Positions 1 to 64,000 of a stretch of DNA of 64,000 bases are shown here, piece by piece. How positions within the stretch are numbered: the first letter of the stretch is position 1; each line of letters opens with the position of its first letter. Where the stretch lies: NCBI GenBank assembly GCA_002753335.1, contig PEAD01000013.1:1-64000 (forward strand), read 5' to 3'. Origin of the DNA: Nitrospirae bacterium MYbin3. GTDB taxonomy: Bacteria > Nitrospirota > Thermodesulfovibrionia > Thermodesulfovibrionales > Dissulfurispiraceae. Below the pieces are notes generated by a model. It was not told where the DNA came from and did no database searches. It saw nothing but the letters and a program-made list of their open reading frames with translations. The translations under genes and the position numbers were made by a program.

Positions 1-109
1 AAATCGAGGTGAAAAATGTTGACTTAAAAATGCGGAAGAAATAAGATAAATAAAATGGTGGTCTCGATTATCTGGGATTGAATTGGTCTCGGTTACTTGG
101 GACGTGACA
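1..109 (+). mobile_element. Right end of a probable IS21-family insertion sequence (element continues left of the window)
   Basis: Two imperfect 18-bp direct repeats GGTCTCGATTATCTGGGA (60-77) and GGTCTCGGTTACTTGGGA (85-102), 25 bp apart, ending in ...CGTGACA at 109. Multiple internal repeats plus TG...CA termini are typical of IS21 ends. An open frame ending IEVKNVDLKMRKK* at 44 may be the istB tail. Confidence 0.6.
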
Positions 110-235
110 GCCAGGGAATTGGTAAGAACAAGAATTGAGCTTAGATCTGGAGATAAGGTACTCTTTGCCCCTGTAGAGGATATTGAAGGCAATGACTATG
201 CAAGGGTTACAAGTATTGTTGAGTTGAATGCCTGA
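110..235 (+). pseudogene. 3' remnant of a gene interrupted by the IS
   Basis: A frame is open from the first base after the IS terminus, with no ATG or RBS: ARELVRTRIELRSGDKVLFAPVEDIEGNDYARVTSIVELNA*. Confidence 0.45.
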
Positions 236-356
236 TCTATATTAATTTTTTAAGATCAAAACTATCGTAATCCTTATATCTTCTTAGATAAAAACTACTC
301 AGAAAGTTGCACCAATAATGTGGTGGTTTTATAGCCCTGATATTCATGCACATTGA

Positions 357-385
357 TTGACATTTCATGCAAGAGCACATATAAT
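357..385 (+). promoter_or_regulatory. Sigma70 promoter of the vapBC operon
   Basis: Perfect TTGACA (357-362) - 17 bp - TATAAT (380-385), followed by an AAGGAGG RBS before ATG 411. Confidence 0.85.
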
Positions 386-410
386 TACGGTAACAAGGAG
401 GTATTTTATC

Positions 411-689
411 ATGGCTATACTTCAGGTCCGGGACATAGATGACAGGCTGTACTCTTCTCTTAAAGATATTGCTAGATCGGAGAATCGTTCTCTAAGCCAA
501 GAGGTTATCTCTATTTTAGAGAAATATCTGTCAAACCCTGCTCTGTTCAGAAACAACCCCACCGCGGAATTTCTTGCTTTGTCAGAAGCATGGGATGACG
601 ATAGAACAGCGGATGACATTATAAAAGGAATCCGGGAACACCGCAAGAAAAGCAATCGTTTTGAGGCCAAAAATGCCATATTTGATTGA
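411..689 (+). CDS. vapB: FitA/VapB-like ribbon-helix-helix antitoxin
   Basis: MAILQVRDIDDRLYSSLKDIARSENRSLSQEV is an RHH pattern; overlaps the downstream PIN gene; start moved to ATG 411 by the RBS. Confidence 0.8.
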   Translation: MAILQVRDIDDRLYSSLKDIARSENRSLSQEVISILEKYLSNPALFRNNPTAEFLALSEAWDDDRTADDIIKGIREHRKKSNRFEAKNAIFD

Positions 690-1074
690 CACAGACATTA
701 TTATCTATAGCATCAAGGGTAATAGTCTTGTTCAGAAGCGTTTTCTACAGAATGAAAAAATCCCAAAGGCGATTTCTGTAATTACATACGGCGAATTACT
801 GTTTGGTGCCAAGAAGTCAAAAAATGTTGACAAGAACCTTGCTATCGTTTACAGGATTAAGGAACTATTCCCTGTCATTGCGATAGACAGAGCGATAATG
901 GAAACCTTCAGTGATCTAAAAGCAAGGATACAAAAGAGCGGCAGCATTATTGATGATATGGATTTGCTTATAGCTTCTACTGCCCTGACGATGAATTACA
1001 CATTGGTAACAAATAATGAAAAACATTTTAATAAGATTAAGGGCTTGAAGATAGAGAATTGGAATAAAGAATAA
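673..1074 (+). CDS. vapC: VapC PIN-domain ribonuclease toxin
   Basis: YLIDTDII, ITYGEL, DLLIASTAL and LVTNNEKHF PIN motifs. Confidence 0.92.
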   Translation: MPYLIDTDIIIYSIKGNSLVQKRFLQNEKIPKAISVITYGELLFGAKKSKNVDKNLAIVYRIKELFPVIAIDRAIMETFSDLKARIQKSGSIIDDMDLLIASTALTMNYTLVTNNEKHFNKIKGLKIENWNKE

Positions 1075-1119
1075 AACCTGCTGACAACAATATCTTGAAG
1101 GCGAATCGGTTTAGATAAC

Positions 1120-1152
1120 AACTTCACAGTAACCTTTAACTGTGAGGTTTTC
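1120..1152 (+). terminator. Probable intrinsic terminator after vapC
   Basis: AACTTCACAGT...ACTGTGAGGTT stem followed by a T-run. Confidence 0.5.
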
Positions 1153-1575
1153 ACTAGCTATCAAGATTTCTTTTTAAAATTTTTAGTCTCTGGAAAATAC
1201 CGTCACAGGTCTTTTGCCGATTAAGATTTGCAGCCAAAATTCTAGAAGGTGAAATTATTGGTAGAAATGTTGATTGATGAGCTGCGGAAAAAATAGAGTT
1301 CACACTCTTGCTGCTTGGATGAGAATGCCTCTACAAATATTGATTTTGAGACACTGACAAATTCTGCGAATGGCAATTTATAACGGTTAGTCAGAAATCT
1401 TTTAGCGGAATTTGTCTTCTTTAATCCAAACTCTTGGGTATTGTTCGGGATAAAGTTTTTTAGCGCATTCTGAGCATATGCAATGCCTTTAAAGAAATAA
1501 GACTGCATCCTAATAATAATTTTTAAGTTCAAGTATTATTGATAAAAACATTATAATTTAGTTGCATTGTAAATT

Positions 1576-1740
1576 ATGAATGGCATAACGTATTACGAGG
1601 AGGAGCGATTTATTCTTCTTGGGATGAGTTATACTCTTAGAATTTTGGTGGTTTGTAAAGATGAGGTGATAAGAATCATCTCTGCTCGTAGAGCAGCTCG
1701 CGCGGAGCAGAAATGTTATTGGAAAGGGGTGGTGAAATGA
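1576..1740 (+). pseudogene. brnT: Internally deleted BrnT-family toxin (54 aa, not in the ORF track)
   Basis: MNGITYYEEERFILLGMSYTLRILVVCKDEVIRIISARRAARAEQKCY keeps the BrnT C-terminal ERF..G and IRIISAR motifs but lacks the N-terminal FEWD..K...KHG..F segment; ATGA overlap with brnA. Confidence 0.7.
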
Positions 1741-1952
1741 GAACAGAATACGATTTCTCGAAAGCACAGAAAAATCCATATGCTCGCAAACTCAAGCGGC
1801 AGGTTACTCTTTGGATGGATGAAGGTACAGTTAGTTACTTCAAGAGCCTTGCTCAGGAAATTGGTGTTCCTTACCAAACACTTATAAATCTGTATTTGAG
1901 GGATTGTGCCACATCGCATAAAAAACTTTCGCTGCAATGGAATCATGCATAA
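1737..1952 (+). CDS. brnA: BrnA/CopG-like antitoxin
   Basis: MRTEYDFSKAQKNPYA...YFKSLA..GVPYQTLINLYL is the typical BrnA pattern. Confidence 0.85.
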   Translation: MRTEYDFSKAQKNPYARKLKRQVTLWMDEGTVSYFKSLAQEIGVPYQTLINLYLRDCATSHKKLSLQWNHA

Positions 1953-2062
1953 ACTGGAAAATTATAATATTTATACTTGGAGCGTGAGGATGATTGCGAT
2001 AGCACTTATTTTATGGACAGCAGTCTAAATTTATCCCGCCAAATAAGAAATCGAGGTAAAGG

Positions 2063-3964
2063 ATGAAAAAAGAAGAGCAGCAACAGACAATTCTAATTGT
2101 GGATGATGAGCCTCTTATGCTTGAAGTCCTCTCTGAGATGCTGACTTCGCACGGGTTTGTCGTTGATGCGTTTGCTAATGGTCTGGAGGCTTACGAGCAA
2201 TACAAAAAATACAACGGCTACGCTCTTATTATCTCCGACATGATAATGCCTGTAATGTCAGGTCTTGACCTTCTTAAAAAGCTCAGGCAAGAAGGCAGCG
2301 AGATTCCGTTCATAATTCTTAGCGGTTCGTATGATGTTTCTGCTGCTGTCGAGGCCATAAAATTGGGAGCAAGCGATTATGTTCTCAAAACTCAGGATGC
2401 CGAAGAAGCGGTCATCATCTCCATACAAAAGGCTCTCGAAAAACAGCAAATACTTAAGAGCAACCAGCGTTTGGCCATGGATCTTGCAGGAAAAACCAGG
2501 CAGTTGGAGACCTTTAATAATGTGCTTAAAATAACCGTGGACAAACTAACCAAGGTTGGGGCATCACTTATGTCAGAGAGAAGCCTCTCGAAGCTTTTAG
2601 ATATGATTGTGAGAGAAGCGCGCGACGTTACCAATGCGGATGGAGGAACTCTTTATGTCATGGAGAACGACCTGCTTCATTTCAAAATATCGCAAAACAG
2701 ATCATTGAACATTTTTCTGGGTGCTATTGACGGTGAACCTGCATTGTTCCCCCCTCTGGAGCTGAATAAAAATTATGTCTCTGCCTATGCGGCTATGGAA
2801 AAAGAGATTGTAAACATACCAGATGTTTATGAATCCGATAAATTTGACTTTACCGGTCCAAAGCGCTTCGATGCATCCGCAGGCTACAAGACAAAGTCCA
2901 TGCTTGTGCTTCCTATGATCGACAGGGAAGGAACGGTGATAGGGGTGCTGCAGCTTATTAATTCGATAAATCCCGAGAATTCAGAGATAGTAGAATTTAC
3001 CGAAGGCCTCACCGAGATCGCAAAGGCTTTAGCCTGTCAGGCTGCCGTCTGCATAGAAAATGCAAAAAGCTACGAAACTATCCAGAAGAAGAATATTGCT
3101 TTTGGACGCTTTGTCCCTAACCAGTTCCTTAATTTTCTTGGCAAGGAAGAAGTTGAGCATGTTAATCTCGGCGATGCTACTGAGCAGGAACTCTCGGTGC
3201 TCTTTTCTGACATCCGCCAGTTCACCAGCATCTCAGAAAAGCTCACTCCTGAAGAAAACTTTCGCTTTTTGAACGAATACCTTAGATATATTGGCCCCGT
3301 AATAACAAGCAACGGCGGTTTTATAGACAAATATATAGGCGATGCGATAATGGCGCTTTTCCCTGGCATACATTCCGGGGTTGCTGACGACGCTGTTATA
3401 GCTGCTATAGGAATGAGGCACAGTCTTTCCGAATACAATCTGGAAAGGAAAAAGACCGGACACTCAGCCATAGATATTGGTATTGGAATAAATACAGGCA
3501 GGATGACGCTGGGCACAATCGGGTTCGAAACCAGAATGGACAGCACCGTTATAGGGGACACCGTGAACCTCGCCTCTCGTATCGAGGGTATAACAAAGAA
3601 GTACAACATCCCTATTGTTATATCCGAATTTACTATAAGAAAGCTGAGGGAACCCGAAAAGTTTCATATCCGCGAACTGGACAAAGTAAGGGTAAAAGGC
3701 AAGGAGGAACCTATCACCGTTTATGAGATTTTTGATGCGGACCCTGAAAGCATAAAAGAAGCCAAGATAAAAAGCCTGAATGTTTACAACGAAGGCCTTT
3801 CTTTTTATAGAACCCATCGGTGGGAAGATGCTCTTAAGGTTTTTATCGAACTTGCTAAACTGTTGCCTGTGGATGATGTTGTAAAAATATACATTGAAAG
3901 ATGCAGAAAATTTATCACAGCACCGCCAGAAAAGTCTGATGACTTGGTGGTGAGGCTGGGATAG
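2063..3964 (+). CDS. Receiver-GAF-class III adenylate/guanylate cyclase
   Basis: N-terminal REC (ILIVDDE, ISDMIMP), GAF (GYKTKSMLVLPM), cyclase motifs FSDIRQFT, DKYIGDAIMA, IGDTVNLASR; TPR-like tail. Confidence 0.92.
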   Translation: MKKEEQQQTILIVDDEPLMLEVLSEMLTSHGFVVDAFANGLEAYEQYKKYNGYALIISDMIMPVMSGLDLLKKLRQEGSEIPFIILSGSYDVSAAVEAIKLGASDYVLKTQDAEEAVIISIQKALEKQQILKSNQRLAMDLAGKTRQLETFNNVLKITVDKLTKVGASLMSERSLSKLLDMIVREARDVTNADGGTLYVMENDLLHFKISQNRSLNIFLGAIDGEPALFPPLELNKNYVSAYAAMEKEIVNIPDVYESDKFDFTGPKRFDASAGYKTKSMLVLPMIDREGTVIGVLQLINSINPENSEIVEFTEGLTEIAKALACQAAVCIENAKSYETIQKKNIAFGRFVPNQFLNFLGKEEVEHVNLGDATEQELSVLFSDIRQFTSISEKLTPEENFRFLNEYLRYIGPVITSNGGFIDKYIGDAIMALFPGIHSGVADDAVIAAIGMRHSLSEYNLERKKTGHSAIDIGIGINTGRMTLGTIGFETRMDSTVIGDTVNLASRIEGITKKYNIPIVISEFTIRKLREPEKFHIRELDKVRVKGKEEPITVYEIFDADPESIKEAKIKSLNVYNEGLSFYRTHRWEDALKVFIELAKLLPVDDVVKIYIERCRKFITAPPEKSDDLVVRLG

Positions 3965-3977
3965 AAAAAGTTCGTAA

Positions 3978-4949
3978 ATGGTAAAAAAGAATAAAACAAA
4001 AGAAGAGTTGGTGCGCGGGATTGTCCTTATGCGCAGCAAATCAAAATCCCTCGAAAAAGATTTATCCAATCTGAAGAACAACTGGAGCGATTACGGTTTA
4101 AGCGCCGAGGCCTTTCAGTTAATGGCCGACTTTGCGCCTGTTTTTATCTGGGCATCGAAATCAAACAATATAGAGCGGTGCTATTTCAATAAGGTTTGGC
4201 TTGATTACAGGGGGAGGTCTTTTTCGGAAGAACAGGGGAGGGGGTGGCTTGAAGGAATGCATAAAGATGACTATAAAGCCTTCCGTGCTGTATGCTCTGG
4301 TGCCTACTCCGAAAAGAAGCCTTATAAAATAGAATATCGCATCAAAAGAAACGATGATGTTTTCCGTTGGGTTTTAGAGACTGGTGTTCCGCATTATTCG
4401 GCCGAGAATAAATTTGCAGGATATATAGGATCCTGCGTAGGCATAAGCGAACAGAAAGAGCTTGAAGAGAAGCTTTTTAAGATGGCTCATTACGATATTC
4501 TTACAGGTATTCCTAATCGTGGTCTGTTCATGGACAGGCTGAATCATGCTATCTCCAATGCCAAGCGGTACAAAACAAAAATTGCGCTTCTCTACATTGA
4601 CCTGGATAGATTCAAATCTGTAAATGACGGATATGGGCACAAGGTTGGCGACATGCTATTGGTGGAGGCAGCCGGAAGGATAAATTCATGCGTGCGAGAG
4701 TCTGATACGGTTGCGCGGATGGGTGGGGATGAGTTTACCGTGATATTGCCCAATATTCACAGAAAAAAAGATGTTCTTCCTGTCGTAGATAAAATAGTAA
4801 AAAAGATTTCAAGACCCTTCGTCATATTGAATAATGAGTGCAGTATCGGTGCAAGCGTGGGAATCGGGTTTTATCCTGACGATGCAGTTGATCCAGATTC
4901 CCTGATTAAAAAAGCTGATGCCAATATGTACAGAAAGAAGCGGACTTGA
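3978..4949 (+). CDS. PAS-GGDEF diguanylate cyclase
   Basis: PAS (YFNKVWLDYRG..GWLEGMH), DILTGIPNR, RESD I-site, GGDEF. Confidence 0.92.
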   Translation: MVKKNKTKEELVRGIVLMRSKSKSLEKDLSNLKNNWSDYGLSAEAFQLMADFAPVFIWASKSNNIERCYFNKVWLDYRGRSFSEEQGRGWLEGMHKDDYKAFRAVCSGAYSEKKPYKIEYRIKRNDDVFRWVLETGVPHYSAENKFAGYIGSCVGISEQKELEEKLFKMAHYDILTGIPNRGLFMDRLNHAISNAKRYKTKIALLYIDLDRFKSVNDGYGHKVGDMLLVEAAGRINSCVRESDTVARMGGDEFTVILPNIHRKKDVLPVVDKIVKKISRPFVILNNECSIGASVGIGFYPDDAVDPDSLIKKADANMYRKKRT

Positions 4950-4966
4950 ATGGCGATGCCTAAACT

Positions 4967-5671
4967 TCAACGCAGATTTGTTGTTTCCCAGGCGGTTGCC
5001 TTCTCATAATCCTTAAATAACCGTTCTTTATTTTTGAACTGAGCTGAATGAATGATTCTTCTGCAGCCCTTCTCAGTTTCTCCAACCGATTCATGCAGCA
5101 TCTCGTGGTAGATTACAAAAGCCAAGAAATAGCGCGGCACATTTTTTTTGTCAAGTACAGGGTTAATTCTTATCATATTTGAATTTCTGCTGTAGCTGCC
5201 CAACGTTCTTTTCCTGACAAAATATCTTGCACTCTTTGTCCCCCATGTGATTCGCGACTTAATCATTCCGCCAAAGTATTCCAGATTTATTTCATCAAAA
5301 ATATCCTGAAGGTCATGATATTTCCCGGCAGTAATTACCGATACTCTTTTAGGATGTTTTTTTGTGATATGTTCTCTGTTTGTTCGGATAAAACTTCTAA
5401 AGTGGGGCATCGAAGCTTTTCTGTTTTTTAAGAATGAAACTATCTCGGCAATCACAGGCTCTCCGGAATAGAGAAACATCCGGTGAAGCCTTATCTGGGC
5501 TACACCGTTGATTGTCCTTACCGAAAGCATATTGGTTGAATTGTCCGTCAAAACAAGAGTTGCCGGCCTGCCAAGATTATCTTGAAAATGGCTGCGCAAA
5601 GAATCCTTATCATAGCCGAAATTAATAGATAGCTGTTTATCTGGAATGGCGCAAGGGGCTTTCTTCATCAT
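4967..5671 (-). CDS. SprT-like/M48 zinc metalloprotease domain protein
   Basis: HEMLH zincin motif, LGSY...IRINPVLD, downstream H..F; start codon uncertain. Confidence 0.75.
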   Translation of the reverse strand: MMKKAPCAIPDKQLSINFGYDKDSLRSHFQDNLGRPATLVLTDNSTNMLSVRTINGVAQIRLHRMFLYSGEPVIAEIVSFLKNRKASMPHFRSFIRTNREHITKKHPKRVSVITAGKYHDLQDIFDEINLEYFGGMIKSRITWGTKSARYFVRKRTLGSYSRNSNMIRINPVLDKKNVPRYFLAFVIYHEMLHESVGETEKGCRRIIHSAQFKNKERLFKDYEKATAWETTNLR

Positions 5672-5679
5672 GCTCTCGT

Positions 5680-5997
5680 CTATGTTTCTTTCGGCCTTAA
5701 CGATACCAGGGTTGCACCCCATCCACCTGCGTCCTCTCCTGCTAACCTGTAAGAAATGACTTCAGGTATACGTCCTAAAATAACATGGACAGTCTTTCTC
5801 ATCATTCCGCTGCCTTTGCCATGAATTATTCGTGCTTCAAAAATACCAATTTTCATGCATTCTGCAAGATAGTGCGGCAGCAACTCTTTTACTTCACTAG
5901 GTTGAAACATATGAAGATCAAGAACTCCGTCTATTGGGAGATTAACAATCTTGGTGCTATCGTCATCATAGCTTTTCAGCAGGGGATTGTTTTCCAT
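5680..5997 (-). CDS. Smr/MutS2 C-terminal domain protein
   Basis: LDLH, IIHGKGSG, GGWGATLV motifs. Confidence 0.9.
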   Translation of the reverse strand: MENNPLLKSYDDDSTKIVNLPIDGVLDLHMFQPSEVKELLPHYLAECMKIGIFEARIIHGKGSGMMRKTVHVILGRIPEVISYRLAGEDAGGWGATLVSLRPKET

Positions 5998-6088
5998 GTC
6001 TGGTTTTCGGAATATTTGCACCTTGACCGAATATTTATTTTGTTTTAATGTGTAAGATGAATAATACGTTTATCAGGAGGATTTTACT

Positions 6089-7705
6089 ATGAACAGAAAT
6101 ATTTTTTCAGCCGCTATTCTGATTTTTTCTTTTATAATTTCTCCCAATGCGTTGGTTTTTTCTGCAGAGGTAGAGTCTGCACCAAAAATCCGGAGCATTG
6201 TTCTTTATCCTGACAGCGCACTGATAAAAAAAGAGTCGGCAGTAGCGGTTAAGAAAGGTGAAAATATAATAAGCATTTCAGGACTGACCACAAATTTAAC
6301 GGACGGCTCTGTTCAGGTGACCATTAAAGAAAAGGGTTCTGTAAAAATATCTGATGTAAGGGTTGAAAAGACGTATCTGCAGAAGACAGTTAACGATAAA
6401 ATCGAGAACCTGCAGGTTAAGCTTGACAGCATCAACGACCTTATTAATACAAATTCAAACGAAATCCTGGCCATAAAAAGTTCGATAGAATTCTTAAAGA
6501 AGATAGTTCCATTTCCACAGAGCCAGAAGGTTACGCAATCCGAGGTTGAAACCCATGCAAAGTTTATCGAAAAGTCGTCATCGTCAAATTATGAGAGGGT
6601 AGCAAAATTAGAAAACAACATAAAGAAGCTTAATGAAGAAAAAAAGACGGTCGAAAATGAGCTTAAGAGTCTAAGATCGTCAAGGGATGAGAGCAAGACA
6701 ATTAGAATTAAGCTGCTTTCTCAGGCTGACAACGAAATTAATTTAGGAGTTTCCTATATCGTCACAAAAGCAGGTTGGTCCCCGCATTATGATGTGCGCG
6801 CTGATTCTGCTTCAGGCAAGGTTGATATTGTCTGCTATGCGACGATAACCCAAGGCACCGGAGAAGACTGGAAGAATGCTGATATCGAGATCTCAACCGC
6901 AAGGCCTATTTATGGGCCTGCTCCGGAGCTGTCAGCATGGTATGTCGATATATATAAGCCCCGGACTCCCATTTATAAATCAAAGAGGTCGATGGAAGAT
7001 GCTGACATGCAGATGATGAGCATGGAAAAGGCCTCTGCAATGGCCCCGGCGCCGCTATTCGAAGAGCCTAAGATCAAGACAGAGGCTACATCATTGAGCT
7101 TTATACTACCGGGCAAGATCAATATCCCGTCAGACAATCAGCCGCACAGGATATTGATAGCATCTGCGTCCAAAGAGGCAAAACTCGAATATTATGCGGT
7201 GCCCAAACTCTCTCGCTATGCTTATCTAAGGGCAGACATGAAGAACCCGTTTCCATTTCCGATTGTATCGGGGCAGATGAGTATGTTTCTTGATGAGCGG
7301 TTTGTGAATACAATAGTTGTTGATGAGCAGATACTTCCTGATGGCGAGATGAATTTGGCGCTTGGCATTGATGAAGGTATTAAGCTGGAGAGGAAGCTGC
7401 TGAAAAAGTTTACCCAATATTCTGGTGTGATTTCCAAGGGTGCGCAGGTAGGCTATGAATATACTATCGACATTGCCAGCGCAAAAGATAAAGAAATCGG
7501 TATTAACATAAGAGATAATTTTCCTGTTTCAAAAAATGAGCAGATAAAGGTTTTCCTCGACTCGCCCAAAAAGGAAGAGACCAAGCTCTCTGACGATGGG
7601 ATAATATCGTGGGATTTAAAGCTGAGTCCCAATGATAAGAAGACCCTGAAAATAAAATTCAGGGTGGAATATGCGAAGAGTTTGAGGATTACGGGGTTGG
7701 AGTAG
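6089..7705 (+). CDS. DUF4140/DUF4139 (MuiA-like) exported protein
   Basis: Signal peptide, IRSIVLYPDSA, coiled coil, AGWSPHYDVR, QGTGEDW..ISTARP, YYAVPKLS. Confidence 0.85.
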   Translation: MNRNIFSAAILIFSFIISPNALVFSAEVESAPKIRSIVLYPDSALIKKESAVAVKKGENIISISGLTTNLTDGSVQVTIKEKGSVKISDVRVEKTYLQKTVNDKIENLQVKLDSINDLINTNSNEILAIKSSIEFLKKIVPFPQSQKVTQSEVETHAKFIEKSSSSNYERVAKLENNIKKLNEEKKTVENELKSLRSSRDESKTIRIKLLSQADNEINLGVSYIVTKAGWSPHYDVRADSASGKVDIVCYATITQGTGEDWKNADIEISTARPIYGPAPELSAWYVDIYKPRTPIYKSKRSMEDADMQMMSMEKASAMAPAPLFEEPKIKTEATSLSFILPGKINIPSDNQPHRILIASASKEAKLEYYAVPKLSRYAYLRADMKNPFPFPIVSGQMSMFLDERFVNTIVVDEQILPDGEMNLALGIDEGIKLERKLLKKFTQYSGVISKGAQVGYEYTIDIASAKDKEIGINIRDNFPVSKNEQIKVFLDSPKKEETKLSDDGIISWDLKLSPNDKKTLKIKFRVEYAKSLRITGLE

Positions 7706-7756
7706 GCCCAATAATTGGGCTGAAACTGTAGAAATCCGCAGCAGTTGCATTACATT

Positions 7757-8038
7757 ATGGCTGAATCAAAGCAAAGCTCTCCCAAGGTGTTACTGGTTTT
7801 ATCGCTCTTTTTTGTGCTAGTCGGAGGTATGGTCATCGACCCTTTGGCAGGCTTTGCGTGCTTTGTTATGAGCGGCTTTCTTGCTTTGTTGTTATGTATG
7901 CATCGGATAAAAGCATTACGCTATAGTGCCTTTATCTTATTGGTTATTATTATTGCTCTCGCAGTGTCAAAGTTTCCTGAAGGAAAAAAACACCTCGAAG
8001 TTTACAAATCGAAAACGGTAAAAGGGAATGTAAAATAA
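7757..8038 (+). CDS. Small hypothetical membrane protein
   Basis: About three hydrophobic segments; no recognisable motif. Confidence 0.55.
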   Translation: MAESKQSSPKVLLVLSLFFVLVGGMVIDPLAGFACFVMSGFLALLLCMHRIKALRYSAFILLVIIIALAVSKFPEGKKHLEVYKSKTVKGNVK

Positions 8039-8120
8039 GGTTGGCATTAACGTTTCTCTTCATTGACAGAATTTGAAAAGTTATGCTCAAATTAAAGATT
8101 AATTTATTTGAGGTGAGCAA

Positions 8121-8945
8121 GTGAAACCTGAATATCTGTTTTTCTGGATTGCGGTGGGAATGTATGGTATAAGCGCCTGCAGTTATATCTTCGGCATCAT
8201 AGGGAAAAATGACAAACTTTTTGTCTTTGGTTTGTATAGCGCTTTAGCCGGATTTGTTCCTCATCTTTTTTCTATAGCCAACCGTTGGATGGAGACCGGC
8301 ATAAGTCCTTTTATTATGATTTCTGAATCAATTAGTTTTGGAATTTTTGTTTCAATTCTTATATTTCTTATTTTCCAATTTACGGTTAAAAAGGTAAGGC
8401 CTTTGGGCGTTGTTGTTATGCCTGTTGCGTTTGTTCTTATGGGATGGGGCGGGACGCTTATTAAAGGGGCTGCTACTCAGATAGCACCTGCATTGCAGAG
8501 TGGCTGGATTTGGGTTCATATCATTGGGGCGGCGACCGGTTTTGGTGCAATACTTGTATCAGCAGGAATGGGAATGATGTATCTTTTAAAAGAGAAATAT
8601 TCGGGCGGTATATACGAAAAGTTGCCTGAGTTGCAGGTCTTGGACAACCTCGGGTATCGTTTTGTTGCAGGCGGCTTTATCATGTATGGACTTATGATAA
8701 TATCCGGCTGTTTCTGGGCTAATCAGGTTAAAGGCAGCTACTGGAACTGGGACCCTGTAGAGGTGTGGTCACTTATATCATGGCTCACATATGGGATATA
8801 TCTGCATCTTAGAATAACCTTTGGATGGCGGGGCAGAAAATTAGCATGGTATGCATTGATTGCCCTTGCAGCTATGATAATAAGTTATTGGGGAATTCCT
8901 TTTGCTGTTGAAACATTTCACAGCGGTTTTAGAATAGAGCATTGA
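8121..8945 (+). CDS. ccsA: System II cytochrome c synthase CcsA/ResC family (divergent WWD domain)
   Basis: Multiple TM helices; LQSGWIWVH, WANQVKGSYWNWDPVE, YLHLR and a C-terminal H; GAGG RBS before GTG. Confidence 0.9.
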   Translation: MKPEYLFFWIAVGMYGISACSYIFGIIGKNDKLFVFGLYSALAGFVPHLFSIANRWMETGISPFIMISESISFGIFVSILIFLIFQFTVKKVRPLGVVVMPVAFVLMGWGGTLIKGAATQIAPALQSGWIWVHIIGAATGFGAILVSAGMGMMYLLKEKYSGGIYEKLPELQVLDNLGYRFVAGGFIMYGLMIISGCFWANQVKGSYWNWDPVEVWSLISWLTYGIYLHLRITFGWRGRKLAWYALIALAAMIISYWGIPFAVETFHSGFRIEH

Positions 8946-8961
8946 TTTTTCAGGAGGTAAG

Positions 8962-9462
8962 ATGTCGATACTTAAATATTTATGCTTGTTAATGATTGCC
9001 TTATTTATGATAGCAGCATGCACCAAAGACAAGAACGATAAGCAGGACGCTCCGAAATCCATACACAGTAATGTGGCCGAAACTTCAACCCCCGGCATTT
9101 CTGCTGCGATAAAAAATCAGAAGTGGCCTAATAGCCAATCTACAACAATAGGAACTGTTTTTGATTCGTACAAGCATTTAACGAAAAAGGAGTGGAGAGA
9201 ATCCTCGTTGAAAAGCGGGCACTACACTATTGATTTCAGCGGATGGTTTGAAAAAAATACATTGAACGACAAAGATATTCAGGATGGAGTCATAGACAGA
9301 GGAGTTGGCGTGACGTTTGTGATAGAACCGAATGGGGCTTGGTATGTATTAATGGTGTCAAAGCTTGAGGTTAAGTCTGACGGCAAGCTGTATAGATATG
9401 AACAAAAAGACTCTACTGCGATTCTTGATAAGATTTATGCCAATAAAAAAATTAGCTTTTAA
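8962..9462 (+). CDS. Hypothetical lipoprotein
   Basis: Signal peptide with IAAC lipobox; AGGAGG RBS. Confidence 0.7.
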   Translation: MSILKYLCLLMIALFMIAACTKDKNDKQDAPKSIHSNVAETSTPGISAAIKNQKWPNSQSTTIGTVFDSYKHLTKKEWRESSLKSGHYTIDFSGWFEKNTLNDKDIQDGVIDRGVGVTFVIEPNGAWYVLMVSKLEVKSDGKLYRYEQKDSTAILDKIYANKKISF

Positions 9463-9532
9463 ACACTTTACTGAGCGCTAGGCTATTAATATTGACAGCA
9501 ATGCGCTGACAGGCTAAGGCCGATTATTAATT

Positions 9533-10885
9533 ATGAAACTCTGCATTATCTTCCCTCCTTTGCCTTTTGGCTGGACTCCTGTGGCTCCGCCGAGCCTCGA
9601 ATATATTGCCGCGCTTACGCGACGTGCTGATCCCGATATAGAAATAGAGTTAATCAGCGCCAGCGCCGATCCTAATGCTGTTGATAGCTTGGATTGTGAC
9701 CTTGCCGCTATAAGTATTCTTACTCCGACTGCCGTAGGCGGCTATAAGATAGCAGAAAAGCTCAGGGCACGGGGAATTAAAGTTGTGTTTGGCAATATGC
9801 ATGCCTCTGCCATGCCTGAGGAGGCCAAGTCGCATGGAGATGCTGTTGTGATTGGCGAGGCTGAATCGGTCTGGCCTGAAGTACTCCGTGATTTTAGGAA
9901 TGGTCAGCTGAAACCTTTTTATCGCGGTGAACAGATTGTTCTTGATGAACTTCCTACACCTCTTTATGGTCTTCTTAAAGGCAAACGTAAGCATCAATTC
10001 AGAATTGTAAATACTTCACGCGGCTGTCCTTATAACTGTACCTTCTGCTCTGTTAAGCCTTTTTATGGAGCAAGGATTCGCTTCCGTCCTATTGAGCATG
10101 TTGTGCGTGATGTTGCGGCAATTCCCGAGAAGATGTATATAAACGGCGACGAGAATATCTGGTGGACAGGAAAGGCTGAACGCGCAATAGACCTTTTTAC
10201 CGAACTCAAGGGCAGCGGAAAAAGATGGATGGGCTTTGGTAGTCTTGGGCCGGTGCTTTCTCCTGTTGGCCCTCGAATGTTGAAGGCTGCGAGGGAGTGC
10301 GGACTGCTTTCTCTTTGGGTTGGATGGGAGTCGATTTCGGATGAAGGCTTAAGATCTTTTGCTGCAGACGGCAAGATAGGTGTTGACCGTGAGAGAGCGG
10401 TAAAGACCCTCAGGGACCATGGCATTGATGTATCTCTGTTCTATATGGTAGGCAGCCGGCATGATTCGCTCGATGACTTTAAGCGTTCAATAGAGATTGC
10501 AGAAAGGCTTGGTGTGAGCATGCATCCTTCGCTTGTTGTTCCTTATCCGGGCACCAAGCTGCGTGAGCAGTACGAGCCGTATATTTATAAGGATTTGGGC
10601 TGGGAGTATTATAACGGCGCATATGCTTTGTTTGAACATCCGGACTTGGCAATGGCGCCCGAAATCCGCGAAGAGCTTTTTTTCGAAACTTCACTTGAAC
10701 TGCTAAGTCTTGGCAGGGTTCTGCGGCATATGAAAAATGTTCCTATGCAGGGCTTTCCTCACGCTCATATTCTTTCGCTTATGTCGCAGATACCGGTAAG
10801 ACATGGCATGAAGATAGCATATGAAAAGTGGAAGGCAGAAAAAGACTTAGTGTCAAAAAAGAGAGCTGGAGTTACTGCATCATAA
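9533..10885 (+). CDS. Cobalamin-dependent radical SAM enzyme
   Basis: N-terminal B12-binding domain (VVFGNMHAS..PEE, VVIGEAE), SRGCPYNCTFC cluster motif, PYPGT. Confidence 0.9.
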   Translation: MKLCIIFPPLPFGWTPVAPPSLEYIAALTRRADPDIEIELISASADPNAVDSLDCDLAAISILTPTAVGGYKIAEKLRARGIKVVFGNMHASAMPEEAKSHGDAVVIGEAESVWPEVLRDFRNGQLKPFYRGEQIVLDELPTPLYGLLKGKRKHQFRIVNTSRGCPYNCTFCSVKPFYGARIRFRPIEHVVRDVAAIPEKMYINGDENIWWTGKAERAIDLFTELKGSGKRWMGFGSLGPVLSPVGPRMLKAARECGLLSLWVGWESISDEGLRSFAADGKIGVDRERAVKTLRDHGIDVSLFYMVGSRHDSLDDFKRSIEIAERLGVSMHPSLVVPYPGTKLREQYEPYIYKDLGWEYYNGAYALFEHPDLAMAPEIREELFFETSLELLSLGRVLRHMKNVPMQGFPHAHILSLMSQIPVRHGMKIAYEKWKAEKDLVSKKRAGVTAS

Positions 10886-11046
10886 GCAGCAGCCGTAAAT
10901 GCTATGTCTAATCAATTGCCTTTAATTTAGGCAGTCCTGCCTGTTTTTTGTGCATTATGACAAGGCGATATAAAAGTCCAGAAATGTTTTGGAATATAAC
11001 ATGTTAAAATTAAAGCATTTCTAAAAAACGGTTGTTAAAATATTTA

Positions 11047-11063
11047 TGGGCATATTTAATGCA
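11047..11063 (+). promoter_or_regulatory. Putative sigma54 (-24/-12) promoter of the LuxE-like gene
   Basis: TGGGCATATTTAATGCA: GG (11049-50) - 10 bp - GC (11061-62), about 63 bp before ATG; inverted repeats upstream at 10916-10934 and 10980-11022. Confidence 0.55.
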
Positions 11064-11125
11064 AGCTTTTCTGACCGGTAACATAGAAACAAGCTAAGCA
11101 TTAAATATTAAGGAGGCCATACCAT

Positions 11126-12634
11126 ATGTCAAAACTGCCCTTTGCTCCGATGAGCCCATCTGAAGCCGACAAAGAACGCCAGTGTTTAACAGAAGATGTT
11201 CTTAAGTTTATAGAGGCAGGGGTTGACTCTGATATTTCTGATTCTGTGTTCAAAGACTACTCGCTAAGGATGTTTGCCTTTCAGTATCAGGTAAATGCCA
11301 TCTTTCGTGAATTTTGTGATGCAAAAAATGTTAAGCCTGGAGACATAGACCGTTGGGAAGATATCCCGATGGTTTACAATGATGTCTTCAAGACTCACCT
11401 TGTTGCCTCTTTTCCGCTCGAGAAATCTGTGATGGCCTGCCTGACCGGTGGAACAACCAGTCTTACACAGAGGGGACGCATATTCAGGGATGAGGATGGC
11501 AAGCGTTTGGTATTTTCGGCTAATAAAATGATGACAGGGTCGTATCTGTTCCCTGACTTCAAAGATGGCAAGCGCTGCCGCATTCTTATTCTTGCACCGA
11601 GCCCAGAGATGGCACCATCAATGGGCATGGCTATTGGCATGGACCAGACGCGTCAGGCATTTGGAACTTCAGACAGTAAATTTCTTCTCGGCAAGTCAGG
11701 AATACATATCAATGATCTGCTAAAGGCATTGCGTGAATCAGAGGCGAGCGGTGTTCCGATTGCACTGATAGGCGCTACCTCTGCGTTTATTTATTTCTTT
11801 CAGGCCTGCCGCCGCAAGAAGATGAAGTTTTGTTTGCCTTTGGGAAGCAGAATTTGCGATGGTGGAGGCTACCGCAATAGGTTCGGAGTTTTTACACGGG
11901 ATGACTATTACAGTATGGTGCAGGAAATTTTCAGTATTTCCGATACTCACTGTGTCAACGTGCTTGGTGAAGCAGAAACTGCGACGAATCTTTTTGACGA
12001 TTCACTTAGACGCTATGTCAAAGGCCAGCCTAAGCGTCAACGTACAAGGCCTGTACCGCCGTGGTCGCGTGTGTTAGCTATGAGCATTGATGATCTTAAG
12101 CCTCTGCCTGACGGAGAGGTTGGGCTTCTTGCCCATTGGGACTTGGCCAACGTGCCCACTGTTCTGGCTGTCATTACCGATAACCTCGGCTATACTACCG
12201 ACAACGGCCGCGGCTGCGAAATGGTGGGCCGTGCAAAAATAGAAAACGGAAAGGTTTCACCGTTGCCTGATGAAAATGCAGGAAGCCCGATGGGCGACTC
12301 GGCAGTGTTTCGTATGCTTGAGAGATATGTGAACTTTTCTATCGAGCTGAAGATGGCGATGGCAAAAGACCCGAAGGCGCTGCCTAGTGTGCGCGAAGAG
12401 ATCGAAGCTCGGCCGGGCTCTGTGGCATCCTGTCCGCAGGTGGTTGATGAGATACTCGTTGGGCAGGCAGATGCAGAGGCGGCTGAGTTGAGGGACCAAT
12501 CATTAAATACATTCAAGGACCAGACAGAAAGACCGCTTGATTGGTACAAGAGTGAAGCTGACAAACAGGTTTTGGCTGACCATCCGGCAGGACTCAAGTC
12601 AGAAAATCAAGGCAAGAAGAGTGGTAAAAATTAA
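11126..12634 (+). CDS. LuxE-like acyl-protein synthetase (ANL superfamily) with C-terminal extension
   Basis: FAFQY..N..FREFC, WEDIP...FK, TGGTTS P-loop-like motif, DGGGY, G.AE, PPWSRV, DGEVGLLAHWDLAN, ITDNLG, VGRA. Confidence 0.8.
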   Translation: MSKLPFAPMSPSEADKERQCLTEDVLKFIEAGVDSDISDSVFKDYSLRMFAFQYQVNAIFREFCDAKNVKPGDIDRWEDIPMVYNDVFKTHLVASFPLEKSVMACLTGGTTSLTQRGRIFRDEDGKRLVFSANKMMTGSYLFPDFKDGKRCRILILAPSPEMAPSMGMAIGMDQTRQAFGTSDSKFLLGKSGIHINDLLKALRESEASGVPIALIGATSAFIYFFQACRRKKMKFCLPLGSRICDGGGYRNRFGVFTRDDYYSMVQEIFSISDTHCVNVLGEAETATNLFDDSLRRYVKGQPKRQRTRPVPPWSRVLAMSIDDLKPLPDGEVGLLAHWDLANVPTVLAVITDNLGYTTDNGRGCEMVGRAKIENGKVSPLPDENAGSPMGDSAVFRMLERYVNFSIELKMAMAKDPKALPSVREEIEARPGSVASCPQVVDEILVGQADAEAAELRDQSLNTFKDQTERPLDWYKSEADKQVLADHPAGLKSENQGKKSGKN

Positions 12635-12697
12635 AAATAGAGGTATGAAGTGATATATACTATATTGAAATTGTTGCATGCAGGTTTTTGACTTGTT

Positions 12698-13036
12698 ATG
12701 AAAAAGGCGCTGACTATTTTTATAGGGTTTGTTCATGATTTTGCAGCTGGATGTTGGGCAGCAACGGTATTAGGAGTTTACTGGCTGAGCTCGCAGACCT
12801 TTTCTGCTGAAGTCAACAGTGTTATATTCGGTTTGAAAAAACAACTTTTCTGGACAGGGATCATATGTGTGGTTGCTGTGTTTGCAACAGGTGCCGGAAG
12901 ATCTTTCACTTATGTTGACAATGTTTATGGCCCTGATTCAGAAAAAATGAGAAAAAAAATGCTACTTATTAAGCATGTATTTTTGCTCCTTGTATTCGGA
13001 ATCGGTATTTGGTGGCAATATTCTATGGTTTTTTAG
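12698..13036 (+). CDS. Small three-TM membrane protein
   Basis: Three hydrophobic helices with intramembrane His (VHDFAAG, IKHVF). Confidence 0.7.
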   Translation: MKKALTIFIGFVHDFAAGCWAATVLGVYWLSSQTFSAEVNSVIFGLKKQLFWTGIICVVAVFATGAGRSFTYVDNVYGPDSEKMRKKMLLIKHVFLLLVFGIGIWWQYSMVF

Positions 13037-13113
13037 CAGGTGTCGGTTCTTATTTAGAGTCTGTTCTAAAAAATTACTTGCTCATTGGTACTAAAATTGC
13101 TTAAAATAAACGG

Positions 13114-14586
13114 ATGAATTTCTCGAAAAAGATAAAAAAGGTTCTTCTTATCACGCCCCCATACCATTCCGGCGTTGTAGAGTCAGCAGGAGTCTGGCTT
13201 AATGTTGGGTTTGTTTATATCGCAGGAAGCCTCAGGGCTGCGGGATATGACCCAATTTATTATGATGCTATGAGCCATTGGGACACTCTAGAAGTTATCG
13301 GAAAGAGGATAGAGACAGAAAAGCCTGACGTTGTTGCAACAACAGCTTTTACCGCAGGTATTGTTGATGCCTTGAAGGTTCTTAAGCTTGCCAAAGAGAT
13401 TAATTCCTCGATAGTGACGGTAATCGGAAATGTTCATCCGACCTTCTGCTATGAGGAAATATTCAAAGACCATTATGCATATGTTGATTTCATTGTTCGC
13501 GGCGAGGGTGAGGAAACCCTTGTTGATTTGCTGAACACTATTAATGCCGGTGGACATATATCGAATGTCCAGAGCATAGTGTATAACGACGGCGGAAGCA
13601 CGGTAGCTACACCATCCCGCGGCTATATTAAAGATCTTGATACACTTCCTCTTGCTTGGGACCTTGTTGAATGGCCTATTTACACTTACAAGACTATGGA
13701 AGATTCACGCCTTGCTATCGTTAGCTCTTCACGCGGCTGCAGCCAGCAGTGCAGCTTCTGTTCACAGCAGCTTTTCTGGAAGAGGAAATGGAGAGGCAGG
13801 TCGCCCGAGAATTTTGTTGGAGAGCTTGAGTTTTTGAGGGACAAGTATGGCGTAAATGTTGTTATGGTTTCTGATGAAACTCCAACACTCGACAGGCAGC
13901 GTTGGGAGCGGATACTTGATATGCTCATAGAGCGTCAGGTGGGCACAAAGATTCTTATGGAGACTCGTGTGGATGATATCCTGAGGGATGAGGATATTAT
14001 GTGGAAGTACCAGAAGGCCAAGATCGACCATGTTTATCTTGGTGTTGAGGCTACGACCCAAGAGACACTCGATATTTTTAAAAAGGACATCAAGGTTGAG
14101 CAGTCAAAGAGGGCGCTTGATCTGATCAATGAATATAACATCGTTTCCGAAACATCATTCGTTCTTGGCATGCCGGATGACACTATAGAAAAGATACGCG
14201 AAACAGTCAATCTTGCCAGGTATTATAATCCTGATCTTGCTTTCTTCCTCGCAATTGCCCCATGGCCATATTCTGAGATTTATCCGATGCTCAAGCCGTA
14301 TATCGAGGTGTGGGATTACAGCAAGTACAATCTTGTTGAGCCTGTGGTTAAGCCTAAAGCGATGACCCTTGATGAGGTGAGAAACGAGCTTGGTTTAGCA
14401 TCGAAGAATTTTTATATGGATAAGATGATGAATCTTGAACGTCTTTCTCCAGAGAAGCAGGAGTTTATGGTCAAGGTTACAAAGATTATATCAACTAATT
14501 CCTACCTTAAAGAGCATATGCAGGGCGATATGCCGGAGGAGATTAAGAAAATGCTGGATAAAATCTCCTTTAAATCAAAAAAATAG
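13114..14586 (+). CDS. Cobalamin-dependent radical SAM enzyme (BchE-like architecture)
   Basis: B12-binding domain (GNVHPTF, VRGEGEET), SRGCSQQCSFC, ETRVDD, LGVE, PWPYS. Confidence 0.9.
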   Translation: MNFSKKIKKVLLITPPYHSGVVESAGVWLNVGFVYIAGSLRAAGYDPIYYDAMSHWDTLEVIGKRIETEKPDVVATTAFTAGIVDALKVLKLAKEINSSIVTVIGNVHPTFCYEEIFKDHYAYVDFIVRGEGEETLVDLLNTINAGGHISNVQSIVYNDGGSTVATPSRGYIKDLDTLPLAWDLVEWPIYTYKTMEDSRLAIVSSSRGCSQQCSFCSQQLFWKRKWRGRSPENFVGELEFLRDKYGVNVVMVSDETPTLDRQRWERILDMLIERQVGTKILMETRVDDILRDEDIMWKYQKAKIDHVYLGVEATTQETLDIFKKDIKVEQSKRALDLINEYNIVSETSFVLGMPDDTIEKIRETVNLARYYNPDLAFFLAIAPWPYSEIYPMLKPYIEVWDYSKYNLVEPVVKPKAMTLDEVRNELGLASKNFYMDKMMNLERLSPEKQEFMVKVTKIISTNSYLKEHMQGDMPEEIKKMLDKISFKSKK

Positions 14587-14606
14587 TCGCATACTCTGGT
14601 TTGGCG

Positions 14607-15170
14607 ATGGACTATAAAACCGAATTAATCGGTATTATTAAAGAACGCTCATACCAGTGCAGCGATGAGCCGATTTATAAACTTGCTTCTGGCGGTGTGA
14701 GCAAGTTTTATTTCAACATGAAGAAAACTACCATGTCGCCTGACGGTATGTTTATTATCGGCAAGCTTATTTTCGAGAAGATCAAAGAACTTGGGTTGTC
14801 GCCAGACGGAATCGGAGGACTTACTTTGGGCGCAGACCCTATAGCGTATGCCGTTGCAGGGCATTCATATCAGATGAAAGAGCCTATCAAGGCCTTTGTC
14901 ATAAGGAAAGAACCCAAGGGGCACGGCCTGATGCTTCCGGTCGAGGGCAATGTGGATCCGGGCAATCATGTGGTCATAATAGACGATGTTGTTACTACAG
15001 GCGGCTCTACCATAAAGGCTATTAAGGCTGCGCGTGATTTTGGTCTTATAGTTGATGCTGTTATTGTTCTTATTGACAGATGCGAACAAAACGGCAGGCA
15101 GAACATAGAAGCGTTGGATTGTGCTGTTCATGATATTCTTAACATAAGAGATTTCCTTCCGTCACATTAG
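14607..15170 (+). CDS. pyrE: Orotate phosphoribosyltransferase
   Basis: LASGGVSKFY, GGLTLGADP, IRKEPKGHG, PRPP motif VVIIDDVVTTGGS. Confidence 0.95.
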   Translation: MDYKTELIGIIKERSYQCSDEPIYKLASGGVSKFYFNMKKTTMSPDGMFIIGKLIFEKIKELGLSPDGIGGLTLGADPIAYAVAGHSYQMKEPIKAFVIRKEPKGHGLMLPVEGNVDPGNHVVIIDDVVTTGGSTIKAIKAARDFGLIVDAVIVLIDRCEQNGRQNIEALDCAVHDILNIRDFLPSH

Positions 15171-15256
15171 GTCTTGCTTCTCATATATCATTTATGGTTA
15201 AAGCAGTCTAATAAAAATGGTTGTGCTTTCGCATATACGCCCAATTTAACCGGCAT

Positions 15257-16189
15257 ATGAACAAACCAAATAATTCTTCGCTTACCCGCTTTGCCTGGCT
15301 CTCGATTTCTGCTGCGATAGCAACCATGGCGCTGAAAACTGCTGCATATCTGTTGACAGGCTCGGTTGGCCTTTTGTCAGATGCGATTGAATCCCTGGTC
15401 AATCTTGTAGGTGCGATAATGGCTCTGGCAATGCTTACTTTAGCAGCCCGTCCGGCTGACGATGATCATCATTATGGCCACAGCAAGGCAGAATACTTTT
15501 CGAGCGGGGTAGAAGGCACGCTGATACTTATAGCTGCCATCAGTATTGGTGTGGCGGCAGCACAGCGTCTTATTTCACCCAGACCGCTTGAGCAGGTAGG
15601 ACTGGGGCTGGTGGTTTCTGTTGCAGCGTCGGTGGTGAACTTGGTTGTGGCTATTGTTTTGTTAAAAGCTGCGAAGAACTATGATTCAATAACTCTCAAA
15701 GCCAATGCGCATCATCTCTTGACTGATGTCTGGACATCAGCAGGTGTTATCGTCGCGGTTGCTGCAGTTGCTTTTACCGGATGGGAAAGGTTAGACCCCA
15801 TTGTTGCAATCATTGTTGCCGGGAACATTGTCTGGTCAGGCATCCGCATTGTACGCGAGTCTGTATTAGGGCTTATGGATACTGCATTGCCGGTTGAAGA
15901 AATGAACGCCATAGAGAAGGTATTGGAACTGTATTGCGAAAAAGAGATAAAATGTCATGCACTTCGCACCCGCCAGTCAGGTTCCCATAGGTTTGTATCT
16001 CTCCATGTGCTTGTTCCCGGAGACTGGACTGTTGACCGCGGACATAAGCTGCTGGAAAGGATGGAGGCGGATATACGCTCTGCCTTGCCTAATGTTACGG
16101 TGATGACACATCTGGAATCGATACACGATCCTGCTTCATGGGATGATGCCCGCTTGGGGCATATCAAAAATACCGGCAGCAACTCCTAG
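15257..16189 (+). CDS. Cation diffusion facilitator (FieF-like)
   Basis: GSVGLLSDAIES, PADDDHHYGHSKAEY, HLLTDVWTS, C-terminal dimerisation domain (THLE). Confidence 0.92.
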   Translation: MNKPNNSSLTRFAWLSISAAIATMALKTAAYLLTGSVGLLSDAIESLVNLVGAIMALAMLTLAARPADDDHHYGHSKAEYFSSGVEGTLILIAAISIGVAAAQRLISPRPLEQVGLGLVVSVAASVVNLVVAIVLLKAAKNYDSITLKANAHHLLTDVWTSAGVIVAVAAVAFTGWERLDPIVAIIVAGNIVWSGIRIVRESVLGLMDTALPVEEMNAIEKVLELYCEKEIKCHALRTRQSGSHRFVSLHVLVPGDWTVDRGHKLLERMEADIRSALPNVTVMTHLESIHDPASWDDARLGHIKNTGSNS

Positions 16190-16204
16190 CGCGGATAAAT
16201 TCGA

Positions 16205-17821
16205 TCATTGGCTGTCCAGCATAGACCTGATCTTGCCGAGCAGTTTATCAGGCGGGATAGGTTTCGAAAGGAAATCAACTTCTTCTTGCAGAATACCTCT
16301 TTTTGCGATAATCTCATCTGTGTAACCGCTTATGTATAAAACTTTTATGTCCTGCCTGAGGGCTTTAATCTCTTCGTATGCTGCCTTGCCGTTTTTTATC
16401 GGCATTATCACATCCATAATGACAAGGTTTATTGAATCTTTGTTTTCGACAAACCTCTTTACCGCTTCATCCCCGTTTCCTGCCTCTATTACTTTGTACC
16501 GGTATTCCTCAAGGTATATCCGGGTTATTTTTCTTGCCTGTGCATCGTCTTCGCATAACAGTATGCACTCTCCCTTGCCAGAAGGTATCGGTTGGGCATT
16601 TTCGATTTGATCCTCATAAGGTGTAATTGCTATAGGCAGGTATATAGTTAAAGTTGTGCCTAAGCCGGTGCTGCTATCGACCGAAATATGTCCCCCATGC
16701 TGCTTTACGATTCCATAGACCACCGCCAATCCAAGCCCGGTTCCTTTGCCAACCTCTTTTGTGGTGAAGAAAGGTTCGAAGATATTATCCTTTGTCTTTA
16801 CGTCCATGCCGATGCCGGTGTCGGACACGATTAGCATCGCATACTGGCCTGTTTTCTCAAAAAGCTGGGCTTCAGCGTGGCTGCTGTCAATATCGACAAC
16901 AGATGTCTGAATGGTCAAAACACCTCCGTTTGGCATCGCGTCACGCGCATTTGTGGCGAGATTCAACAGCACCTGTTCAATCTGTCCTGCATCTGCATTC
17001 ACAGCAATATCCTCGCTGTTGAGCATAGTCTTTAGTTCTATATCTTCGCCTATGATTCTTCCGAGCATCTTCTGCACTCTTTCTACGATACTGTTTAGAT
17101 CCAGCTGTCTGAGTTCGATCGTCTGTTTGCGGCTGAAGGCTAGAAGCCTCTGGGTTAGTTCGGCTGCACGTTTTGCGCCGTTGATAATTTCGAGCAGATA
17201 TTCTTTGGAAGCTTCATCCTCTTGGATTCTTCGCAGGGCCATGGTGCCGAAGCCGATGATTGCGGTGAGTATATTGTTGAAGTCATGCGCAACACCTCCG
17301 GCGAGCGTGCCTATCGCCTCCATCTTTTGTGACTGCAAAAACTGAGATTGGAGTTTTTTCTGCTCTTCTTCAGCCTTTACCTGTTCTGTTATATCTTTTA
17401 CAATGTGTATGAGCCCTATGATTATGTTGTTTTTGTCAAAGCGAGGCAGTGCCTTAATTTCCAGATGTTTATTCAGGTGTGGCTCAAATATTTTTGAGAC
17501 GCTGGGTATGCCTGTTTTTAAAGAGCTGCAACTCGGGCATCCGTCAGGGGGACAGCCGGTACCATGATATGATTGAAAACATTTTTGTTTTAGAATCGTA
17601 AAAAAAGGCAGCCCAAGCATTTCTACAGCTGCTTTGTTGGCACGGATTATATTGAAGTCAGCATCATGAATGGTTATGGCGTCGTTGATCGTATCAAAGA
17701 TCTCTTCCCATTCTTGTTTTGCATTGATGTTATTTGTTTCTGATTCGAGTCTTTCGATTTGTGCTCGCAGTTGCTGCAGCTCTGCAATTAATTGTTGTTT
17801 TGATTTTTCCTCGTCGGTCAT
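16205..17821 (-). CDS. PAS hybrid sensor histidine kinase (PAS-HisKA-HATPase-REC)
   Basis: GGVAHDFNN H-box, NARDAM, FEPFFTTK, GTGLGL, C-terminal REC. Confidence 0.93.
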   Translation of the reverse strand: MTDEEKSKQQLIAELQQLRAQIERLESETNNINAKQEWEEIFDTINDAITIHDADFNIIRANKAAVEMLGLPFFTILKQKCFQSYHGTGCPPDGCPSCSSLKTGIPSVSKIFEPHLNKHLEIKALPRFDKNNIIIGLIHIVKDITEQVKAEEEQKKLQSQFLQSQKMEAIGTLAGGVAHDFNNILTAIIGFGTMALRRIQEDEASKEYLLEIINGAKRAAELTQRLLAFSRKQTIELRQLDLNSIVERVQKMLGRIIGEDIELKTMLNSEDIAVNADAGQIEQVLLNLATNARDAMPNGGVLTIQTSVVDIDSSHAEAQLFEKTGQYAMLIVSDTGIGMDVKTKDNIFEPFFTTKEVGKGTGLGLAVVYGIVKQHGGHISVDSSTGLGTTLTIYLPIAITPYEDQIENAQPIPSGKGECILLCEDDAQARKITRIYLEEYRYKVIEAGNGDEAVKRFVENKDSINLVIMDVIMPIKNGKAAYEEIKALRQDIKVLYISGYTDEIIAKRGILQEEVDFLSKPIPPDKLLGKIRSMLDSQ

Positions 17822-17935
17822 TTTTTCATCCTCATTGAGTGCAACCCCCTTACTTTAATTTTACGCCTCATCTGAAACTAAAGCAAATTTTATTATTGCC
17901 ATGACATCTGTAAAATGCTATGCTTTTAGGCAATT

Positions 17936-19888
17936 ATGAGCGAAGCAGGGAAGCTGACTAAAGAGTTTACGGGCAGTCGATCACCAACTCGACAGCAGGA
18001 TTTTCTCCGTGCACTGGGTGTGGCGGTGCTGTATTATCTGATTGCACGGGTGAGTCTGTTGTTTATTATTCAGCCCGAAGGATTTGCGGTAATATGGCCC
18101 CCCAGCGGTTTTATCCTTGCGGTTTTGCTTCTGACAGAACGCCGGTCATGGCTTATCACGATGACTGCTGTTTTTATGGCGGTTGTGCTGGCAAATCTGT
18201 ACGCAGGGAATACGTTTGGGGTTAGTTTTGGATTTGCTTTAGCAAATTCGGTTGAGCCTCTTATTGCTGCATCGCTTTTAAACCGCTTTGTCACAACTCC
18301 AATCAGGTTCAACAAGATCAGGGATATAACAGGCTTCTGTCTGGTGGCTGTGATGGTAAGCAATGCCTTTACAGCGTTAGTTGGTGCTGCTGTTCCTGCC
18401 CTTGGTAAGGGAACACCATATTGGCGGGCATGGCTGGTTTGGTTTGTTGAAGACGGTGTTGGAATGCTGATTCTCACGCCGCTTATTGTGACCTTGGCGA
18501 GAGAAAGAGTAAATATTTTTAAAAACTCTGGGTTGATAGAGTTTGCCGCATTGCTTGGAGCTATCGCTGCCGTAACTTTGCTTAGCTTTGGTTTTGCACC
18601 TGAGAGGCTGAGTATCATCATGCGTCCTGAGCTTGTTATGCCTCTGCTTATATTGATGGCTATTCGTTTTAAGGTAGCAGGCGCAGCCTTAGCCTTATTA
18701 TTGGTCGCGCTGCTCAGCATTCTGCTTACAAAGTTAGGCATGGGGCCTTTTACCGTATCCGGACATACGACTTCTCTGGGGATAATATCTCTTCAGGTGT
18801 CTCTGTGGATAGCGAGCTTTGCAATATTGATTCTGGCTGCAACTATTGTTGAGCGGGAAGCTCTGAGCAACTCTCTTAAGAAAAGCCAGCTTTTGCTTAA
18901 TGAAACAGAACAGATCGGAAAGGTGGGCGGCTGGGAGTTTAACATTGACACAGGTGAGCAGACATGGACCGAAGAGATATATAACATCCATGAACTGGAT
19001 AGAGCACATAACCCTACCGTGGAACGAGGAGTTGAATTCTACACGCCGGCGTCAAAGCCAATTATTCAAGCTGCTGTGCAGCGTGCTATCGAGTGCAGCG
19101 AGCCATTTGATCTGGAGCTCGATATAATTACCGCCAAAGGCAATCTTAAGAGTGTTCATGCAATAGGAAGAGCGGATATAGAGCACCGCAGAGTTTATGG
19201 CTTCTTTCAAGATATCACAGAGCGCAAAAGGACGGACGAACAGATAAAACGCTCACTTGAGGAAAAGACCGTGATGCTTAAGGAGATTCATCACAGGGTG
19301 AAGAACAACATGCAAGTTATTTACAGCCTATTGAGCCTTCAGGCAAAGAGCATTGCCGACGAGACTGTTCGCGACAACCTGGAAGAGAGCAAGAACAGGG
19401 TAAAATCTATGGCGATGATACATGAAAGGCTTTATCGGTCTGCGGACTTGGCCCATATCGAGTTCAAAGACTATCTGAAGAGTCTTGCAGGCAGTATTGC
19501 CAATACATACAGAATTCATGATGTTGCGATATCTGTGGATATGGAACCTGTTTTTCTTGATGTTAATATGGGCATACCCTGTGGGCTGATCGTGAACGAG
19601 CTGTTATCAAACAGCCTGAAATATGCCTTTCCTGAAGGCAAAAAAGGAACGGTCAAAGTTGGTATAAACAGAGATGGCGAAGGGAATTATGTATTGTTTG
19701 TTGAGGACAACGGGATAGGCTTTCCTGCGGAGATCGACTTTCTCAATACCAAAACGCTTGGGCTCGAGCTGGTAAAGGGTCTGACCCGCCAGATCAATGG
19801 AAAAGCAGAGCTTTCAAGGGGAGCGGGAACGAGGTTCAGCATAACCTTCCCGGACAGCGCAGACACGGGAGGACAACAAAATGGATAA
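17936..19888 (+). CDS. MASE1-PAS-HisKA_2 sensor histidine kinase
   Basis: MASE1 TM region (IWPPSG, ANSVEPL), PAS (GGWEFNI), EIHHRVKNNMQ H-box, NELLSNSLKYAF. Confidence 0.92.
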   Translation: MSEAGKLTKEFTGSRSPTRQQDFLRALGVAVLYYLIARVSLLFIIQPEGFAVIWPPSGFILAVLLLTERRSWLITMTAVFMAVVLANLYAGNTFGVSFGFALANSVEPLIAASLLNRFVTTPIRFNKIRDITGFCLVAVMVSNAFTALVGAAVPALGKGTPYWRAWLVWFVEDGVGMLILTPLIVTLARERVNIFKNSGLIEFAALLGAIAAVTLLSFGFAPERLSIIMRPELVMPLLILMAIRFKVAGAALALLLVALLSILLTKLGMGPFTVSGHTTSLGIISLQVSLWIASFAILILAATIVEREALSNSLKKSQLLLNETEQIGKVGGWEFNIDTGEQTWTEEIYNIHELDRAHNPTVERGVEFYTPASKPIIQAAVQRAIECSEPFDLELDIITAKGNLKSVHAIGRADIEHRRVYGFFQDITERKRTDEQIKRSLEEKTVMLKEIHHRVKNNMQVIYSLLSLQAKSIADETVRDNLEESKNRVKSMAMIHERLYRSADLAHIEFKDYLKSLAGSIANTYRIHDVAISVDMEPVFLDVNMGIPCGLIVNELLSNSLKYAFPEGKKGTVKVGINRDGEGNYVLFVEDNGIGFPAEIDFLNTKTLGLELVKGLTRQINGKAELSRGAGTRFSITFPDSADTGGQQNG

Positions 19889-21410
19889 TTATCCCACAGA
19901 AGCCAAAAGGATTTTGGTGGTTGAAGACGAAATTGTTACCGCAATGGATCTAAAATCCAATCTTGTTAACCTCGGCTACGAAGTCTATGAAATTGCCTCT
20001 AACGGGAATGATGCGATACGCATGGCGAACGAATTTCGTCCTGATCTGGTTCTTATGGATATTCGTCTCAACGGCCCGATGAGCGGCATAGAAGCTGCAG
20101 AAGAAATACGCAAGTCCTGTTCAATTCCTATTGTTTATATGACCGCCCACACCGATGTTGAAACTATCGAAAAAGCTAAAATAACAGAACCCTTTGGATA
20201 TATTACCAAGCCCTGTGATAATAGCACGCTCATGAGCACAATAGAAGTAGCGCTATATAAATCTGAGTCGGATGCCCGTCGCAGAAAGGCCGAGAAGGCT
20301 TTGGAAGAGAGTGAAGCGCGATACCGGCGCATTACTGAAGGACTCACCGACTATCAGTATTCGGTGAGGATAGAAAACGGACGTGCTGTAGAGACTAAGC
20401 ATAGTGCTGCCTGCGCTGCGTTAACCGGATATACGGCTGAAGAGTTTGCTGCTGATCCGTATTTATGGATCAGTATGGTGGTGGATGAGGACCGTGATCT
20501 GATAATCAAGCGTGTGGAGCAGATTTTAGCTGGCAGGGATATTCAGCCTATCGAGCATCGGCTCATACGCAAAGACGGCGCCCTGCGCTGGGTGAGAGAC
20601 AATATTATTATTTATAAGGACCCTTCAGGTCGTCTAATGTCATATGACGGAGTGGTCAAGGATATCACCGAGCGAAAAAAACTGGAAGAGCAGCTGCTTC
20701 AGTCGCAGAAGATGGAGGCGATAGGTGTGCTTGCCGGAGGTGTGGCACATGATTTCAATAACATACTTATGTCGGTAATCGGCTATGGGACAATGGCTAA
20801 AAAAAGGCTCAAAGATGATGCTGAAACAAAAGAATTTGTGGAAGAGATGCTCGCAGGGGCGAATCGTGCCGCTGAGCTCACGCGCGGACTGCTTGCCTTC
20901 AGCCGTAAGCAGGTAATAATTCCTAAAGAGAATAATCTTAATGTCATAGTCAAAAACCTAGAGAGGACGCTTCGCAGAATTATGGGTGAGGGAATAGAGT
21001 TAAAGACCGTTTTTATCGACAGGGATATTATGGTGAAGGTTGATGAGGGGCAGATAGACAAGGTGCTGCTGAACCTTGCTACCAACGCCAGTGATGCGAT
21101 GCCTGATGGAGGGTATCTGATAATTGGCACAGATATGGTCAATATTGATGACAGCTATTCCGAGGCTAATCTTTTTGAGAACAAAGGCTGGCATGCTGTA
21201 TTGACGGTATCTGATACAGGCAGGGGCATGGATTTAAAGACAAGACAAAATATATTCGAACCGTTTTTCACCACAAAGGGAATTGGAAAGGCAACAGGAC
21301 TTGGCTTGGCAATGGCTTACGGAATAATCAAGCAGCATGGCGGAAATATAACGGTTGACAGTGAACTGGGCAAAGGTACGACCTTCAGAATATACCTGCC
21401 TATGATGTAG
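19881..21410 (+). CDS. REC-PAS-HisKA-HATPase hybrid kinase
   Basis: N-terminal REC (ILVVEDE, DLVLMDI), PAS, AHDFNN H-box, HATPase; overlaps the upstream stop. Confidence 0.92.
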   Translation: MDNYPTEAKRILVVEDEIVTAMDLKSNLVNLGYEVYEIASNGNDAIRMANEFRPDLVLMDIRLNGPMSGIEAAEEIRKSCSIPIVYMTAHTDVETIEKAKITEPFGYITKPCDNSTLMSTIEVALYKSESDARRRKAEKALEESEARYRRITEGLTDYQYSVRIENGRAVETKHSAACAALTGYTAEEFAADPYLWISMVVDEDRDLIIKRVEQILAGRDIQPIEHRLIRKDGALRWVRDNIIIYKDPSGRLMSYDGVVKDITERKKLEEQLLQSQKMEAIGVLAGGVAHDFNNILMSVIGYGTMAKKRLKDDAETKEFVEEMLAGANRAAELTRGLLAFSRKQVIIPKENNLNVIVKNLERTLRRIMGEGIELKTVFIDRDIMVKVDEGQIDKVLLNLATNASDAMPDGGYLIIGTDMVNIDDSYSEANLFENKGWHAVLTVSDTGRGMDLKTRQNIFEPFFTTKGIGKATGLGLAMAYGIIKQHGGNITVDSELGKGTTFRIYLPMM

Positions 21411-21429
21411 ACAACAGAGCAGCAACGGT

Positions 21430-21651
21430 TTACAGCTTCATCTCTTTTTCTATAATAGGTGCAAAAGGTTTGGGTTGGTGATTTATAAATTTATTGAACT
21501 GAGTAACAAACTCTATGTAAGCGTCAGTTACAACTTTGCCGTCTTTGATAAATGGATTGTGCCGCTGAATTGCCACCTTTTCCATATCCATGCACATAGA
21601 TTCCGACGACGCAAGTCTTTGCAGTTCTTCTGCCGTTTTTTCATCGAGCAT
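21430..21651 (-). CDS. Small hypothetical partner of the nucleotidyltransferase
   Basis: 73 aa, translationally coupled (TAATG overlap) to the upstream NTase gene. Confidence 0.6.
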   Translation of the reverse strand: MLDEKTAEELQRLASSESMCMDMEKVAIQRHNPFIKDGKVVTDAYIEFVTQFNKFINHQPKPFAPIIEKEMKL

Positions 21652-22196
21652 TATTGTTCCATACTCCTTTTTAGCTCATCGAATACTGATCTCATATCAA
21701 GAATAGCACAATATTTTTCTATAAGCAGCCAGTCGGTCTTTTCTGCTCGAAGGTAAAGGAGAGTTTTAATATCCTCTGTATCGATCGCAAGCCTTTTGGG
21801 ATTGTTTTTTATAGCCTGCAATTTCAGTCCAATAATGTCTTCTGGAATTAGCGTTCTAATTTTTATCTCCCCGTCAAATATATCTTTGAGTTCAGATCGT
21901 TCAAGCATCCCCACACTGGCTTCTCGAAAGGCATGAAGGAAATCAACTTCACCTAAAACGCGTAGCGGAGAAATATACTGCGAAACATTTTCGCTCTTAT
22001 GCCTGCAGTCGTATCCGAGTCCCAGCATTATAGTGTCTATCTTTTCAATATCATCAAGACTCACTAAAAAATCGAGATCAACAGTTGCTCTCGAGCCGCC
22101 CCACAGTCCTATAGCAAATCCGCCCATAAGTGCATAGCGAATGTTATGCTTCTGAAAAGCGGCGAGGAGATGCGAGATAATATTTTTAAAATCCAT
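21651..22196 (-). CDS. Nucleotidyltransferase (DUF6036/AbiEii-like)
   Basis: YALMGGFA...RATVDLDFL, EDIIGLKLQA, D.ED. Confidence 0.8.
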   Translation of the reverse strand: MDFKNIISHLLAAFQKHNIRYALMGGFAIGLWGGSRATVDLDFLVSLDDIEKIDTIMLGLGYDCRHKSENVSQYISPLRVLGEVDFLHAFREASVGMLERSELKDIFDGEIKIRTLIPEDIIGLKLQAIKNNPKRLAIDTEDIKTLLYLRAEKTDWLLIEKYCAILDMRSVFDELKRSMEQ

Positions 22197-22242
22197 ATAT
22201 CAAATAATACTGTTTTCGTCGGAGTCAGTGTCAACTAAAACA

Positions 22243-22275
22243 AAAGGGTCAGCAAACTAAGTTTGCTGACCCTTT
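22243..22275 (-). terminator. Intrinsic terminator of hup
   Basis: Perfect 15-bp inverted repeat AAAGGGTCAGCAAAC-TAA-GTTTGCTGACCCTTT. Confidence 0.8.
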
Positions 22276-22295
22276 ACATGTTGTTTTTTTGTTGC

Positions 22296-22568
22296 TTACT
22301 TAACTGCGTCTTTCAGTGTTTTGCCTGCTGTGAATTTGGGGACTTTGCGTGCAGCAATTTTGATCTCTTTGCCGGTCTGAGGGTTGCGGCCTTTTCTTGC
22401 CTTCCTCTTCGAAACAGAGAAGCTGCCGAAGCCGATAAGGATGACCTTCTGTCCCTTTTTAAGAGTGGCCTTGATTGCCTCAATTGTTGCATCGATTGCT
22501 TTGCCTGCTGCTGCCTTCGAAAGGTCTGAGTCTTTTGCTACCTTCTCGATGAGTTCTTGCTTTGTCAT
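22296..22568 (-). CDS. hup: DNA-binding protein HU
   Basis: [50 protein letters not shown]. Confidence 0.96.
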
Positions 22569-22699
22569 GAATACTACCTCCGATAATATTTTTAGATGCA
22601 ATAAAGTATCAACTTTTATAAAGAACTGTCAATAGAATTATTTGCTCAGCAGCTCGGAGCTTGTGAGGTAAGCAGTTTTTTGTGATAATAGATGTACAG

Positions 22700-22984
22700 A
22701 TGACAGAGGAAAAATTACCGGTTTTGGCGGCAAGGACTGTGGGCTGGTGTGTTTATGCACTGGACTGCAGGGGAAAGATTTATATCGGCATTACAAACGA
22801 TCTTTCTAAGAGGCTGCAAACACACGCTTCAGGAAAGGGCAGCCGCTTTGTAAGATCTCATCTTCCGTTTACGGTTATAGGCCAAATTGAATGTGAAACA
22901 CGCTCCGAGGCGCTTAAGCTTGAGGCTCACCTTAAAAAACTGCGCAGGTCCGAGAAGCTTAGCGTATTTGGAAACATACGCTAA
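22700..22984 (+). CDS. GIY-YIG nuclease (YhbQ-like)
   Basis: WCVYAL..YIGITNDLSKRLQTHASGKG, ALKLE..LK. Confidence 0.85.
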   Translation: MTEEKLPVLAARTVGWCVYALDCRGKIYIGITNDLSKRLQTHASGKGSRFVRSHLPFTVIGQIECETRSEALKLEAHLKKLRRSEKLSVFGNIR

Positions 22985-23011
22985 GCTCTTGGTAAATGTG
23001 CTGCGGGTGTA

Positions 23012-23710
23012 TTATTTTTTTACCGAAATAAGTTCTACTTCAAAAATAAGCACAGCATTAGGTCCTATCTGCTGTCCTGCTCCCTGCTCACCATAGGCCA
23101 GTTTGGAGGGGATGAAAAGCTGCCATTTTGCGCCGGGCTTCATCAACTGCAGCGCCTCGGTCCATCCAGCGATAACTTGGTTTACACCGAATTCAGCAGG
23201 TTTGCCTCTGCGGTATGAACTGTCAAACTCTGTGCCGTTTATAAGCGTGCCGCGATAATGCACCGACACAGTATCTGATGCTTTAGGCGATTCACCTTTT
23301 CCGTCTGATATGATTTTATACTGCAGCCCGCTTGGAAGGGTCTTTACTCCGGGTTTCTTTTTGTTGGCTTCAAGAAACTGCTCTCCTTCTTTGCTGTTTT
23401 TGCCTGCGGATTCTTTTCTCTGTTTTTCATGCTTTGACCTTACTTCGTTTTGAATATCGGCTTTGCTCGCATTTATTTCGCTTTCGCTCAAAAGCGGCTT
23501 GCTGCCTGACATGGCATCCTTAAACCCTTTGATGAAGGAGTCCTGATCGATAGATATGCCCTGGGCTTTTAGGCTGTTTCCGACATCCAGCCCCACGCTG
23601 TAGCTGTTTTTGCTTTTCTGTGTTTTGAGGCCGTTCTTTTCTGCAGCAAATGCCTGCGAAGCGATAACAGCCAGTGTTAAAACAATCGAAAGCCAAAATT
23701 TCATTCTCAT
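23012..23710 (-). CDS. FKBP-type peptidyl-prolyl isomerase (Mip/FkpA-like), exported
   Basis: Signal peptide, SYSVG, SGLQY, VHYRGTLINGTEFDSS, VIAGWTEALQLM. Confidence 0.95.
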   Translation of the reverse strand: MRMKFWLSIVLTLAVIASQAFAAEKNGLKTQKSKNSYSVGLDVGNSLKAQGISIDQDSFIKGFKDAMSGSKPLLSESEINASKADIQNEVRSKHEKQRKESAGKNSKEGEQFLEANKKKPGVKTLPSGLQYKIISDGKGESPKASDTVSVHYRGTLINGTEFDSSYRRGKPAEFGVNQVIAGWTEALQLMKPGAKWQLFIPSKLAYGEQGAGQQIGPNAVLIFEVELISVKK

Positions 23711-23743
23711 ATTCCCTCCAGTTTTTATTATAGTGTGGAGAAG

Positions 23744-24421
23744 TCAGTTTATTGCTCTTGCGAGCTCTCCGAAATCTCTTATTGAGCTGAAGCCTTTTGC
23801 TTCGGGTGATTCTTTTTTAGAGTTGCCGCGTGCTTTAAAAAAGATATGCTTTATCCCAAATCTTTTTGCGGTATGAAGTATCTCGATAGTATCGTCAATA
23901 AACAGCGCGGTGTGCTTGTCAAAACCTAATAGGCGCTCGGTCTTTTCCCAGAACTCGATCATCTCTTTCGGATAGCCTATTTCGAAAGAGGTTACGCATC
24001 TGTCAAAATATCCTCCTATCTCTGTTTTTTTCAGCTTAATGTCGAGCACTTTATAATGGGCGTTAGTGAGCATGTAAACTTTTTTATTTTGTCTCTTCAG
24101 AGCTTTTAGAAAATCCTCTACGTGGGGATGCACCTCAATGAGATGCTTTATCTGCTCTTTCAGCGCAGGGATGTCGAGGTTCAACTCCCGCGACCAGAAA
24201 TCTATATCGGTCCAGTTGAGAGTGCCTTCATGCGTCTTGTAAAGCGCAAGCAGAACTTCTTTTGCTTTGCCGAATGTTACATTATGCTTCTCTGAATATT
24301 TTTCGGGGACAAGGTGCTCCCAGAAATAATCGTCGAAATATTTGTCCAGAAGAGTGCCGTCCATATCGAGGAGAACGACGCTGATTTCGGAGAAGTCTAT
24401 CAATCCTCTCCTCTGTACCAT
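23744..24421 (-). CDS. HAD hydrolase (YrfG-like GMP/IMP nucleotidase)
   Basis: LLDMDGTLLDKYFDDYFW, LTNAH, GYPKE, FIDD; start uncertain. Confidence 0.88.
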   Translation of the reverse strand: MVQRRGLIDFSEISVVLLDMDGTLLDKYFDDYFWEHLVPEKYSEKHNVTFGKAKEVLLALYKTHEGTLNWTDIDFWSRELNLDIPALKEQIKHLIEVHPHVEDFLKALKRQNKKVYMLTNAHYKVLDIKLKKTEIGGYFDRCVTSFEIGYPKEMIEFWEKTERLLGFDKHTALFIDDTIEILHTAKRFGIKHIFFKARGNSKKESPEAKGFSSIRDFGELARAIN

Positions 24422-24963
24422 GCATAATCTATGTGGTCTTTAGTCCGGTTGTAGATGAACTCAAGCAAACTCTTGAGTTCGAAAAATATCTCATCATAGA
24501 GGTCGTCATCGAGTATTTCTGCAGAATCGATATCATAATAATAAGATATCTCAAACTCCCTGCCGGTCTCTTCTCCATCGAATATTTCTTTTGAAACAAG
24601 CACCGGTTCTATGTCAGGAAATTCCGCTTCAATTTCGCGCAGTATTTTTTTTATGTCCGGAACCTCTTTCATTATAGGAAAGAGCACCGTGAACTCGATC
24701 TCTATAGAAGTGTCAACATCGGTGGCTTCATCTTCTTCGAGGTTTTCCTCATGAATAGTCATTCCTGTCTGAAACGCGTCATAAGTCAGCTCGGCCGTAG
24801 CAGAGACATAATAGGGCGGCTCTTTGTCAGGAAGTCCGAAGAAAAACTTGCATTCACGGTCAAGGGTAAACTGTTCGATCATAACCTGCATATTAAATAT
24901 TTCAAGGTGCTCTTTTGCCACATCAGCCATTTTCATCTGTACTTCTTCAAATCTCGGCATCAA
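24400..24963 (-). CDS. Highly acidic hypothetical protein
   Basis: 187-aa D/E-rich ORF with GGAGG RBS, coupled to the HAD gene. Confidence 0.7.
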   Translation of the reverse strand: MMPRFEEVQMKMADVAKEHLEIFNMQVMIEQFTLDRECKFFFGLPDKEPPYYVSATAELTYDAFQTGMTIHEENLEEDEATDVDTSIEIEFTVLFPIMKEVPDIKKILREIEAEFPDIEPVLVSKEIFDGEETGREFEISYYYDIDSAEILDDDLYDEIFFELKSLLEFIYNRTKDHIDYAWYRGED

Positions 24964-25005
24964 ACCTCCGCTTGCTTAAATTGATTTGAAATTATAACAT
25001 GAAAT

Positions 25006-25725
25006 ATGTCGTTGCTGTCCGAGAAGGTTGTTGTTGTTTCAGGCGGGACAAGGGGTCTTGGCAGAAGCATTGTATTGTCCTTTCTTGAAAACGGCTGTTT
25101 TGTAGCTTTCAACTATATTGTTTCTGAGGTTTCTGCAAATTCTATAACAAAAGAGTTTGGCAGCAAAGTGCTTGCAATTAAATGCGATGTGAGAAGTTCT
25201 GCCCAGATAGGAGCTATGGCTGAAACGGTTGTTCAAAAATGGGGCGGGGCGGATATTTTAATAAATAATGCCGGAATAGTATCAGATTCTCCTCTTGTCA
25301 GGCAGGATGAAAAGCAATGGGATGATGTTATTTCTGTGAACCTTAAGGGCGCTTTCAGAATGACCAAGGCCTTTGCGCCGCTTATCCGCTGCGGAGGCCA
25401 TATAATAAATATATCCTCCTATTCAGGAATAAAGGGCCAGAGAGGTCAGGCCGCATACAGCGCATCTAAGGCTGCACTGATTGGTTTTACAAAATCGCTT
25501 GCGCATGAATTGGCAGTCGGGGGAATAATGGTCAACGCGGTTTTTCCGGGCTATATGCTTACGGATATGGGCGCTTCATCCCTGGTTGCTGCTGAAGCTG
25601 CAAAAGCAGAAAGCCTGAAGGGAACCCTTTCCGACCCTCAGGAGGCTGCATCATTCATACGTTTTCTGTCAGGTGCGAAAAATATTACCGGACAGGTTTT
25701 TTCTATTGATTCGAGAATAATTTAA
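25006..25725 (+). CDS. SDR oxidoreductase (FabG-like)
   Basis: SGGTRGLG, NNAG, YSASK. Confidence 0.9.
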   Translation: MSLLSEKVVVVSGGTRGLGRSIVLSFLENGCFVAFNYIVSEVSANSITKEFGSKVLAIKCDVRSSAQIGAMAETVVQKWGGADILINNAGIVSDSPLVRQDEKQWDDVISVNLKGAFRMTKAFAPLIRCGGHIINISSYSGIKGQRGQAAYSASKAALIGFTKSLAHELAVGGIMVNAVFPGYMLTDMGASSLVAAEAAKAESLKGTLSDPQEAASFIRFLSGAKNITGQVFSIDSRII

Positions 25726-25786
25726 ATTCAGCGTGCTATAATTCTATACAAACCTACATTAAAATATTCATTTCAAGGAGCCTCGA

Positions 25787-26539
25787 ATGAAACTAAAAAC
25801 CTTAATTTTAGCCTGTACCTTGTCAATTTCGATAATCGCCTCTGCTGCTTATGGTGCGGACAAGGCAGCCAGTCCGGGCATGTCATCACCTCACGGGGGA
25901 ATGGGGGCGCCTGAAGATGCCGGTTCTATTACAGGCAAAGTGGTAGAGACTATGGACAGCGGAGGCTATACATATGTGCGCATCGAGAAAGATGGCAAGA
26001 AGATATGGCTTGCCATGCCCACAACAAAGGTGACAAAAGGCAAGACCATGACTTTTTCTGCCGGCGGCAAGATGATGAATTTTGAGAGCAAGACGCTCAA
26101 GCGCACCTTCACCGAGATTATTTTTTCGGGCGGGCCTATAGGTCAGCAGAAGCCATCTGTAGGCGGTGCATCAACAGGCAGCAAAAACAAGGTGATCAGC
26201 ATATCAGACCATATAAAGGTAGAAAAGGCATCAGGAGCTAACGCATACACAATAGGAGATCTGTATAAAAACAAAGTTAAGCTTGATAAAAAAGAAGTTG
26301 TAGTAAGGGGGAAAGTGGTAAAGGTATCGAGCGGGATTATGGGCACGAACTGGATTCATATTCAGGACGGAAGCGGAAACCGTAAAAAGGGCAGCCATGA
26401 CCTCGTCGTAACGTCCGATGACAAGCCAACCGTGGGTGATACGGTTACTGCTACCGGCACGCTGAGCAAGGATAAGGATTTCGGCGGAGGTTACAAATAC
26501 GATCTCATAATTGAAAAAGCAGGGTTGGTTCCATATTAG
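25787..26539 (+). CDS. Exported NrfJ-related / OB-fold protein
   Basis: Signal peptide, GKVVETMDSGGYTYV, C-terminal OB-like VRGKVVKV..GIMGTNWIHIQDG, KDFGGGY. Confidence 0.7.
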   Translation: MKLKTLILACTLSISIIASAAYGADKAASPGMSSPHGGMGAPEDAGSITGKVVETMDSGGYTYVRIEKDGKKIWLAMPTTKVTKGKTMTFSAGGKMMNFESKTLKRTFTEIIFSGGPIGQQKPSVGGASTGSKNKVISISDHIKVEKASGANAYTIGDLYKNKVKLDKKEVVVRGKVVKVSSGIMGTNWIHIQDGSGNRKKGSHDLVVTSDDKPTVGDTVTATGTLSKDKDFGGGYKYDLIIEKAGLVPY

Positions 26540-26551
26540 ACAATGATGTTT

Positions 26552-26578
26552 GCCGTCGCGGCTTCAAGCCGCGACGGC
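26552..26578. terminator. GC-rich hairpin between convergent genes
   Basis: GCCGTCGCGGCTT-C-AAGCCGCGACGGC perfect inverted repeat. Confidence 0.7.
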
Positions 26579-26615
26579 GATTAGTTTATACCCCAAAAAT
26601 CAGAATTCTGCCTTT

Positions 26616-27197
26616 TTATTTTCCGAAGTTCACCTTAGGTGCAGCTTTCTCGGCCTCAGGAATATCGTAATAAGTCGCTTGGTAAACATTTGCGATAGCT
26701 GCTATTAATCTGCCGAAGAATGACCTTGTATATGTATTCAGCACCTTGACCACATCGTTGTAGCGTTTTCTCTCGACCGCAATTCTGTTTTCTGTTCCTT
26801 CAAGGCTGTCCTGCAGTTTAAGGAAGGATTCATTCGCCTTGAGATTTGGATAGGTTTCTTTAAGCACGAGCAGTCTTGAAAGAAAACCTTCGAGCTGATT
26901 GGATGCCGCGATTTGGTCTTTCGGTGTCTTTGCCTGAAAATACTGAGTCCTTGCCGCTGCAATGTTTTCGAATAGGCCTTTTTCATGCGATGCGTAGCCT
27001 TTTACCGTTTCAACGAGATTCGGTATCAGATCGTATCTTCGCTTTAGCTGGTTTTCGACCTGCGCCCATTGGGCCTTTACCTGCTCGTCCATTGCTACGA
27101 TTTGGTTGTACTCACCTATGACCCACATGCCCACAAAGACCCCGACTAAAAGCAGTAGCCCTAGAACTACGATTGCTATTTTTGCTGCATTGCCCAT
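26616..27197 (-). CDS. lemA: LemA family protein
   Basis: N-terminal TM, QWAQVENQLKRRYDLIPNLVETVKGYASHE, YPNLKANESF, EGTENRIAVER; GGAGG RBS before 27197. Confidence 0.93.
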   Translation of the reverse strand: MGNAAKIAIVVLGLLLLVGVFVGMWVIGEYNQIVAMDEQVKAQWAQVENQLKRRYDLIPNLVETVKGYASHEKGLFENIAAARTQYFQAKTPKDQIAASNQLEGFLSRLLVLKETYPNLKANESFLKLQDSLEGTENRIAVERKRYNDVVKVLNTYTRSFFGRLIAAIANVYQATYYDIPEAEKAAPKVNFGK

Positions 27198-27228
27198 AAA
27201 ATTTCCTCCTTTATTTTGCTGTATTAAC

Positions 27229-28017
27229 TTACCAATCTCCAGATGCGCCGCCGCCGCCGAAGCCGCCGCCACCCCCGCCGCCAAAGCCCCCACCGCCGCC
27301 GGACCAGCCGCCTGCGTTTCGGCTGAAGATGAGCGCCAAAAGCGTATTATAGATTATGTTGATGAAAATGTATGAAAACAGGCTCGGATTTTTGATGAAC
27401 AGCACAAGCGCCAATACAAAAAGTATTGCGGCAAGGATTATCGTAAACGTAGAATCTTTTTTTTGTGCAGGCTGCCGCTGCATTTTGGTTTTTGTTTGAG
27501 GCTTTGGCATTCCGGTTATTTCTATGTTATCCTTAGCCGCAATCGTCCGGGTTATTGCTGTGACAGCGCTGAAAAGACCTCCGGTATAGTCGCCTTTTCT
27601 AAAATGCGGAACCATATGCTCCCTGCCTACAGATCCCACGAAGCCATCCGGCAGTATGCCTTCAAGCCCGTATCCGACTTCTATGCGATATTTTTTTTCT
27701 TTCAACGCGACTGTTATTAGTGCGCCGTTGTCTTTGCCCTTTTGCCCTGTTTTCCATTTTTCTGCCATTCTCAAGCTAAAACCTGCGATGTCTTCTCCGT
27801 CAAGGCTTTGAACAGTCAGAACCATAATCTGGGCCGTTGTTTTTTGTTCGAGTTCTCTGAGATAGGCATTCATCTGCTGCTCTTTTGAGTCTTCGACTAT
27901 TCCGGCAAGGTCTGTCACATAGTTTTGGGGTTTAGCTGGAGGTTCAGGTACGGCGGCAAAAGAAGCGTTTATGACAATAAGACAGAACACAAGCGTCAGT
28001 AACAACTGAAGCATCAT
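27229..28017 (-). CDS. TPM-domain (YgcG-like) membrane protein
   Basis: VTDLAG, GQKGKDNG, RIEVGYGLEGILPD, Gly-rich tail GGGGASGDW; start uncertain. Confidence 0.9.
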   Translation of the reverse strand: MMLQLLLTLVFCLIVINASFAAVPEPPAKPQNYVTDLAGIVEDSKEQQMNAYLRELEQKTTAQIMVLTVQSLDGEDIAGFSLRMAEKWKTGQKGKDNGALITVALKEKKYRIEVGYGLEGILPDGFVGSVGREHMVPHFRKGDYTGGLFSAVTAITRTIAAKDNIEITGMPKPQTKTKMQRQPAQKKDSTFTIILAAILFVLALVLFIKNPSLFSYIFINIIYNTLLALIFSRNAGGWSGGGGGFGGGGGGGFGGGGASGDW

Positions 28018-28036
28018 AAATGCTGATAGATAAAAA

Positions 28037-28804
28037 TTATTGCGTCTGTGGTGCGGCAGCATTTGGGATATCATCCACAATTGTGCCGAGCGCCTCGGCC
28101 GCTTTGTAATAGTGTTCGAAGATGGCATGCGCTTCATCTTTTTTGGGCTTAATCTGGCCCGACTTGATAGTCAGCACCTTTTCAAATATTCCCTTTTCTA
28201 TTCCAGACAAAGCCTGAAGGGTGTTCAGCACTTCAATCCGCTTTACAGGAGGCTCCTGTCCTTTTAAAAATATTAATGCTCTGAGAACCGGCATGATTCC
28301 GGTAATGGAGCGCGATAAAAGCGTTGTGATTCGCTCATCGCTGCCGAGCGATGATATATAGTCCTGCCTGAGAGCTATAAGCCTTCTCTTCATCTCCTGC
28401 TCGCACTGGAGCCTTAAATAGGAACGCTCAATGGTTATGCCGGACAGAATGTCTTCACCATATACTGTGACATGTATTTGTTTCAGGTCGAGAAACTCGA
28501 CAGGGAAGACATCTAGCGACTGCATTATGTAGTCAGGAGTGAGCATAAGCGGGGCCGCGATTTTTTTCTTGCCGTATTTTGCACCGAGTGGGGCTAAAAA
28601 TCTGGCGAAAGACAGATCCATGTTTTTTAAAATAACCAAACTATTTATATCTGAGGAATTATCATCAAAGTCAGGTGTTACGGAGCTTCCTACAACATGG
28701 ACAGAGTGGATACCGTGCCCGTAGTTTTTGATTATCTCGGATAAGAAAGGGGTCAGTCTTTCCGAAACCGATGGTTTGAGTGCATTCATATATAGCTCAT
28801 TCAT
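28037..28804 (-). CDS. Nucleotidyltransferase-fold protein linked to TPM/lemA
   Basis: VVGSS...SDINSLV, SLDVFPVEFLDL, LRLQCEQE. Confidence 0.7.
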   Translation of the reverse strand: MNELYMNALKPSVSERLTPFLSEIIKNYGHGIHSVHVVGSSVTPDFDDNSSDINSLVILKNMDLSFARFLAPLGAKYGKKKIAAPLMLTPDYIMQSLDVFPVEFLDLKQIHVTVYGEDILSGITIERSYLRLQCEQEMKRRLIALRQDYISSLGSDERITTLLSRSITGIMPVLRALIFLKGQEPPVKRIEVLNTLQALSGIEKGIFEKVLTIKSGQIKPKKDEAHAIFEHYYKAAEALGTIVDDIPNAAAPQTQ

Positions 28805-28823
28805 AGTTAAAATTATATCATAC

Positions 28824-30353
28824 TCAATGCATTCCGGCCTGAGCCTCAGCATTTCCGCGCTTCATAATCCATACGAGTGGAAGAGTGATCAGCATAACTG
28901 CGCTTACGAGGTAAAAGGCGTCATTGAACGCAAGCATCGATACTTGTCGTAAGAGTTCTTTGTAGATTATGCCGAGGCTGCTCATTTCGGCAGAGCCCTG
29001 ATCCAAGCCATAATATTGAAAGAGCTGCGTGCTGTTTGAGGTTGCGATTTGGTAGTTTGTGTCAAAGGGTGTCAGGTGTTCCACAAGCCGGGATTGATGG
29101 AACTGTTGCCTGCGCGCTAATACTGTTGTGACAAAGGCCACCCCGAAGCTGCCGCCCAGATTTCTTAGAAGGTTGTAAATGGAGGTGGCGTTTGCCATCT
29201 GTTCTTTTGGTATGGTCGAAAGCGTTAGTGTGGTAAGCGGGATGAAGAGGAAGCCCATGCCTACGCCCAGGACTATCCTTGGCCAGAGGAGCGTGTAAAA
29301 GTCAGCGTGCAGATTGAACTGAGCCATAAGATAGACCGAATAAGCAGAGACTATAATCCCGAATGTCAGTAGGCCTTTGGGATTGACCTTTGTGACCAGT
29401 CTGCCTGCTATGGGCATCGCGATGAGGGTCGCTATGCCTCCGGGGCCGAGCACCATGCCTGCGAGCGTGGCGGTGTATCCCATCAAGCTCTGCAGGAAGA
29501 TAGGCAGCAGAACGATGCTTGCTAACAGGTTGAAGAACGCAAAAAACATTACGATATTGCCTGTTGTGAAGGAAAGATTTTTAAAGGTTTTTAAATCAAG
29601 TATTGGATGTTCGGCAAAATATTCCACAATCAGGAATGCGGTGAGCGACAAGCTTGAGACCACGGTCATCCTGAAAATGAAATCTGAGGTAAACCAGTTT
29701 TCCTGCTGTCCCTTGTCCAGCACTATCTGGAGGCTGCCGAGGCCCACCGCAAGCAGGATGAGGCCCCAGTAATCTATTTTCATTTTCATCTTCTTCATGT
29801 ATGGAGGGTCTGATATAAAAAACATCACCATTAAAATCGAGATTATGCCAAATGGGATATTGACGAAGAATATCCAGTGCCACGACCAGTTGTCCGTAAT
29901 CCATCCGCCGAGAAGCGGGCCTACTATGGGGCCGAACATTATGCCCACGCCGAATACAGCCATGGCTATACCGTGCTGCTGAGGCGGGAATGTTTCAAGC
30001 AGTATTGACTGAGATATCGGCTGCATGGCGCCGCCGCCTATGCCCTGAAGTATCCTGAAAAAGATAAGGCTTTGCAGGTTCCAAGCAGAGCCGCAAAGAA
30101 ATGAGCTTACGGTGAAAAGCGTTATCGAGAATATAAGGTATCTTTTCCTTCCGAACATTCTGCTGAGCCAGCCGGTCATGGGGATTATGATTGCATTGGA
30201 TACGAGGTAAGAGGTTATGGACCATGTTGCTTCGTCTATTCCGGCTGAGAGGCTGCCTCGTATGTGGTCTAGCGCGACATTCACTACCGAGGTATCTATT
30301 ATCTCGATAAGCGTGGGCAGCATGACGGTCAATGCAATAATCCATTTGTTCAT
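28824..30353 (-). CDS. DHA2 MFS efflux permease (EmrB/QacA)
   Basis: IDTSVVNVAL, WSITSYLVSNAI, FGRKR, RILQGIGGG, GPLLGGWITDN, RNLGGSFG. Confidence 0.93.
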   Translation of the reverse strand: MNKWIIALTVMLPTLIEIIDTSVVNVALDHIRGSLSAGIDEATWSITSYLVSNAIIIPMTGWLSRMFGRKRYLIFSITLFTVSSFLCGSAWNLQSLIFFRILQGIGGGAMQPISQSILLETFPPQQHGIAMAVFGVGIMFGPIVGPLLGGWITDNWSWHWIFFVNIPFGIISILMVMFFISDPPYMKKMKMKIDYWGLILLAVGLGSLQIVLDKGQQENWFTSDFIFRMTVVSSLSLTAFLIVEYFAEHPILDLKTFKNLSFTTGNIVMFFAFFNLLASIVLLPIFLQSLMGYTATLAGMVLGPGGIATLIAMPIAGRLVTKVNPKGLLTFGIIVSAYSVYLMAQFNLHADFYTLLWPRIVLGVGMGFLFIPLTTLTLSTIPKEQMANATSIYNLLRNLGGSFGVAFVTTVLARRQQFHQSRLVEHLTPFDTNYQIATSNSTQLFQYYGLDQGSAEMSSLGIIYKELLRQVSMLAFNDAFYLVSAVMLITLPLVWIMKRGNAEAQAGMH

Positions 30354-30354
30354 C

Positions 30355-31599
30355 TTAAGATTTTTTTATCAGTTCAAAAAGCAATACGTCTATTTCATCA
30401 ATAAGCTCTTTGAATCTTCCACCGTAGCTTTTGGATGAAGAAAACAGGTTTGTGCGCAGGGCTTGAATTTCTGGGTCGCTGCATTTCTCATAGGTGATGT
30501 GGCCCTGCTGCATAGCCATACGTTCTTTAAAAAGCAGCGTCTTGGCGTCTTTGACAAAGGGTATAAGCAGGCTGCGCAGTCTTGCAATGCGTTCTACATA
30601 ATCCTGAGAAGCCGGCTTTTTGTTTTCTATCTCTGATGAAATCTCTTTCAGAAGCATGTATAGCGTGCAGTATTCCAAGCCGCGCACACCTCTTCGCCAC
30701 TGAAGGAGCATCGGGTTTCTCCAGAACCATAAGAAGTTTCTTTCGCCGAATTCGATCAGGTGTTTTGCTATTGCTTCGAGTCTTGAAATATCATGTTGTT
30801 TTAAACTGCTGATAGTCGATGAGGTTTCATCATTTTTATTGTTTGCAGAGGCTTCTGTTTCTGCAAGGTGCTGCCAAAGATTTTTTAATATGATGATACC
30901 GTTATCATCGCCGGGGCTGTCGAAATGCACAAGAGACAGAACAACTTTCCCTGAACCGTAAGCTCCTTCTACCACAGCAGGTTCTCCGGTAAGTCTTGCT
31001 GGATTAAGGTTGATGCCGTAAATCTCTTCGAATCGTTTCCATTCCTCGTTCGAAGCCACATCTCCAACATTGATGTCAGAGCTGAACGCATCAGGCATAG
31101 CTTCGCTGTAAGATGCAATTGTCTTGATCGAGTCATCAGCAGCAACGAACTGCGAAGGCCACCATGCATGAAATACTTTGTCTTTTAGCCCCTGCAAGAT
31201 TTTATGTTCGCTTGTGTTCAGTCGTATCTTGCCGCTGAAGCTGGGCACCCTGTCTTTGGTCGGCATTCTGTTTATGTTTGCGATACCGATGCCGTCAAGG
31301 GTTGCGAGACCTGCTCCTCCGCAAAAACCGAGGTAATTTCCGCCCGAGCTTACAAAGCTACGTATAGCTTCGGCCCCTTCATCGCCTAGGGTTTTAAGTT
31401 TGTTTGAAGCCCAGCCTCCCGGCACAAACAGCATCCGGTAATTTGAAAGCACGCCTTTTTTGATGTCATCAGATCTTATGATATTGAACGGGAGTGAGGC
31501 TCTTTTCAAGGCCCGGACAGACATAATTCCCCACAAGAACGACTCATCCCATAGCAGGGCTGCGGCTGTTTTATCGTGTTTGTTTGAGTTTTGCTTCAT
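30355..31599 (-). CDS. BPL-N / class I glutamine amidotransferase-like domain protein
   Basis: LFVPGGWA, GGNYLGFCGGAGLA nucleophile elbow, YGSGKVVLSLVHFD. Confidence 0.75.
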   Translation of the reverse strand: MKQNSNKHDKTAAALLWDESFLWGIMSVRALKRASLPFNIIRSDDIKKGVLSNYRMLFVPGGWASNKLKTLGDEGAEAIRSFVSSGGNYLGFCGGAGLATLDGIGIANINRMPTKDRVPSFSGKIRLNTSEHKILQGLKDKVFHAWWPSQFVAADDSIKTIASYSEAMPDAFSSDINVGDVASNEEWKRFEEIYGINLNPARLTGEPAVVEGAYGSGKVVLSLVHFDSPGDDNGIIILKNLWQHLAETEASANNKNDETSSTISSLKQHDISRLEAIAKHLIEFGERNFLWFWRNPMLLQWRRGVRGLEYCTLYMLLKEISSEIENKKPASQDYVERIARLRSLLIPFVKDAKTLLFKERMAMQQGHITYEKCSDPEIQALRTNLFSSSKSYGGRFKELIDEIDVLLFELIKKS

Positions 31600-33313
31600 A
31601 TCCGCGCGGGGTGATAATGCGATTGTTCCAGACAAGTGTTTTTGAATTCCCGATAATGACCGTGGTCTGCATGTCTATTTCGTGCGAAAGCATATCATTG
31701 AGGTTTGTAATCACAACACTCTCATCAGGCCTCATTGCGGCTTTTACTATTCCGACAGGAGTGCTTTTGCTTCTGTGCTTCATTATTATATCTCTTGCGA
31801 TGTTTATGTGCTCAACTCTTCCCCTGCTTTTGGGGTTGTAGAGGACTATTACGAAATCCGCGGCAGAAGCGGCTTCGAGCCGCTTCTCGATCAGCCCCCA
31901 ATTTGTCAGTCTGTCCGAGAGGCTTATGCAGGCGAAGTCATGCATTAAAGGCGCGCCAAGTCTTGATGCGCATGCGTTCAATGCCGAGATGCCCGGTATT
32001 ACTTCAACAGGAAGGTCGGCTGCATTTTTTTCTTTCAGTATTTCTAAAGTGAGTCCTGCCATCGCATAAATGCCGGGATCCCCTCCGCTTATCACCGCCA
32101 CCTTTTTGCCTTCCAAAGCAAGCTCTACCGCTTTTCGGCAGCGTTCGGTCTCTTTTGTCATTCCTGTAGAATGGATTTCTTTAGAGCGCAGCAGTTGAGG
32201 TATGAGTTCAAGGTAGGTGTCGTAGCCGACAATGGCATCGGCCTTTCGTATCGCGTTCTGCGCGTAAGGCGTTATGTGGTCTATGCCTCCGGGGCCTGTA
32301 CCAACTATAAATATTGCCCCGGGTTGAAATAGCCGCGCCTGTTTGCCGGACGACTCAGCTATTGCGATAGTAACATTTCCCATTTTTTGCTTTGTCACGA
32401 CAAGGCTGTCTGTGTCTGAAGCTAATAAAGCTGCCGGTTCAGAAACGGCGTATGCGCCGGTGGCTTTGAACACCGTCTTCGATTTTTTGATGCCCTTTAC
32501 GGAGTTTAGCTCTTCCGGCCGGAAGCTATGTACAGGCAGATTGTATTTTTTTGCAAAGGCGGCGAGTCCCGGTTCCTTGGCCTTAATATCGATAGTTGCT
32601 GCGGCGCTGACCGAGAGAAAAGAAAGGTTGTTTTCTTCGATCACTTCCCAAACCGCACTTTCAATCTCATCCATGGATGTCCCGCTGTTGCAGCCTATGC
32701 CTATTATCAAATTTTTGGGCCTGAGGTATAGCTGATCTTTTGCCCTGCAGCCGCAGTTGGCAATGGTTTTCTTGTTGGTAATGAGTAGGTCTGCAAAGCG
32801 AGGTTCTGCATTGAGAAAATCTTCCGGAAGCTTTATATCAATTTCGGAATATACACGAAGGGTTCCGCTGTTCAGGAACCTGACAGCTGTTTGAGGAAGT
32901 TTGTCCCACTCTTCAATTATCAGGTTGTTTTCGGCAGCCCACAAATCAAGGGAGGGGAGATTGTTTGCGTCAGATGCGGTTGTCACAACAGCTTCTGCAC
33001 AGAGATAACCCGCAAGCTCTTGGGTGAATCTATTTGCGCCGCCTAAATGGCCGCTTAAAAGGCTCACCACATGATTACCCGCCTCATCCAGCACGAGCAC
33101 AGCCGGGTCTGTTCGCTTGTCCTTGATAAAAGGCGCAATCGTTCTTACAACAATACCGCTTGCCATGATAAACACAAGTGCTTTTGTATTTTCCCATAGA
33201 TTTTCAACCGATTCAGCATTGAATTTAATAACCTCTGCATCAGGATAAAATCCTTTTATCTTTTGGGCGAGGGTGAGGCCTTTGTTGGTTATATAAAAAA
33301 TTGCTATGGACAT
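31571..33313 (-). CDS. cbiG-cbiH: Fused CbiG (cobalt-precorrin-5A hydrolase) and CbiH/CobJ (precorrin-3B C17-methyltransferase)
   Basis: ASGIVVR, DPAVLVLDE, SLLSGHLGGAN, IGIGC (CbiG); VGTGPG, SGGDPGIY, GAPLMHDF, YNPKS, TPRGY (CbiH). Confidence 0.93.
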   Translation of the reverse strand: MSIAIFYITNKGLTLAQKIKGFYPDAEVIKFNAESVENLWENTKALVFIMASGIVVRTIAPFIKDKRTDPAVLVLDEAGNHVVSLLSGHLGGANRFTQELAGYLCAEAVVTTASDANNLPSLDLWAAENNLIIEEWDKLPQTAVRFLNSGTLRVYSEIDIKLPEDFLNAEPRFADLLITNKKTIANCGCRAKDQLYLRPKNLIIGIGCNSGTSMDEIESAVWEVIEENNLSFLSVSAAATIDIKAKEPGLAAFAKKYNLPVHSFRPEELNSVKGIKKSKTVFKATGAYAVSEPAALLASDTDSLVVTKQKMGNVTIAIAESSGKQARLFQPGAIFIVGTGPGGIDHITPYAQNAIRKADAIVGYDTYLELIPQLLRSKEIHSTGMTKETERCRKAVELALEGKKVAVISGGDPGIYAMAGLTLEILKEKNAADLPVEVIPGISALNACASRLGAPLMHDFACISLSDRLTNWGLIEKRLEAASAADFVIVLYNPKSRGRVEHINIARDIIMKHRSKSTPVGIVKAAMRPDESVVITNLNDMLSHEIDMQTTVIIGNSKTLVWNNRIITPRGYEAKLKQTR

Positions 33314-33453
33314 GTTAGTTTGTACCCACGATACTTTGCCTTTTCACTGGATTTTATTTGAATGATTTGCTTCCAGTAATTTTACCACAAAAAAAATATT
33401 GTGAAGACGGACTATTGTATAATCTTATTAGCAGCCATATGGTGAGGGTTCTT

Positions 33454-33795
33454 ATGAGAATGAAGCTACTTATGTTTGCTGTAATTGTATGCCTGCTTAT
33501 ATCTGCTGGAATTTGCGCTGCTGCTAAAAACAAATATATTGACCCTCGCGCTTGCTCTATAAAAATAACCAGCAATCCCTCAGGAGCAAAAATCTATGGG
33601 AGCGGCATTCGTTTGCAAAACAGAACACCATATACAATGGCCGATCTGGTGCCGGGCAGTTATAAAATAGAGTTAATCAAGGACGGATATAAGGAATACA
33701 AAACCACCGTAAAAGTGGCTGCAGGAGAAGAAGCTGAAGTAAATGCAGTCCTTGAGAAAGTGACAGATACAGAAAATATTAATGCAGACAGATAA
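33454..33795 (+). CDS. Exported PEGA-domain protein
   Basis: Signal peptide, ITSNPSGAKIY..TP..L.PGSYKIELIKDGYKEY. Confidence 0.8.
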   Translation: MRMKLLMFAVIVCLLISAGICAAAKNKYIDPRACSIKITSNPSGAKIYGSGIRLQNRTPYTMADLVPGSYKIELIKDGYKEYKTTVKVAAGEEAEVNAVLEKVTDTENINADR

Positions 33796-33839
33796 GTGAA
33801 ATATAGCTGCAAATAGTTGATCAGGTTTTCTCAAAACTC

Positions 33840-33895
33840 TTTACAAAAACTTTACCAAAAGTTAACCTTATACTTACCTCTCGTTCTGTTAAGCT
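33840..33895 (+). promoter_or_regulatory. Four 11-bp-period direct repeats plus -10 element (OmpR/PhoB-type activated promoter)
   Basis: TTTAC (33840), TTTAC (33851), TTAAC (33862), CTTAC (33873), then 12 bp, then TAAGCT (33890-95) with an extended TG. Confidence 0.6.
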
Positions 33896-34052
33896 CCATA
33901 TAGTCCTGTTCTAGTTTCTTTGCACCTTTCAAGAGGTGCGGGGTCACTTTTTCCTATCGGTAGTTTTGCTTTCTTGGGGGGTATTCATACCGGCGTCATT
34001 ATAAACCGCAGTAGAATTAATGAAGCTGCCGAAACCGCTTCTGGGGAGAAAA

Positions 34053-35591
34053 ATGAAAACCTTATTTTCGATCACCATCGTCACTATCCTGTTTTTGTCT
34101 GGATGCGCTACCCCCTATGAACTTCATAGCGCTGCTGTCCTTGGTTATGAAAACAGGGCAGAGAGCTTGATCGCAAAGGGGGCCAATGTGAATGAATGGG
34201 ACAGAGGCGGTAACACTCCCCTGATGCATGCTGTTTCGCAAGGCAAAGCAAAGATCGCAAAGTTGTTAATTGACAATGGCGCCAACATGAATGTCAGATA
34301 CAGTGACGGCAATACACTTCTTTGTACTGCAATCATTCTTGGTTATACAGAAATTACCAATATGCTCATCTCCAAAGGCGCTGATGTGAATGCTAGGACC
34401 ACAAACGGCATTCACACTCCCCTTAGTTGGGCGATCCATAAAGAGAATATAAAAGTCGCAAAGCTGCTCATTGAGAAAGGCGCAGATGTAAATGACAGGA
34501 AGAGTATCGGCGGCAACACCCATCTAATGAGTGCAGCCTATTTAAGCAACATAAAGGTCGCAAAGTTGCTCATTGACAACGGTGCCGATGTGAATGCCGA
34601 GAATCGTGGCTGGACTCCTCTGATGTTCGCAAAAACTAAAGAAATGGCCAATTTTCTTATCTCAAACGGCGCCGATATGAATGCCCGACTTAGTGATGGG
34701 AGAACTGCTGAAGAGATTTGTCTTAATAATATTAGGAGCCATGAGCTTGCACAACAGCAGGAGGCAGAACAGAAACAGCAGCAGGATGCTGCACGGCAGC
34801 GCCAGCAAGAGGAGGCCGCACAGCAACAGCAACAACAAGCATCGAGTAATCAGGGGAGTTCAGGCGGTGGCTCAGGCTTTGTAGGCTCGTTGTTCAATGC
34901 GTTCGGTGCAGGTGCTATGAATAACGTCGCCAGCAAGATTCGGGCAGAAAATACGATAGGCAGCCGCATAATGGGCGATACCATGTCCAGCATGGCAAAC
35001 AAGGTTGCCAATAATGATACGTCTTCGACTGTTGGCGGCGGGGTTGGCGACACGGTTTTTAAGGGCACAATGAACAGTCTTCTTGATAAGCAGGACAGTG
35101 TGATGCAAAGCATTCCGGGCAGTTCAGGATTGAAAATGGCTTCGCAGGCATACACAAATACAATTCGTGATGAAGTTGACAGAAAAGTTCAGCAGCGCCA
35201 ACAAACAGAGACTTATGCAGAAAATAACAGCTCAGGTGAAAGCAATACACAGTCCGACTGTTTAAATAGACTGTCCGGCGCTTGGGAACATCCGGTTGGG
35301 GGCAGATGGGAGTTTCAAGACAATAAAGCCCGGATGGTTTTAAATGCAAGGAACTATGGCTCAGCAGCCAAGCAGATCACCGAAATGGCGATCTTTGCCT
35401 GTGAAGGCAGCACCATGAAATACAAGCTGGTGCGTGCTGCTTTAATCAACACAGTTGATCCCAGCATGGCCTATGACAAAACACCGGCCAATACACCGAA
35501 TTTGCCTAAATGGTCCAAGACGCACACGCAGGCATACTCAATCTCGGGCAATGCCTTGAAGTTTGGAAATTATACCTACATGAAGCAATAG
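34053..35591 (+). CDS. Ankyrin-repeat lipoprotein with Gln-rich linker and unknown C-terminal domain
   Basis: LSGC lipobox, about six ankyrin repeats (GNTPLMHA..LIDNGA), poly-Q and Gly/Ser linker. Confidence 0.85.
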   Translation: MKTLFSITIVTILFLSGCATPYELHSAAVLGYENRAESLIAKGANVNEWDRGGNTPLMHAVSQGKAKIAKLLIDNGANMNVRYSDGNTLLCTAIILGYTEITNMLISKGADVNARTTNGIHTPLSWAIHKENIKVAKLLIEKGADVNDRKSIGGNTHLMSAAYLSNIKVAKLLIDNGADVNAENRGWTPLMFAKTKEMANFLISNGADMNARLSDGRTAEEICLNNIRSHELAQQQEAEQKQQQDAARQRQQEEAAQQQQQQASSNQGSSGGGSGFVGSLFNAFGAGAMNNVASKIRAENTIGSRIMGDTMSSMANKVANNDTSSTVGGGVGDTVFKGTMNSLLDKQDSVMQSIPGSSGLKMASQAYTNTIRDEVDRKVQQRQQTETYAENNSSGESNTQSDCLNRLSGAWEHPVGGRWEFQDNKARMVLNARNYGSAAKQITEMAIFACEGSTMKYKLVRAALINTVDPSMAYDKTPANTPNLPKWSKTHTQAYSISGNALKFGNYTYMKQ

Positions 35592-35621
35592 AAATAACTG
35601 GACAACATGGTAAAGGAGAAA

Positions 35622-37103
35622 ATGAAAAATTCGTTATCTTTAGCAATATTTGTTTCAGCCATTGTTGTGTTGGTGTTTGGTGGGTGTGACAGAAACCGCA
35701 CTGCCCATAACCGGATCGAGGCGCTGACTGCCACGGCGCAGTCTGATGGTACGCTTTATTTCACCGGAAAGTATCAAGGTGATGCGGTGCGTTTCTCTTA
35801 TCATGGACCTATCGGACAGGGCAAATGGTACGTTTATAGCGGCACTCCGGGCAACCGAACACGGGCCACCATCAGCGACAAAGGCGGCCTGCAGGAGATT
35901 CTGTCGGTGGATAAGGGCGAGCGAATGACGGTCAACTATGTCGGCAATAAACGTATCGAATACCGCAACTACTCAAGCGCAGGGAAGTTCGTGTTTGGAT
36001 CGGTGCTTTATCCGAAAGGCAATAAATGGATGCAGGGATTGATGTTTACGGAGGCGTTTGCGGGCTATGACAATCTTGTCAATGTCACAGACGTAACAGC
36101 GCAAGTGACCAGAGACTTGGCCAATACGAACAAATCTATTTCCAAAGCTGCGGCCGGGTTTGATCTTATTCCTACAGCCTACGCAGCTAATTGCGACAAC
36201 GGATGCAGGACGTTTGCCGGAGTTGTTTGGGATATGGCAAAAACAGTAGGCTGGAACGGCTTGACCACGATGACCGGAATTGCCGCGGCCACTCTTGGAG
36301 CTGCAGAAACCGGCACGGTGATAACAACTGTGGGTGGGGCCGTAATTGAAGGAGCTGTTGCCGCACTTTCATCACCCGTTGTTGTGGGCGTTATAATCGG
36401 TTCTCTTGCCTATGACAAGAAGGACATAATAAAAGAAAAGTTCAACAATATCGCTGCGGTAGTCAGCGCTTTTGCCGGAAATGAGCGCAATAATATTCAG
36501 ATCACCGATTCCGCACCCTCAAAAGAGAATTCCGATGATTACAAGGCATTTTCAAGCCCGACTTCTTTCAGCACTATAGCTTCCCCGGTTGTGCCGGAGA
36601 CAAAAACAGCATCGAAAACTCCAGCAATAGCAAAGGTGCCCGAAACAACAAAGACCCAGACAACAGTCCAGGCTTCGATTAAAACTCCATCTAAAACTCC
36701 ATCTAAAACTCCATCTAAAACTCCGGTTACGGCTTCACTACCGGCTCCAAAGAATTTCACCGCAACCGGCAGCGAAACGACAGTCAATACCAAAACTCGC
36801 AGGGGCAACGACCCTGAACTTATCGGCACATTCAAGGGATTAAGCAAAAATGCTATGGGTAGAAAAATGATATTCTCCGGAAACGAACTGGTTATCTCTA
36901 TCAGTGAATGTTCTGTGAGATCTTCCTATGTGACAACGATGATTGATGGGATCAAATACATAACGCAAACGTCGTTATCAGACAGTCCGCCCTCTTGCGG
37001 CGGCGCTATGGGCATAAAATACGCAGCGTCATACAGCATATCCGGCAGCACTCTTACCATCACAAATACAAATGAAGTCACAACCGTGTATGAAAGGCAG
37101 TAG
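35622..37103 (+). CDS. Hypothetical lipoprotein with internal hydrophobic segment and Thr/Pro/Lys linker
   Basis: FGGC lipobox, AAGGAG RBS, Gly/Ala/Val-rich central segment, KTPS repeats. Confidence 0.75.
   Translation: MKNSLSLAIFVSAIVVLVFGGCDRNRTAHNRIEALTATAQSDGTLYFTGKYQGDAVRFSYHGPIGQGKWYVYSGTPGNRTRATISDKGGLQEILSVDKGERMTVNYVGNKRIEYRNYSSAGKFVFGSVLYPKGNKWMQGLMFTEAFAGYDNLVNVTDVTAQVTRDLANTNKSISKAAAGFDLIPTAYAANCDNGCRTFAGVVWDMAKTVGWNGLTTMTGIAAATLGAAETGTVITTVGGAVIEGAVAALSSPVVVGVIIGSLAYDKKDIIKEKFNNIAAVVSAFAGNERNNIQITDSAPSKENSDDYKAFSSPTSFSTIASPVVPETKTASKTPAIAKVPETTKTQTTVQASIKTPSKTPSKTPSKTPVTASLPAPKNFTATGSETTVNTKTRRGNDPELIGTFKGLSKNAMGRKMIFSGNELVISISECSVRSSYVTTMIDGIKYITQTSLSDSPPSCGGAMGIKYAASYSISGSTLTITNTNEVTTVYERQ
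36681..36724 (+). repeat. 12-bp coding tandem repeat (AAAACTCCATCT x3.7, encoding KTPS)
   Basis: Read directly from the sequence. Confidence 0.9.
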
Positions 37104-37159
37104 TACCGTATCAGGATTGGAGCTGGCGATACCTGCAGCCACTTTTTTTTGAGGCCCTT

Positions 37160-37822
37160 TCATTTTGATGCTTTCAGTGCAATATCCATGTCCAAGACAA
37201 ACTGCTTGGCGTATTGTTTAAAAAACTTTTTAATGGTTTCCCATTTTATTTTTCGCTCTATATATACAGGATCCGGATTGGAGTCAGCATCCGAGAAATA
37301 GACAAGCGCCTTACCTATATGGATAGGATTGACTCTTTCTTTCCCGAATCTTTTGACCGTATGATTAGCTATTTTATAAAAGGGTGTTGTTTGAAGGATA
37401 AAATACAGATCTGCAAAATCTCTCTTTGTGCCTCTTTGGATGATGGCAATCATCTTCATCGCAGCGATATCAAAAATACTGGCTATAAGCACATCTTTAT
37501 ATGCTATAGGGGTGACAAACGGATAGTCGTACTGAAAAAGCGAGAACTTCACCCCGTCTATATCTGCAATCAAAAAACCTTCACCCTCTGACAGAACTCT
37601 GAAATTCAAACCAGTTTTTCTGATAGCCGAAATAAGAGAATCTGTAGAAAAATCTTTGTTTGTGAAGAAATCCAAATCCACAGACAGTCTATGTCCGATT
37701 TGTAATGAAAGCGCTGTCCCGCCTGCCAGAACCCCCTGATATTTTATAATGATGCCTTTAATCGCCCTAAAAACTTTCCATCCGTTTTTAGGCAGACATT
37801 CTTTATGCAGTGTTGTTTTCAA
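37160..37822 (-). CDS. AbiEii-family nucleotidyltransferase toxin (type IV TA)
   Basis: LAGGTALSLQIGHRLSVDLDFF, DIAAMK, RGTKRDFADLY; probable TTG start. Confidence 0.88.
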   Translation of the reverse strand: MKTTLHKECLPKNGWKVFRAIKGIIIKYQGVLAGGTALSLQIGHRLSVDLDFFTNKDFSTDSLISAIRKTGLNFRVLSEGEGFLIADIDGVKFSLFQYDYPFVTPIAYKDVLIASIFDIAAMKMIAIIQRGTKRDFADLYFILQTTPFYKIANHTVKRFGKERVNPIHIGKALVYFSDADSNPDPVYIERKIKWETIKKFFKQYAKQFVLDMDIALKASK

Positions 37823-38186
37823 ACCATATATCCCAGAAATTCTTTGATTTCTCACTTATTGATCTGCTCACATTAAGCACATCAAGGATTTTTTGTGCCG
37901 GATACACCTTTTGCATCCAGTTAAGGGCGTTCAGATCTCCAAGCTCCAAAATCCTTTCTATGATGTATCTGGCGTTTTTGTTGATGTTAATATTAGCAAG
38001 GCTGGTATCCCAAAACAGGCTGCGAAAACGGACCGGAACTCTTTTTGCCTCATCATTATCCCTCAGAAATTTAATGGCCTTAGGGCTGTCAACAGTGCCG
38101 AGATACTTGTGGACCACCTTTTGCCCCTCTCTTGTGACAAGGTAGGCATAGTTGCCTTTACCGATCTTTTTTATAGCCACGCTCAT
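37803..38186 (-). CDS. DUF6922-like antitoxin partner
   Basis: SLFWD..., YIIERILELGD, KSKNFW; overlaps the toxin start. Confidence 0.78.
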   Translation of the reverse strand: MSVAIKKIGKGNYAYLVTREGQKVVHKYLGTVDSPKAIKFLRDNDEAKRVPVRFRSLFWDTSLANININKNARYIIERILELGDLNALNWMQKVYPAQKILDVLNVSRSISEKSKNFWDIWFENNTA

Positions 38187-38252
38187 GTCTAATTATACCA
38201 CATTGTTAGGTAAAACAATACAAAAAACAACAGACATGATTAATGACTGAGG

Positions 38253-38435
38253 TTACGGTTTGATATAGGCGTTCAGTCCGATGGTAACGAACTTGTCGTT
38301 CACCTTTGCTGTTGTGACTGCATTTCCACGTGTGCTGGCAACTACCAGAGTTTTGCCAGATGCTGATGGGGTAGGGGTTTCCAGATCGATTTCGATAAAA
38401 AGCTTGTTGTCTTTAATTTCAACTTTCATTGCCAT
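38253..38435 (-). CDS. Small hypothetical protein
   Basis: 60 aa with PSASGKTLVVASTRGN motif; AGGAG RBS. Confidence 0.7.
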   Translation of the reverse strand: MAMKVEIKDNKLFIEIDLETPTPSASGKTLVVASTRGNAVTTAKVNDKFVTIGLNAYIKP

Positions 38436-38524
38436 GGTGTAGTTTCTCCTTGCTGGAATTATTGTTCATCTATTATATATTATCGCTTAAGCAACTTTTT
38501 CGTTGCTGGCAAAAGGTAAAAATG

Positions 38525-38962
38525 TTATTCGATATCTATAGACTTTTTGTATTGGCACTTAAATCTTTCTTCTCTAGAAGCGAATTCATAGGTGAGTTTA
38601 TTGCCTTTCAAAACCATTATTTCTGTTACGACCCCATTGTATTTCTTCTCAGGACATTTCGAGCGGGTCGTTTTATTTATAAAAATGTTTGCGGATTTTT
38701 GATATGACCAGACATATTTGCATCCGCCTTTAACCACATCTTTGACCTTTGAAACATCCTTCATATTCATAGGCCATGTATGACGAGCTCCAAAAAGAAA
38801 AACTCTTCCCCGATTATTTTCATGGACTATCGTTTGCAGGCTTCCGGTAGGACATTTTTTAGGGCCTGAAATAAACTCATAGTCGCCTTCAAGTTCGGCC
38901 CTGACAGAATTGCACAGAAATAAAACAGACAATAAAATAGATAGGCTAAATATTTTTAGCAT
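38525..38962 (-). CDS. Hypothetical exported protein
   Basis: Signal peptide (…VRA|EL), four mature-domain Cys; lies just after the DGC stop. Confidence 0.6.
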   Translation of the reverse strand: MLKIFSLSILLSVLFLCNSVRAELEGDYEFISGPKKCPTGSLQTIVHENNRGRVFLFGARHTWPMNMKDVSKVKDVVKGGCKYVWSYQKSANIFINKTTRSKCPEKKYNGVVTEIMVLKGNKLTYEFASREERFKCQYKKSIDIE

Positions 38963-38969
38963 TGTCACT

Positions 38970-40586
38970 TTAGGCTTCGGAACTAAGCACGACCCTGTTC
39001 TTACCGGTAGTTTTTGCTTTATAGAGGGCCTTGTCAGAAGAGAGGACAATATCTTTTACATTAAGCGCATCCTCAGGGCATGTAGAGACGCCGATGCTGA
39101 CGGTGACCTTAATTTTATGTACTCCTTCTTGAAAAATAGTGAGCTCTACTGTGTCTCGTATTCTCTCGGCCACATACCTGCCGCTCTTTGAGTCGCTGGC
39201 CGGCAGGATTACTCCCAGCTCTTCCCCTCCGTAGCGGAACGCAAAATCGTCTTCTCTTATTGAAGCCATGATGCATTGTGAGACCCCCTTTAGCACGGTA
39301 TCTCCTGCAACATGCCCATAGGTGTCGTTAACCTTCTTGAAATTGTCTATATCTATCATCAGTAGTGTCAGCTTGTCGCCAAACTGCTCATAGTCAACGA
39401 ATTTTTTCTCTACATAGTATTTAAAGTGTCTCTTGGTATAAAGGCCGGTCAGCTCATCCGTTGTTGCCATATGGTAGAGGCGCGCATTTTCGAATGCTAT
39501 TGTTATATGTCCGGCCATGATCGTTATAAGATCGTGCTTCTGCGAATCGAAAGTCCCTGTGGTTTTTCCCACGCAAATAAGCGCCAGTAGTATGCTGTTT
39601 TTTTCGAGCGGAATGTATATCCGTTTTCTGTCCTCGGACATCTCGGTAGCAGAAAACTCTTTGCCCATCCAGCGTTTGAGGACATTCTTGAGCGGATCTC
39701 CATCATTTATTTTTTTTCTCGTGACTTCGCTGTCTGCATTATTCCATTCGCTGGCGCTGTAATCGGAGGCGACTTTGGGTATTATGATGAAGACTTCGTC
39801 CGCATCGAGCGACTCTTTGATAATGTCCATGGTGATATGTTTCAGCTCATCCATCTCGATGGATTTGCTGAGACGTTCTATCATGTTGTAGAGGAAGGTG
39901 CGGTCCGCATTCTGGCTGATTATCTCCCGGATGTATTTATTTAAAAAAGCTGAAATGAATGGCAAGAGAAAACAGAAGCACACAAATCCTGACCCGAAAA
40001 TTATAAGCTCAAGCCTGCTAATAAGTGAGTAGGTGCTTTCAAGAGACTGGTCTATTATCAGCTTGCCATTTATGCGTTGTGACTCAGGATGACAGCCGTA
40101 GCATGACTTCTCGTTATAGATCACCATTATGTTCCTGTGAATCTTTTTCCCGTCCTGTTCCAGAATTATGGTGCTCTGTGATGGGGGCTTATTGTCTTTA
40201 TGGTGGCAGCCGGTGCAGGATATGTTGCTGAGCCTATCCATGGTCTGCCCGATCTCTCTTTTGTCGGATGAGTATTTGACCTTACCGCTCCTGTTTAATA
40301 TGAAGGCCCTTAATATGGAACTGTTGTCTGACTTTATCTCTTCGAGCGTATTCTGGATCATTCCGGTAGTGCGCATCAGCATCAGTTTTTTGACGCTCGA
40401 TTTTACGGCGTTGCCTAATTCTCTTGTTTTTACGGCGCTGTTGTTCAGCAGGTCATTGCGCAGAGTCATAACTATGAAAAACACGGTAACTGCCATCGAA
40501 AACGACAGGATGACTATTATCCCTGCCAGTATCTTGTTTTTAAGAGGGAACAGCCAGTCTATGTCTTTCTGTCCGGAGCTTTGCAT
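38970..40586 (-). CDS. Diguanylate cyclase with periplasmic c-heme sensor domain and GAF
   Basis: TM - periplasmic domain with CTGCH and CYGCH - TM - GAF - DELTGL, REDD I-site, GGEEL. Confidence 0.88.
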   Translation of the reverse strand: MQSSGQKDIDWLFPLKNKILAGIIVILSFSMAVTVFFIVMTLRNDLLNNSAVKTRELGNAVKSSVKKLMLMRTTGMIQNTLEEIKSDNSSILRAFILNRSGKVKYSSDKREIGQTMDRLSNISCTGCHHKDNKPPSQSTIILEQDGKKIHRNIMVIYNEKSCYGCHPESQRINGKLIIDQSLESTYSLISRLELIIFGSGFVCFCFLLPFISAFLNKYIREIISQNADRTFLYNMIERLSKSIEMDELKHITMDIIKESLDADEVFIIIPKVASDYSASEWNNADSEVTRKKINDGDPLKNVLKRWMGKEFSATEMSEDRKRIYIPLEKNSILLALICVGKTTGTFDSQKHDLITIMAGHITIAFENARLYHMATTDELTGLYTKRHFKYYVEKKFVDYEQFGDKLTLLMIDIDNFKKVNDTYGHVAGDTVLKGVSQCIMASIREDDFAFRYGGEELGVILPASDSKSGRYVAERIRDTVELTIFQEGVHKIKVTVSIGVSTCPEDALNVKDIVLSSDKALYKAKTTGKNRVVLSSEA

Positions 40587-40678
40587 TATCTGAAAAGTGT
40601 ATGGGGCTTAGTTTTCATCACTATCGAAATTATATCATATGATTGTGAGGTAAAAGCATATCAAATAGTTTACGAAAA

Positions 40679-41203
40679 ATGGTATTTTATCCGATGTCAG
40701 AAAAAACTAAAAAGAGCGATCTTATTATCGAAGAACTGAAAAAACGGCGGGCAAGAGAGAAGGTTGTTGATGTTGAAGAAGATACAGTAAAGATAGTGGT
40801 CTTTACTGTTATGAATGCCTATTATGCTTTTTATGGGGAAGATGTAAAAGAGGTGCTTATCCCTCCTGAAATATTCTATGTTCCGGGATCTCCTGAGCAT
40901 ATTTTGGGAGTTATAAATGTGAGGGGCGATATAGAGTCTGTGCTGAATATAAATGGTTTTCTCGGACTTCCATCTTCTGAGGTTACACAAAAAACGCGTA
41001 TAGTAATTGTTGAAAAAAACGGAGTGCGTTCCGGAATTCAGATAGACTCTGTGGAGGATGTGATAGATCTGCCTGAGTCTTCGATAAAACCGCCGTTGTG
41101 TACGCTGGATAAGAAGGCAAGGGAATTTGTGAGCGGCGAGATGGTTTATAATGGCCGGGATGTGGTTCTGCTTAATGTTGGATCTATATTCGGAATGTTT
41201 TAG
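40679..41203 (+). CDS. cheW: CheW adaptor
   Basis: VPGSPEHILGVINVRGDI, GIQIDSVEDV. Confidence 0.9.
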   Translation: MVFYPMSEKTKKSDLIIEELKKRRAREKVVDVEEDTVKIVVFTVMNAYYAFYGEDVKEVLIPPEIFYVPGSPEHILGVINVRGDIESVLNINGFLGLPSSEVTQKTRIVIVEKNGVRSGIQIDSVEDVIDLPESSIKPPLCTLDKKAREFVSGEMVYNGRDVVLLNVGSIFGMF

Positions 41204-41205
41204 CT

Positions 41206-41643
41206 ATGGGTAATTCAGATGAGCACGCACAGTTTATTGATTCTCTTGAGCTCCTTCTTTTTTGCATAGATGGGATTAAGTTAGGGATAGATGCAACTCA
41301 GATTGAGGCGTTGCTTAAAATTGAAGATGCCGAGGCCGAGGGCATTAAACTTATAAGGTTTGATGAAATCGCAGCTTTTGCAGGAAGAAAATTATCTTAT
41401 AAAGAGCCGCGACAGCTGCTTCTTAAGACCGGTGAAGCTATAATCACAGAACAGCCTTACGACATTATAAATATTGATATTGATGCAATCAGGCCGCTAC
41501 CCTCTCTTTTTTGCAGCTCTCAATCTGCTGGCGGCGCTGTATGGGGAGCCGCAATACTGGATGCTGAAATTATTATGCTTGTCGATTTTTCAGGAGTTGG
41601 GTCATCGTGTGCTTTAGCGCACACATCGCAAATAGTTAACTAA
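41206..41643 (+). CDS. Degenerate CheW-like protein
   Basis: LLLFCIDGIKLGID, IRPLP..VWGA..IIMLVD; position within the che cluster. Confidence 0.65.
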   Translation: MGNSDEHAQFIDSLELLLFCIDGIKLGIDATQIEALLKIEDAEAEGIKLIRFDEIAAFAGRKLSYKEPRQLLLKTGEAIITEQPYDIINIDIDAIRPLPSLFCSSQSAGGAVWGAAILDAEIIMLVDFSGVGSSCALAHTSQIVN

Positions 41644-41675
41644 ATGGCTACATTAAACATCACATAGGGGGCGAT

Positions 41676-42593
41676 ATGAGTCTTAATCTAAAATGGCTGT
41701 TCAATGCCGAAAAATTTAACGGTATTATCAAAAGAATCTCGGACATTATATCGGTAACAAGCCGTAGGGCTGATGAGATTACTCATTCTATAGAGGAGCA
41801 GTCCAATACCGCTTCGCAGCTTTCGGCGGCAGTGGCCGAGATTACCTCGACAATGGAAGAGCTGTCAGCCTCTTCTACGCAGATAGCCGAACATTCCAAG
41901 TCTGTGGTGGATATAGCTAATAAGACGTGGGAGGATACCAAGAAGGGCGCCAAGGCTGTTGAAGGCGTCATAATGAAAATGAGCGAGATAAGCAACGACA
42001 ACGAGGAAAATATAAAGGAGATTGTTGACCTTGGGAAAAAATCGAAGGAGATAACCAAGGTGATGGAGATAATTAATACAATTGCTGACCAGACAAAGCT
42101 TATAGCCTTTAATGCCGCGCTTGAGGCTGCCAGTGCAGGAGAGTCGGGCAAAAGGTTTGGGGTTGTGGCGGTAGAAATCAGAAGGCTGGCGGACAGCGTC
42201 ATGGATTCGACCGAAGAAATAGCAACCAAGGTGAATGAGATACAGGAGGCTATAAACCGTCTTGTTATGAATTCTGAGAAAGGATCTAAGGGGATACAGG
42301 ATGGAATGAGCATGTCGGCAGAGACCGCATCACTTCTGATCGATATAGTTGAAGCCGCACAGGAAACCACAACTTCGGCTAAGCAGATTTCGCTTTCAAC
42401 CCAGCAGCAAAAGACCGCGAGCAATCAGGTTGTGGTTGCGTTAAGGGAGATTGTGGCAGGCACCGGGCAGACATCTAATTCAACAAGCAGAATAATTGCT
42501 ATAAGCAGGGAGATGTCGATGCTGGCAGAGGAAATGAAACGGCTGCTTGATGATTCAGGACTCAATGAATCCGGCAGTTCAGACGCGTCCTAG
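41676..42593 (+). CDS. Soluble methyl-accepting chemotaxis protein (signalling domain only)
   Basis: IADQTKLIAFNAALEAASAGESGKRFGVVAVEIRRLA hairpin tip; no TM segment. Confidence 0.92.
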   Translation: MSLNLKWLFNAEKFNGIIKRISDIISVTSRRADEITHSIEEQSNTASQLSAAVAEITSTMEELSASSTQIAEHSKSVVDIANKTWEDTKKGAKAVEGVIMKMSEISNDNEENIKEIVDLGKKSKEITKVMEIINTIADQTKLIAFNAALEAASAGESGKRFGVVAVEIRRLADSVMDSTEEIATKVNEIQEAINRLVMNSEKGSKGIQDGMSMSAETASLLIDIVEAAQETTTSAKQISLSTQQQKTASNQVVVALREIVAGTGQTSNSTSRIIAISREMSMLAEEMKRLLDDSGLNESGSSDAS

Positions 42594-42599
42594 CGAAGA

Positions 42600-43631
42600 G
42601 TGGTTATGAGCAAAATAAAGGTTCTTGTTGTTGATGACAGCAAACTGGCGCGTGAGATGATATCTGCTGTGCTATCCACCGACAGCGATATAGAGGTGGT
42701 TGGAGAGGCCTGCGACGGAAGTGAAGCGGTTAAAAAGGTCAGGGAGCTTAGTCCTGATATAGTTACTATGGATATAGAGATGCCGGTTATGAACGGTCTT
42801 GATGCCATAGAAAATATTATGGCCGATGCCGCTGTGCCTATACTTGTTGTTACAACCAGGGGCGACGCACAGACCGCATACGCCGCTATATCAAAAGGCG
42901 CTCTTGATATGATACAGAAGCCGGACCTGAATCCTGACAGTGCAAATGAGTTTATAGGAAAGATTAAGCTTCTTTCGAAAATAAAAGTTATTACGCATAT
43001 AGGCGGAAAGCTGCACAGGGCGAATGCTTCTACGGACAGGGGGGAGCAAAAATTAAATTTCTCGGGCAGTGACAGGGTAATAGCCATAGCTTCTTCAACA
43101 GGCGGGCCGGAGGCCCTTTCGGTTGTTCTGTCTGCACTGCCTGCTAGCCTGCCATGTCCTATTACGGTGGCGCAGCACATTTCTGATGGATTTGTTGCCG
43201 GCATGGTGGAGTGGCTGAAGAAGATAATAAGGCTTAAAATAAAAGTTGCTGAGGAAGGCGATATTTTGGAGGCCGGAACTGTATATGTATCGCCGTCCGA
43301 GAAGCATATGGAAATAAGCAGCGCAAAAAGGGTTTCTTTACGGAACAGGAGCCCCAAAGACATATACAGACCTTCCTGTGATACATTGTTGTCGTCGGCT
43401 GCGCGTGTATATGGCGGCAAGAGCATAGGCGTCATACTTACAGGGATGGGCAATGACGGCCCGTTAGGAATGAAGATGATAAAAGATTCCGGCGGGGCGA
43501 CCATAGCGCAGGATGCTAAGACGTCGGTGGTTTATGGGATGAACAAAGTCGCTATCGACAGCGGATGTATAGACAGTGTGCTCCCGATTGATAGTATATC
43601 GGCCGGAATTATTAATCTGCTAAGTAAATAA
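42600..43631 (+). CDS. cheB: CheB methylesterase response regulator
   Basis: REC plus ASSTGGP, AQHI, LTGMGNDG. Confidence 0.95.
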   Translation: MVMSKIKVLVVDDSKLAREMISAVLSTDSDIEVVGEACDGSEAVKKVRELSPDIVTMDIEMPVMNGLDAIENIMADAAVPILVVTTRGDAQTAYAAISKGALDMIQKPDLNPDSANEFIGKIKLLSKIKVITHIGGKLHRANASTDRGEQKLNFSGSDRVIAIASSTGGPEALSVVLSALPASLPCPITVAQHISDGFVAGMVEWLKKIIRLKIKVAEEGDILEAGTVYVSPSEKHMEISSAKRVSLRNRSPKDIYRPSCDTLLSSAARVYGGKSIGVILTGMGNDGPLGMKMIKDSGGATIAQDAKTSVVYGMNKVAIDSGCIDSVLPIDSISAGIINLLSK

Positions 43632-43633
43632 CA

Positions 43634-45103
43634 ATGGACATTGCCCCTTTTAAAGAAATTTTAAAAGAGAGGTGCGGACTTCATTTTGAAGAGGTAAGGA
43701 CCGCAAAGCTCGAGAGCGCAGTCTATGCCAGAATGTCTGACAGCGGTATTATGTCTACTGATGACTATCTGCAGAAAATATTGCACGATGCGGACGAGTT
43801 CAATAAACTCGTCAATATGGTCACAATTAACGAAACATATTTTCTAAGGGAGCGGGCTCATCTAAAACTGCTTGTTGACCGGTTGATTCCTGAAATGCTT
43901 AATGCCGGGCAAGATCAATCTATCAGGATACTTATCGCGGGCTGCTCTACAGGCGAGGAGCCTTATTCTATAATGATTGAGCTGTTCGAAAAATATAAAA
44001 ATTCGGCCTCTAAACTTGTATCTGTGATAGGCTTTGATATAGACACCGATGCTGTAGGAAAGGCGGTAGAAGGTGTTTACGGCCCTTCATCTTTCAGGAA
44101 TATGCATGACAGTGTCAGGGATAAATATTTTGATCATGCAGGGGAAAACACTTTCAGGATTAAAGATTTTATAAAAGAATCGGTGCGTTTGCGTGTGGCG
44201 AATCTGCATGAAGAAGAATTCCCGGATGAGTTTAGCTCTGTTGACATTATTTTTTACAGGAATGTATCGATTTATTTCGACACGGATACACAGAAGAAGA
44301 TATTTACCAATCTGGCCCGCTTGCTAAAAAAAGGAGGCTATCTTTTTGTAAGCGCCACAGAGACGTTTGCCCATAATATCGGGGTATTGAGCTTAGTGGA
44401 ACTTGATGGATCCTTCCTCTATCATAAAGGGGATATTATAGCTATTGAAGACAGAAGGAAGCGGTCCAGAACTATTTCTGAGCCTGCACCCTCTGCTGCT
44501 CCGGTAAAAAATAATTTTTCGAGCGGACAGCTTAGTGCTGCTCTGCATCAGTTTACCGAAAAATTTGGAACGGATAAGCGTGCATCTCATGACCTGTTTG
44601 ATAAGGCTTTATCATTTGCAAAAGACAAGCAGTACGAGAAAGCGGTTGCAGAACTGGACCGGCTGATAAGCCATGAGCCTTCTTTTGCAAAGGCGTATAT
44701 ACTCAAGGCAGGCGTGCTGATAAACATGAAAAGGCTGGATGAGGCGTGCGATAGCTGTCTTAAATGCATTGATTTTGAAAAGTGGTGTCTTGAGGCCTAT
44801 CTGCTGCTGGGCTTTATAGCAAAGATAAAAAATGATAATGACACCGCGCTCAGGAGATTTAAAGATGCGCTGTATATCGAGTCTTCATGCTGGCTGGCCC
44901 ATTTTTATATGGCAGAGATTTACAACCTGATAGGAGAAAAAAACAGCTCCTGCCGTGAGTATGAAATAACAGAGAAGCTCCTTGAAAAAGGGAATACCGG
45001 CGATCACGGCATAAATTATTTTCCTATTTATTTTGACAGGGAGCAGATGACACATCTTTGCAGGCATAACATAACAAAACTAAAGGGGATTAAGGCGGCT
45101 TAA
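43634..45103 (+). CDS. cheR: CheR methyltransferase with TPR domain
   Basis: TINETYFLRE, AGCSTGEEPYS, IFYRNVSIYF; C-terminal TPRs. Confidence 0.93.
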   Translation: MDIAPFKEILKERCGLHFEEVRTAKLESAVYARMSDSGIMSTDDYLQKILHDADEFNKLVNMVTINETYFLRERAHLKLLVDRLIPEMLNAGQDQSIRILIAGCSTGEEPYSIMIELFEKYKNSASKLVSVIGFDIDTDAVGKAVEGVYGPSSFRNMHDSVRDKYFDHAGENTFRIKDFIKESVRLRVANLHEEEFPDEFSSVDIIFYRNVSIYFDTDTQKKIFTNLARLLKKGGYLFVSATETFAHNIGVLSLVELDGSFLYHKGDIIAIEDRRKRSRTISEPAPSAAPVKNNFSSGQLSAALHQFTEKFGTDKRASHDLFDKALSFAKDKQYEKAVAELDRLISHEPSFAKAYILKAGVLINMKRLDEACDSCLKCIDFEKWCLEAYLLLGFIAKIKNDNDTALRRFKDALYIESSCWLAHFYMAEIYNLIGEKNSSCREYEITEKLLEKGNTGDHGINYFPIYFDREQMTHLCRHNITKLKGIKAA

Positions 45104-47316
45104 TGGCTATTGATCTTAAAAAATTCATTGGAAGGTTCATAGAAGAGGCCAAGGAGCATCTTGATAAGCTTGGTCAGGGAATCATGGATCTTGAAAAGTC
45201 TCCTGAAGACAGCGAAAATATCAACTCTATATTCCGCTCTGCACATACCATAAAAGGTTCGTCGCGAATGATGAATCTTACCCCGATAACCGAGGTGGCG
45301 CATAAGCTCGAAGATGTTCTAGGCAGTCTTCGTGACAAGAAGATAAAGCCTTCGGCTCGGCTGTCAGATTTGCTCCTCAGCGCGGTTGATGCTATTTCGG
45401 CTATGGTCGAGATGGTGGCTTCGGGCAAGGAGATTGCCGCAGACAACACAGCGCTTTGCGAAAGCCTTGTTCGGGCTGCAGAGAAAGGCTCTTCAGATAT
45501 GCCGGAAGAGCTGACAGCTCAGCCCAAAGACAGCTTGGTTGAAGAAAAGAAACCGACGGCCGCACCTGCTGTCGAAGACCATTCAAATATTGCGGCCCCT
45601 GATGCCAGGCAAAAAGTGCAGGAGACCTTCAAGATAAAGGCTGATAAACTGGATGATCTTATCAAGCTGATGGGTGAGATAGTGTCAGGCCAGAGCAGGC
45701 TTAGGCAGAGGCTCGGCGATGCAAAGGAAATAGAATCTATGGCCGCAAAGCAGTTGGCCGGAATAGAGGCTAAGGCGGCGCAGGGCGGTCTTGCAGAAGT
45801 TGCTGCTTCCTCTAAGTCTTTATTTGCAAGCATTAAAAAGCTGGTTGCGGATCTAAAAGATGATGTGAATATTTACGAACTGCTTACTGATGATCTTCAG
45901 GGCAAGACAGTGATGATGAGGATGGTACCGCTTTCAACCGCATTGGATTCTTTTCGCAGGATGGTGCGTGACATGTCGCGCTCTATAGGAAAAGAAGTAG
46001 AGATTATCATAGAAGGCGACAATATAGAACTCGACAAAAAGATTGTCGAGAAGATAGGCGATCCTTTGGTGCACATGATCAGAAACTCGATAGACCACGG
46101 GATAGAAAAGCCTGAGGAGCGTATCAACAAAGGCAAGCCCCTAAAAGGGAATATAAGACTTTCTGCGGTTTATGATGCCGGAAGCGTGCTTATAGAGATA
46201 GCGGATGACGGAGCAGGGCTGCCTTTGGAGAAGATAAAAGAAAAGGCGGTCAGAAAAAAAATATTCGCAGAAGAGGAAGCCAACGCGCTGAGAGAGTCCG
46301 AACTTATAGACCTTATTTTCCATCCTGGATTCAGCACCAGCGAGATAATTACGGATATATCAGGCAGAGGCGTCGGCATGGATGTGGTGAGAAAATATAT
46401 TATCGAAGATATGAAGGGGTCTATAAGGGTCGAAACTCAAAAGGATAAAGGCACGAATTTTTTTATAAGACTGCCGCTTACGCTGGCGGTTATGAGGCTG
46501 CTTCTCATATCATCATCCGGCTATATTTTTGCGGTTTCTGCTCATTATGTAAAAGAGGTTATCAGGGCGTCTGAGGACGAATTTATGACCGTAGTGGATA
46601 AAAAAGCGCTCAAACTGAGGAACGAATTCATTCCTGTTGTCAATATGGCGGAGCTCTTAAAGCTTCCAGCGGACAGGAAAAAACATGCAAGAAATAATGC
46701 GGCAGGAATGCTTATCTTGCTGACTCAGGTGGGCGATGAAAAGTTGGGTCTGATAATAGATGATCTGCTTGATGAAGAAGATATGGTGATAAAATCTCTT
46801 CCGGGGCATTTGAAGGGTATTCGCTTTGTCTCTGGCTTTACAGTTACCGGCAAAAACGAGATTATCAATGTGCTGCATATCCCGGCTGTTATAGAGGCTG
46901 CTTCTGAGGTGAAAGAGCGCAGGACCGAAATAAAGACCGCCGCGGCTGCCGGAGCCAGCATTCTTGTTATAGACGATTCCCTGAACACAAGAGAAATAGA
47001 AAAAAGCATACTTGAGTCGTATGGCTACTCGGTAACCTTGGCCGAAGACGGTCTTGACGGTTTCGAAAAGGCGATGAGAGGTAAGTTTGACGCTGTTATA
47101 ACCGACGTAGAGATGCCGCGTCTTGATGGTTTTTCTTTGACAGAAAAATTGAGAATGGAAGAAGCCTATAAACATACGCCTATAATCATAGTAACCTCGA
47201 GGCAGAAGGAAGAGGATAAGAGGCGCGGTATTTCGGTAGGGGCTGATGCGTATATAATAAAGGGTTCGTTTGAGCGTTCTAATCTGATAGAAACGATTCA
47301 GAATCTTATAGGATAA
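45103..47316 (+). CDS. cheA: Hybrid CheA-REC kinase
   Basis: FRSAHTIKG Hpt, HMIRNSIDHG, SGRGVGMDVV, CheW domain, C-terminal REC. Confidence 0.95.
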   Translation: MAIDLKKFIGRFIEEAKEHLDKLGQGIMDLEKSPEDSENINSIFRSAHTIKGSSRMMNLTPITEVAHKLEDVLGSLRDKKIKPSARLSDLLLSAVDAISAMVEMVASGKEIAADNTALCESLVRAAEKGSSDMPEELTAQPKDSLVEEKKPTAAPAVEDHSNIAAPDARQKVQETFKIKADKLDDLIKLMGEIVSGQSRLRQRLGDAKEIESMAAKQLAGIEAKAAQGGLAEVAASSKSLFASIKKLVADLKDDVNIYELLTDDLQGKTVMMRMVPLSTALDSFRRMVRDMSRSIGKEVEIIIEGDNIELDKKIVEKIGDPLVHMIRNSIDHGIEKPEERINKGKPLKGNIRLSAVYDAGSVLIEIADDGAGLPLEKIKEKAVRKKIFAEEEANALRESELIDLIFHPGFSTSEIITDISGRGVGMDVVRKYIIEDMKGSIRVETQKDKGTNFFIRLPLTLAVMRLLLISSSGYIFAVSAHYVKEVIRASEDEFMTVVDKKALKLRNEFIPVVNMAELLKLPADRKKHARNNAAGMLILLTQVGDEKLGLIIDDLLDEEDMVIKSLPGHLKGIRFVSGFTVTGKNEIINVLHIPAVIEAASEVKERRTEIKTAAAAGASILVIDDSLNTREIEKSILESYGYSVTLAEDGLDGFEKAMRGKFDAVITDVEMPRLDGFSLTEKLRMEEAYKHTPIIIVTSRQKEEDKRRGISVGADAYIIKGSFERSNLIETIQNLIG

Positions 47317-47329
47317 GGCGGGGGAGAGA

Positions 47330-49012
47330 ATGTTAGGTAAAAAGGTTGATATAAAGGACAAGCTGAAGAGGCTTGCTGAGTCATACGCAAAGCAGCTGCC
47401 GGCAAAGTCCGAAGAAATAGGAAGCTTTTTCGAAAAGGTGCTGTCCGAAACCAGCGCTGGAAATGATATTAAAAGTCTATGCCGAATGGTTCATACACTC
47501 AAGGGCTCGAGCGCATCTTTCGGCTATTTGCAGGTCAGACAGGCGGCGTTATCACTTGAGGATCGTCTAAAGAAGGTTGATGCTGATGGTTCTCTGCCTG
47601 ATAATGCTGTTGCTGAAATCAGGACTCTTATTGGGGAGCTGAAAAATACCTGTGCTGATCCGATTCTAAGTGATTCGACACCCTCAGACGGTGAGCAACA
47701 GTCTGCAGCATCCTCTGATGCTGCCGCCAAGGAAAAGTACGAAACAGATGATTCAAGACTTGTGTATGTTGTAGAACCTGATCAGGATCAGCTTAATAAT
47801 TTTGCGCTTCAGCTCAGGCAGTTCAGATATGATGTTAAGGTTTTTACCAACCTTCAGGATATGAAAGACGAAGTGCTTAAACTCGCTCCGGCGGTTATAA
47901 TCGTTGACGTAGTTTCACCCGAAGGAACCTGTTCTGGAACAGATGCCATAGTTGCAATAAATAAAGGCCGGGCTGTCCAAATTCCATTAGTTTTTATTTC
48001 GGGACGGGTTGATATAGAAGCAAGGATCGAAGCTGTGCGGGCCGGTGCCAGTGCTTACTTTGTAAAGCCTGTGAATATTATAGAGTTTGTTGAAAAGTTG
48101 GAAAAGATTACCACTCACGAAGAAGTTGAGGCGTACAGAGTGCTTATAGTTGATGACGATCCGGATCTTGCGGATTATCATTCTACGATACTTTCAGATG
48201 CAGGGATGTCCACATTCATAGTCACAAACCCGATGCAGATATTTCAGCCGCTTATAGAGTTCAGGCCGGACCTGATTTTAATGGACATGTATATGCCTTA
48301 CTGCAGCGGGATGGAGCTTGCCAAGGCGATACGCCAGATAGGTACTTATTTCAGCATACCTATAGTTTACCTTTCTGGAGAGACTGATATGGATATGCAG
48401 ATATCCGCAATGAGCATGGGGGGGGGATGATTCCTCACAAAACCGATAAAGCCGGAGCATCTTTTGGCATCGGTGGCTATCAGGGCAGAGAGGATGAGGA
48501 TAATAAGGTCGTTTATGGAAAGAGATAGTCTAACCGGACTCTTCAACCATACCAAGGCAAAGAAGGAGCTTGATATATCGGTATCCAGATCAGAAAGGAG
48601 CAGTGGCGAGCTTTGTTTTGCGATGGTGGATATAGATAAATTTAAATCGGTCAACGACACATACGGACATCCTGTCGGAGACAGGGTGATAATTGCACTC
48701 TCACGTCTTTTACAGCAGAGGCTAAGGAAAACCGATATCATAGGACGCTACGGCGGTGAGGAATTTGCTGTTGTTCTGCCCGATACAGATGCAGCATCCG
48801 CTTTTAGGGTTCTTAATGATATACGAGAAATTTTTTCTGGAATCAGATATCAGGTGGATAACGGAGATTTTGCGGCCACATTCAGCTGCGGCATAGCCTC
48901 AATTAAAGACTATAGAGGTTCTGCTGAAATAGGAAATGCAGCAGACAGAGCCTTGTATGAAGCCAAGAACAGCGGCAGGAACAGGGTGATAATTGCAGGG
49001 AATAAGGAATAG
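47330..49012 (+). pseudogene. Hpt-REC-REC-GGDEF diguanylate cyclase interrupted by an in-frame TGA at 48428-48430
   Basis: ORFs 47330-48430 and 48464-49012 are in the same frame and read MGGG*FLTKPIKPEHLLASVA; VHTLKGS Hpt, two RECs, RKTD I-site, GGEEF. Confidence 0.8.
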
Positions 49013-49035
49013 AATTTTTATGCAGGAGGTTATTC

Positions 49036-49410
49036 ATGGCAGATGAACCCATCAGGATATTATTGGCGGATGATGATGACTTTGTGAGGGAGATGATGGG
49101 GATGATCCTTGAAGATCAGGGATACGAGGTTGTTGCTGCAGAGGACGGAGCTGAGGCCCTCGAAAAACTGGCTGCAGACAGCGGCATCAAGCTGGTGGTG
49201 TCTGATATGAATATGCCTAAAACAACCGGGTTGGAGCTTGTTAAGGAGGTTAGAAAACGTGGCAATCCCGTGCCTATAATAATATTGAGCGCATTCGGAG
49301 AGCTTGATGTTGTTGATGAGGCGGTTGCGTGTGGGGCTACAAGCTATGTGCTTAAGGATGAGAACATTCAGGACAAAATAATTGAATCAATTTCTAAAAT
49401 TTTAAACTAG
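49036..49410 (+). CDS. Single-domain response regulator
   Basis: ILLADDD, VSDMNMP, YVLK. Confidence 0.9.
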   Translation: MADEPIRILLADDDDFVREMMGMILEDQGYEVVAAEDGAEALEKLAADSGIKLVVSDMNMPKTTGLELVKEVRKRGNPVPIIILSAFGELDVVDEAVACGATSYVLKDENIQDKIIESISKILN

Positions 49411-49447
49411 CGGATTTTGTGATTTCCCAAGGAGGAATAGTTAAAAG

Positions 49448-49825
49448 ATGAAAATACTTGTAGCTGATGATTCTATGTTAATGCGGGATATAATCAAAGA
49501 GAGTCTTCTTGAGACTTTTTCAGGAGCTGAGGTTTTTGAGGCCGGCAACGGCAAGGATGTCCAGAAGATACTTTTAAAAGAAAAGGTGGATATTGTGTTA
49601 TGCGATTGGGAGATGCCAGAGATGAGCGGCATAGAGGTTTTAAAATGGGTGCGCAGCACTCCTGATTTAGCGACACTACCGTTTATTATGGTTACCGGAA
49701 CAACGGACAAGGAACATGTGGTGGAATGCATAAAGTCCGGAGTTACCGATTATGCTGTAAAGCCGGTTACTCCAGATATGCTGTGCAATAAGATCAGCAA
49801 GGCGTTAAAAATTAAAGTGCAATAG
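49448..49825 (+). CDS. CheY-like single-domain response regulator
   Basis: ILVADDS, LCDWEMPEMSG, YAVKP. Confidence 0.9.
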   Translation: MKILVADDSMLMRDIIKESLLETFSGAEVFEAGNGKDVQKILLKEKVDIVLCDWEMPEMSGIEVLKWVRSTPDLATLPFIMVTGTTDKEHVVECIKSGVTDYAVKPVTPDMLCNKISKALKIKVQ

Positions 49826-49832
49826 ATAACAG

Positions 49833-50357
49833 ATGAAAGTCCGCAAGAAAGGCATGTCAGGACTAAGTCTGACGGCGCTATCCGTTTTTTTTATCGTTTC
49901 TTTTTTAATCGGCTGCAGTGCCGAAAAGGTTCATCTTAAAATAGGCGACACTGCTCCCAAGGCTGTTCTTAAGGATTTGAAAGGTTCAAATGTATCGCTG
50001 CCTGATGACTTTAAGGGTAAGCTTGTTGTTCTCAGGTTTTGGGCCGACTGGTGCAAATCCTGTGAAATAGAAATGCCCGCGCTCGACAGAGTGTATAAAA
50101 AACATGTCCAAAAGAATATTGTTATATTGGCGATAAATGTTGGACAGACAAAAGAGATTGCGGAGGATTACGCAAGAAAGCTTGAACTGTCATATCCTGT
50201 TCTGCTCGACCAGTCTTCTAAGATCGCAAAAAGTTATGGAGTTGTCGGACTTCCTACTACTATAATCATAGACCGTGACGGCAGGCTTAAAAAGAAGATA
50301 ATTGGCGAAACCGGCGGCGAGGCTTTGGAAAAGATAATCGCTGAGCTTTTGTTATAA
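49833..50357 (+). CDS. TlpA/ResA-type thiol-disulfide oxidoreductase lipoprotein
   Basis: LIGC lipobox, FWADWCKSC, GLPTT. Confidence 0.9.
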   Translation: MKVRKKGMSGLSLTALSVFFIVSFLIGCSAEKVHLKIGDTAPKAVLKDLKGSNVSLPDDFKGKLVVLRFWADWCKSCEIEMPALDRVYKKHVQKNIVILAINVGQTKEIAEDYARKLELSYPVLLDQSSKIAKSYGVVGLPTTIIIDRDGRLKKKIIGETGGEALEKIIAELLL

Positions 50358-50385
50358 AACAGCCTTAAAATTTACGGAGGTATTT

Positions 50386-51045
50386 ATGAGAAAGATTTTT
50401 GTTTTTATCACAGCGGTATTTCTTTTGATTTTTGCAGCAACAGCAATGGCAGACACAAAAGATTTTAAAAACTGCAAATACTGCGGTATGGACAGGGAAA
50501 AGTATGCGCATTCACGGCTGCTTATCGAATACGATGACGGCACTTTTGTAGGAACATGCAGTGTGCATTGCGCGGCTGTTGACCTTGCGATGAGCATGGA
50601 TAAAACTCCCAAGTCTATTAAGGTTGGCGACTATAACACCAAGCAGCTTATCGATGCCGAAAAAGCTGTATGGGTTATGGGCGGAGATAAGGGCGGTGTT
50701 ATGACAAAGGTCGCGAAGTGGGCTTTTCAAAAGAAGGATGCCGCTAATAAATTTGTAAAGAATCATGGTGGTAATATTACAAACTTCGAGGGTGTTATGA
50801 GGGCTACATATACGGATATGTATCAGGATTCAAAGATGATACGTGAAAAGAGAAAGGCCACCAAAAAGAAGATGATGGACGAAGGGCACACACATGACTG
50901 TATGCACAACGAGAATCATCAGTGTGATCATCCTGATCATAAAAATGACCATAAGAGCCATAAGCATAACCATAACCACGACCAGAAACAGGAAACTAAA
51001 CAGGAACAGAAGCAGAAACAGGATGACAAGACACATAAACATTGA
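50386..51045 (+). CDS. NosL-like exported protein with His-rich tail
   Basis: Signal peptide, CKYCGM, CSVHC, IDAEKAVWVMG; C-terminal His-rich tail. Confidence 0.8.
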   Translation: MRKIFVFITAVFLLIFAATAMADTKDFKNCKYCGMDREKYAHSRLLIEYDDGTFVGTCSVHCAAVDLAMSMDKTPKSIKVGDYNTKQLIDAEKAVWVMGGDKGGVMTKVAKWAFQKKDAANKFVKNHGGNITNFEGVMRATYTDMYQDSKMIREKRKATKKKMMDEGHTHDCMHNENHQCDHPDHKNDHKSHKHNHNHDQKQETKQEQKQKQDDKTHKH

Positions 51046-51057
51046 AAGGGGCATCTT

Positions 51058-51549
51058 TTGACAAGATACAGCCCGCTGCGGTTTTATGGATGGGTTCTTG
51101 TATTTTGTTTTCTTGCGGTCTACGGCGTGCATGCTGCAGAACTCAAAACAGTAAAGCCTGCTCCAAAAGAGAAATGCCCTGTGTGCGGGATGTTTGTTTC
51201 TAAGTATCCTGACTTTGCTGCGGGCGTGGTATTTAAAGACGGCTCATACGCAGTTTTTGACGGTTCAAAAGATATGTTTAAGTATTTTTTCAACCTGAAG
51301 AAATACAACCCATCCAAGAAAGCCGAAGATATTGAGTCTATGTTTGTAACCGAATATTATGGGTTGACAACTGTGGATGCGCGCAAGGCTTTTTTTGTTT
51401 TCGGCAGCGATATTCACGGTCCTATGGGCAGGGAGCTCATCCCTTTCGAAAAAATGCCTGATGCTGCATCTTTTATGAAAGACCACAGAGGCAAGAGAAT
51501 ACTGAAGTTCGGTGAAATCACTCCAGATATTATCAGGAAGCTGGATTAA
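51058..51549 (+). CDS. NosL-family protein
   Basis: CPVCGMFV, FDGSKDM, GSDIHGPMG.ELIPF, FMKDH.G. Confidence 0.88.
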   Translation: MTRYSPLRFYGWVLVFCFLAVYGVHAAELKTVKPAPKEKCPVCGMFVSKYPDFAAGVVFKDGSYAVFDGSKDMFKYFFNLKKYNPSKKAEDIESMFVTEYYGLTTVDARKAFFVFGSDIHGPMGRELIPFEKMPDAASFMKDHRGKRILKFGEITPDIIRKLD

Positions 51550-51558
51550 CGTGTAGCG

Positions 51559-51864
51559 ATGCGCAGGCCTGACAGGTTTTTGTTTTATATTGGCGCAAAT
51601 ATTTTTATAATAGCCGTTATGTTTATTCACTCTTTTGCGGCTACGCGAAATATCGAGCAGGTTTTTGCAAAGAAGATAGAGCTGGTTAAACGCTACGGCC
51701 TTACGGATTTATGTATCTTTACCGAGGCGCGTTATACAAGACATCCTTCTCAGGCCGATCTTAATACGCCTTTTCAGGACTATCCTTTGTCGTTCGAGCA
51801 TTTCCCTTCAGGTTCGATAATATCTCCTCCCGAACATCTAAGGTTAGGTATGAAGAATGAATAG
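51559..51864 (+). CDS. Hypothetical membrane-anchored protein
   Basis: N-terminal TM, GLTDLCIFTEARYTRHPS, EHFPSGS; coupled within the operon. Confidence 0.7.
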   Translation: MRRPDRFLFYIGANIFIIAVMFIHSFAATRNIEQVFAKKIELVKRYGLTDLCIFTEARYTRHPSQADLNTPFQDYPLSFEHFPSGSIISPPEHLRLGMKNE

Positions 51865-52993
51865 TCGTATAGAAATTCAGCGCAACATTCTCGATTTTAC
51901 TTTATCTTCACTGCTCAGAAGAAAAACAAAGAACGCGGTTCTTATGGTTGTGTTTACTATTGTTGTATTTATGCTTGCTTCTATAATTTTCTTTACCAAT
52001 GCTGTTAAACGCGAGGCTGTTGCTGTGCTTCAGAATTCACCAGATATAGTTGTTCAGCGTCTTTCGGCCGGCCGGCATGATTTGATTCCTGCTGACTATA
52101 TTAAAACAATTACGGATATGAAGGGAGTTGTATCAGTAAAGGGAAGGCATTGGGGATATTATTTTGAGCCTGCTGCGAGCGCAAATTTTACTCTGGTAGT
52201 GCCTGATGACGGAGGTGAAGAGGGCAGGATAGTTGCGGGCAAAGGCGTTTCGAGGACTATGAGGGCAGGGGATGGAGATATACTGCCGCTTAAAAGCTAC
52301 AAGGGTGAATGGGTGGTGCTTTCTATCAAAGGCGTGCTCAAATCCGATTCGGAGCTTGTTTCGTCAGATCTTATCGAGATTTCTGAAAAAGATTTCAGGA
52401 AAATTTTCGGCATACCTAAGGACAGGTTTACGGACTTATCTGTCACCGTGAGAAATCCTAAAGAAACACTTACGATAGCCAAGAAGATAAAGGATTCTTT
52501 TCCTGATACACGGCCTATATTGCGCAGCGAGGTCTTGAGAACCTACGATTCTCTTTTTAACTGGAGGAGCGGTCTTTTGCTTATCATTGCGGCAGGCGCG
52601 GTTTTGGCATTCATAATCTTTGCGTTTGACCGTGCCTCCGGTTTGAGCGCCGAGGAGAGAAGAGAAATTGGGATTTTGAAGGCGATAGGCTGGGAGACCT
52701 CGGATGTTATAGCTTTTAAATTCTGGGAAGGTTTGGTCATATCGTTGTCATCGTTTATGGCAGGAATTATTTTGGCTTACTTTCATGTTTTTGTTGCTTA
52801 TGCTCCATTGTTCGAGCCTGTGCTTAAAGGTTGGGCGGTGCTATATCCTGAATTCAGGCTTGTGCCTTTCATAGACCCTTTTCAGATAGCTACGCTCTTC
52901 TTTTTGACTGTGCTGCCATACACCGCAGCTACGATAATCCCCTCCTGGAGGTCTGCGGTTGTGGATCCTGACCAGATAATGAGGTCGCAATGA
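51857..52993 (+). CDS. ABC transporter permease (FtsX/MacB/LolE-like)
   Basis: TM - large periplasmic loop - three TMs; ERREIGILKAIGW. Confidence 0.88.
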   Translation: MNSRIEIQRNILDFTLSSLLRRKTKNAVLMVVFTIVVFMLASIIFFTNAVKREAVAVLQNSPDIVVQRLSAGRHDLIPADYIKTITDMKGVVSVKGRHWGYYFEPAASANFTLVVPDDGGEEGRIVAGKGVSRTMRAGDGDILPLKSYKGEWVVLSIKGVLKSDSELVSSDLIEISEKDFRKIFGIPKDRFTDLSVTVRNPKETLTIAKKIKDSFPDTRPILRSEVLRTYDSLFNWRSGLLLIIAAGAVLAFIIFAFDRASGLSAEERREIGILKAIGWETSDVIAFKFWEGLVISLSSFMAGIILAYFHVFVAYAPLFEPVLKGWAVLYPEFRLVPFIDPFQIATLFFLTVLPYTAATIIPSWRSAVVDPDQIMRSQ

Positions 52994-53697
52994 TTTCTGT
53001 AGTCGATGTGCGCAAGGTTTTCAATGCCGGAAAAGCGAATGAGTATATTGCGCTTGACGGTGTTCAACTTGATATAGAAAAGGGACGTATTACTGTAATC
53101 AAAGGGCCCAGCGGTTCGGGAAAGACCACGCTGCTTAGCGTAATCGGATGCATGGCCCGGCCGAGTTCAGGCAGGATAAGGCTTTCTGGCGTTTCCGTTG
53201 AGGGTATTCCGGATGATGAAGGATATGTAGAAACCACGAGCCTGCCCGAAAGATTTCTGACCCAGATAAGACGCAAGACCTTCGGGTTTATATTTCAGCA
53301 ATACAATCTTGTAGCGGGTATGACCGTAATAGAGAACGTGATGCTTCCCGCCTATCCTACTGGAGAGGCATATTCTGCTGTCAGGAATAGGGCAGAGGAT
53401 TTGCTTAAGATATTCGGTCTTTATAGCCGGCTTGATGCCAAGGTTCAATGGCTTTCGGGCGGAGAGTCCCAGCGGGTCAGCATTGTGAGGGCGCTGATAA
53501 ACAATCCTTCGGGCATAATAGCGGACGAGCCTACTGCCCACCTCGACACAAAGCTTTCGTCAGAGTTCATGAATATTATTGAATCGCTCAACCGTGAAGG
53601 CAGAACAATAATCATAGCGAGCCATGACCCCGTGGTCTGCGAATCTTCGGTTATACACAGGGTTGTTGAAATGCGTGACGGAAAAGTCATTCGGTGA
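52990..53697 (+). CDS. ABC ATP-binding protein (LolD-like)
   Basis: GPSGSGKT, FIFQQYNL, LSGGE, ADEPT, SHD. Confidence 0.93.
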   Translation: MISVVDVRKVFNAGKANEYIALDGVQLDIEKGRITVIKGPSGSGKTTLLSVIGCMARPSSGRIRLSGVSVEGIPDDEGYVETTSLPERFLTQIRRKTFGFIFQQYNLVAGMTVIENVMLPAYPTGEAYSAVRNRAEDLLKIFGLYSRLDAKVQWLSGGESQRVSIVRALINNPSGIIADEPTAHLDTKLSSEFMNIIESLNREGRTIIIASHDPVVCESSVIHRVVEMRDGKVIR

Positions 53698-54695
53698 TCC
53701 TTCATCCGGCCATAATCGCGCTTTACCTGTCTTCGTTTATCTCGGTTGCGCTTCTGATATATTCCTCCAGTTTTGCCGCGATGATTTTACGGAAGTGGGA
53801 TATAGGAAGCGGCAGCGAACTTCAGCTTTCTCTTGAGCGCCGCACCTATCTGATATCTGTAATACTGAGCTACCTGTTTTTTTTTCAGTTTCTTTCTCTG
53901 TTTCTATTCATCTATACCGCCGACAATCTGCATAACCTTTTTACAGGCTCGATGTGTGCTGCCGGCACTTTGAATGTAAATCAATATGGCTACCCTGTTT
54001 TAGTCCTGAAAATAGTTAATTTTATCCTTGCCGGAGTCTGGCTGATAATAAATCGGATTGATATTAGTGCTCATGATTATCCTCTGATAAAGAATAAGTA
54101 TTCTTTGCTTCTATTTGTAGCTCCGTTAATGATTGCCGAGTCTGCACTTCAAACAGCTTATTTTATGGGCCTGAATGCTGATGTTATAACTTCCTGCTGT
54201 GGCAGCCTTTTCAGTTCTGATTCTACGAATATAACCTCCGAGATAGCATCTCTTCCTAGCCTGCAGGCAAAGGCTGTATTTTATATTTCTATGACATTGA
54301 CCTTAGCAGCCGGAATCGTTCTTTGTTACAAGAACAAGGGAGGACTCTTGTTTTCAATTCTCTCATTATTATCGTTCGTAATTTCTGTGGCTGCGCTTAT
54401 CTCATTTATTTCATTATATTATTATGAGCTTCCGACGCATCACTGCCCCTTTTGTATCCTGCAGTCCGAATACGGTTACGCCGGATACTATCTATACCTC
54501 ACACTCCTTTGCGGTGTGGTTACCGGCATTGGGGCCGGAATTGCCGGAAGGTTTTCGAATATCAAAAGTCTTGCTCCTGTAATTCTGGTGATTCAAAAAA
54601 AACTGATTATCGCATCTCTTTTGTCTTACGGTATTTTCACTGCGATTGTAACTCTAAAAATGATTCTTTCGGATTTCATTTTGGAAGGGTATTAA
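53694..54695 (+). CDS. Polytopic membrane protein with Cys motifs
   Basis: About eight TMs; GSMCAAG, ITSCCGS and PTHHCPFC in loops. Confidence 0.75.
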   Translation: MILHPAIIALYLSSFISVALLIYSSSFAAMILRKWDIGSGSELQLSLERRTYLISVILSYLFFFQFLSLFLFIYTADNLHNLFTGSMCAAGTLNVNQYGYPVLVLKIVNFILAGVWLIINRIDISAHDYPLIKNKYSLLLFVAPLMIAESALQTAYFMGLNADVITSCCGSLFSSDSTNITSEIASLPSLQAKAVFYISMTLTLAAGIVLCYKNKGGLLFSILSLLSFVISVAALISFISLYYYELPTHHCPFCILQSEYGYAGYYLYLTLLCGVVTGIGAGIAGRFSNIKSLAPVILVIQKKLIIASLLSYGIFTAIVTLKMILSDFILEGY

Positions 54696-54755
54696 GTTTT
54701 GATATAATTCTTATCTGTGGAAAAAGATCACTAATTTTATAAGGAGGGCAGAAAT

Positions 54756-55358
54756 ATGTCATCAGGCGGATTTCATGTGCATGGTCCCCATGATCATGAA
54801 CTGGAGCATGCAAAACATGGTGGAGGTCATGGCGGCCATGGAGAGCATGGAGGCTCTGCAATGGTTAACCAGATTGCGATATTTACAGCGATTATCGCCA
54901 CTATCGGGGCGATTTTTTCGTATATGGGCGGCGCTACTCAAGCTAATGCCGGAATATACAAAAACAATGCTGCCATAAAGAAGACCGAGGCGTCCAACCA
55001 GTGGAACTATTTTCAGGCCAAGAGCACCAAGCAGTCATTGGCCGAAATGTCCCGCGACCTCTCACCTGTGAACAAAAAAGAGTACTACCAAGCTAAGGTT
55101 GACCGTTATGAAAAGGAAAAATCAGATATAAAGGCAGTTGCGGACAAACTGGAGGCAGAGGCTTTGCAATGGGACAAGCGCAGTGATGAACAGATGCATC
55201 AGCATCATCGTTGGGCACAGGCTACAACTATATTGCAGGTATCCATTGCGATGGCGGCCATTGCGCTGCTCACAAAAAAGAAGTGGCTGGAATATATAAT
55301 GTTCGGTGTTGCTGTTCTCGGTCTTGCAGTGGGCGTGCTGGCCATGTTTCATATCTGA
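54756..55358 (+). CDS. DUF4337-like membrane protein
   Basis: HVHGPHDHELEH N-terminus, ASNQWNYFQAKSTKQ, LQVSIAMAAIALLT. Confidence 0.8.
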   Translation: MSSGGFHVHGPHDHELEHAKHGGGHGGHGEHGGSAMVNQIAIFTAIIATIGAIFSYMGGATQANAGIYKNNAAIKKTEASNQWNYFQAKSTKQSLAEMSRDLSPVNKKEYYQAKVDRYEKEKSDIKAVADKLEAEALQWDKRSDEQMHQHHRWAQATTILQVSIAMAAIALLTKKKWLEYIMFGVAVLGLAVGVLAMFHI

Positions 55359-55450
55359 AAATTGCCCCATAAAGCGCTTACTGTTGGCTCTGGCTAATGA
55401 TTTTGGGGGTTTAATCATCGTAATGCACTGTTTTTTAAGTCTAAATTAAC

Positions 55451-55505
55451 TTTACAATTTATTTACAACTATTAACTGCAACTTTACACTGTTTGGATGT
55501 ACAAT
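55451..55505 (+). promoter_or_regulatory. Four direct repeats plus -10 element upstream of the nitrite reductase operon
   Basis: TTTAC (55451), TTTAC (55462), TTAAC (55472), TTTAC (55483), then 12 bp, then TACAAT (55500-05). Confidence 0.6.
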
Positions 55506-55593
55506 TTATCAATGATTATTCCAATACATCAAAAGGAGGTATATAATTTTTTCTTTACGGGCTTTGCCCTAATTAAATTCCTAAGGAGGGAAC

Positions 55594-57249
55594 ATGAGTA
55601 AAAGGATTTTAATTGCTGTTCTGGTTTTAGCGGTTGTAATGGTTGGCGGTGTTTATTTTAACACGGTTGATGCAAAACCTAAAGCCGCCGATGCAAAAAA
55701 GGTTTCTGAAAAGGATGTAAAGGTTGAATCATGCTATGGCTGTCATGGACCGGTCAAGGAACTTCACAAGATGGGCAAGCACGCAGGCATCAACTGTTCA
55801 AAATGCCACAGCGGTCTTGAGAAGCATCTTGCAAATCCCGGCAAAGACACAAGACCGAAGACAGACCTGTCCTGGCAGGCTTGCGGCCAGTGCCACAAAG
55901 AGCAGATGGACAGTTTTAACAAGCAGGCAACCCACCGCCCTGCAAGAGACGAGAAGTCCCAGATTACCGGAAGGTCTCCAAATCCTTACTGGGACAAACT
56001 GATGATGGGGCATGGTTTCACAAAGGAGCATAACCTTACAAGAAGCCACACAAACATGCTTACAGACCATCTGGTTGTTGACAGGGCTTACGGTGGAAGA
56101 TTCCAGCCTAAAGAGGGATGGAACTATCTATTCCAGTCAGGCAAGGCATGGGACATGCTTTTTGACAAATATCCTGACAACAAAGATCACAAACCTCTTA
56201 TTCCTCAGAGCGCAGCAGCAGCCAACCCTGTATGCCTGCATTGCAAGACACAGGACCAGATTCTTGACTGGGCATATATGGGCGATGCAGACAAGGGCGC
56301 AAAGTGGTCGCGCAGTTCCAAAGTTACTGAGTTTGCGAAAGACCTGAACCACGCGCTTAACTGCTTTATGTGCCACGATCCTCATGCTGCAAAACCGAGA
56401 GTTGTAAGAGACGGCTTGATAGAGGCACTCACAAGGGATTCAAAAGACACCCTCTGGCACAAAGACCCGAAACGCACAAAGATCGATGTTAAGACTATGG
56501 GCGTAAGGGGCTTTGAGAGGAAGATAGCTATTCTGGACAAGTATGATACAAGGCTGCAGTGCGGCCAGTGCCATGTTGAGTACAACTGCAACCCCGGCAC
56601 CGACACGAAGACGGGCAAGCCGGTAACAATGGCAGACAGAAGGACGAACCACTTCCCTTATAAGGATGTGTTCGATCTTTATGAGCATTATAAGAATCAG
56701 ATCAATTTCTTGGATTTTAAACATGCTTTGACAGGCGGACTTCTCTGGAAGGCACAGCATCCTGAAGCAGAGACCTACTACAACTCTAAGCACGGTAAGG
56801 CCGGTGTAGGCTGCGATGCATGCCACACGCCTAAGGTAAAGGACAAGAAGACCGGCAAGGTTTACACTTCACACTTTGCTGTTACTCCTAAAGTCCAGTT
56901 GAAGGAGACCTGCCTCAAGTGTCATCCTAAGTGGACCGAAGCCCAAGCATTGTATTCGATTGACTCGATCAAGGCTTACGGCAGGGGCAAGATGAGAAAG
57001 GCCGAGTTCTGGCTCTCAGCTGTCATTGACAAGATAGTTGAAGGCAAAAAAGCCGGTCTTGCTGAAGATGTAATTGCCAAGGCCCAAGACCACCACCTTA
57101 AAGCCCATATCCTTTGGGAATATTGGACCGCCGAGAATTCTGACGGATTCCACAATCCTGAGATGGCAAGAGAATCCCTTGCTAGATCCATGGATGAATC
57201 ACAGGCAGGAATCAAGGTCATCAACGACGCTTTAGCTGCAAAGAAGTAG
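55594..57249 (+). CDS. nrfA: Octaheme cytochrome c nitrite reductase (ONR/TvNiR type, NrfA family)
   Basis: Eight heme motifs: CYGCH, CSKCH, CGQCH, CLHCK (catalytic CxxCK), CFMCH, CGQCH, CDACH, CLKCH; also CHVEY, KAQHPE, AENSDGFHNP. Confidence 0.93.
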   Translation: MSKRILIAVLVLAVVMVGGVYFNTVDAKPKAADAKKVSEKDVKVESCYGCHGPVKELHKMGKHAGINCSKCHSGLEKHLANPGKDTRPKTDLSWQACGQCHKEQMDSFNKQATHRPARDEKSQITGRSPNPYWDKLMMGHGFTKEHNLTRSHTNMLTDHLVVDRAYGGRFQPKEGWNYLFQSGKAWDMLFDKYPDNKDHKPLIPQSAAAANPVCLHCKTQDQILDWAYMGDADKGAKWSRSSKVTEFAKDLNHALNCFMCHDPHAAKPRVVRDGLIEALTRDSKDTLWHKDPKRTKIDVKTMGVRGFERKIAILDKYDTRLQCGQCHVEYNCNPGTDTKTGKPVTMADRRTNHFPYKDVFDLYEHYKNQINFLDFKHALTGGLLWKAQHPEAETYYNSKHGKAGVGCDACHTPKVKDKKTGKVYTSHFAVTPKVQLKETCLKCHPKWTEAQALYSIDSIKAYGRGKMRKAEFWLSAVIDKIVEGKKAGLAEDVIAKAQDHHLKAHILWEYWTAENSDGFHNPEMARESLARSMDESQAGIKVINDALAAKK

Positions 57250-57258
57250 ATTCTTTAT

Positions 57259-57287
57259 TGAAGGCGGGGCTTTAAGCCCCGCCTTCA
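57259..57287 (+). terminator. Hairpin after the nitrite reductase gene
   Basis: TGAAGGCGGGGCT-TTA-AGCCCCGCCTTCA perfect 13-bp stem, weak U-tract. Confidence 0.7.
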
Positions 57288-57327
57288 TATTATTAATCAG
57301 TTAAAAATACACGGAGAGGGTGAGCCC

Positions 57328-57819
57328 ATGAAAAAGCTGTCGGTACTAGGTGCATTAACTTTATTTTTTATATCATTTTTATACGCCGCAACGGCTCAGA
57401 GCCACAACAACAGCGCTCCGAACATGGAATGCTTAAGCTGCCATGACGGAGATATTCAGGCAGGCATGGTTTCGATTCAGGGCATTCCTAAAAATTACAA
57501 GCCCGGAAAAGTCTATACGATGAGCGTGGTTGTAAAAAGCAACCTTGAAAGTTTAGGTGAAATCAAAGGCGGCTTTGCCTTAGAGGCGGATAAGGGCACG
57601 CTTGTTGTTAAAGACAAAAAGAACACTCAATTGATAGACGGCTTTCTGACTCATACGCAGGAAGGCTCGCATTTCAGGAAATGGACTTTTTCATGGAAGG
57701 CGCCTGAAGATAAATCTGATGCAAGCATAAGCCTGATGGCGGTTGCATCAAATGGCGACTATTCTTCACAGGGCGACCATGTTGGAACAGGAAGCTATAC
57801 TATAAAATTCGGAAAATAG
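57328..57819 (+). CDS. Exported Reeler-like beta-sandwich protein with one CxxCH
   Basis: Signal peptide, CLSCH, P..YKPGKVY, GGF, LTHT, WTFSWKAP, ASNGD..QGD. Confidence 0.7.
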   Translation: MKKLSVLGALTLFFISFLYAATAQSHNNSAPNMECLSCHDGDIQAGMVSIQGIPKNYKPGKVYTMSVVVKSNLESLGEIKGGFALEADKGTLVVKDKKNTQLIDGFLTHTQEGSHFRKWTFSWKAPEDKSDASISLMAVASNGDYSSQGDHVGTGSYTIKFGK

Positions 57820-57883
57820 AACGGATGCCGCGGCCTGTATGGGCAGGCGGTATTCCGGACTTAAGATATAAAGGAGGCATCAA

Positions 57884-60800
57884 ATGCAACTTTCAAGAAG
57901 AGATTTCTTAAGGGCAAGCGCGATTGCAGCGGCAGCAGCAGCCGCCGGCATTGCCAAGCCTGACATGCTTTATGCTGTATCAGTGAAGCAGGTTCCGATA
58001 GGACAGTGCAGATACTGCGCCATAGGCTGCACAATGATTGCGGATTGCGAGACGGATGGCTCAGGAAAGGTCACTAAGGTTATCGCGATAAAGGGCGACC
58101 TTAAGAGCCCTGTAAATAAAGGCGTTCTCTGCACCAAGGGCTTTTATCTGCATAAGGCTATCGCATATAAAGACAGGCCTAAAGGGGCTCTTATCAGGAA
58201 GGAATGGATAAATCCCAAAACCGGCAAGCCCGATTTTGTTAACTCTCCAAGGGTTCTGACAGGACTGACTACAAAGGACCCTAAAGGCATGAAGCCTTCA
58301 GAAGTGGATATGAAGGAAAATTTTGTGCTTGTGCCTTGGGAAGATGCTATTGAGTTTGTAGCCAACTCAGTCGAAACCTCTGTCAAGGAGCACGGCAAGC
58401 ACAGCGTGGCATATTACGGCAGCGGCCAGCTAGGTACGGAAGAAACCCATATAATGAACAAAGTTTTTAAAGGCGGAGGCGGTCTTGCAAACAACGCTAT
58501 CGAAGGCCAGCCAAGAACCTGTATGGCTTCTGCTGTTGTGGGCTACCTTTATACGTTTGGAAAAGACGAACCTTACGGATGCCTTGATGATATTGATGTT
58601 CCTGATCCTGATTTCGGAAAGCATGCGGACACCTTCTTTCTAATCGGGAGCAATACTGCCGAAGCGCATCCGATTCTTTTCAATAGAATGGCTGCTTTGA
58701 AGGCAAAGAACCCTGACAAGGTCAAGGTGATTTTGGCGGACCCGAGAAAGACACGCTCCGGAACCATAGCTGATTTGTGGCTGCCGTTTGCCACCGGCAG
58801 AGACCTGCTTTTGATAAATTCTATCGCATATATTATTGCCCATGAGCTTGATGGCGCAAAAGGCGATGTTGAAAAAGGCACCGTGACCTCAAAGTGGAAA
58901 TATCTGGACAGGAAGTTCATCGAAAGGCATGTCAGCTTCGGCATACATGAGGATGTTAAGAAAACATGGATTAAGACTGTTTACGGTGGAACGAGGGAAT
59001 CGGCTTGGGACCTGACTTACAGCGCAGAGCCGCGCAAAACTTATCCTAATTTGAAGAACAAATATGCTGATGAAGCAGCAATAATGAAAGACCTGTACAA
59101 AGGTTTTGCCGCATTCCTAAAATTTTTAGAGGACTACAAGCCCGAAAAGGTTTCGGACCTTATATTTGAAGGGGAATCCCCGCTCGTTTACGACAGGCCT
59201 ACCAAGACATGGAAGAAGATAAGCGGACCTGAGGCTTTAAGGCTTGCTGCTAAATGGTTTGCAGAGGGATACACTCTTTCTGCATGGTGCATGGGTGTTA
59301 ACCAGAAGCTTCAGGGCACATGGACCAATGCCTCTTTGCATATGCTCCATCTCATAACAGGCAAAACCGTAAAGCCCGGCAGACATTCTTACAGCTTAAC
59401 AGGACAGCCGAACGCATGCGGCGGCATAAGGGCGCCCGGAGCACTATGCCATGCTCTGCCTTACGGAAGGCTTGTTGCCAACCCTGTTCATAGAGGGCAG
59501 GTCGAAAAGATATGGCATGACCGTGCATCGGCATATCTTAAGAAAAATGGAATGGCCGAGGCTGATGCAAAAAAAGAGACCGATAAAATAAAGATTCACG
59601 ATAAGCCGGGACCACATACTATAGAGATGTTCAGAAGGCTTGGTGCAGGGCAGATAAAGGTGCAGTTTATCTCGACAGTCAACGCTGGGCAGAGTCTGCC
59701 TTATTCATGGCCTTACAGACTTGCCTGCGCAGCTGCTCATAAAGGTCAGGCATGGCCGCTGGTTGTGACGCTTGAAGCCTTTCCCAACGCTACCACAATG
59801 GTGTCTGACGTTGTTCTCGGAGCATCGAGCTGGTATGAAAAGGAGTTTGTGTTCGGCAATCTCGAAAGACGGTATCAGGTGATTAAACAGGTTATCGAAC
59901 CTTATGGAAACACGATTCCTGATCACACTATCTTTGCTCTGATAATGAGAAGGCTTGAAGAAAAAGGCCTTGTTCCAAAGGGGCATATATCACAGTTCTG
60001 GCCGGCTGAGTATGACGGCAAGGACTGGATGAAAAAGACGATCGAAGCGGCCAAGACAAAAGACTGGAACAGGAAGTTCTCGTCGAACATCTGGACCGAG
60101 CTGATGGAACTGTCAAAGGGCACAGGTTATGATTTCAGCGGCATGAACCGCAAGATGCTGCTCGAACAGAACCACGGCTACAGGATCCCGCTGCCTGCCG
60201 AATATCATACCAGCGAAGATGTTAAAAAGAGATATGACAAATACCAGTCAAAGATCCAGTATGCTTATCCTTATGATCCGCATATAGACAAGATAACCGG
60301 ACTGTATCTCAAGAATATGAAGGAGTTCAATCCTGCATACGGAGCGTGGCTTGAGAAGAATATCAGCGATATGAAAGTTGATGAGGCGTATCATAAAGAG
60401 CACAACCTTCCAAAGGGCTGGTACGCAAGCTTCTACAACTCTAATGCCTTTATCAACGGGATGGTTGATATACCTACACCTGACGGCAAGACGAGAAAGG
60501 CGCCCGGATGGGATGGCAGGGCAATCGCATGGGCAAATCCTTGGTGGGCCTGCAAATTTGACGGCAAACAGTTTGTGAAGCACAAAACCGTCGAAGTTGT
60601 TGAGCGCAAATTTGTGGCTGCGAAGGTGAACGAGACGAGTGTTGCGCCATATGAACAGACCGCCAAGTACACAGTGAATGTTATAGGCGACCCGAACTCC
60701 AACACCAATGCGTTGAAGAATATCGCGCTCAGTCCGGCAGAATTCCACAATCTGCGCCACGAATATACGAAGGCTGACGGCGGCAAGCTGCTTATAATCG

Positions 60801-61219
60801 ACACTACCGACTATAAGTACGGAGCCTGCACAGGCAGAGTAGTTGAGCATTGGCATACAGGCAGTATGACAACAAGGGTTCCCGAGCTTGCCAGGGCTGT
60901 GCCGGGTGCGTATGTGGAGATGAGCGAAATTTTAGCTAAGAAGTTGAGCATTAAGAATGGAGATGCGGTTATAGTTGAATCTCCGAGAGGGAAAATCCAG
61001 CTTCCTGCAAAGGTTCTGGATGTAAGCAAGGCTACGGGCGGGCCGCGCCACGATTATGTTTTTGTGCCGTTCTTTGACGAGTACAAGATGATAAACATGA
61101 TTATGCGGGATGCCTTTGACCCGTTCAGCTTCCAGCCTGACTACAAGATGTTCGCTGTTAAGATTTACAAGGGCAAGACCAAGACGGCGCAGGCCGAGCC
61201 CGGCAAAATTGTAGGCTAA
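57884..61219 (+). CDS. napA: Periplasmic nitrate reductase catalytic subunit, unusually long (1111 aa)
   Basis: Tat SRRDFL, CRYCAIGC...LCTKG [4Fe-4S], YGSGQ, RTCMASAV (Mo-Cys), AEAHP, WCMGVNQ, SLTGQPNACG, TGRVVEHWHTGSMT, FQPDYK; followed by napGHD. Confidence 0.9.
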   Translation: MQLSRRDFLRASAIAAAAAAAGIAKPDMLYAVSVKQVPIGQCRYCAIGCTMIADCETDGSGKVTKVIAIKGDLKSPVNKGVLCTKGFYLHKAIAYKDRPKGALIRKEWINPKTGKPDFVNSPRVLTGLTTKDPKGMKPSEVDMKENFVLVPWEDAIEFVANSVETSVKEHGKHSVAYYGSGQLGTEETHIMNKVFKGGGGLANNAIEGQPRTCMASAVVGYLYTFGKDEPYGCLDDIDVPDPDFGKHADTFFLIGSNTAEAHPILFNRMAALKAKNPDKVKVILADPRKTRSGTIADLWLPFATGRDLLLINSIAYIIAHELDGAKGDVEKGTVTSKWKYLDRKFIERHVSFGIHEDVKKTWIKTVYGGTRESAWDLTYSAEPRKTYPNLKNKYADEAAIMKDLYKGFAAFLKFLEDYKPEKVSDLIFEGESPLVYDRPTKTWKKISGPEALRLAAKWFAEGYTLSAWCMGVNQKLQGTWTNASLHMLHLITGKTVKPGRHSYSLTGQPNACGGIRAPGALCHALPYGRLVANPVHRGQVEKIWHDRASAYLKKNGMAEADAKKETDKIKIHDKPGPHTIEMFRRLGAGQIKVQFISTVNAGQSLPYSWPYRLACAAAHKGQAWPLVVTLEAFPNATTMVSDVVLGASSWYEKEFVFGNLERRYQVIKQVIEPYGNTIPDHTIFALIMRRLEEKGLVPKGHISQFWPAEYDGKDWMKKTIEAAKTKDWNRKFSSNIWTELMELSKGTGYDFSGMNRKMLLEQNHGYRIPLPAEYHTSEDVKKRYDKYQSKIQYAYPYDPHIDKITGLYLKNMKEFNPAYGAWLEKNISDMKVDEAYHKEHNLPKGWYASFYNSNAFINGMVDIPTPDGKTRKAPGWDGRAIAWANPWWACKFDGKQFVKHKTVEVVERKFVAAKVNETSVAPYEQTAKYTVNVIGDPNSNTNALKNIALSPAEFHNLRHEYTKADGGKLLIIDTTDYKYGACTGRVVEHWHTGSMTTRVPELARAVPGAYVEMSEILAKKLSIKNGDAVIVESPRGKIQLPAKVLDVSKATGGPRHDYVFVPFFDEYKMINMIMRDAFDPFSFQPDYKMFAVKIYKGKTKTAQAEPGKIVG

Positions 61220-61230
61220 TATTTAAACTT

Positions 61231-61271
61231 AAAGGCGGAGCCGGATTTATCAGTCCTGCTCCGCTTTTTTT
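61231..61271 (+). terminator. Intrinsic terminator-like hairpin between napA and napG
   Basis: AAAGGCGGAGC...GCTCCGCTTTTTTT. Confidence 0.7.
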
Positions 61272-61295
61272 CTGCTAAGCGTTAGAGGAATAAAA

Positions 61296-62051
61296 TTGAC
61301 CAGAAGAGATTTTATAAAGATGTCTGTTTCGGGCGGCCTTGTCCTTGCGTCAGGATTGATGGTGCCGGGGCGGGGGCTTTTGCATGCTGCAAAAGAAGAA
61401 TTTGAAGGGCCGCTGCCGAATATTGATGTAGGCGGTATAATCAGGCCTCCCGGCGCTTTGCCGGAAAAGGAGTTCAGGGCAAAATGCGTAAGCTGCGGCG
61501 TTTGCGTGAATACATGCCATGTTATGAAATACGATGCTATTGCGGTTTCGGGCCTGAAAGACCTGACCAATTTCGGCACTCCGTACATCAAGGATATGAG
61601 GGACTTTCCATGCGCTCTCTGCATGGAATGCCCGCCCCTATGCCCCACAGGGGCGTTGAAGCCTCTGCAGAAAGAAAAGGTTTCAATGGGCACTGCATTG
61701 ATAGACTTCTCTCTCTGCTTCGGATGGAACGGTGATGTCTGTCTTTCTTGCAGCAAGGCATGCCCGCTTGGCGCAACGGTATTTGATTTCTACAACGGCG
61801 AGTGGGGCAACCAGCCGTATATCAATGAAGGCTGCGTTGGCTGCGGACTGTGCGTGAAATATTGCCCTATCGGCGGCTCTGCCATAAAGGTTGTGACAAA
61901 ACAAAAATATAATAATCTAAAAGATAGCTACAAGGCTGATTTCAAATCCCTGATTTCTTTGAAAAGCGAAGAGCGCTACAATGTTGTTTATGGCCAGAAC
62001 CTTCCTAAAATAATGGAGCGCGGAAGAATGGTGGAACGTGAGTACAGATAA
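61296..62051 (+). CDS. napG: NapG/MauM ferredoxin-type protein
   Basis: Tat TRRDFI, IRPPGA, four Cys clusters (CVSCGVCVNTC, CALCMECPPLCPTGAL, CLSCSKACP, CVGCGLCVKYCP). Confidence 0.9.
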   Translation: MTRRDFIKMSVSGGLVLASGLMVPGRGLLHAAKEEFEGPLPNIDVGGIIRPPGALPEKEFRAKCVSCGVCVNTCHVMKYDAIAVSGLKDLTNFGTPYIKDMRDFPCALCMECPPLCPTGALKPLQKEKVSMGTALIDFSLCFGWNGDVCLSCSKACPLGATVFDFYNGEWGNQPYINEGCVGCGLCVKYCPIGGSAIKVVTKQKYNNLKDSYKADFKSLISLKSEERYNVVYGQNLPKIMERGRMVEREYR

Positions 62052-62874
62052 AAAACTGCCATTATCAAAGCTCAGGCGTTTGGTGATGTTCGGTATTCTT
62101 ATTTTGTTTCTGCTTCAGTTTGTGAATATCAAACTCTTGGTAGGCGGACTTACAGGCTCGGCTGTGCTATGGTCTCTGAATCTCATAGATGTTTTTGCCT
62201 ACATTGAGAGTCTTGTTGCATCGCTTGATTTTACGAAAGAGTCTTTTATCGCGGTGCTTGCGGTGTCAGGGCTCTATCTGATTTTCGGAAGGGCTTTCTG
62301 CGGATGGGTATGCCCGATGGATTTTCTATATGAAATTATTGATCGTGTTAAGAAGCCCCAATTATCAGGATTGCAGAAGATTTCAGCAAAGATACCTCCT
62401 CAGACCGGATATATCATTGCGGCCTTTTTGCTGTTTGTTTCGTGTTTGATAGGCATCCCGGTTTTTTCGAACTATGCATCGCATCTGACCAATTTTTTCA
62501 GGGCGCTTACAGGTGTTGTTTCTTTAATCTTGGATTTGCCGGTTGGTAAAGATGTTGTTATATATTCGATTGCGGTTATCTTATTTCTGCTGCTTTTTGA
62601 GTTTTTTTTCCCTCGTCTTTGGTGCAGGGCGCTCTGTCCTGTAGGAAAGGTTTACGGTCTTTTCAATAAGGTCAGTCTTTTAAGAATAGGGTTTGTGGAG
62701 GGTCGTCAGTGCGGTGAGTGTATGCTGTGTGACCAGACATGTTACATGAATGTTAAGATAGCTATGAATATAGACAAGCCGGCGCTGCGTGATTCAAACT
62801 GTATATACTGCGGCAGATGCAGCGAGGGCTGCGAAACCAAGAGTCGTCTGATAAAATTAAAACTCTGGAGGTAG
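62038..62874 (+). CDS. napH: NapH/MauN membrane ferredoxin
   Basis: GRAFCGWVCP, RLWCRALCPVG, two C-terminal CxxCxxC motifs. Confidence 0.9.
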   Translation: MSTDKKLPLSKLRRLVMFGILILFLLQFVNIKLLVGGLTGSAVLWSLNLIDVFAYIESLVASLDFTKESFIAVLAVSGLYLIFGRAFCGWVCPMDFLYEIIDRVKKPQLSGLQKISAKIPPQTGYIIAAFLLFVSCLIGIPVFSNYASHLTNFFRALTGVVSLILDLPVGKDVVIYSIAVILFLLLFEFFFPRLWCRALCPVGKVYGLFNKVSLLRIGFVEGRQCGECMLCDQTCYMNVKIAMNIDKPALRDSNCIYCGRCSEGCETKSRLIKLKLWR

Positions 62875-62877
62875 TGG

Positions 62878-63156
62878 ATGATTTTTTCTAGCGGATTCAT
62901 AGAGGCTGATGATGACAATAGTGTACAGACGGTTATAGATGAACTTCAAAAAAGAAACATGGAGGTCACAGGGGTAAAAAATGAAAAGATAGTGTTTCTT
63001 GTTGAGCGGGAAACTACCGGAGAAGTCAAGGCAGCACTTGATTCTCTGAAAAGCATAGATGGCGTAAGGAGCGTATATCTGGCGTATTACAGCCTTGATG
63101 GAGGCGATGAAGTAGAAGGTGGAGCCGCATTTATAGAAACCGAAGCTGTTTCTTAA
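62878..63156 (+). CDS. napD: NapD chaperone
   Basis: 92 aa, KIVFLVE, IDGVRSVYLAY; position in the nap operon. Confidence 0.8.
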   Translation: MIFSSGFIEADDDNSVQTVIDELQKRNMEVTGVKNEKIVFLVERETTGEVKAALDSLKSIDGVRSVYLAYYSLDGGDEVEGGAAFIETEAVS

Positions 63157-63238
63157 GCGGTGTTGGCTTGTTTGAAATTGAATGTATAGCGGTGCTGTGT
63201 GATAAAATATCCGCACCATATCTCAAAGGAGAATCAAT

Positions 63239-64000
63239 ATGAAGATAAGTGTATTGTTAAGAATAGTGCTGGCTGCATTACTCGTTTTTTCTTTGTTGAG
63301 CACAGTATCTGTTTTTTATTCATTGAACCAGATGCAGGCTGACGGAGATGTGGTCAACTATGCCGGAAGACAGAGGGCCATATCGCAGAGACTCACAAAG
63401 ATGGTTTATGCAAAGCAGCATGGCATCGACACTAGCGCCGATATTGCCAAATTCACGGGTATGCTCGACAGGATAGTAAAAGGTTTGGTTGACGGTGATG
63501 CTGAGTGGAAACTCCCTAAGGCTGATGATGAGAAATTCATAGCAAAGATGAAAGAGATGGACAGCGCATGGAAGGGCTTTAAGGAGACGGTGGCCAAGGT
63601 GGATAGTGACAAGTCCGCTCTTGAGAAGCTTTATAAAGACAGCGAAAATGTATTGAAGATAGCTGATGAAGCGACAACCCTTGCGGCCGGCGTATCCGAA
63701 GGCAAGGTCAAAGGGCTTAAGACTGTACAGGTCACACTATTTGTGATAAACCTGATAATCTTGGCTGTAGTTTTGGTGATGATACAAAAGAAGATCACCG
63801 CGCCACTTGCAGGACTTTCTGCTAAAGTTGAGGAGATAGCAAAGGGTGACCTCACCGTAACGATTGATTATTCAGGCATGGACGAGGTGGGTGTTCTGGC
63901 CTCTAATATGAACACAATGGTCGGCACGATCAAAAAGATGATCGGCGGAATAGTCAGGTCATCAAGCAATGTTGTATCGGCCGTTGATGTTTTGAAAGCT
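63239..64000 (+). CDS. Methyl-accepting chemotaxis protein with NarX/PilJ-like sensor domain (runs off the window; not in the ORF track)
   Basis: AAGGAG RBS, ATG 63239; TM1, VVNYAGRQRAISQRLTK (P-box-like), TM2, HAMP (IAKGDLT..DEVGVLA..N.M). Confidence 0.8.
   Translation, partial: MKISVLLRIVLAALLVFSLLSTVSVFYSLNQMQADGDVVNYAGRQRAISQRLTKMVYAKQHGIDTSADIAKFTGMLDRIVKGLVDGDAEWKLPKADDEKFIAKMKEMDSAWKGFKETVAKVDSDKSALEKLYKDSENVLKIADEATTLAAGVSEGKVKGLKTVQVTLFVINLIILAVVLVMIQKKITAPLAGLSAKVEEIAKGDLTVTIDYSGMDEVGVLASNMNTMVGTIKKMIGGIVRSSSNVVSAVDVLKA

Follow-up and report, generated by a model that had tools for sequence, protein, structure and literature searches.

Known heme lyases and the Geobacter gene cluster

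The heme that becomes attached during cytochrome c maturation is assumed to be heme b without prior modification. In Wolinella succinogenes, the lyases for unusual motifs are presumably NrfI for CXXCK and CcsA1 for CX15CH. Both motifs are served by dedicated System II heme lyases in this organism, according to the accessible part of PMC10663686. Between the genes of 23- to 27-heme cytochromes, the "cytochrome c biogenesis gene cluster 3" of Geobacter (GSU2887-GSU2893; Gmet_0592-0598), tabulated in 2009 (PMC2700814, Table S5), is listed with genes for a ResB-like protein, ResC/CcsA, an acyl-protein synthetase, one radical SAM enzyme, and one conserved hypothetical protein. Each lyase pair was suggested to serve the nearby cytochromes, and the enzymes were given no role (PMC2700814). 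Electron transfer to Methanosarcina is optimal only with Gmet_0571, one of the giant surface cytochromes and a member of this published cluster, as stated in the accessible part of PMC10989804. The earlier note on the present locus had mentioned such neighborhoods in Geobacter-like bacteria, and the 2009 table is their published record.

Gene content of the locus

The window is the whole stretch of DNA that was analyzed, 64,000 nucleotides of contig PEAD01000013.1 from Nitrospirae bacterium MYbin3. The six co-oriented genes read there earlier were recovered with the same boundaries as six ORFs, all on the + strand. The ccsA gene (8121-8945; 274 amino acids [aa]) is followed by a lipoprotein gene of unassigned function (8962-9462; 166 aa; lipobox Cys20 read by eye), by RS1, a B12-binding radical SAM enzyme outside the named families (9533-10885; 450 aa), by a LuxE/PaaK-like adenylating (ANL) enzyme (11126-12634; 502 aa), by TM3, a three-helix membrane protein (12698-13036; 112 aa), and by RS2, a B12-dependent radical SAM enzyme that is the core of the module (13114-14586; 490 aa). 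The 240-nucleotide gap between RS1 and the luxE-like gene holds a terminator-like hairpin followed by a T-run on the + strand (10928-10943; consensus match alone), which suggests two transcription units. The lipoprotein gave no family match in the profile search and matched only unnamed clusters in the ESM Atlas, and its gene is optional (23 of 77 loci). Genes resembling those for TPR proteins and glycosyltransferases are frequent inserts in the module loci.

No description of this gene combination was found in the literature searched, which was mostly without subscription papers. A heme-modifying step carried out by the module would be an uncharacterized one; the Geobacter table of 2009 includes similar genes and assigns them no function.

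A variant CcsA with a ResB-like partner

CcsA matches PF01578 with an E value of 3e-32 but falls under the TIGR03144 equivalog cutoff (175 versus 187.6 bits). Its heme histidines P-His1, TM-His1, and P-His2 are conserved (H133 in 67 of 67 sequences, H229 and H267 in 66 of 67 each), the WWD tryptophans are intact, and the His/Trp spacing of 66/30/38 compares with 67/30/39 in H. hepaticus (H761/W828/H858/H897 in the accessible part of PMC11322641). The motif reads WNWDPVEVW, with V replacing K. The canonical D-x-K-E pocket is lost in all 82 CcsA sequences from the loci, which have V, I, L, or M at the WWD-domain lysine, and WDP[VILM]E provides a simple genomic marker. This lysine sits in the C1 pocket adjoining vinyl 2, as described in the accessible part of PMC10663686. 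A role for it as a heme-propionate ligand is unsupported, since the accessible parts of both papers (PMC11322641, PMC10663686) put it in the cysteine pocket. Because that pocket is modelled for the peptide cysteine, the K-to-V exchange could reflect an unusual peptide motif just as readily as an unusual heme. CcmF presumably carries V at the corresponding place, yet handles ordinary heme; the literature search found no text on this CcmF residue.

The window lacks resB, as noted earlier, and a genome profile search places PF05140 matches only on contigs C65 and C37. The ccsA gene is not an orphan, because a ResB-like partner is encoded on the latter (C37:117296-118381; 361 aa). This protein matches PF05140 above the cutoff (E value of 4e-6), carries His84 for the TM-His2 of a CcsB/ResB partner, and is 63 to 67% identical to the products of ResB-like genes adjoining ccsA in other loci. 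CcsA is likely a variant System II heme lyase subunit, with heme attachment as its predicted activity.

RS2 and its kinship to BchE

Both RS1 and RS2 combine PF02310 with PF04055, and both score far below the NCBIfam cutoffs for HpnP, HpnR, HpnJ, ladderane, BzaD, QCMT, and other named B12-dependent radical SAM families; the best NCBIfam score of RS1 is 77 bits against a cutoff of 251. The cysteines of RS2 (C209, C213, and C216; CX3CX2C) are invariant in 38 sequences. Its score against the BchE model TIGR02026 is 384 bits (cutoff, 481), a model that also gives unrelated B12-dependent radical SAM enzymes 280 to 322 bits. The lipid models lie far under the BchE score (HpnR, 138 bits; HpnJ, 102 bits; ladderane, 83 bits).

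BchE, the anaerobic Mg-protoporphyrin IX monomethyl ester cyclase, is the closest characterized relative of RS2, with 38 to 40% identity over approximately 430 aa to annotated BchE sequences. The two have in common an N-terminal YH-x-G-x-x-E-x-x-G-x-W loop and the motifs SQ-x-x-FW, TRV-x-DI, and DYSKYN. They share 72 conserved positions, 25 of which are rare in 23 other B12-dependent radical SAM enzymes, and differ at 11 positions that are conserved within each group. In the tree, RS2, BchE, and four unnamed BchE-like proteins are separated from the 10 next-best matches with support of 100/100, and RS2 lies outside the BchE clade (98/95 for its own clade, 100/100 for that of BchE). A single clade of RS2 and BchE that excludes the P0143 group was not rejected by the AU test (P = 0.144), so BchE may or may not be the exact sister of RS2. 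The genomic contexts also differ, with photosynthesis for BchE and cytochrome maturation genes around RS2.

The LuxE-like ligase and TM3

The LuxE-like protein matches PF04443 (E value of 5e-19) and scores 65.5 bits against NF052244, whose cutoff is 550. LuxE (7XC6) was the sole clear match in a PDB sequence search (E value of 5e-14), and the predicted model matches PaaK (PDB 2Y4O; E value of 2e-8). The ANL features, namely, the TGGTT ATP loop, D352, and the R369 hinge, are all invariant. Cys436 lies on a C-terminal arm, in a poorly modelled region, and is present in all 72 close homologues and in 5 of the 11 distant ones. The ligase shares with LuxE the ANL fold, the ATP motifs, and a conserved C-terminal Cys, but it is about 130 residues longer at the C terminus, has no LuxC partner, and is fused to RS2 in P0128. 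A second type of fusion, of RS2 to the ligand-binding domain SRPBCC, occurs in a distant clade. LuxC is missing from the window, in keeping with the earlier reading, and from homologous loci; the single PF05893 match of the genome (contig C1; 474-aa ORF; E value of 2e-10) reads like an ordinary aldehyde dehydrogenase. A LuxCDE-type reductase was rejected for want of a LuxC partner. The luxE-like gene is co-oriented with the radical SAM genes in 27 of 27 Nitrospirota loci and opposite to them in 25 of 28 Geobacter-group loci. Phase-variable inversion was considered and rejected, as flanking inverted repeats are absent in the five regions examined.

TM3 has six invariant residues (H13, D14, G65, R68, K92, and H93). 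It matches the CopD family PF05425 weakly (24 bits; cutoff, 32), with an Atlas CopD cluster at 0.77, and fold searches retrieved only generic helical bundles (Z of ≤9.1). A C-terminal TM3-like domain is fused onto some RS1 paralogues. These fusions and the invariant His, Arg, and Lys residues make TM3 a candidate heme holder.

Conservation and co-occurrence

The LuxE-like proteins are 51 to 89% identical across 77 loci in five phyla. At least one of CcsA, TM3, RS1, and RS2 is encoded in 39 of 41 loci (≥19 kb) around LuxE-like homologues, so the grouping is not due to chance. All five core genes (ccsA, RS1, luxE-like, TM3, and RS2) occur together in 28 distinct loci, which come from Nitrospirota, Chloroflexota, Coriobacteriia, and the Geobacter group and in most cases have multiheme cytochrome genes nearby. 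Median pairwise identities across these 28 loci are 80% for LuxE, 77% for RS1, 74% for CcsA, 64% for RS2, and 47% for TM3, and those of CcsA and RS2 correlate weakly (Spearman, 0.31).

The set is not obligate. In the Nitrospirota sample, RS1 accompanies RS2 in 35 of 52 genomes and the LuxE-like ligase in 23, with no match in the other 29; the count of 23 omits three weak matches (29 to 32%) in genomes without RS2 (G277, G281, and G283). RS2 is found in 42 of 44 TM3 genomes, a total that omits five matches weaker than 1e-10. In a minimal arrangement (loci L129-L137 and L140), RS2 adjoins ResB-like and ccsA genes while LuxE and RS1 are missing, and most of these loci are multiheme operons. The core is RS2 with the variant CcsBA (and TM3), to which the LuxE-like ligase and RS1 may or may not be added. 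The four-enzyme set proposed in the earlier note therefore co-occurs across phyla but is divisible, and its members do not each belong to an already characterized, unrelated pathway.

The strict CcsA motif occurs in 46 of 301 Nitrospirota genomes, 44 of which encode RS2, against 2 of 249 RS2-negative genomes; among 151 Desulfobacterota genomes, 11 have the motif, 11 have RS2, and 9 have both, with the samples containing related and many incomplete genomes. Motif and RS2 are on different contigs in 12 genomes and 1.38 Mb apart in G242, so sharing an operon is not enough to account for their joint occurrence.

Probable client cytochromes

Likely client cytochromes of this genome are encoded on contig C37, and the one proposed here (C37:88899-91520) has a C-terminal Cys-X(4-14)-Cys pair. 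Non-canonical two-cysteine tails of three sequence types are found beside variant ccsA genes. The type 1 tail is present in all five of the close-clade genomes tested versus 1 of 23 RS2-negative genomes, and its profile had no match in 17 distant-clade RS2 genomes. No His follows the cysteines in 15 of 18 type 1 tails, so these could form a plain disulfide. Type 2 tails are present in 4 of 23 RS2-negative genomes as well, and CXnCH tails occur in 4 RS2-negative genomes without the variant CcsA.

A lyase specific for CX4CH was rejected. Among 94 CX4CH-positive Nitrospirota genomes, 35 have RS2 and the motif, 7 have RS2 only, none has the motif only, and 52 have neither; the hydrophobic-pocket CcsA is found in none of 10 CX4CH-rich, RS2-negative genomes.

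Proposed function and alternatives

The six genes may form the enzymatic half of a maturation route reserved for large multiheme cytochromes of the cell surface. In the cytoplasm, heme b would be modified by RS2, TM3 would hold the heme at the membrane via H13 and H93, and CcsA with its C37 ResB-like partner would export and attach the modified heme. RS1, RS2, and the ligase have no signal peptide, as read from their sequences, and would thus act before export. The kinship to BchE suggests that a radical reaction would oxidize a propionate side chain, perhaps closing a fifth ring, and would leave both vinyls free. In the fuller version present in this genome, the ligase would activate a carboxylate, its presumed substrate, as acyl-AMP and park the acyl group on Cys436, and RS1 might add a second radical step, for example, methylation, on a similarly presumed substrate. 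The variant CcsBA would join the product to the C-terminal cysteine pair of the client, as their co-occurrence suggests. That RS2 modifies heme and that the variant CcsBA attaches the product at a non-canonical C-terminal two-cysteine site has, on this sequence evidence, about an even chance of being right. The more specific proposal is less likely than not: a sister of BchE would turn heme b into an oxidized or five-ring (protochlorophyllide-like) iron porphyrin, optionally esterified or methylated, which a dedicated CcsBA would fix at the terminal site of the giant cytochromes that metal-respiring bacteria of several phyla have on their surface. Against a heme substrate, a BchE relative need not use a porphyrin. 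In addition, a protected carboxyl is required for BchE chemistry (accessible part of PMC5972617), yet BchM is absent from the genome (best TIGR02021 score, 33.7; cutoff, 158.9) and the ligase is absent from 29 of 52 RS2 genomes. The earlier suggestion of a modified cofactor on specialized c-type cytochromes gains contextual support from cross-phylum co-occurrence, from the tracking of variant CcsA with RS2, and from the BchE kinship, with the modified heme itself as a proposal.

The location of the altered CcsA residue in the modelled cysteine pocket, the three types of two-cysteine tails, and the existence of dedicated lyases for odd motifs (accessible part of PMC10663686) would also suit a variant CcsBA that puts ordinary heme b on the long-spaced cysteine pair, much as CcsA1 of Wolinella does for CX15CH. 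RS2, RS1, and the ligase would then help the same cytochromes in some other manner, for instance through changes to the apoprotein or to an export partner. This is unlikely: it leaves unexplained the tracking of CcsA, even when unlinked, by a BchE-related enzyme of the cytoplasm and by TM3 with its two His residues, and CX4CH motifs and CXnCH tails exist without the variant. The cargo could instead be a non-heme or other-metal cofactor, such as a tetrapyrrole with Co or Ni, or a small redox cofactor that carries an acyl group. Genes resembling nikR or cbiMQO occur in 11 of 77 loci by labels read from sequence, an upper bound since a MacB-type ABC ATPase is among the "cbiO" cluster members, and the RS2-SRPBCC fusion also points this way. 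The B12 need of RS1 and RS2 accounts equally well for a cobalt supply, however, and CcsA retains every heme ligand, which leaves such a cofactor rather improbable.

Acylation of a protein (a cytochrome, pseudopilin, or lipoprotein) by the ligase, with the radical SAM enzymes tailoring the acyl chain, is slightly less probable still. The active ANL motifs, the Cys arm in all close homologues, and the GspG-like genes of 11 of the 77 loci are consistent with it, but the core pair is RS2 and CcsBA, and most RS2 genomes lack the ligase. B12-dependent radical SAM enzymes tailor hopanoids and other lipids, and glycosyltransferase- and TPR-like inserts are frequent, so tailoring of an unusual membrane lipid or surface glycan, with the cytochromes nearby through chance island clustering, was also weighed. 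It is the least credible account and very improbable, given the low scores of the lipid models, the lack of a conserved LuxC or ACP partner in the loci, and the tracking of CcsA with RS2 even at a distance; the unusual-lipid branch of the earlier note gained no positive support.

Comparison with known systems

Were the heme-tailoring reading correct, heme would be tailored before attachment, and the potentials, spectra, and heterologous expression of giant cytochromes from Geobacter, Nitrospirota, and Coriobacteriia would have to be reread. It would offer a direct handle on these little-understood surface proteins and imply an exit heme whose properties are tuned to extracellular electron transfer. 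RS2 would provide a non-photosynthetic function next to BchE, a living relative of the chlorophyll ring-E reaction with implications for how chlorophyll synthesis arose.

The Geobacter cluster differs from the window in having one radical SAM enzyme in that stretch, and its orthology is inferred from labels and gene order. Like the Wolinella lyases, the variant is an extra CcsBA beside a housekeeping one, is tied to particular multiheme cytochromes with non-canonical Cys spacing, and keeps the histidines and the WWD domain. It differs in its hydrophobic pocket residue and in consisting of two separate proteins, CcsA and the ResB-like protein of 361 aa. Accessory cytoplasmic enzymes are not described for the Wolinella lyases in the accessible part of PMC10663686, whereas here the lyase tracks a B12-dependent radical SAM enzyme and TM3.

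Gene set and genome context

ORF calling and profile matches bore out the six co-oriented reading frames at window 8121-14586 and the protein families that the earlier note had named: ccsA, a lipoprotein, two B12-binding radical SAM enzymes (RS1 and RS2), a LuxE-like ligase and a three-helix membrane protein (TM3). The genome (2.93 Mb; completeness 93.7%) contains, by profile search, three further CcsA-family genes, on contigs C65 (adjoining a ResB), C64 (within a hem cluster) and C15. The same type of search found no BchM in the genome, a single weak match to the LuxC profile and an AhbD-like gene scoring 446 bits against a cut-off of 500. The closest homologues are from Nitrospirota. A CbiG-CobJ/CbiH fusion (window 31571-33313, minus strand; TIGR01466 above cut-off) indicates that the organism has cobalamin synthesis genes, which could supply RS1 and RS2. 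A pyrE-like gene (window 14601-15170, plus strand) starts 14 nt past the RS2 stop and is not a conserved neighbor in the other loci.

Elsewhere on the plus strand, the window presents a complete chemotaxis-like operon (40679-49825, judged from N-terminal sequences) and a run of small CxxCGM-type-motif proteins with ABC transporter genes (49833-54695). The run may be NosL-like; four of its small proteins have no NCBIfam match. The region 55594-62874 encodes an NrfA-like cytochrome with seven CXXCH and one CXXCK motif, a choice-of-anchor V protein of 163 aa that contains a single CXXCH, NapG-like and NapH-like proteins, and a NapA-like protein that scores below cut-off and, at 1111 aa, is unusually long.

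Conservation of the cassette

The LuxE-like query retrieved 77 loci (51-89% identity) from Nitrospirota, Geobacter-group Desulfobacterota, Anaeromyxobacter, Coriobacteriia/Actinomycetota and Chloroflexota. These loci, many of which stop at contig edges, contain RS1 (59/77), TM3 (55/77), CcsA (55/77), RS2 (48/77), a ResB-like protein (25/77) and the lipoprotein (23/77). Where a locus spans 19 kb or more (41 loci), at least one partner is present in 39 and a multiheme gene in 25. The order of genes changes and foreign genes are inserted, and the set is retained.

Presence was surveyed across a single set of 301 Nitrospirota genomes (thresholds: RS2, E ≤1e-110; TM3, E <1e-10; LuxE-like, ≥40%). 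RS2 occurs in 52 genomes, TM3 in 44 (42 of them also with RS2) and the LuxE-like protein in 23, each RS2-positive. RS1 is present in 35 of the 52 RS2 genomes and in none of ten CX4CH-rich, RS2-negative genomes. At ten loci that have neither LuxE nor RS1, RS2 adjoins ResB-like and ccsA genes. These counts and loci show that the core is RS2 with a dedicated CcsBA (the System II heme lyase), that TM3 is near-core, and that RS1 and the ligase are options. Fusions tie RS2, the LuxE-like protein, RS1 and TM3 together: P0128 is an RS2-LuxE fusion (43% and 41% identical to the respective window proteins), some RS1 paralogues carry a TM3-like tail (best E 3e-6), and RS2-SRPBCC fusions were found.

Variant CcsA tracks RS2

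The loci yielded 82 distinct CcsA sequences, and every one carries V, I, L or M at the position of H. hepaticus K842, the pocket lysine of the WWD domain. Lysine is found there in two of the three other CcsAs of this genome (two inspected). In PMC10663686, D840-E843 are modelled as the first-cysteine pocket, adjoining vinyl 2.

The variant CcsA tracks RS2, not CX4CH, in two phyla. CX4CH (TIGR01904) matches occur in 94 of 301 Nitrospirota genomes, and the variant is absent from ten CX4CH-rich genomes without RS2; each of five genomes with distant RS2 has one. A strict DNA pattern encoding WxWD[PT][VIM]ExW, run on all 301 genomes, matches 46, and 44 of these have RS2; the other two are fragmented assemblies, both with TM3. 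Eight RS2 genomes are without the strict pattern, five of them having a variant CcsA, missed by the pattern, that adjoins RS2. With a looser pattern, 151 Desulfobacterota genomes gave 11 with the pattern and 11 with RS2, nine being common to both. No p-value is given for these counts because the sampled genomes are related.

A further CcsA-like type (W-F-F-x-A-Y-G-x-Y-W-x-W-T) was seen in four of the five distant-RS2 genomes (G022, G031, G138 and G242) and in none of ten RS2-negative genomes; in G242 it adjoins TM3 and RS1 homologues. Geobacter-group loci (L066-L128) have luxE-like opposite to the radical SAM genes in 25 of 28 cases. Frequently they also carry another variant ccsA, 54-59% identical, along with a membrane protein of 78 aa, the order being variable. 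In an extended cassette (L034:4364-8481, L138 and L139), two radical SAM genes with a variant motif (NF045502) are accompanied by a stand-alone SRPBCC-like protein and a 158-aa protein without an NCBIfam match.

Cytochromes and a candidate client site

In this genome the module is divided over two contigs. C37:84310-92994 encodes a 469-aa lipoprotein and cytochromes with 5, 20 and 10 hemes, CX4CH motifs occurring in two of the cytochromes; a ResB-like protein lies at C37:117296-118381. All are members of families found flanking the cassette in other genomes, with identities of 39-45% for the lipoprotein and 63-67% for the ResB-like protein. The giant cytochromes are separated from the ResB-like gene by an island, C37:93094-116449, that holds glycosyltransferase, TPR-membrane and radical SAM genes; genes of this kind also turn up as insertions at many cassette loci.

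Another multiheme operon, at C59:17977-26839, contains no ccsA, but its relatives in other genomes include ResB-like, ccsA and RS2 genes. It resembles a porin-cytochrome conduit, with two NHL-like lipoproteins, PpiC-like and barrel-like proteins, and 10-, 4- and 5-heme proteins; the ahbD-like gene lies 2 kb away.

One cassette-adjoining cytochrome family, including the proposed client C37:88899-91520, ends in a type-1 tail, CXXCH...HG...FIR...C-X(4-14)-C...Y..GG.Y. Histidine directly follows the second cysteine in 0 of 18 tails, and 15 of 18 have no histidine at all after it. The tail profile matches 5/5 close-clade, 0/17 distant-clade and 1/23 RS2-negative genomes. A second tail type occurs in 10/22 RS2-positive versus 4/23 RS2-negative genomes, the latter with adjacent Cys-His at the end, and a third, similar tail was recognized by eye at 5 of the 10 loci with variant ccsA from distant-clade genomes. 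The two-Cys tail is a candidate site of heme attachment; possibly its cysteines form a disulfide instead.

The enzymes and the modified-heme reading

The predicted ligase structure (pLDDT 74) matches PaaK-type ANL enzymes. T107-T111, D352 and R369 do not vary among 72 close homologues, and neither does C436, which lies in a flexible tail; P0128 has five repeats of a similar Cys motif. Distant tandem LuxE-like paralogues, with pairs at L048:8662-11214 and L051:1571-4106 (34-44%), are without the Cys tail. No named family fits RS1 in NCBIfam profile comparison. TM3 is confidently predicted as three helices (pLDDT 92.5), with H13, D14, G65, R68, K92 and H93 invariant in 35 sequences, and may bind heme.

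Seven plasmid-borne proteins share 38-40% identity with RS2; six of them are annotated as BchE, the anaerobic Mg-protoporphyrin IX monomethyl ester cyclase (four inspected in context). In three trees, built with an assumed root and without BchQ/R, Grs or Gms, RS2 is a clade by itself that falls together with BchE and four unnamed BchE-like proteins, apart from the next-best matches of a 1.84-billion-protein search. RS2 and BchE have 72 conserved positions in common, 25 of these rare elsewhere, and differ at 11. RS2 is not itself a BchE. The unnamed proteins (P0143, P0151, P0157 and P0159) lie nearer BchE than RS2 does and score 390-420 bits on TIGR02026. P0126, in which RS2 is fused to a long barrel-like sequence, is possibly a gene-calling artefact.

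That the genes are an accessory module for cytochrome maturation is very probable, and much firmer than the following reading of their product. The simplest reading is that the RS2 module would make a modified heme, because RS1, RS2 and the ligase appear cytoplasmic, the only membrane-spanning connection is to a machine that carries heme, and RS2, which tracks that machine, is nearest a porphyrin-modifying enzyme. We give this reading even chances. Three points speak against it: a universal carboxyl-protecting step is missing, the CcsA-RS2 distance correlation is weak (0.31), and the pocket change suits an odd peptide motif equally well.

Comparison with described systems

Table S5 of PMC2700814 gives, for G. 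sulfurreducens and G. metallireducens, a set that looks similar by gene labels and order, and assigns the enzymes no function. In bioRxiv 10.1101/2022.05.22.492868, what GSU2887 does is described as unclear, and an omcN deletion is cited as without phenotype. No description of the gene combination was found in the literature searched, most subscription papers and bioRxiv supplements being outside its scope. This analysis adds a marker, namely the pocket residue, shows that in two phyla this residue follows RS2 and not CX4CH, and finds the module of this genome divided over two contigs. The module is real and very probably serves a dedicated form of System II maturation, for which its enzyme core is undescribed.
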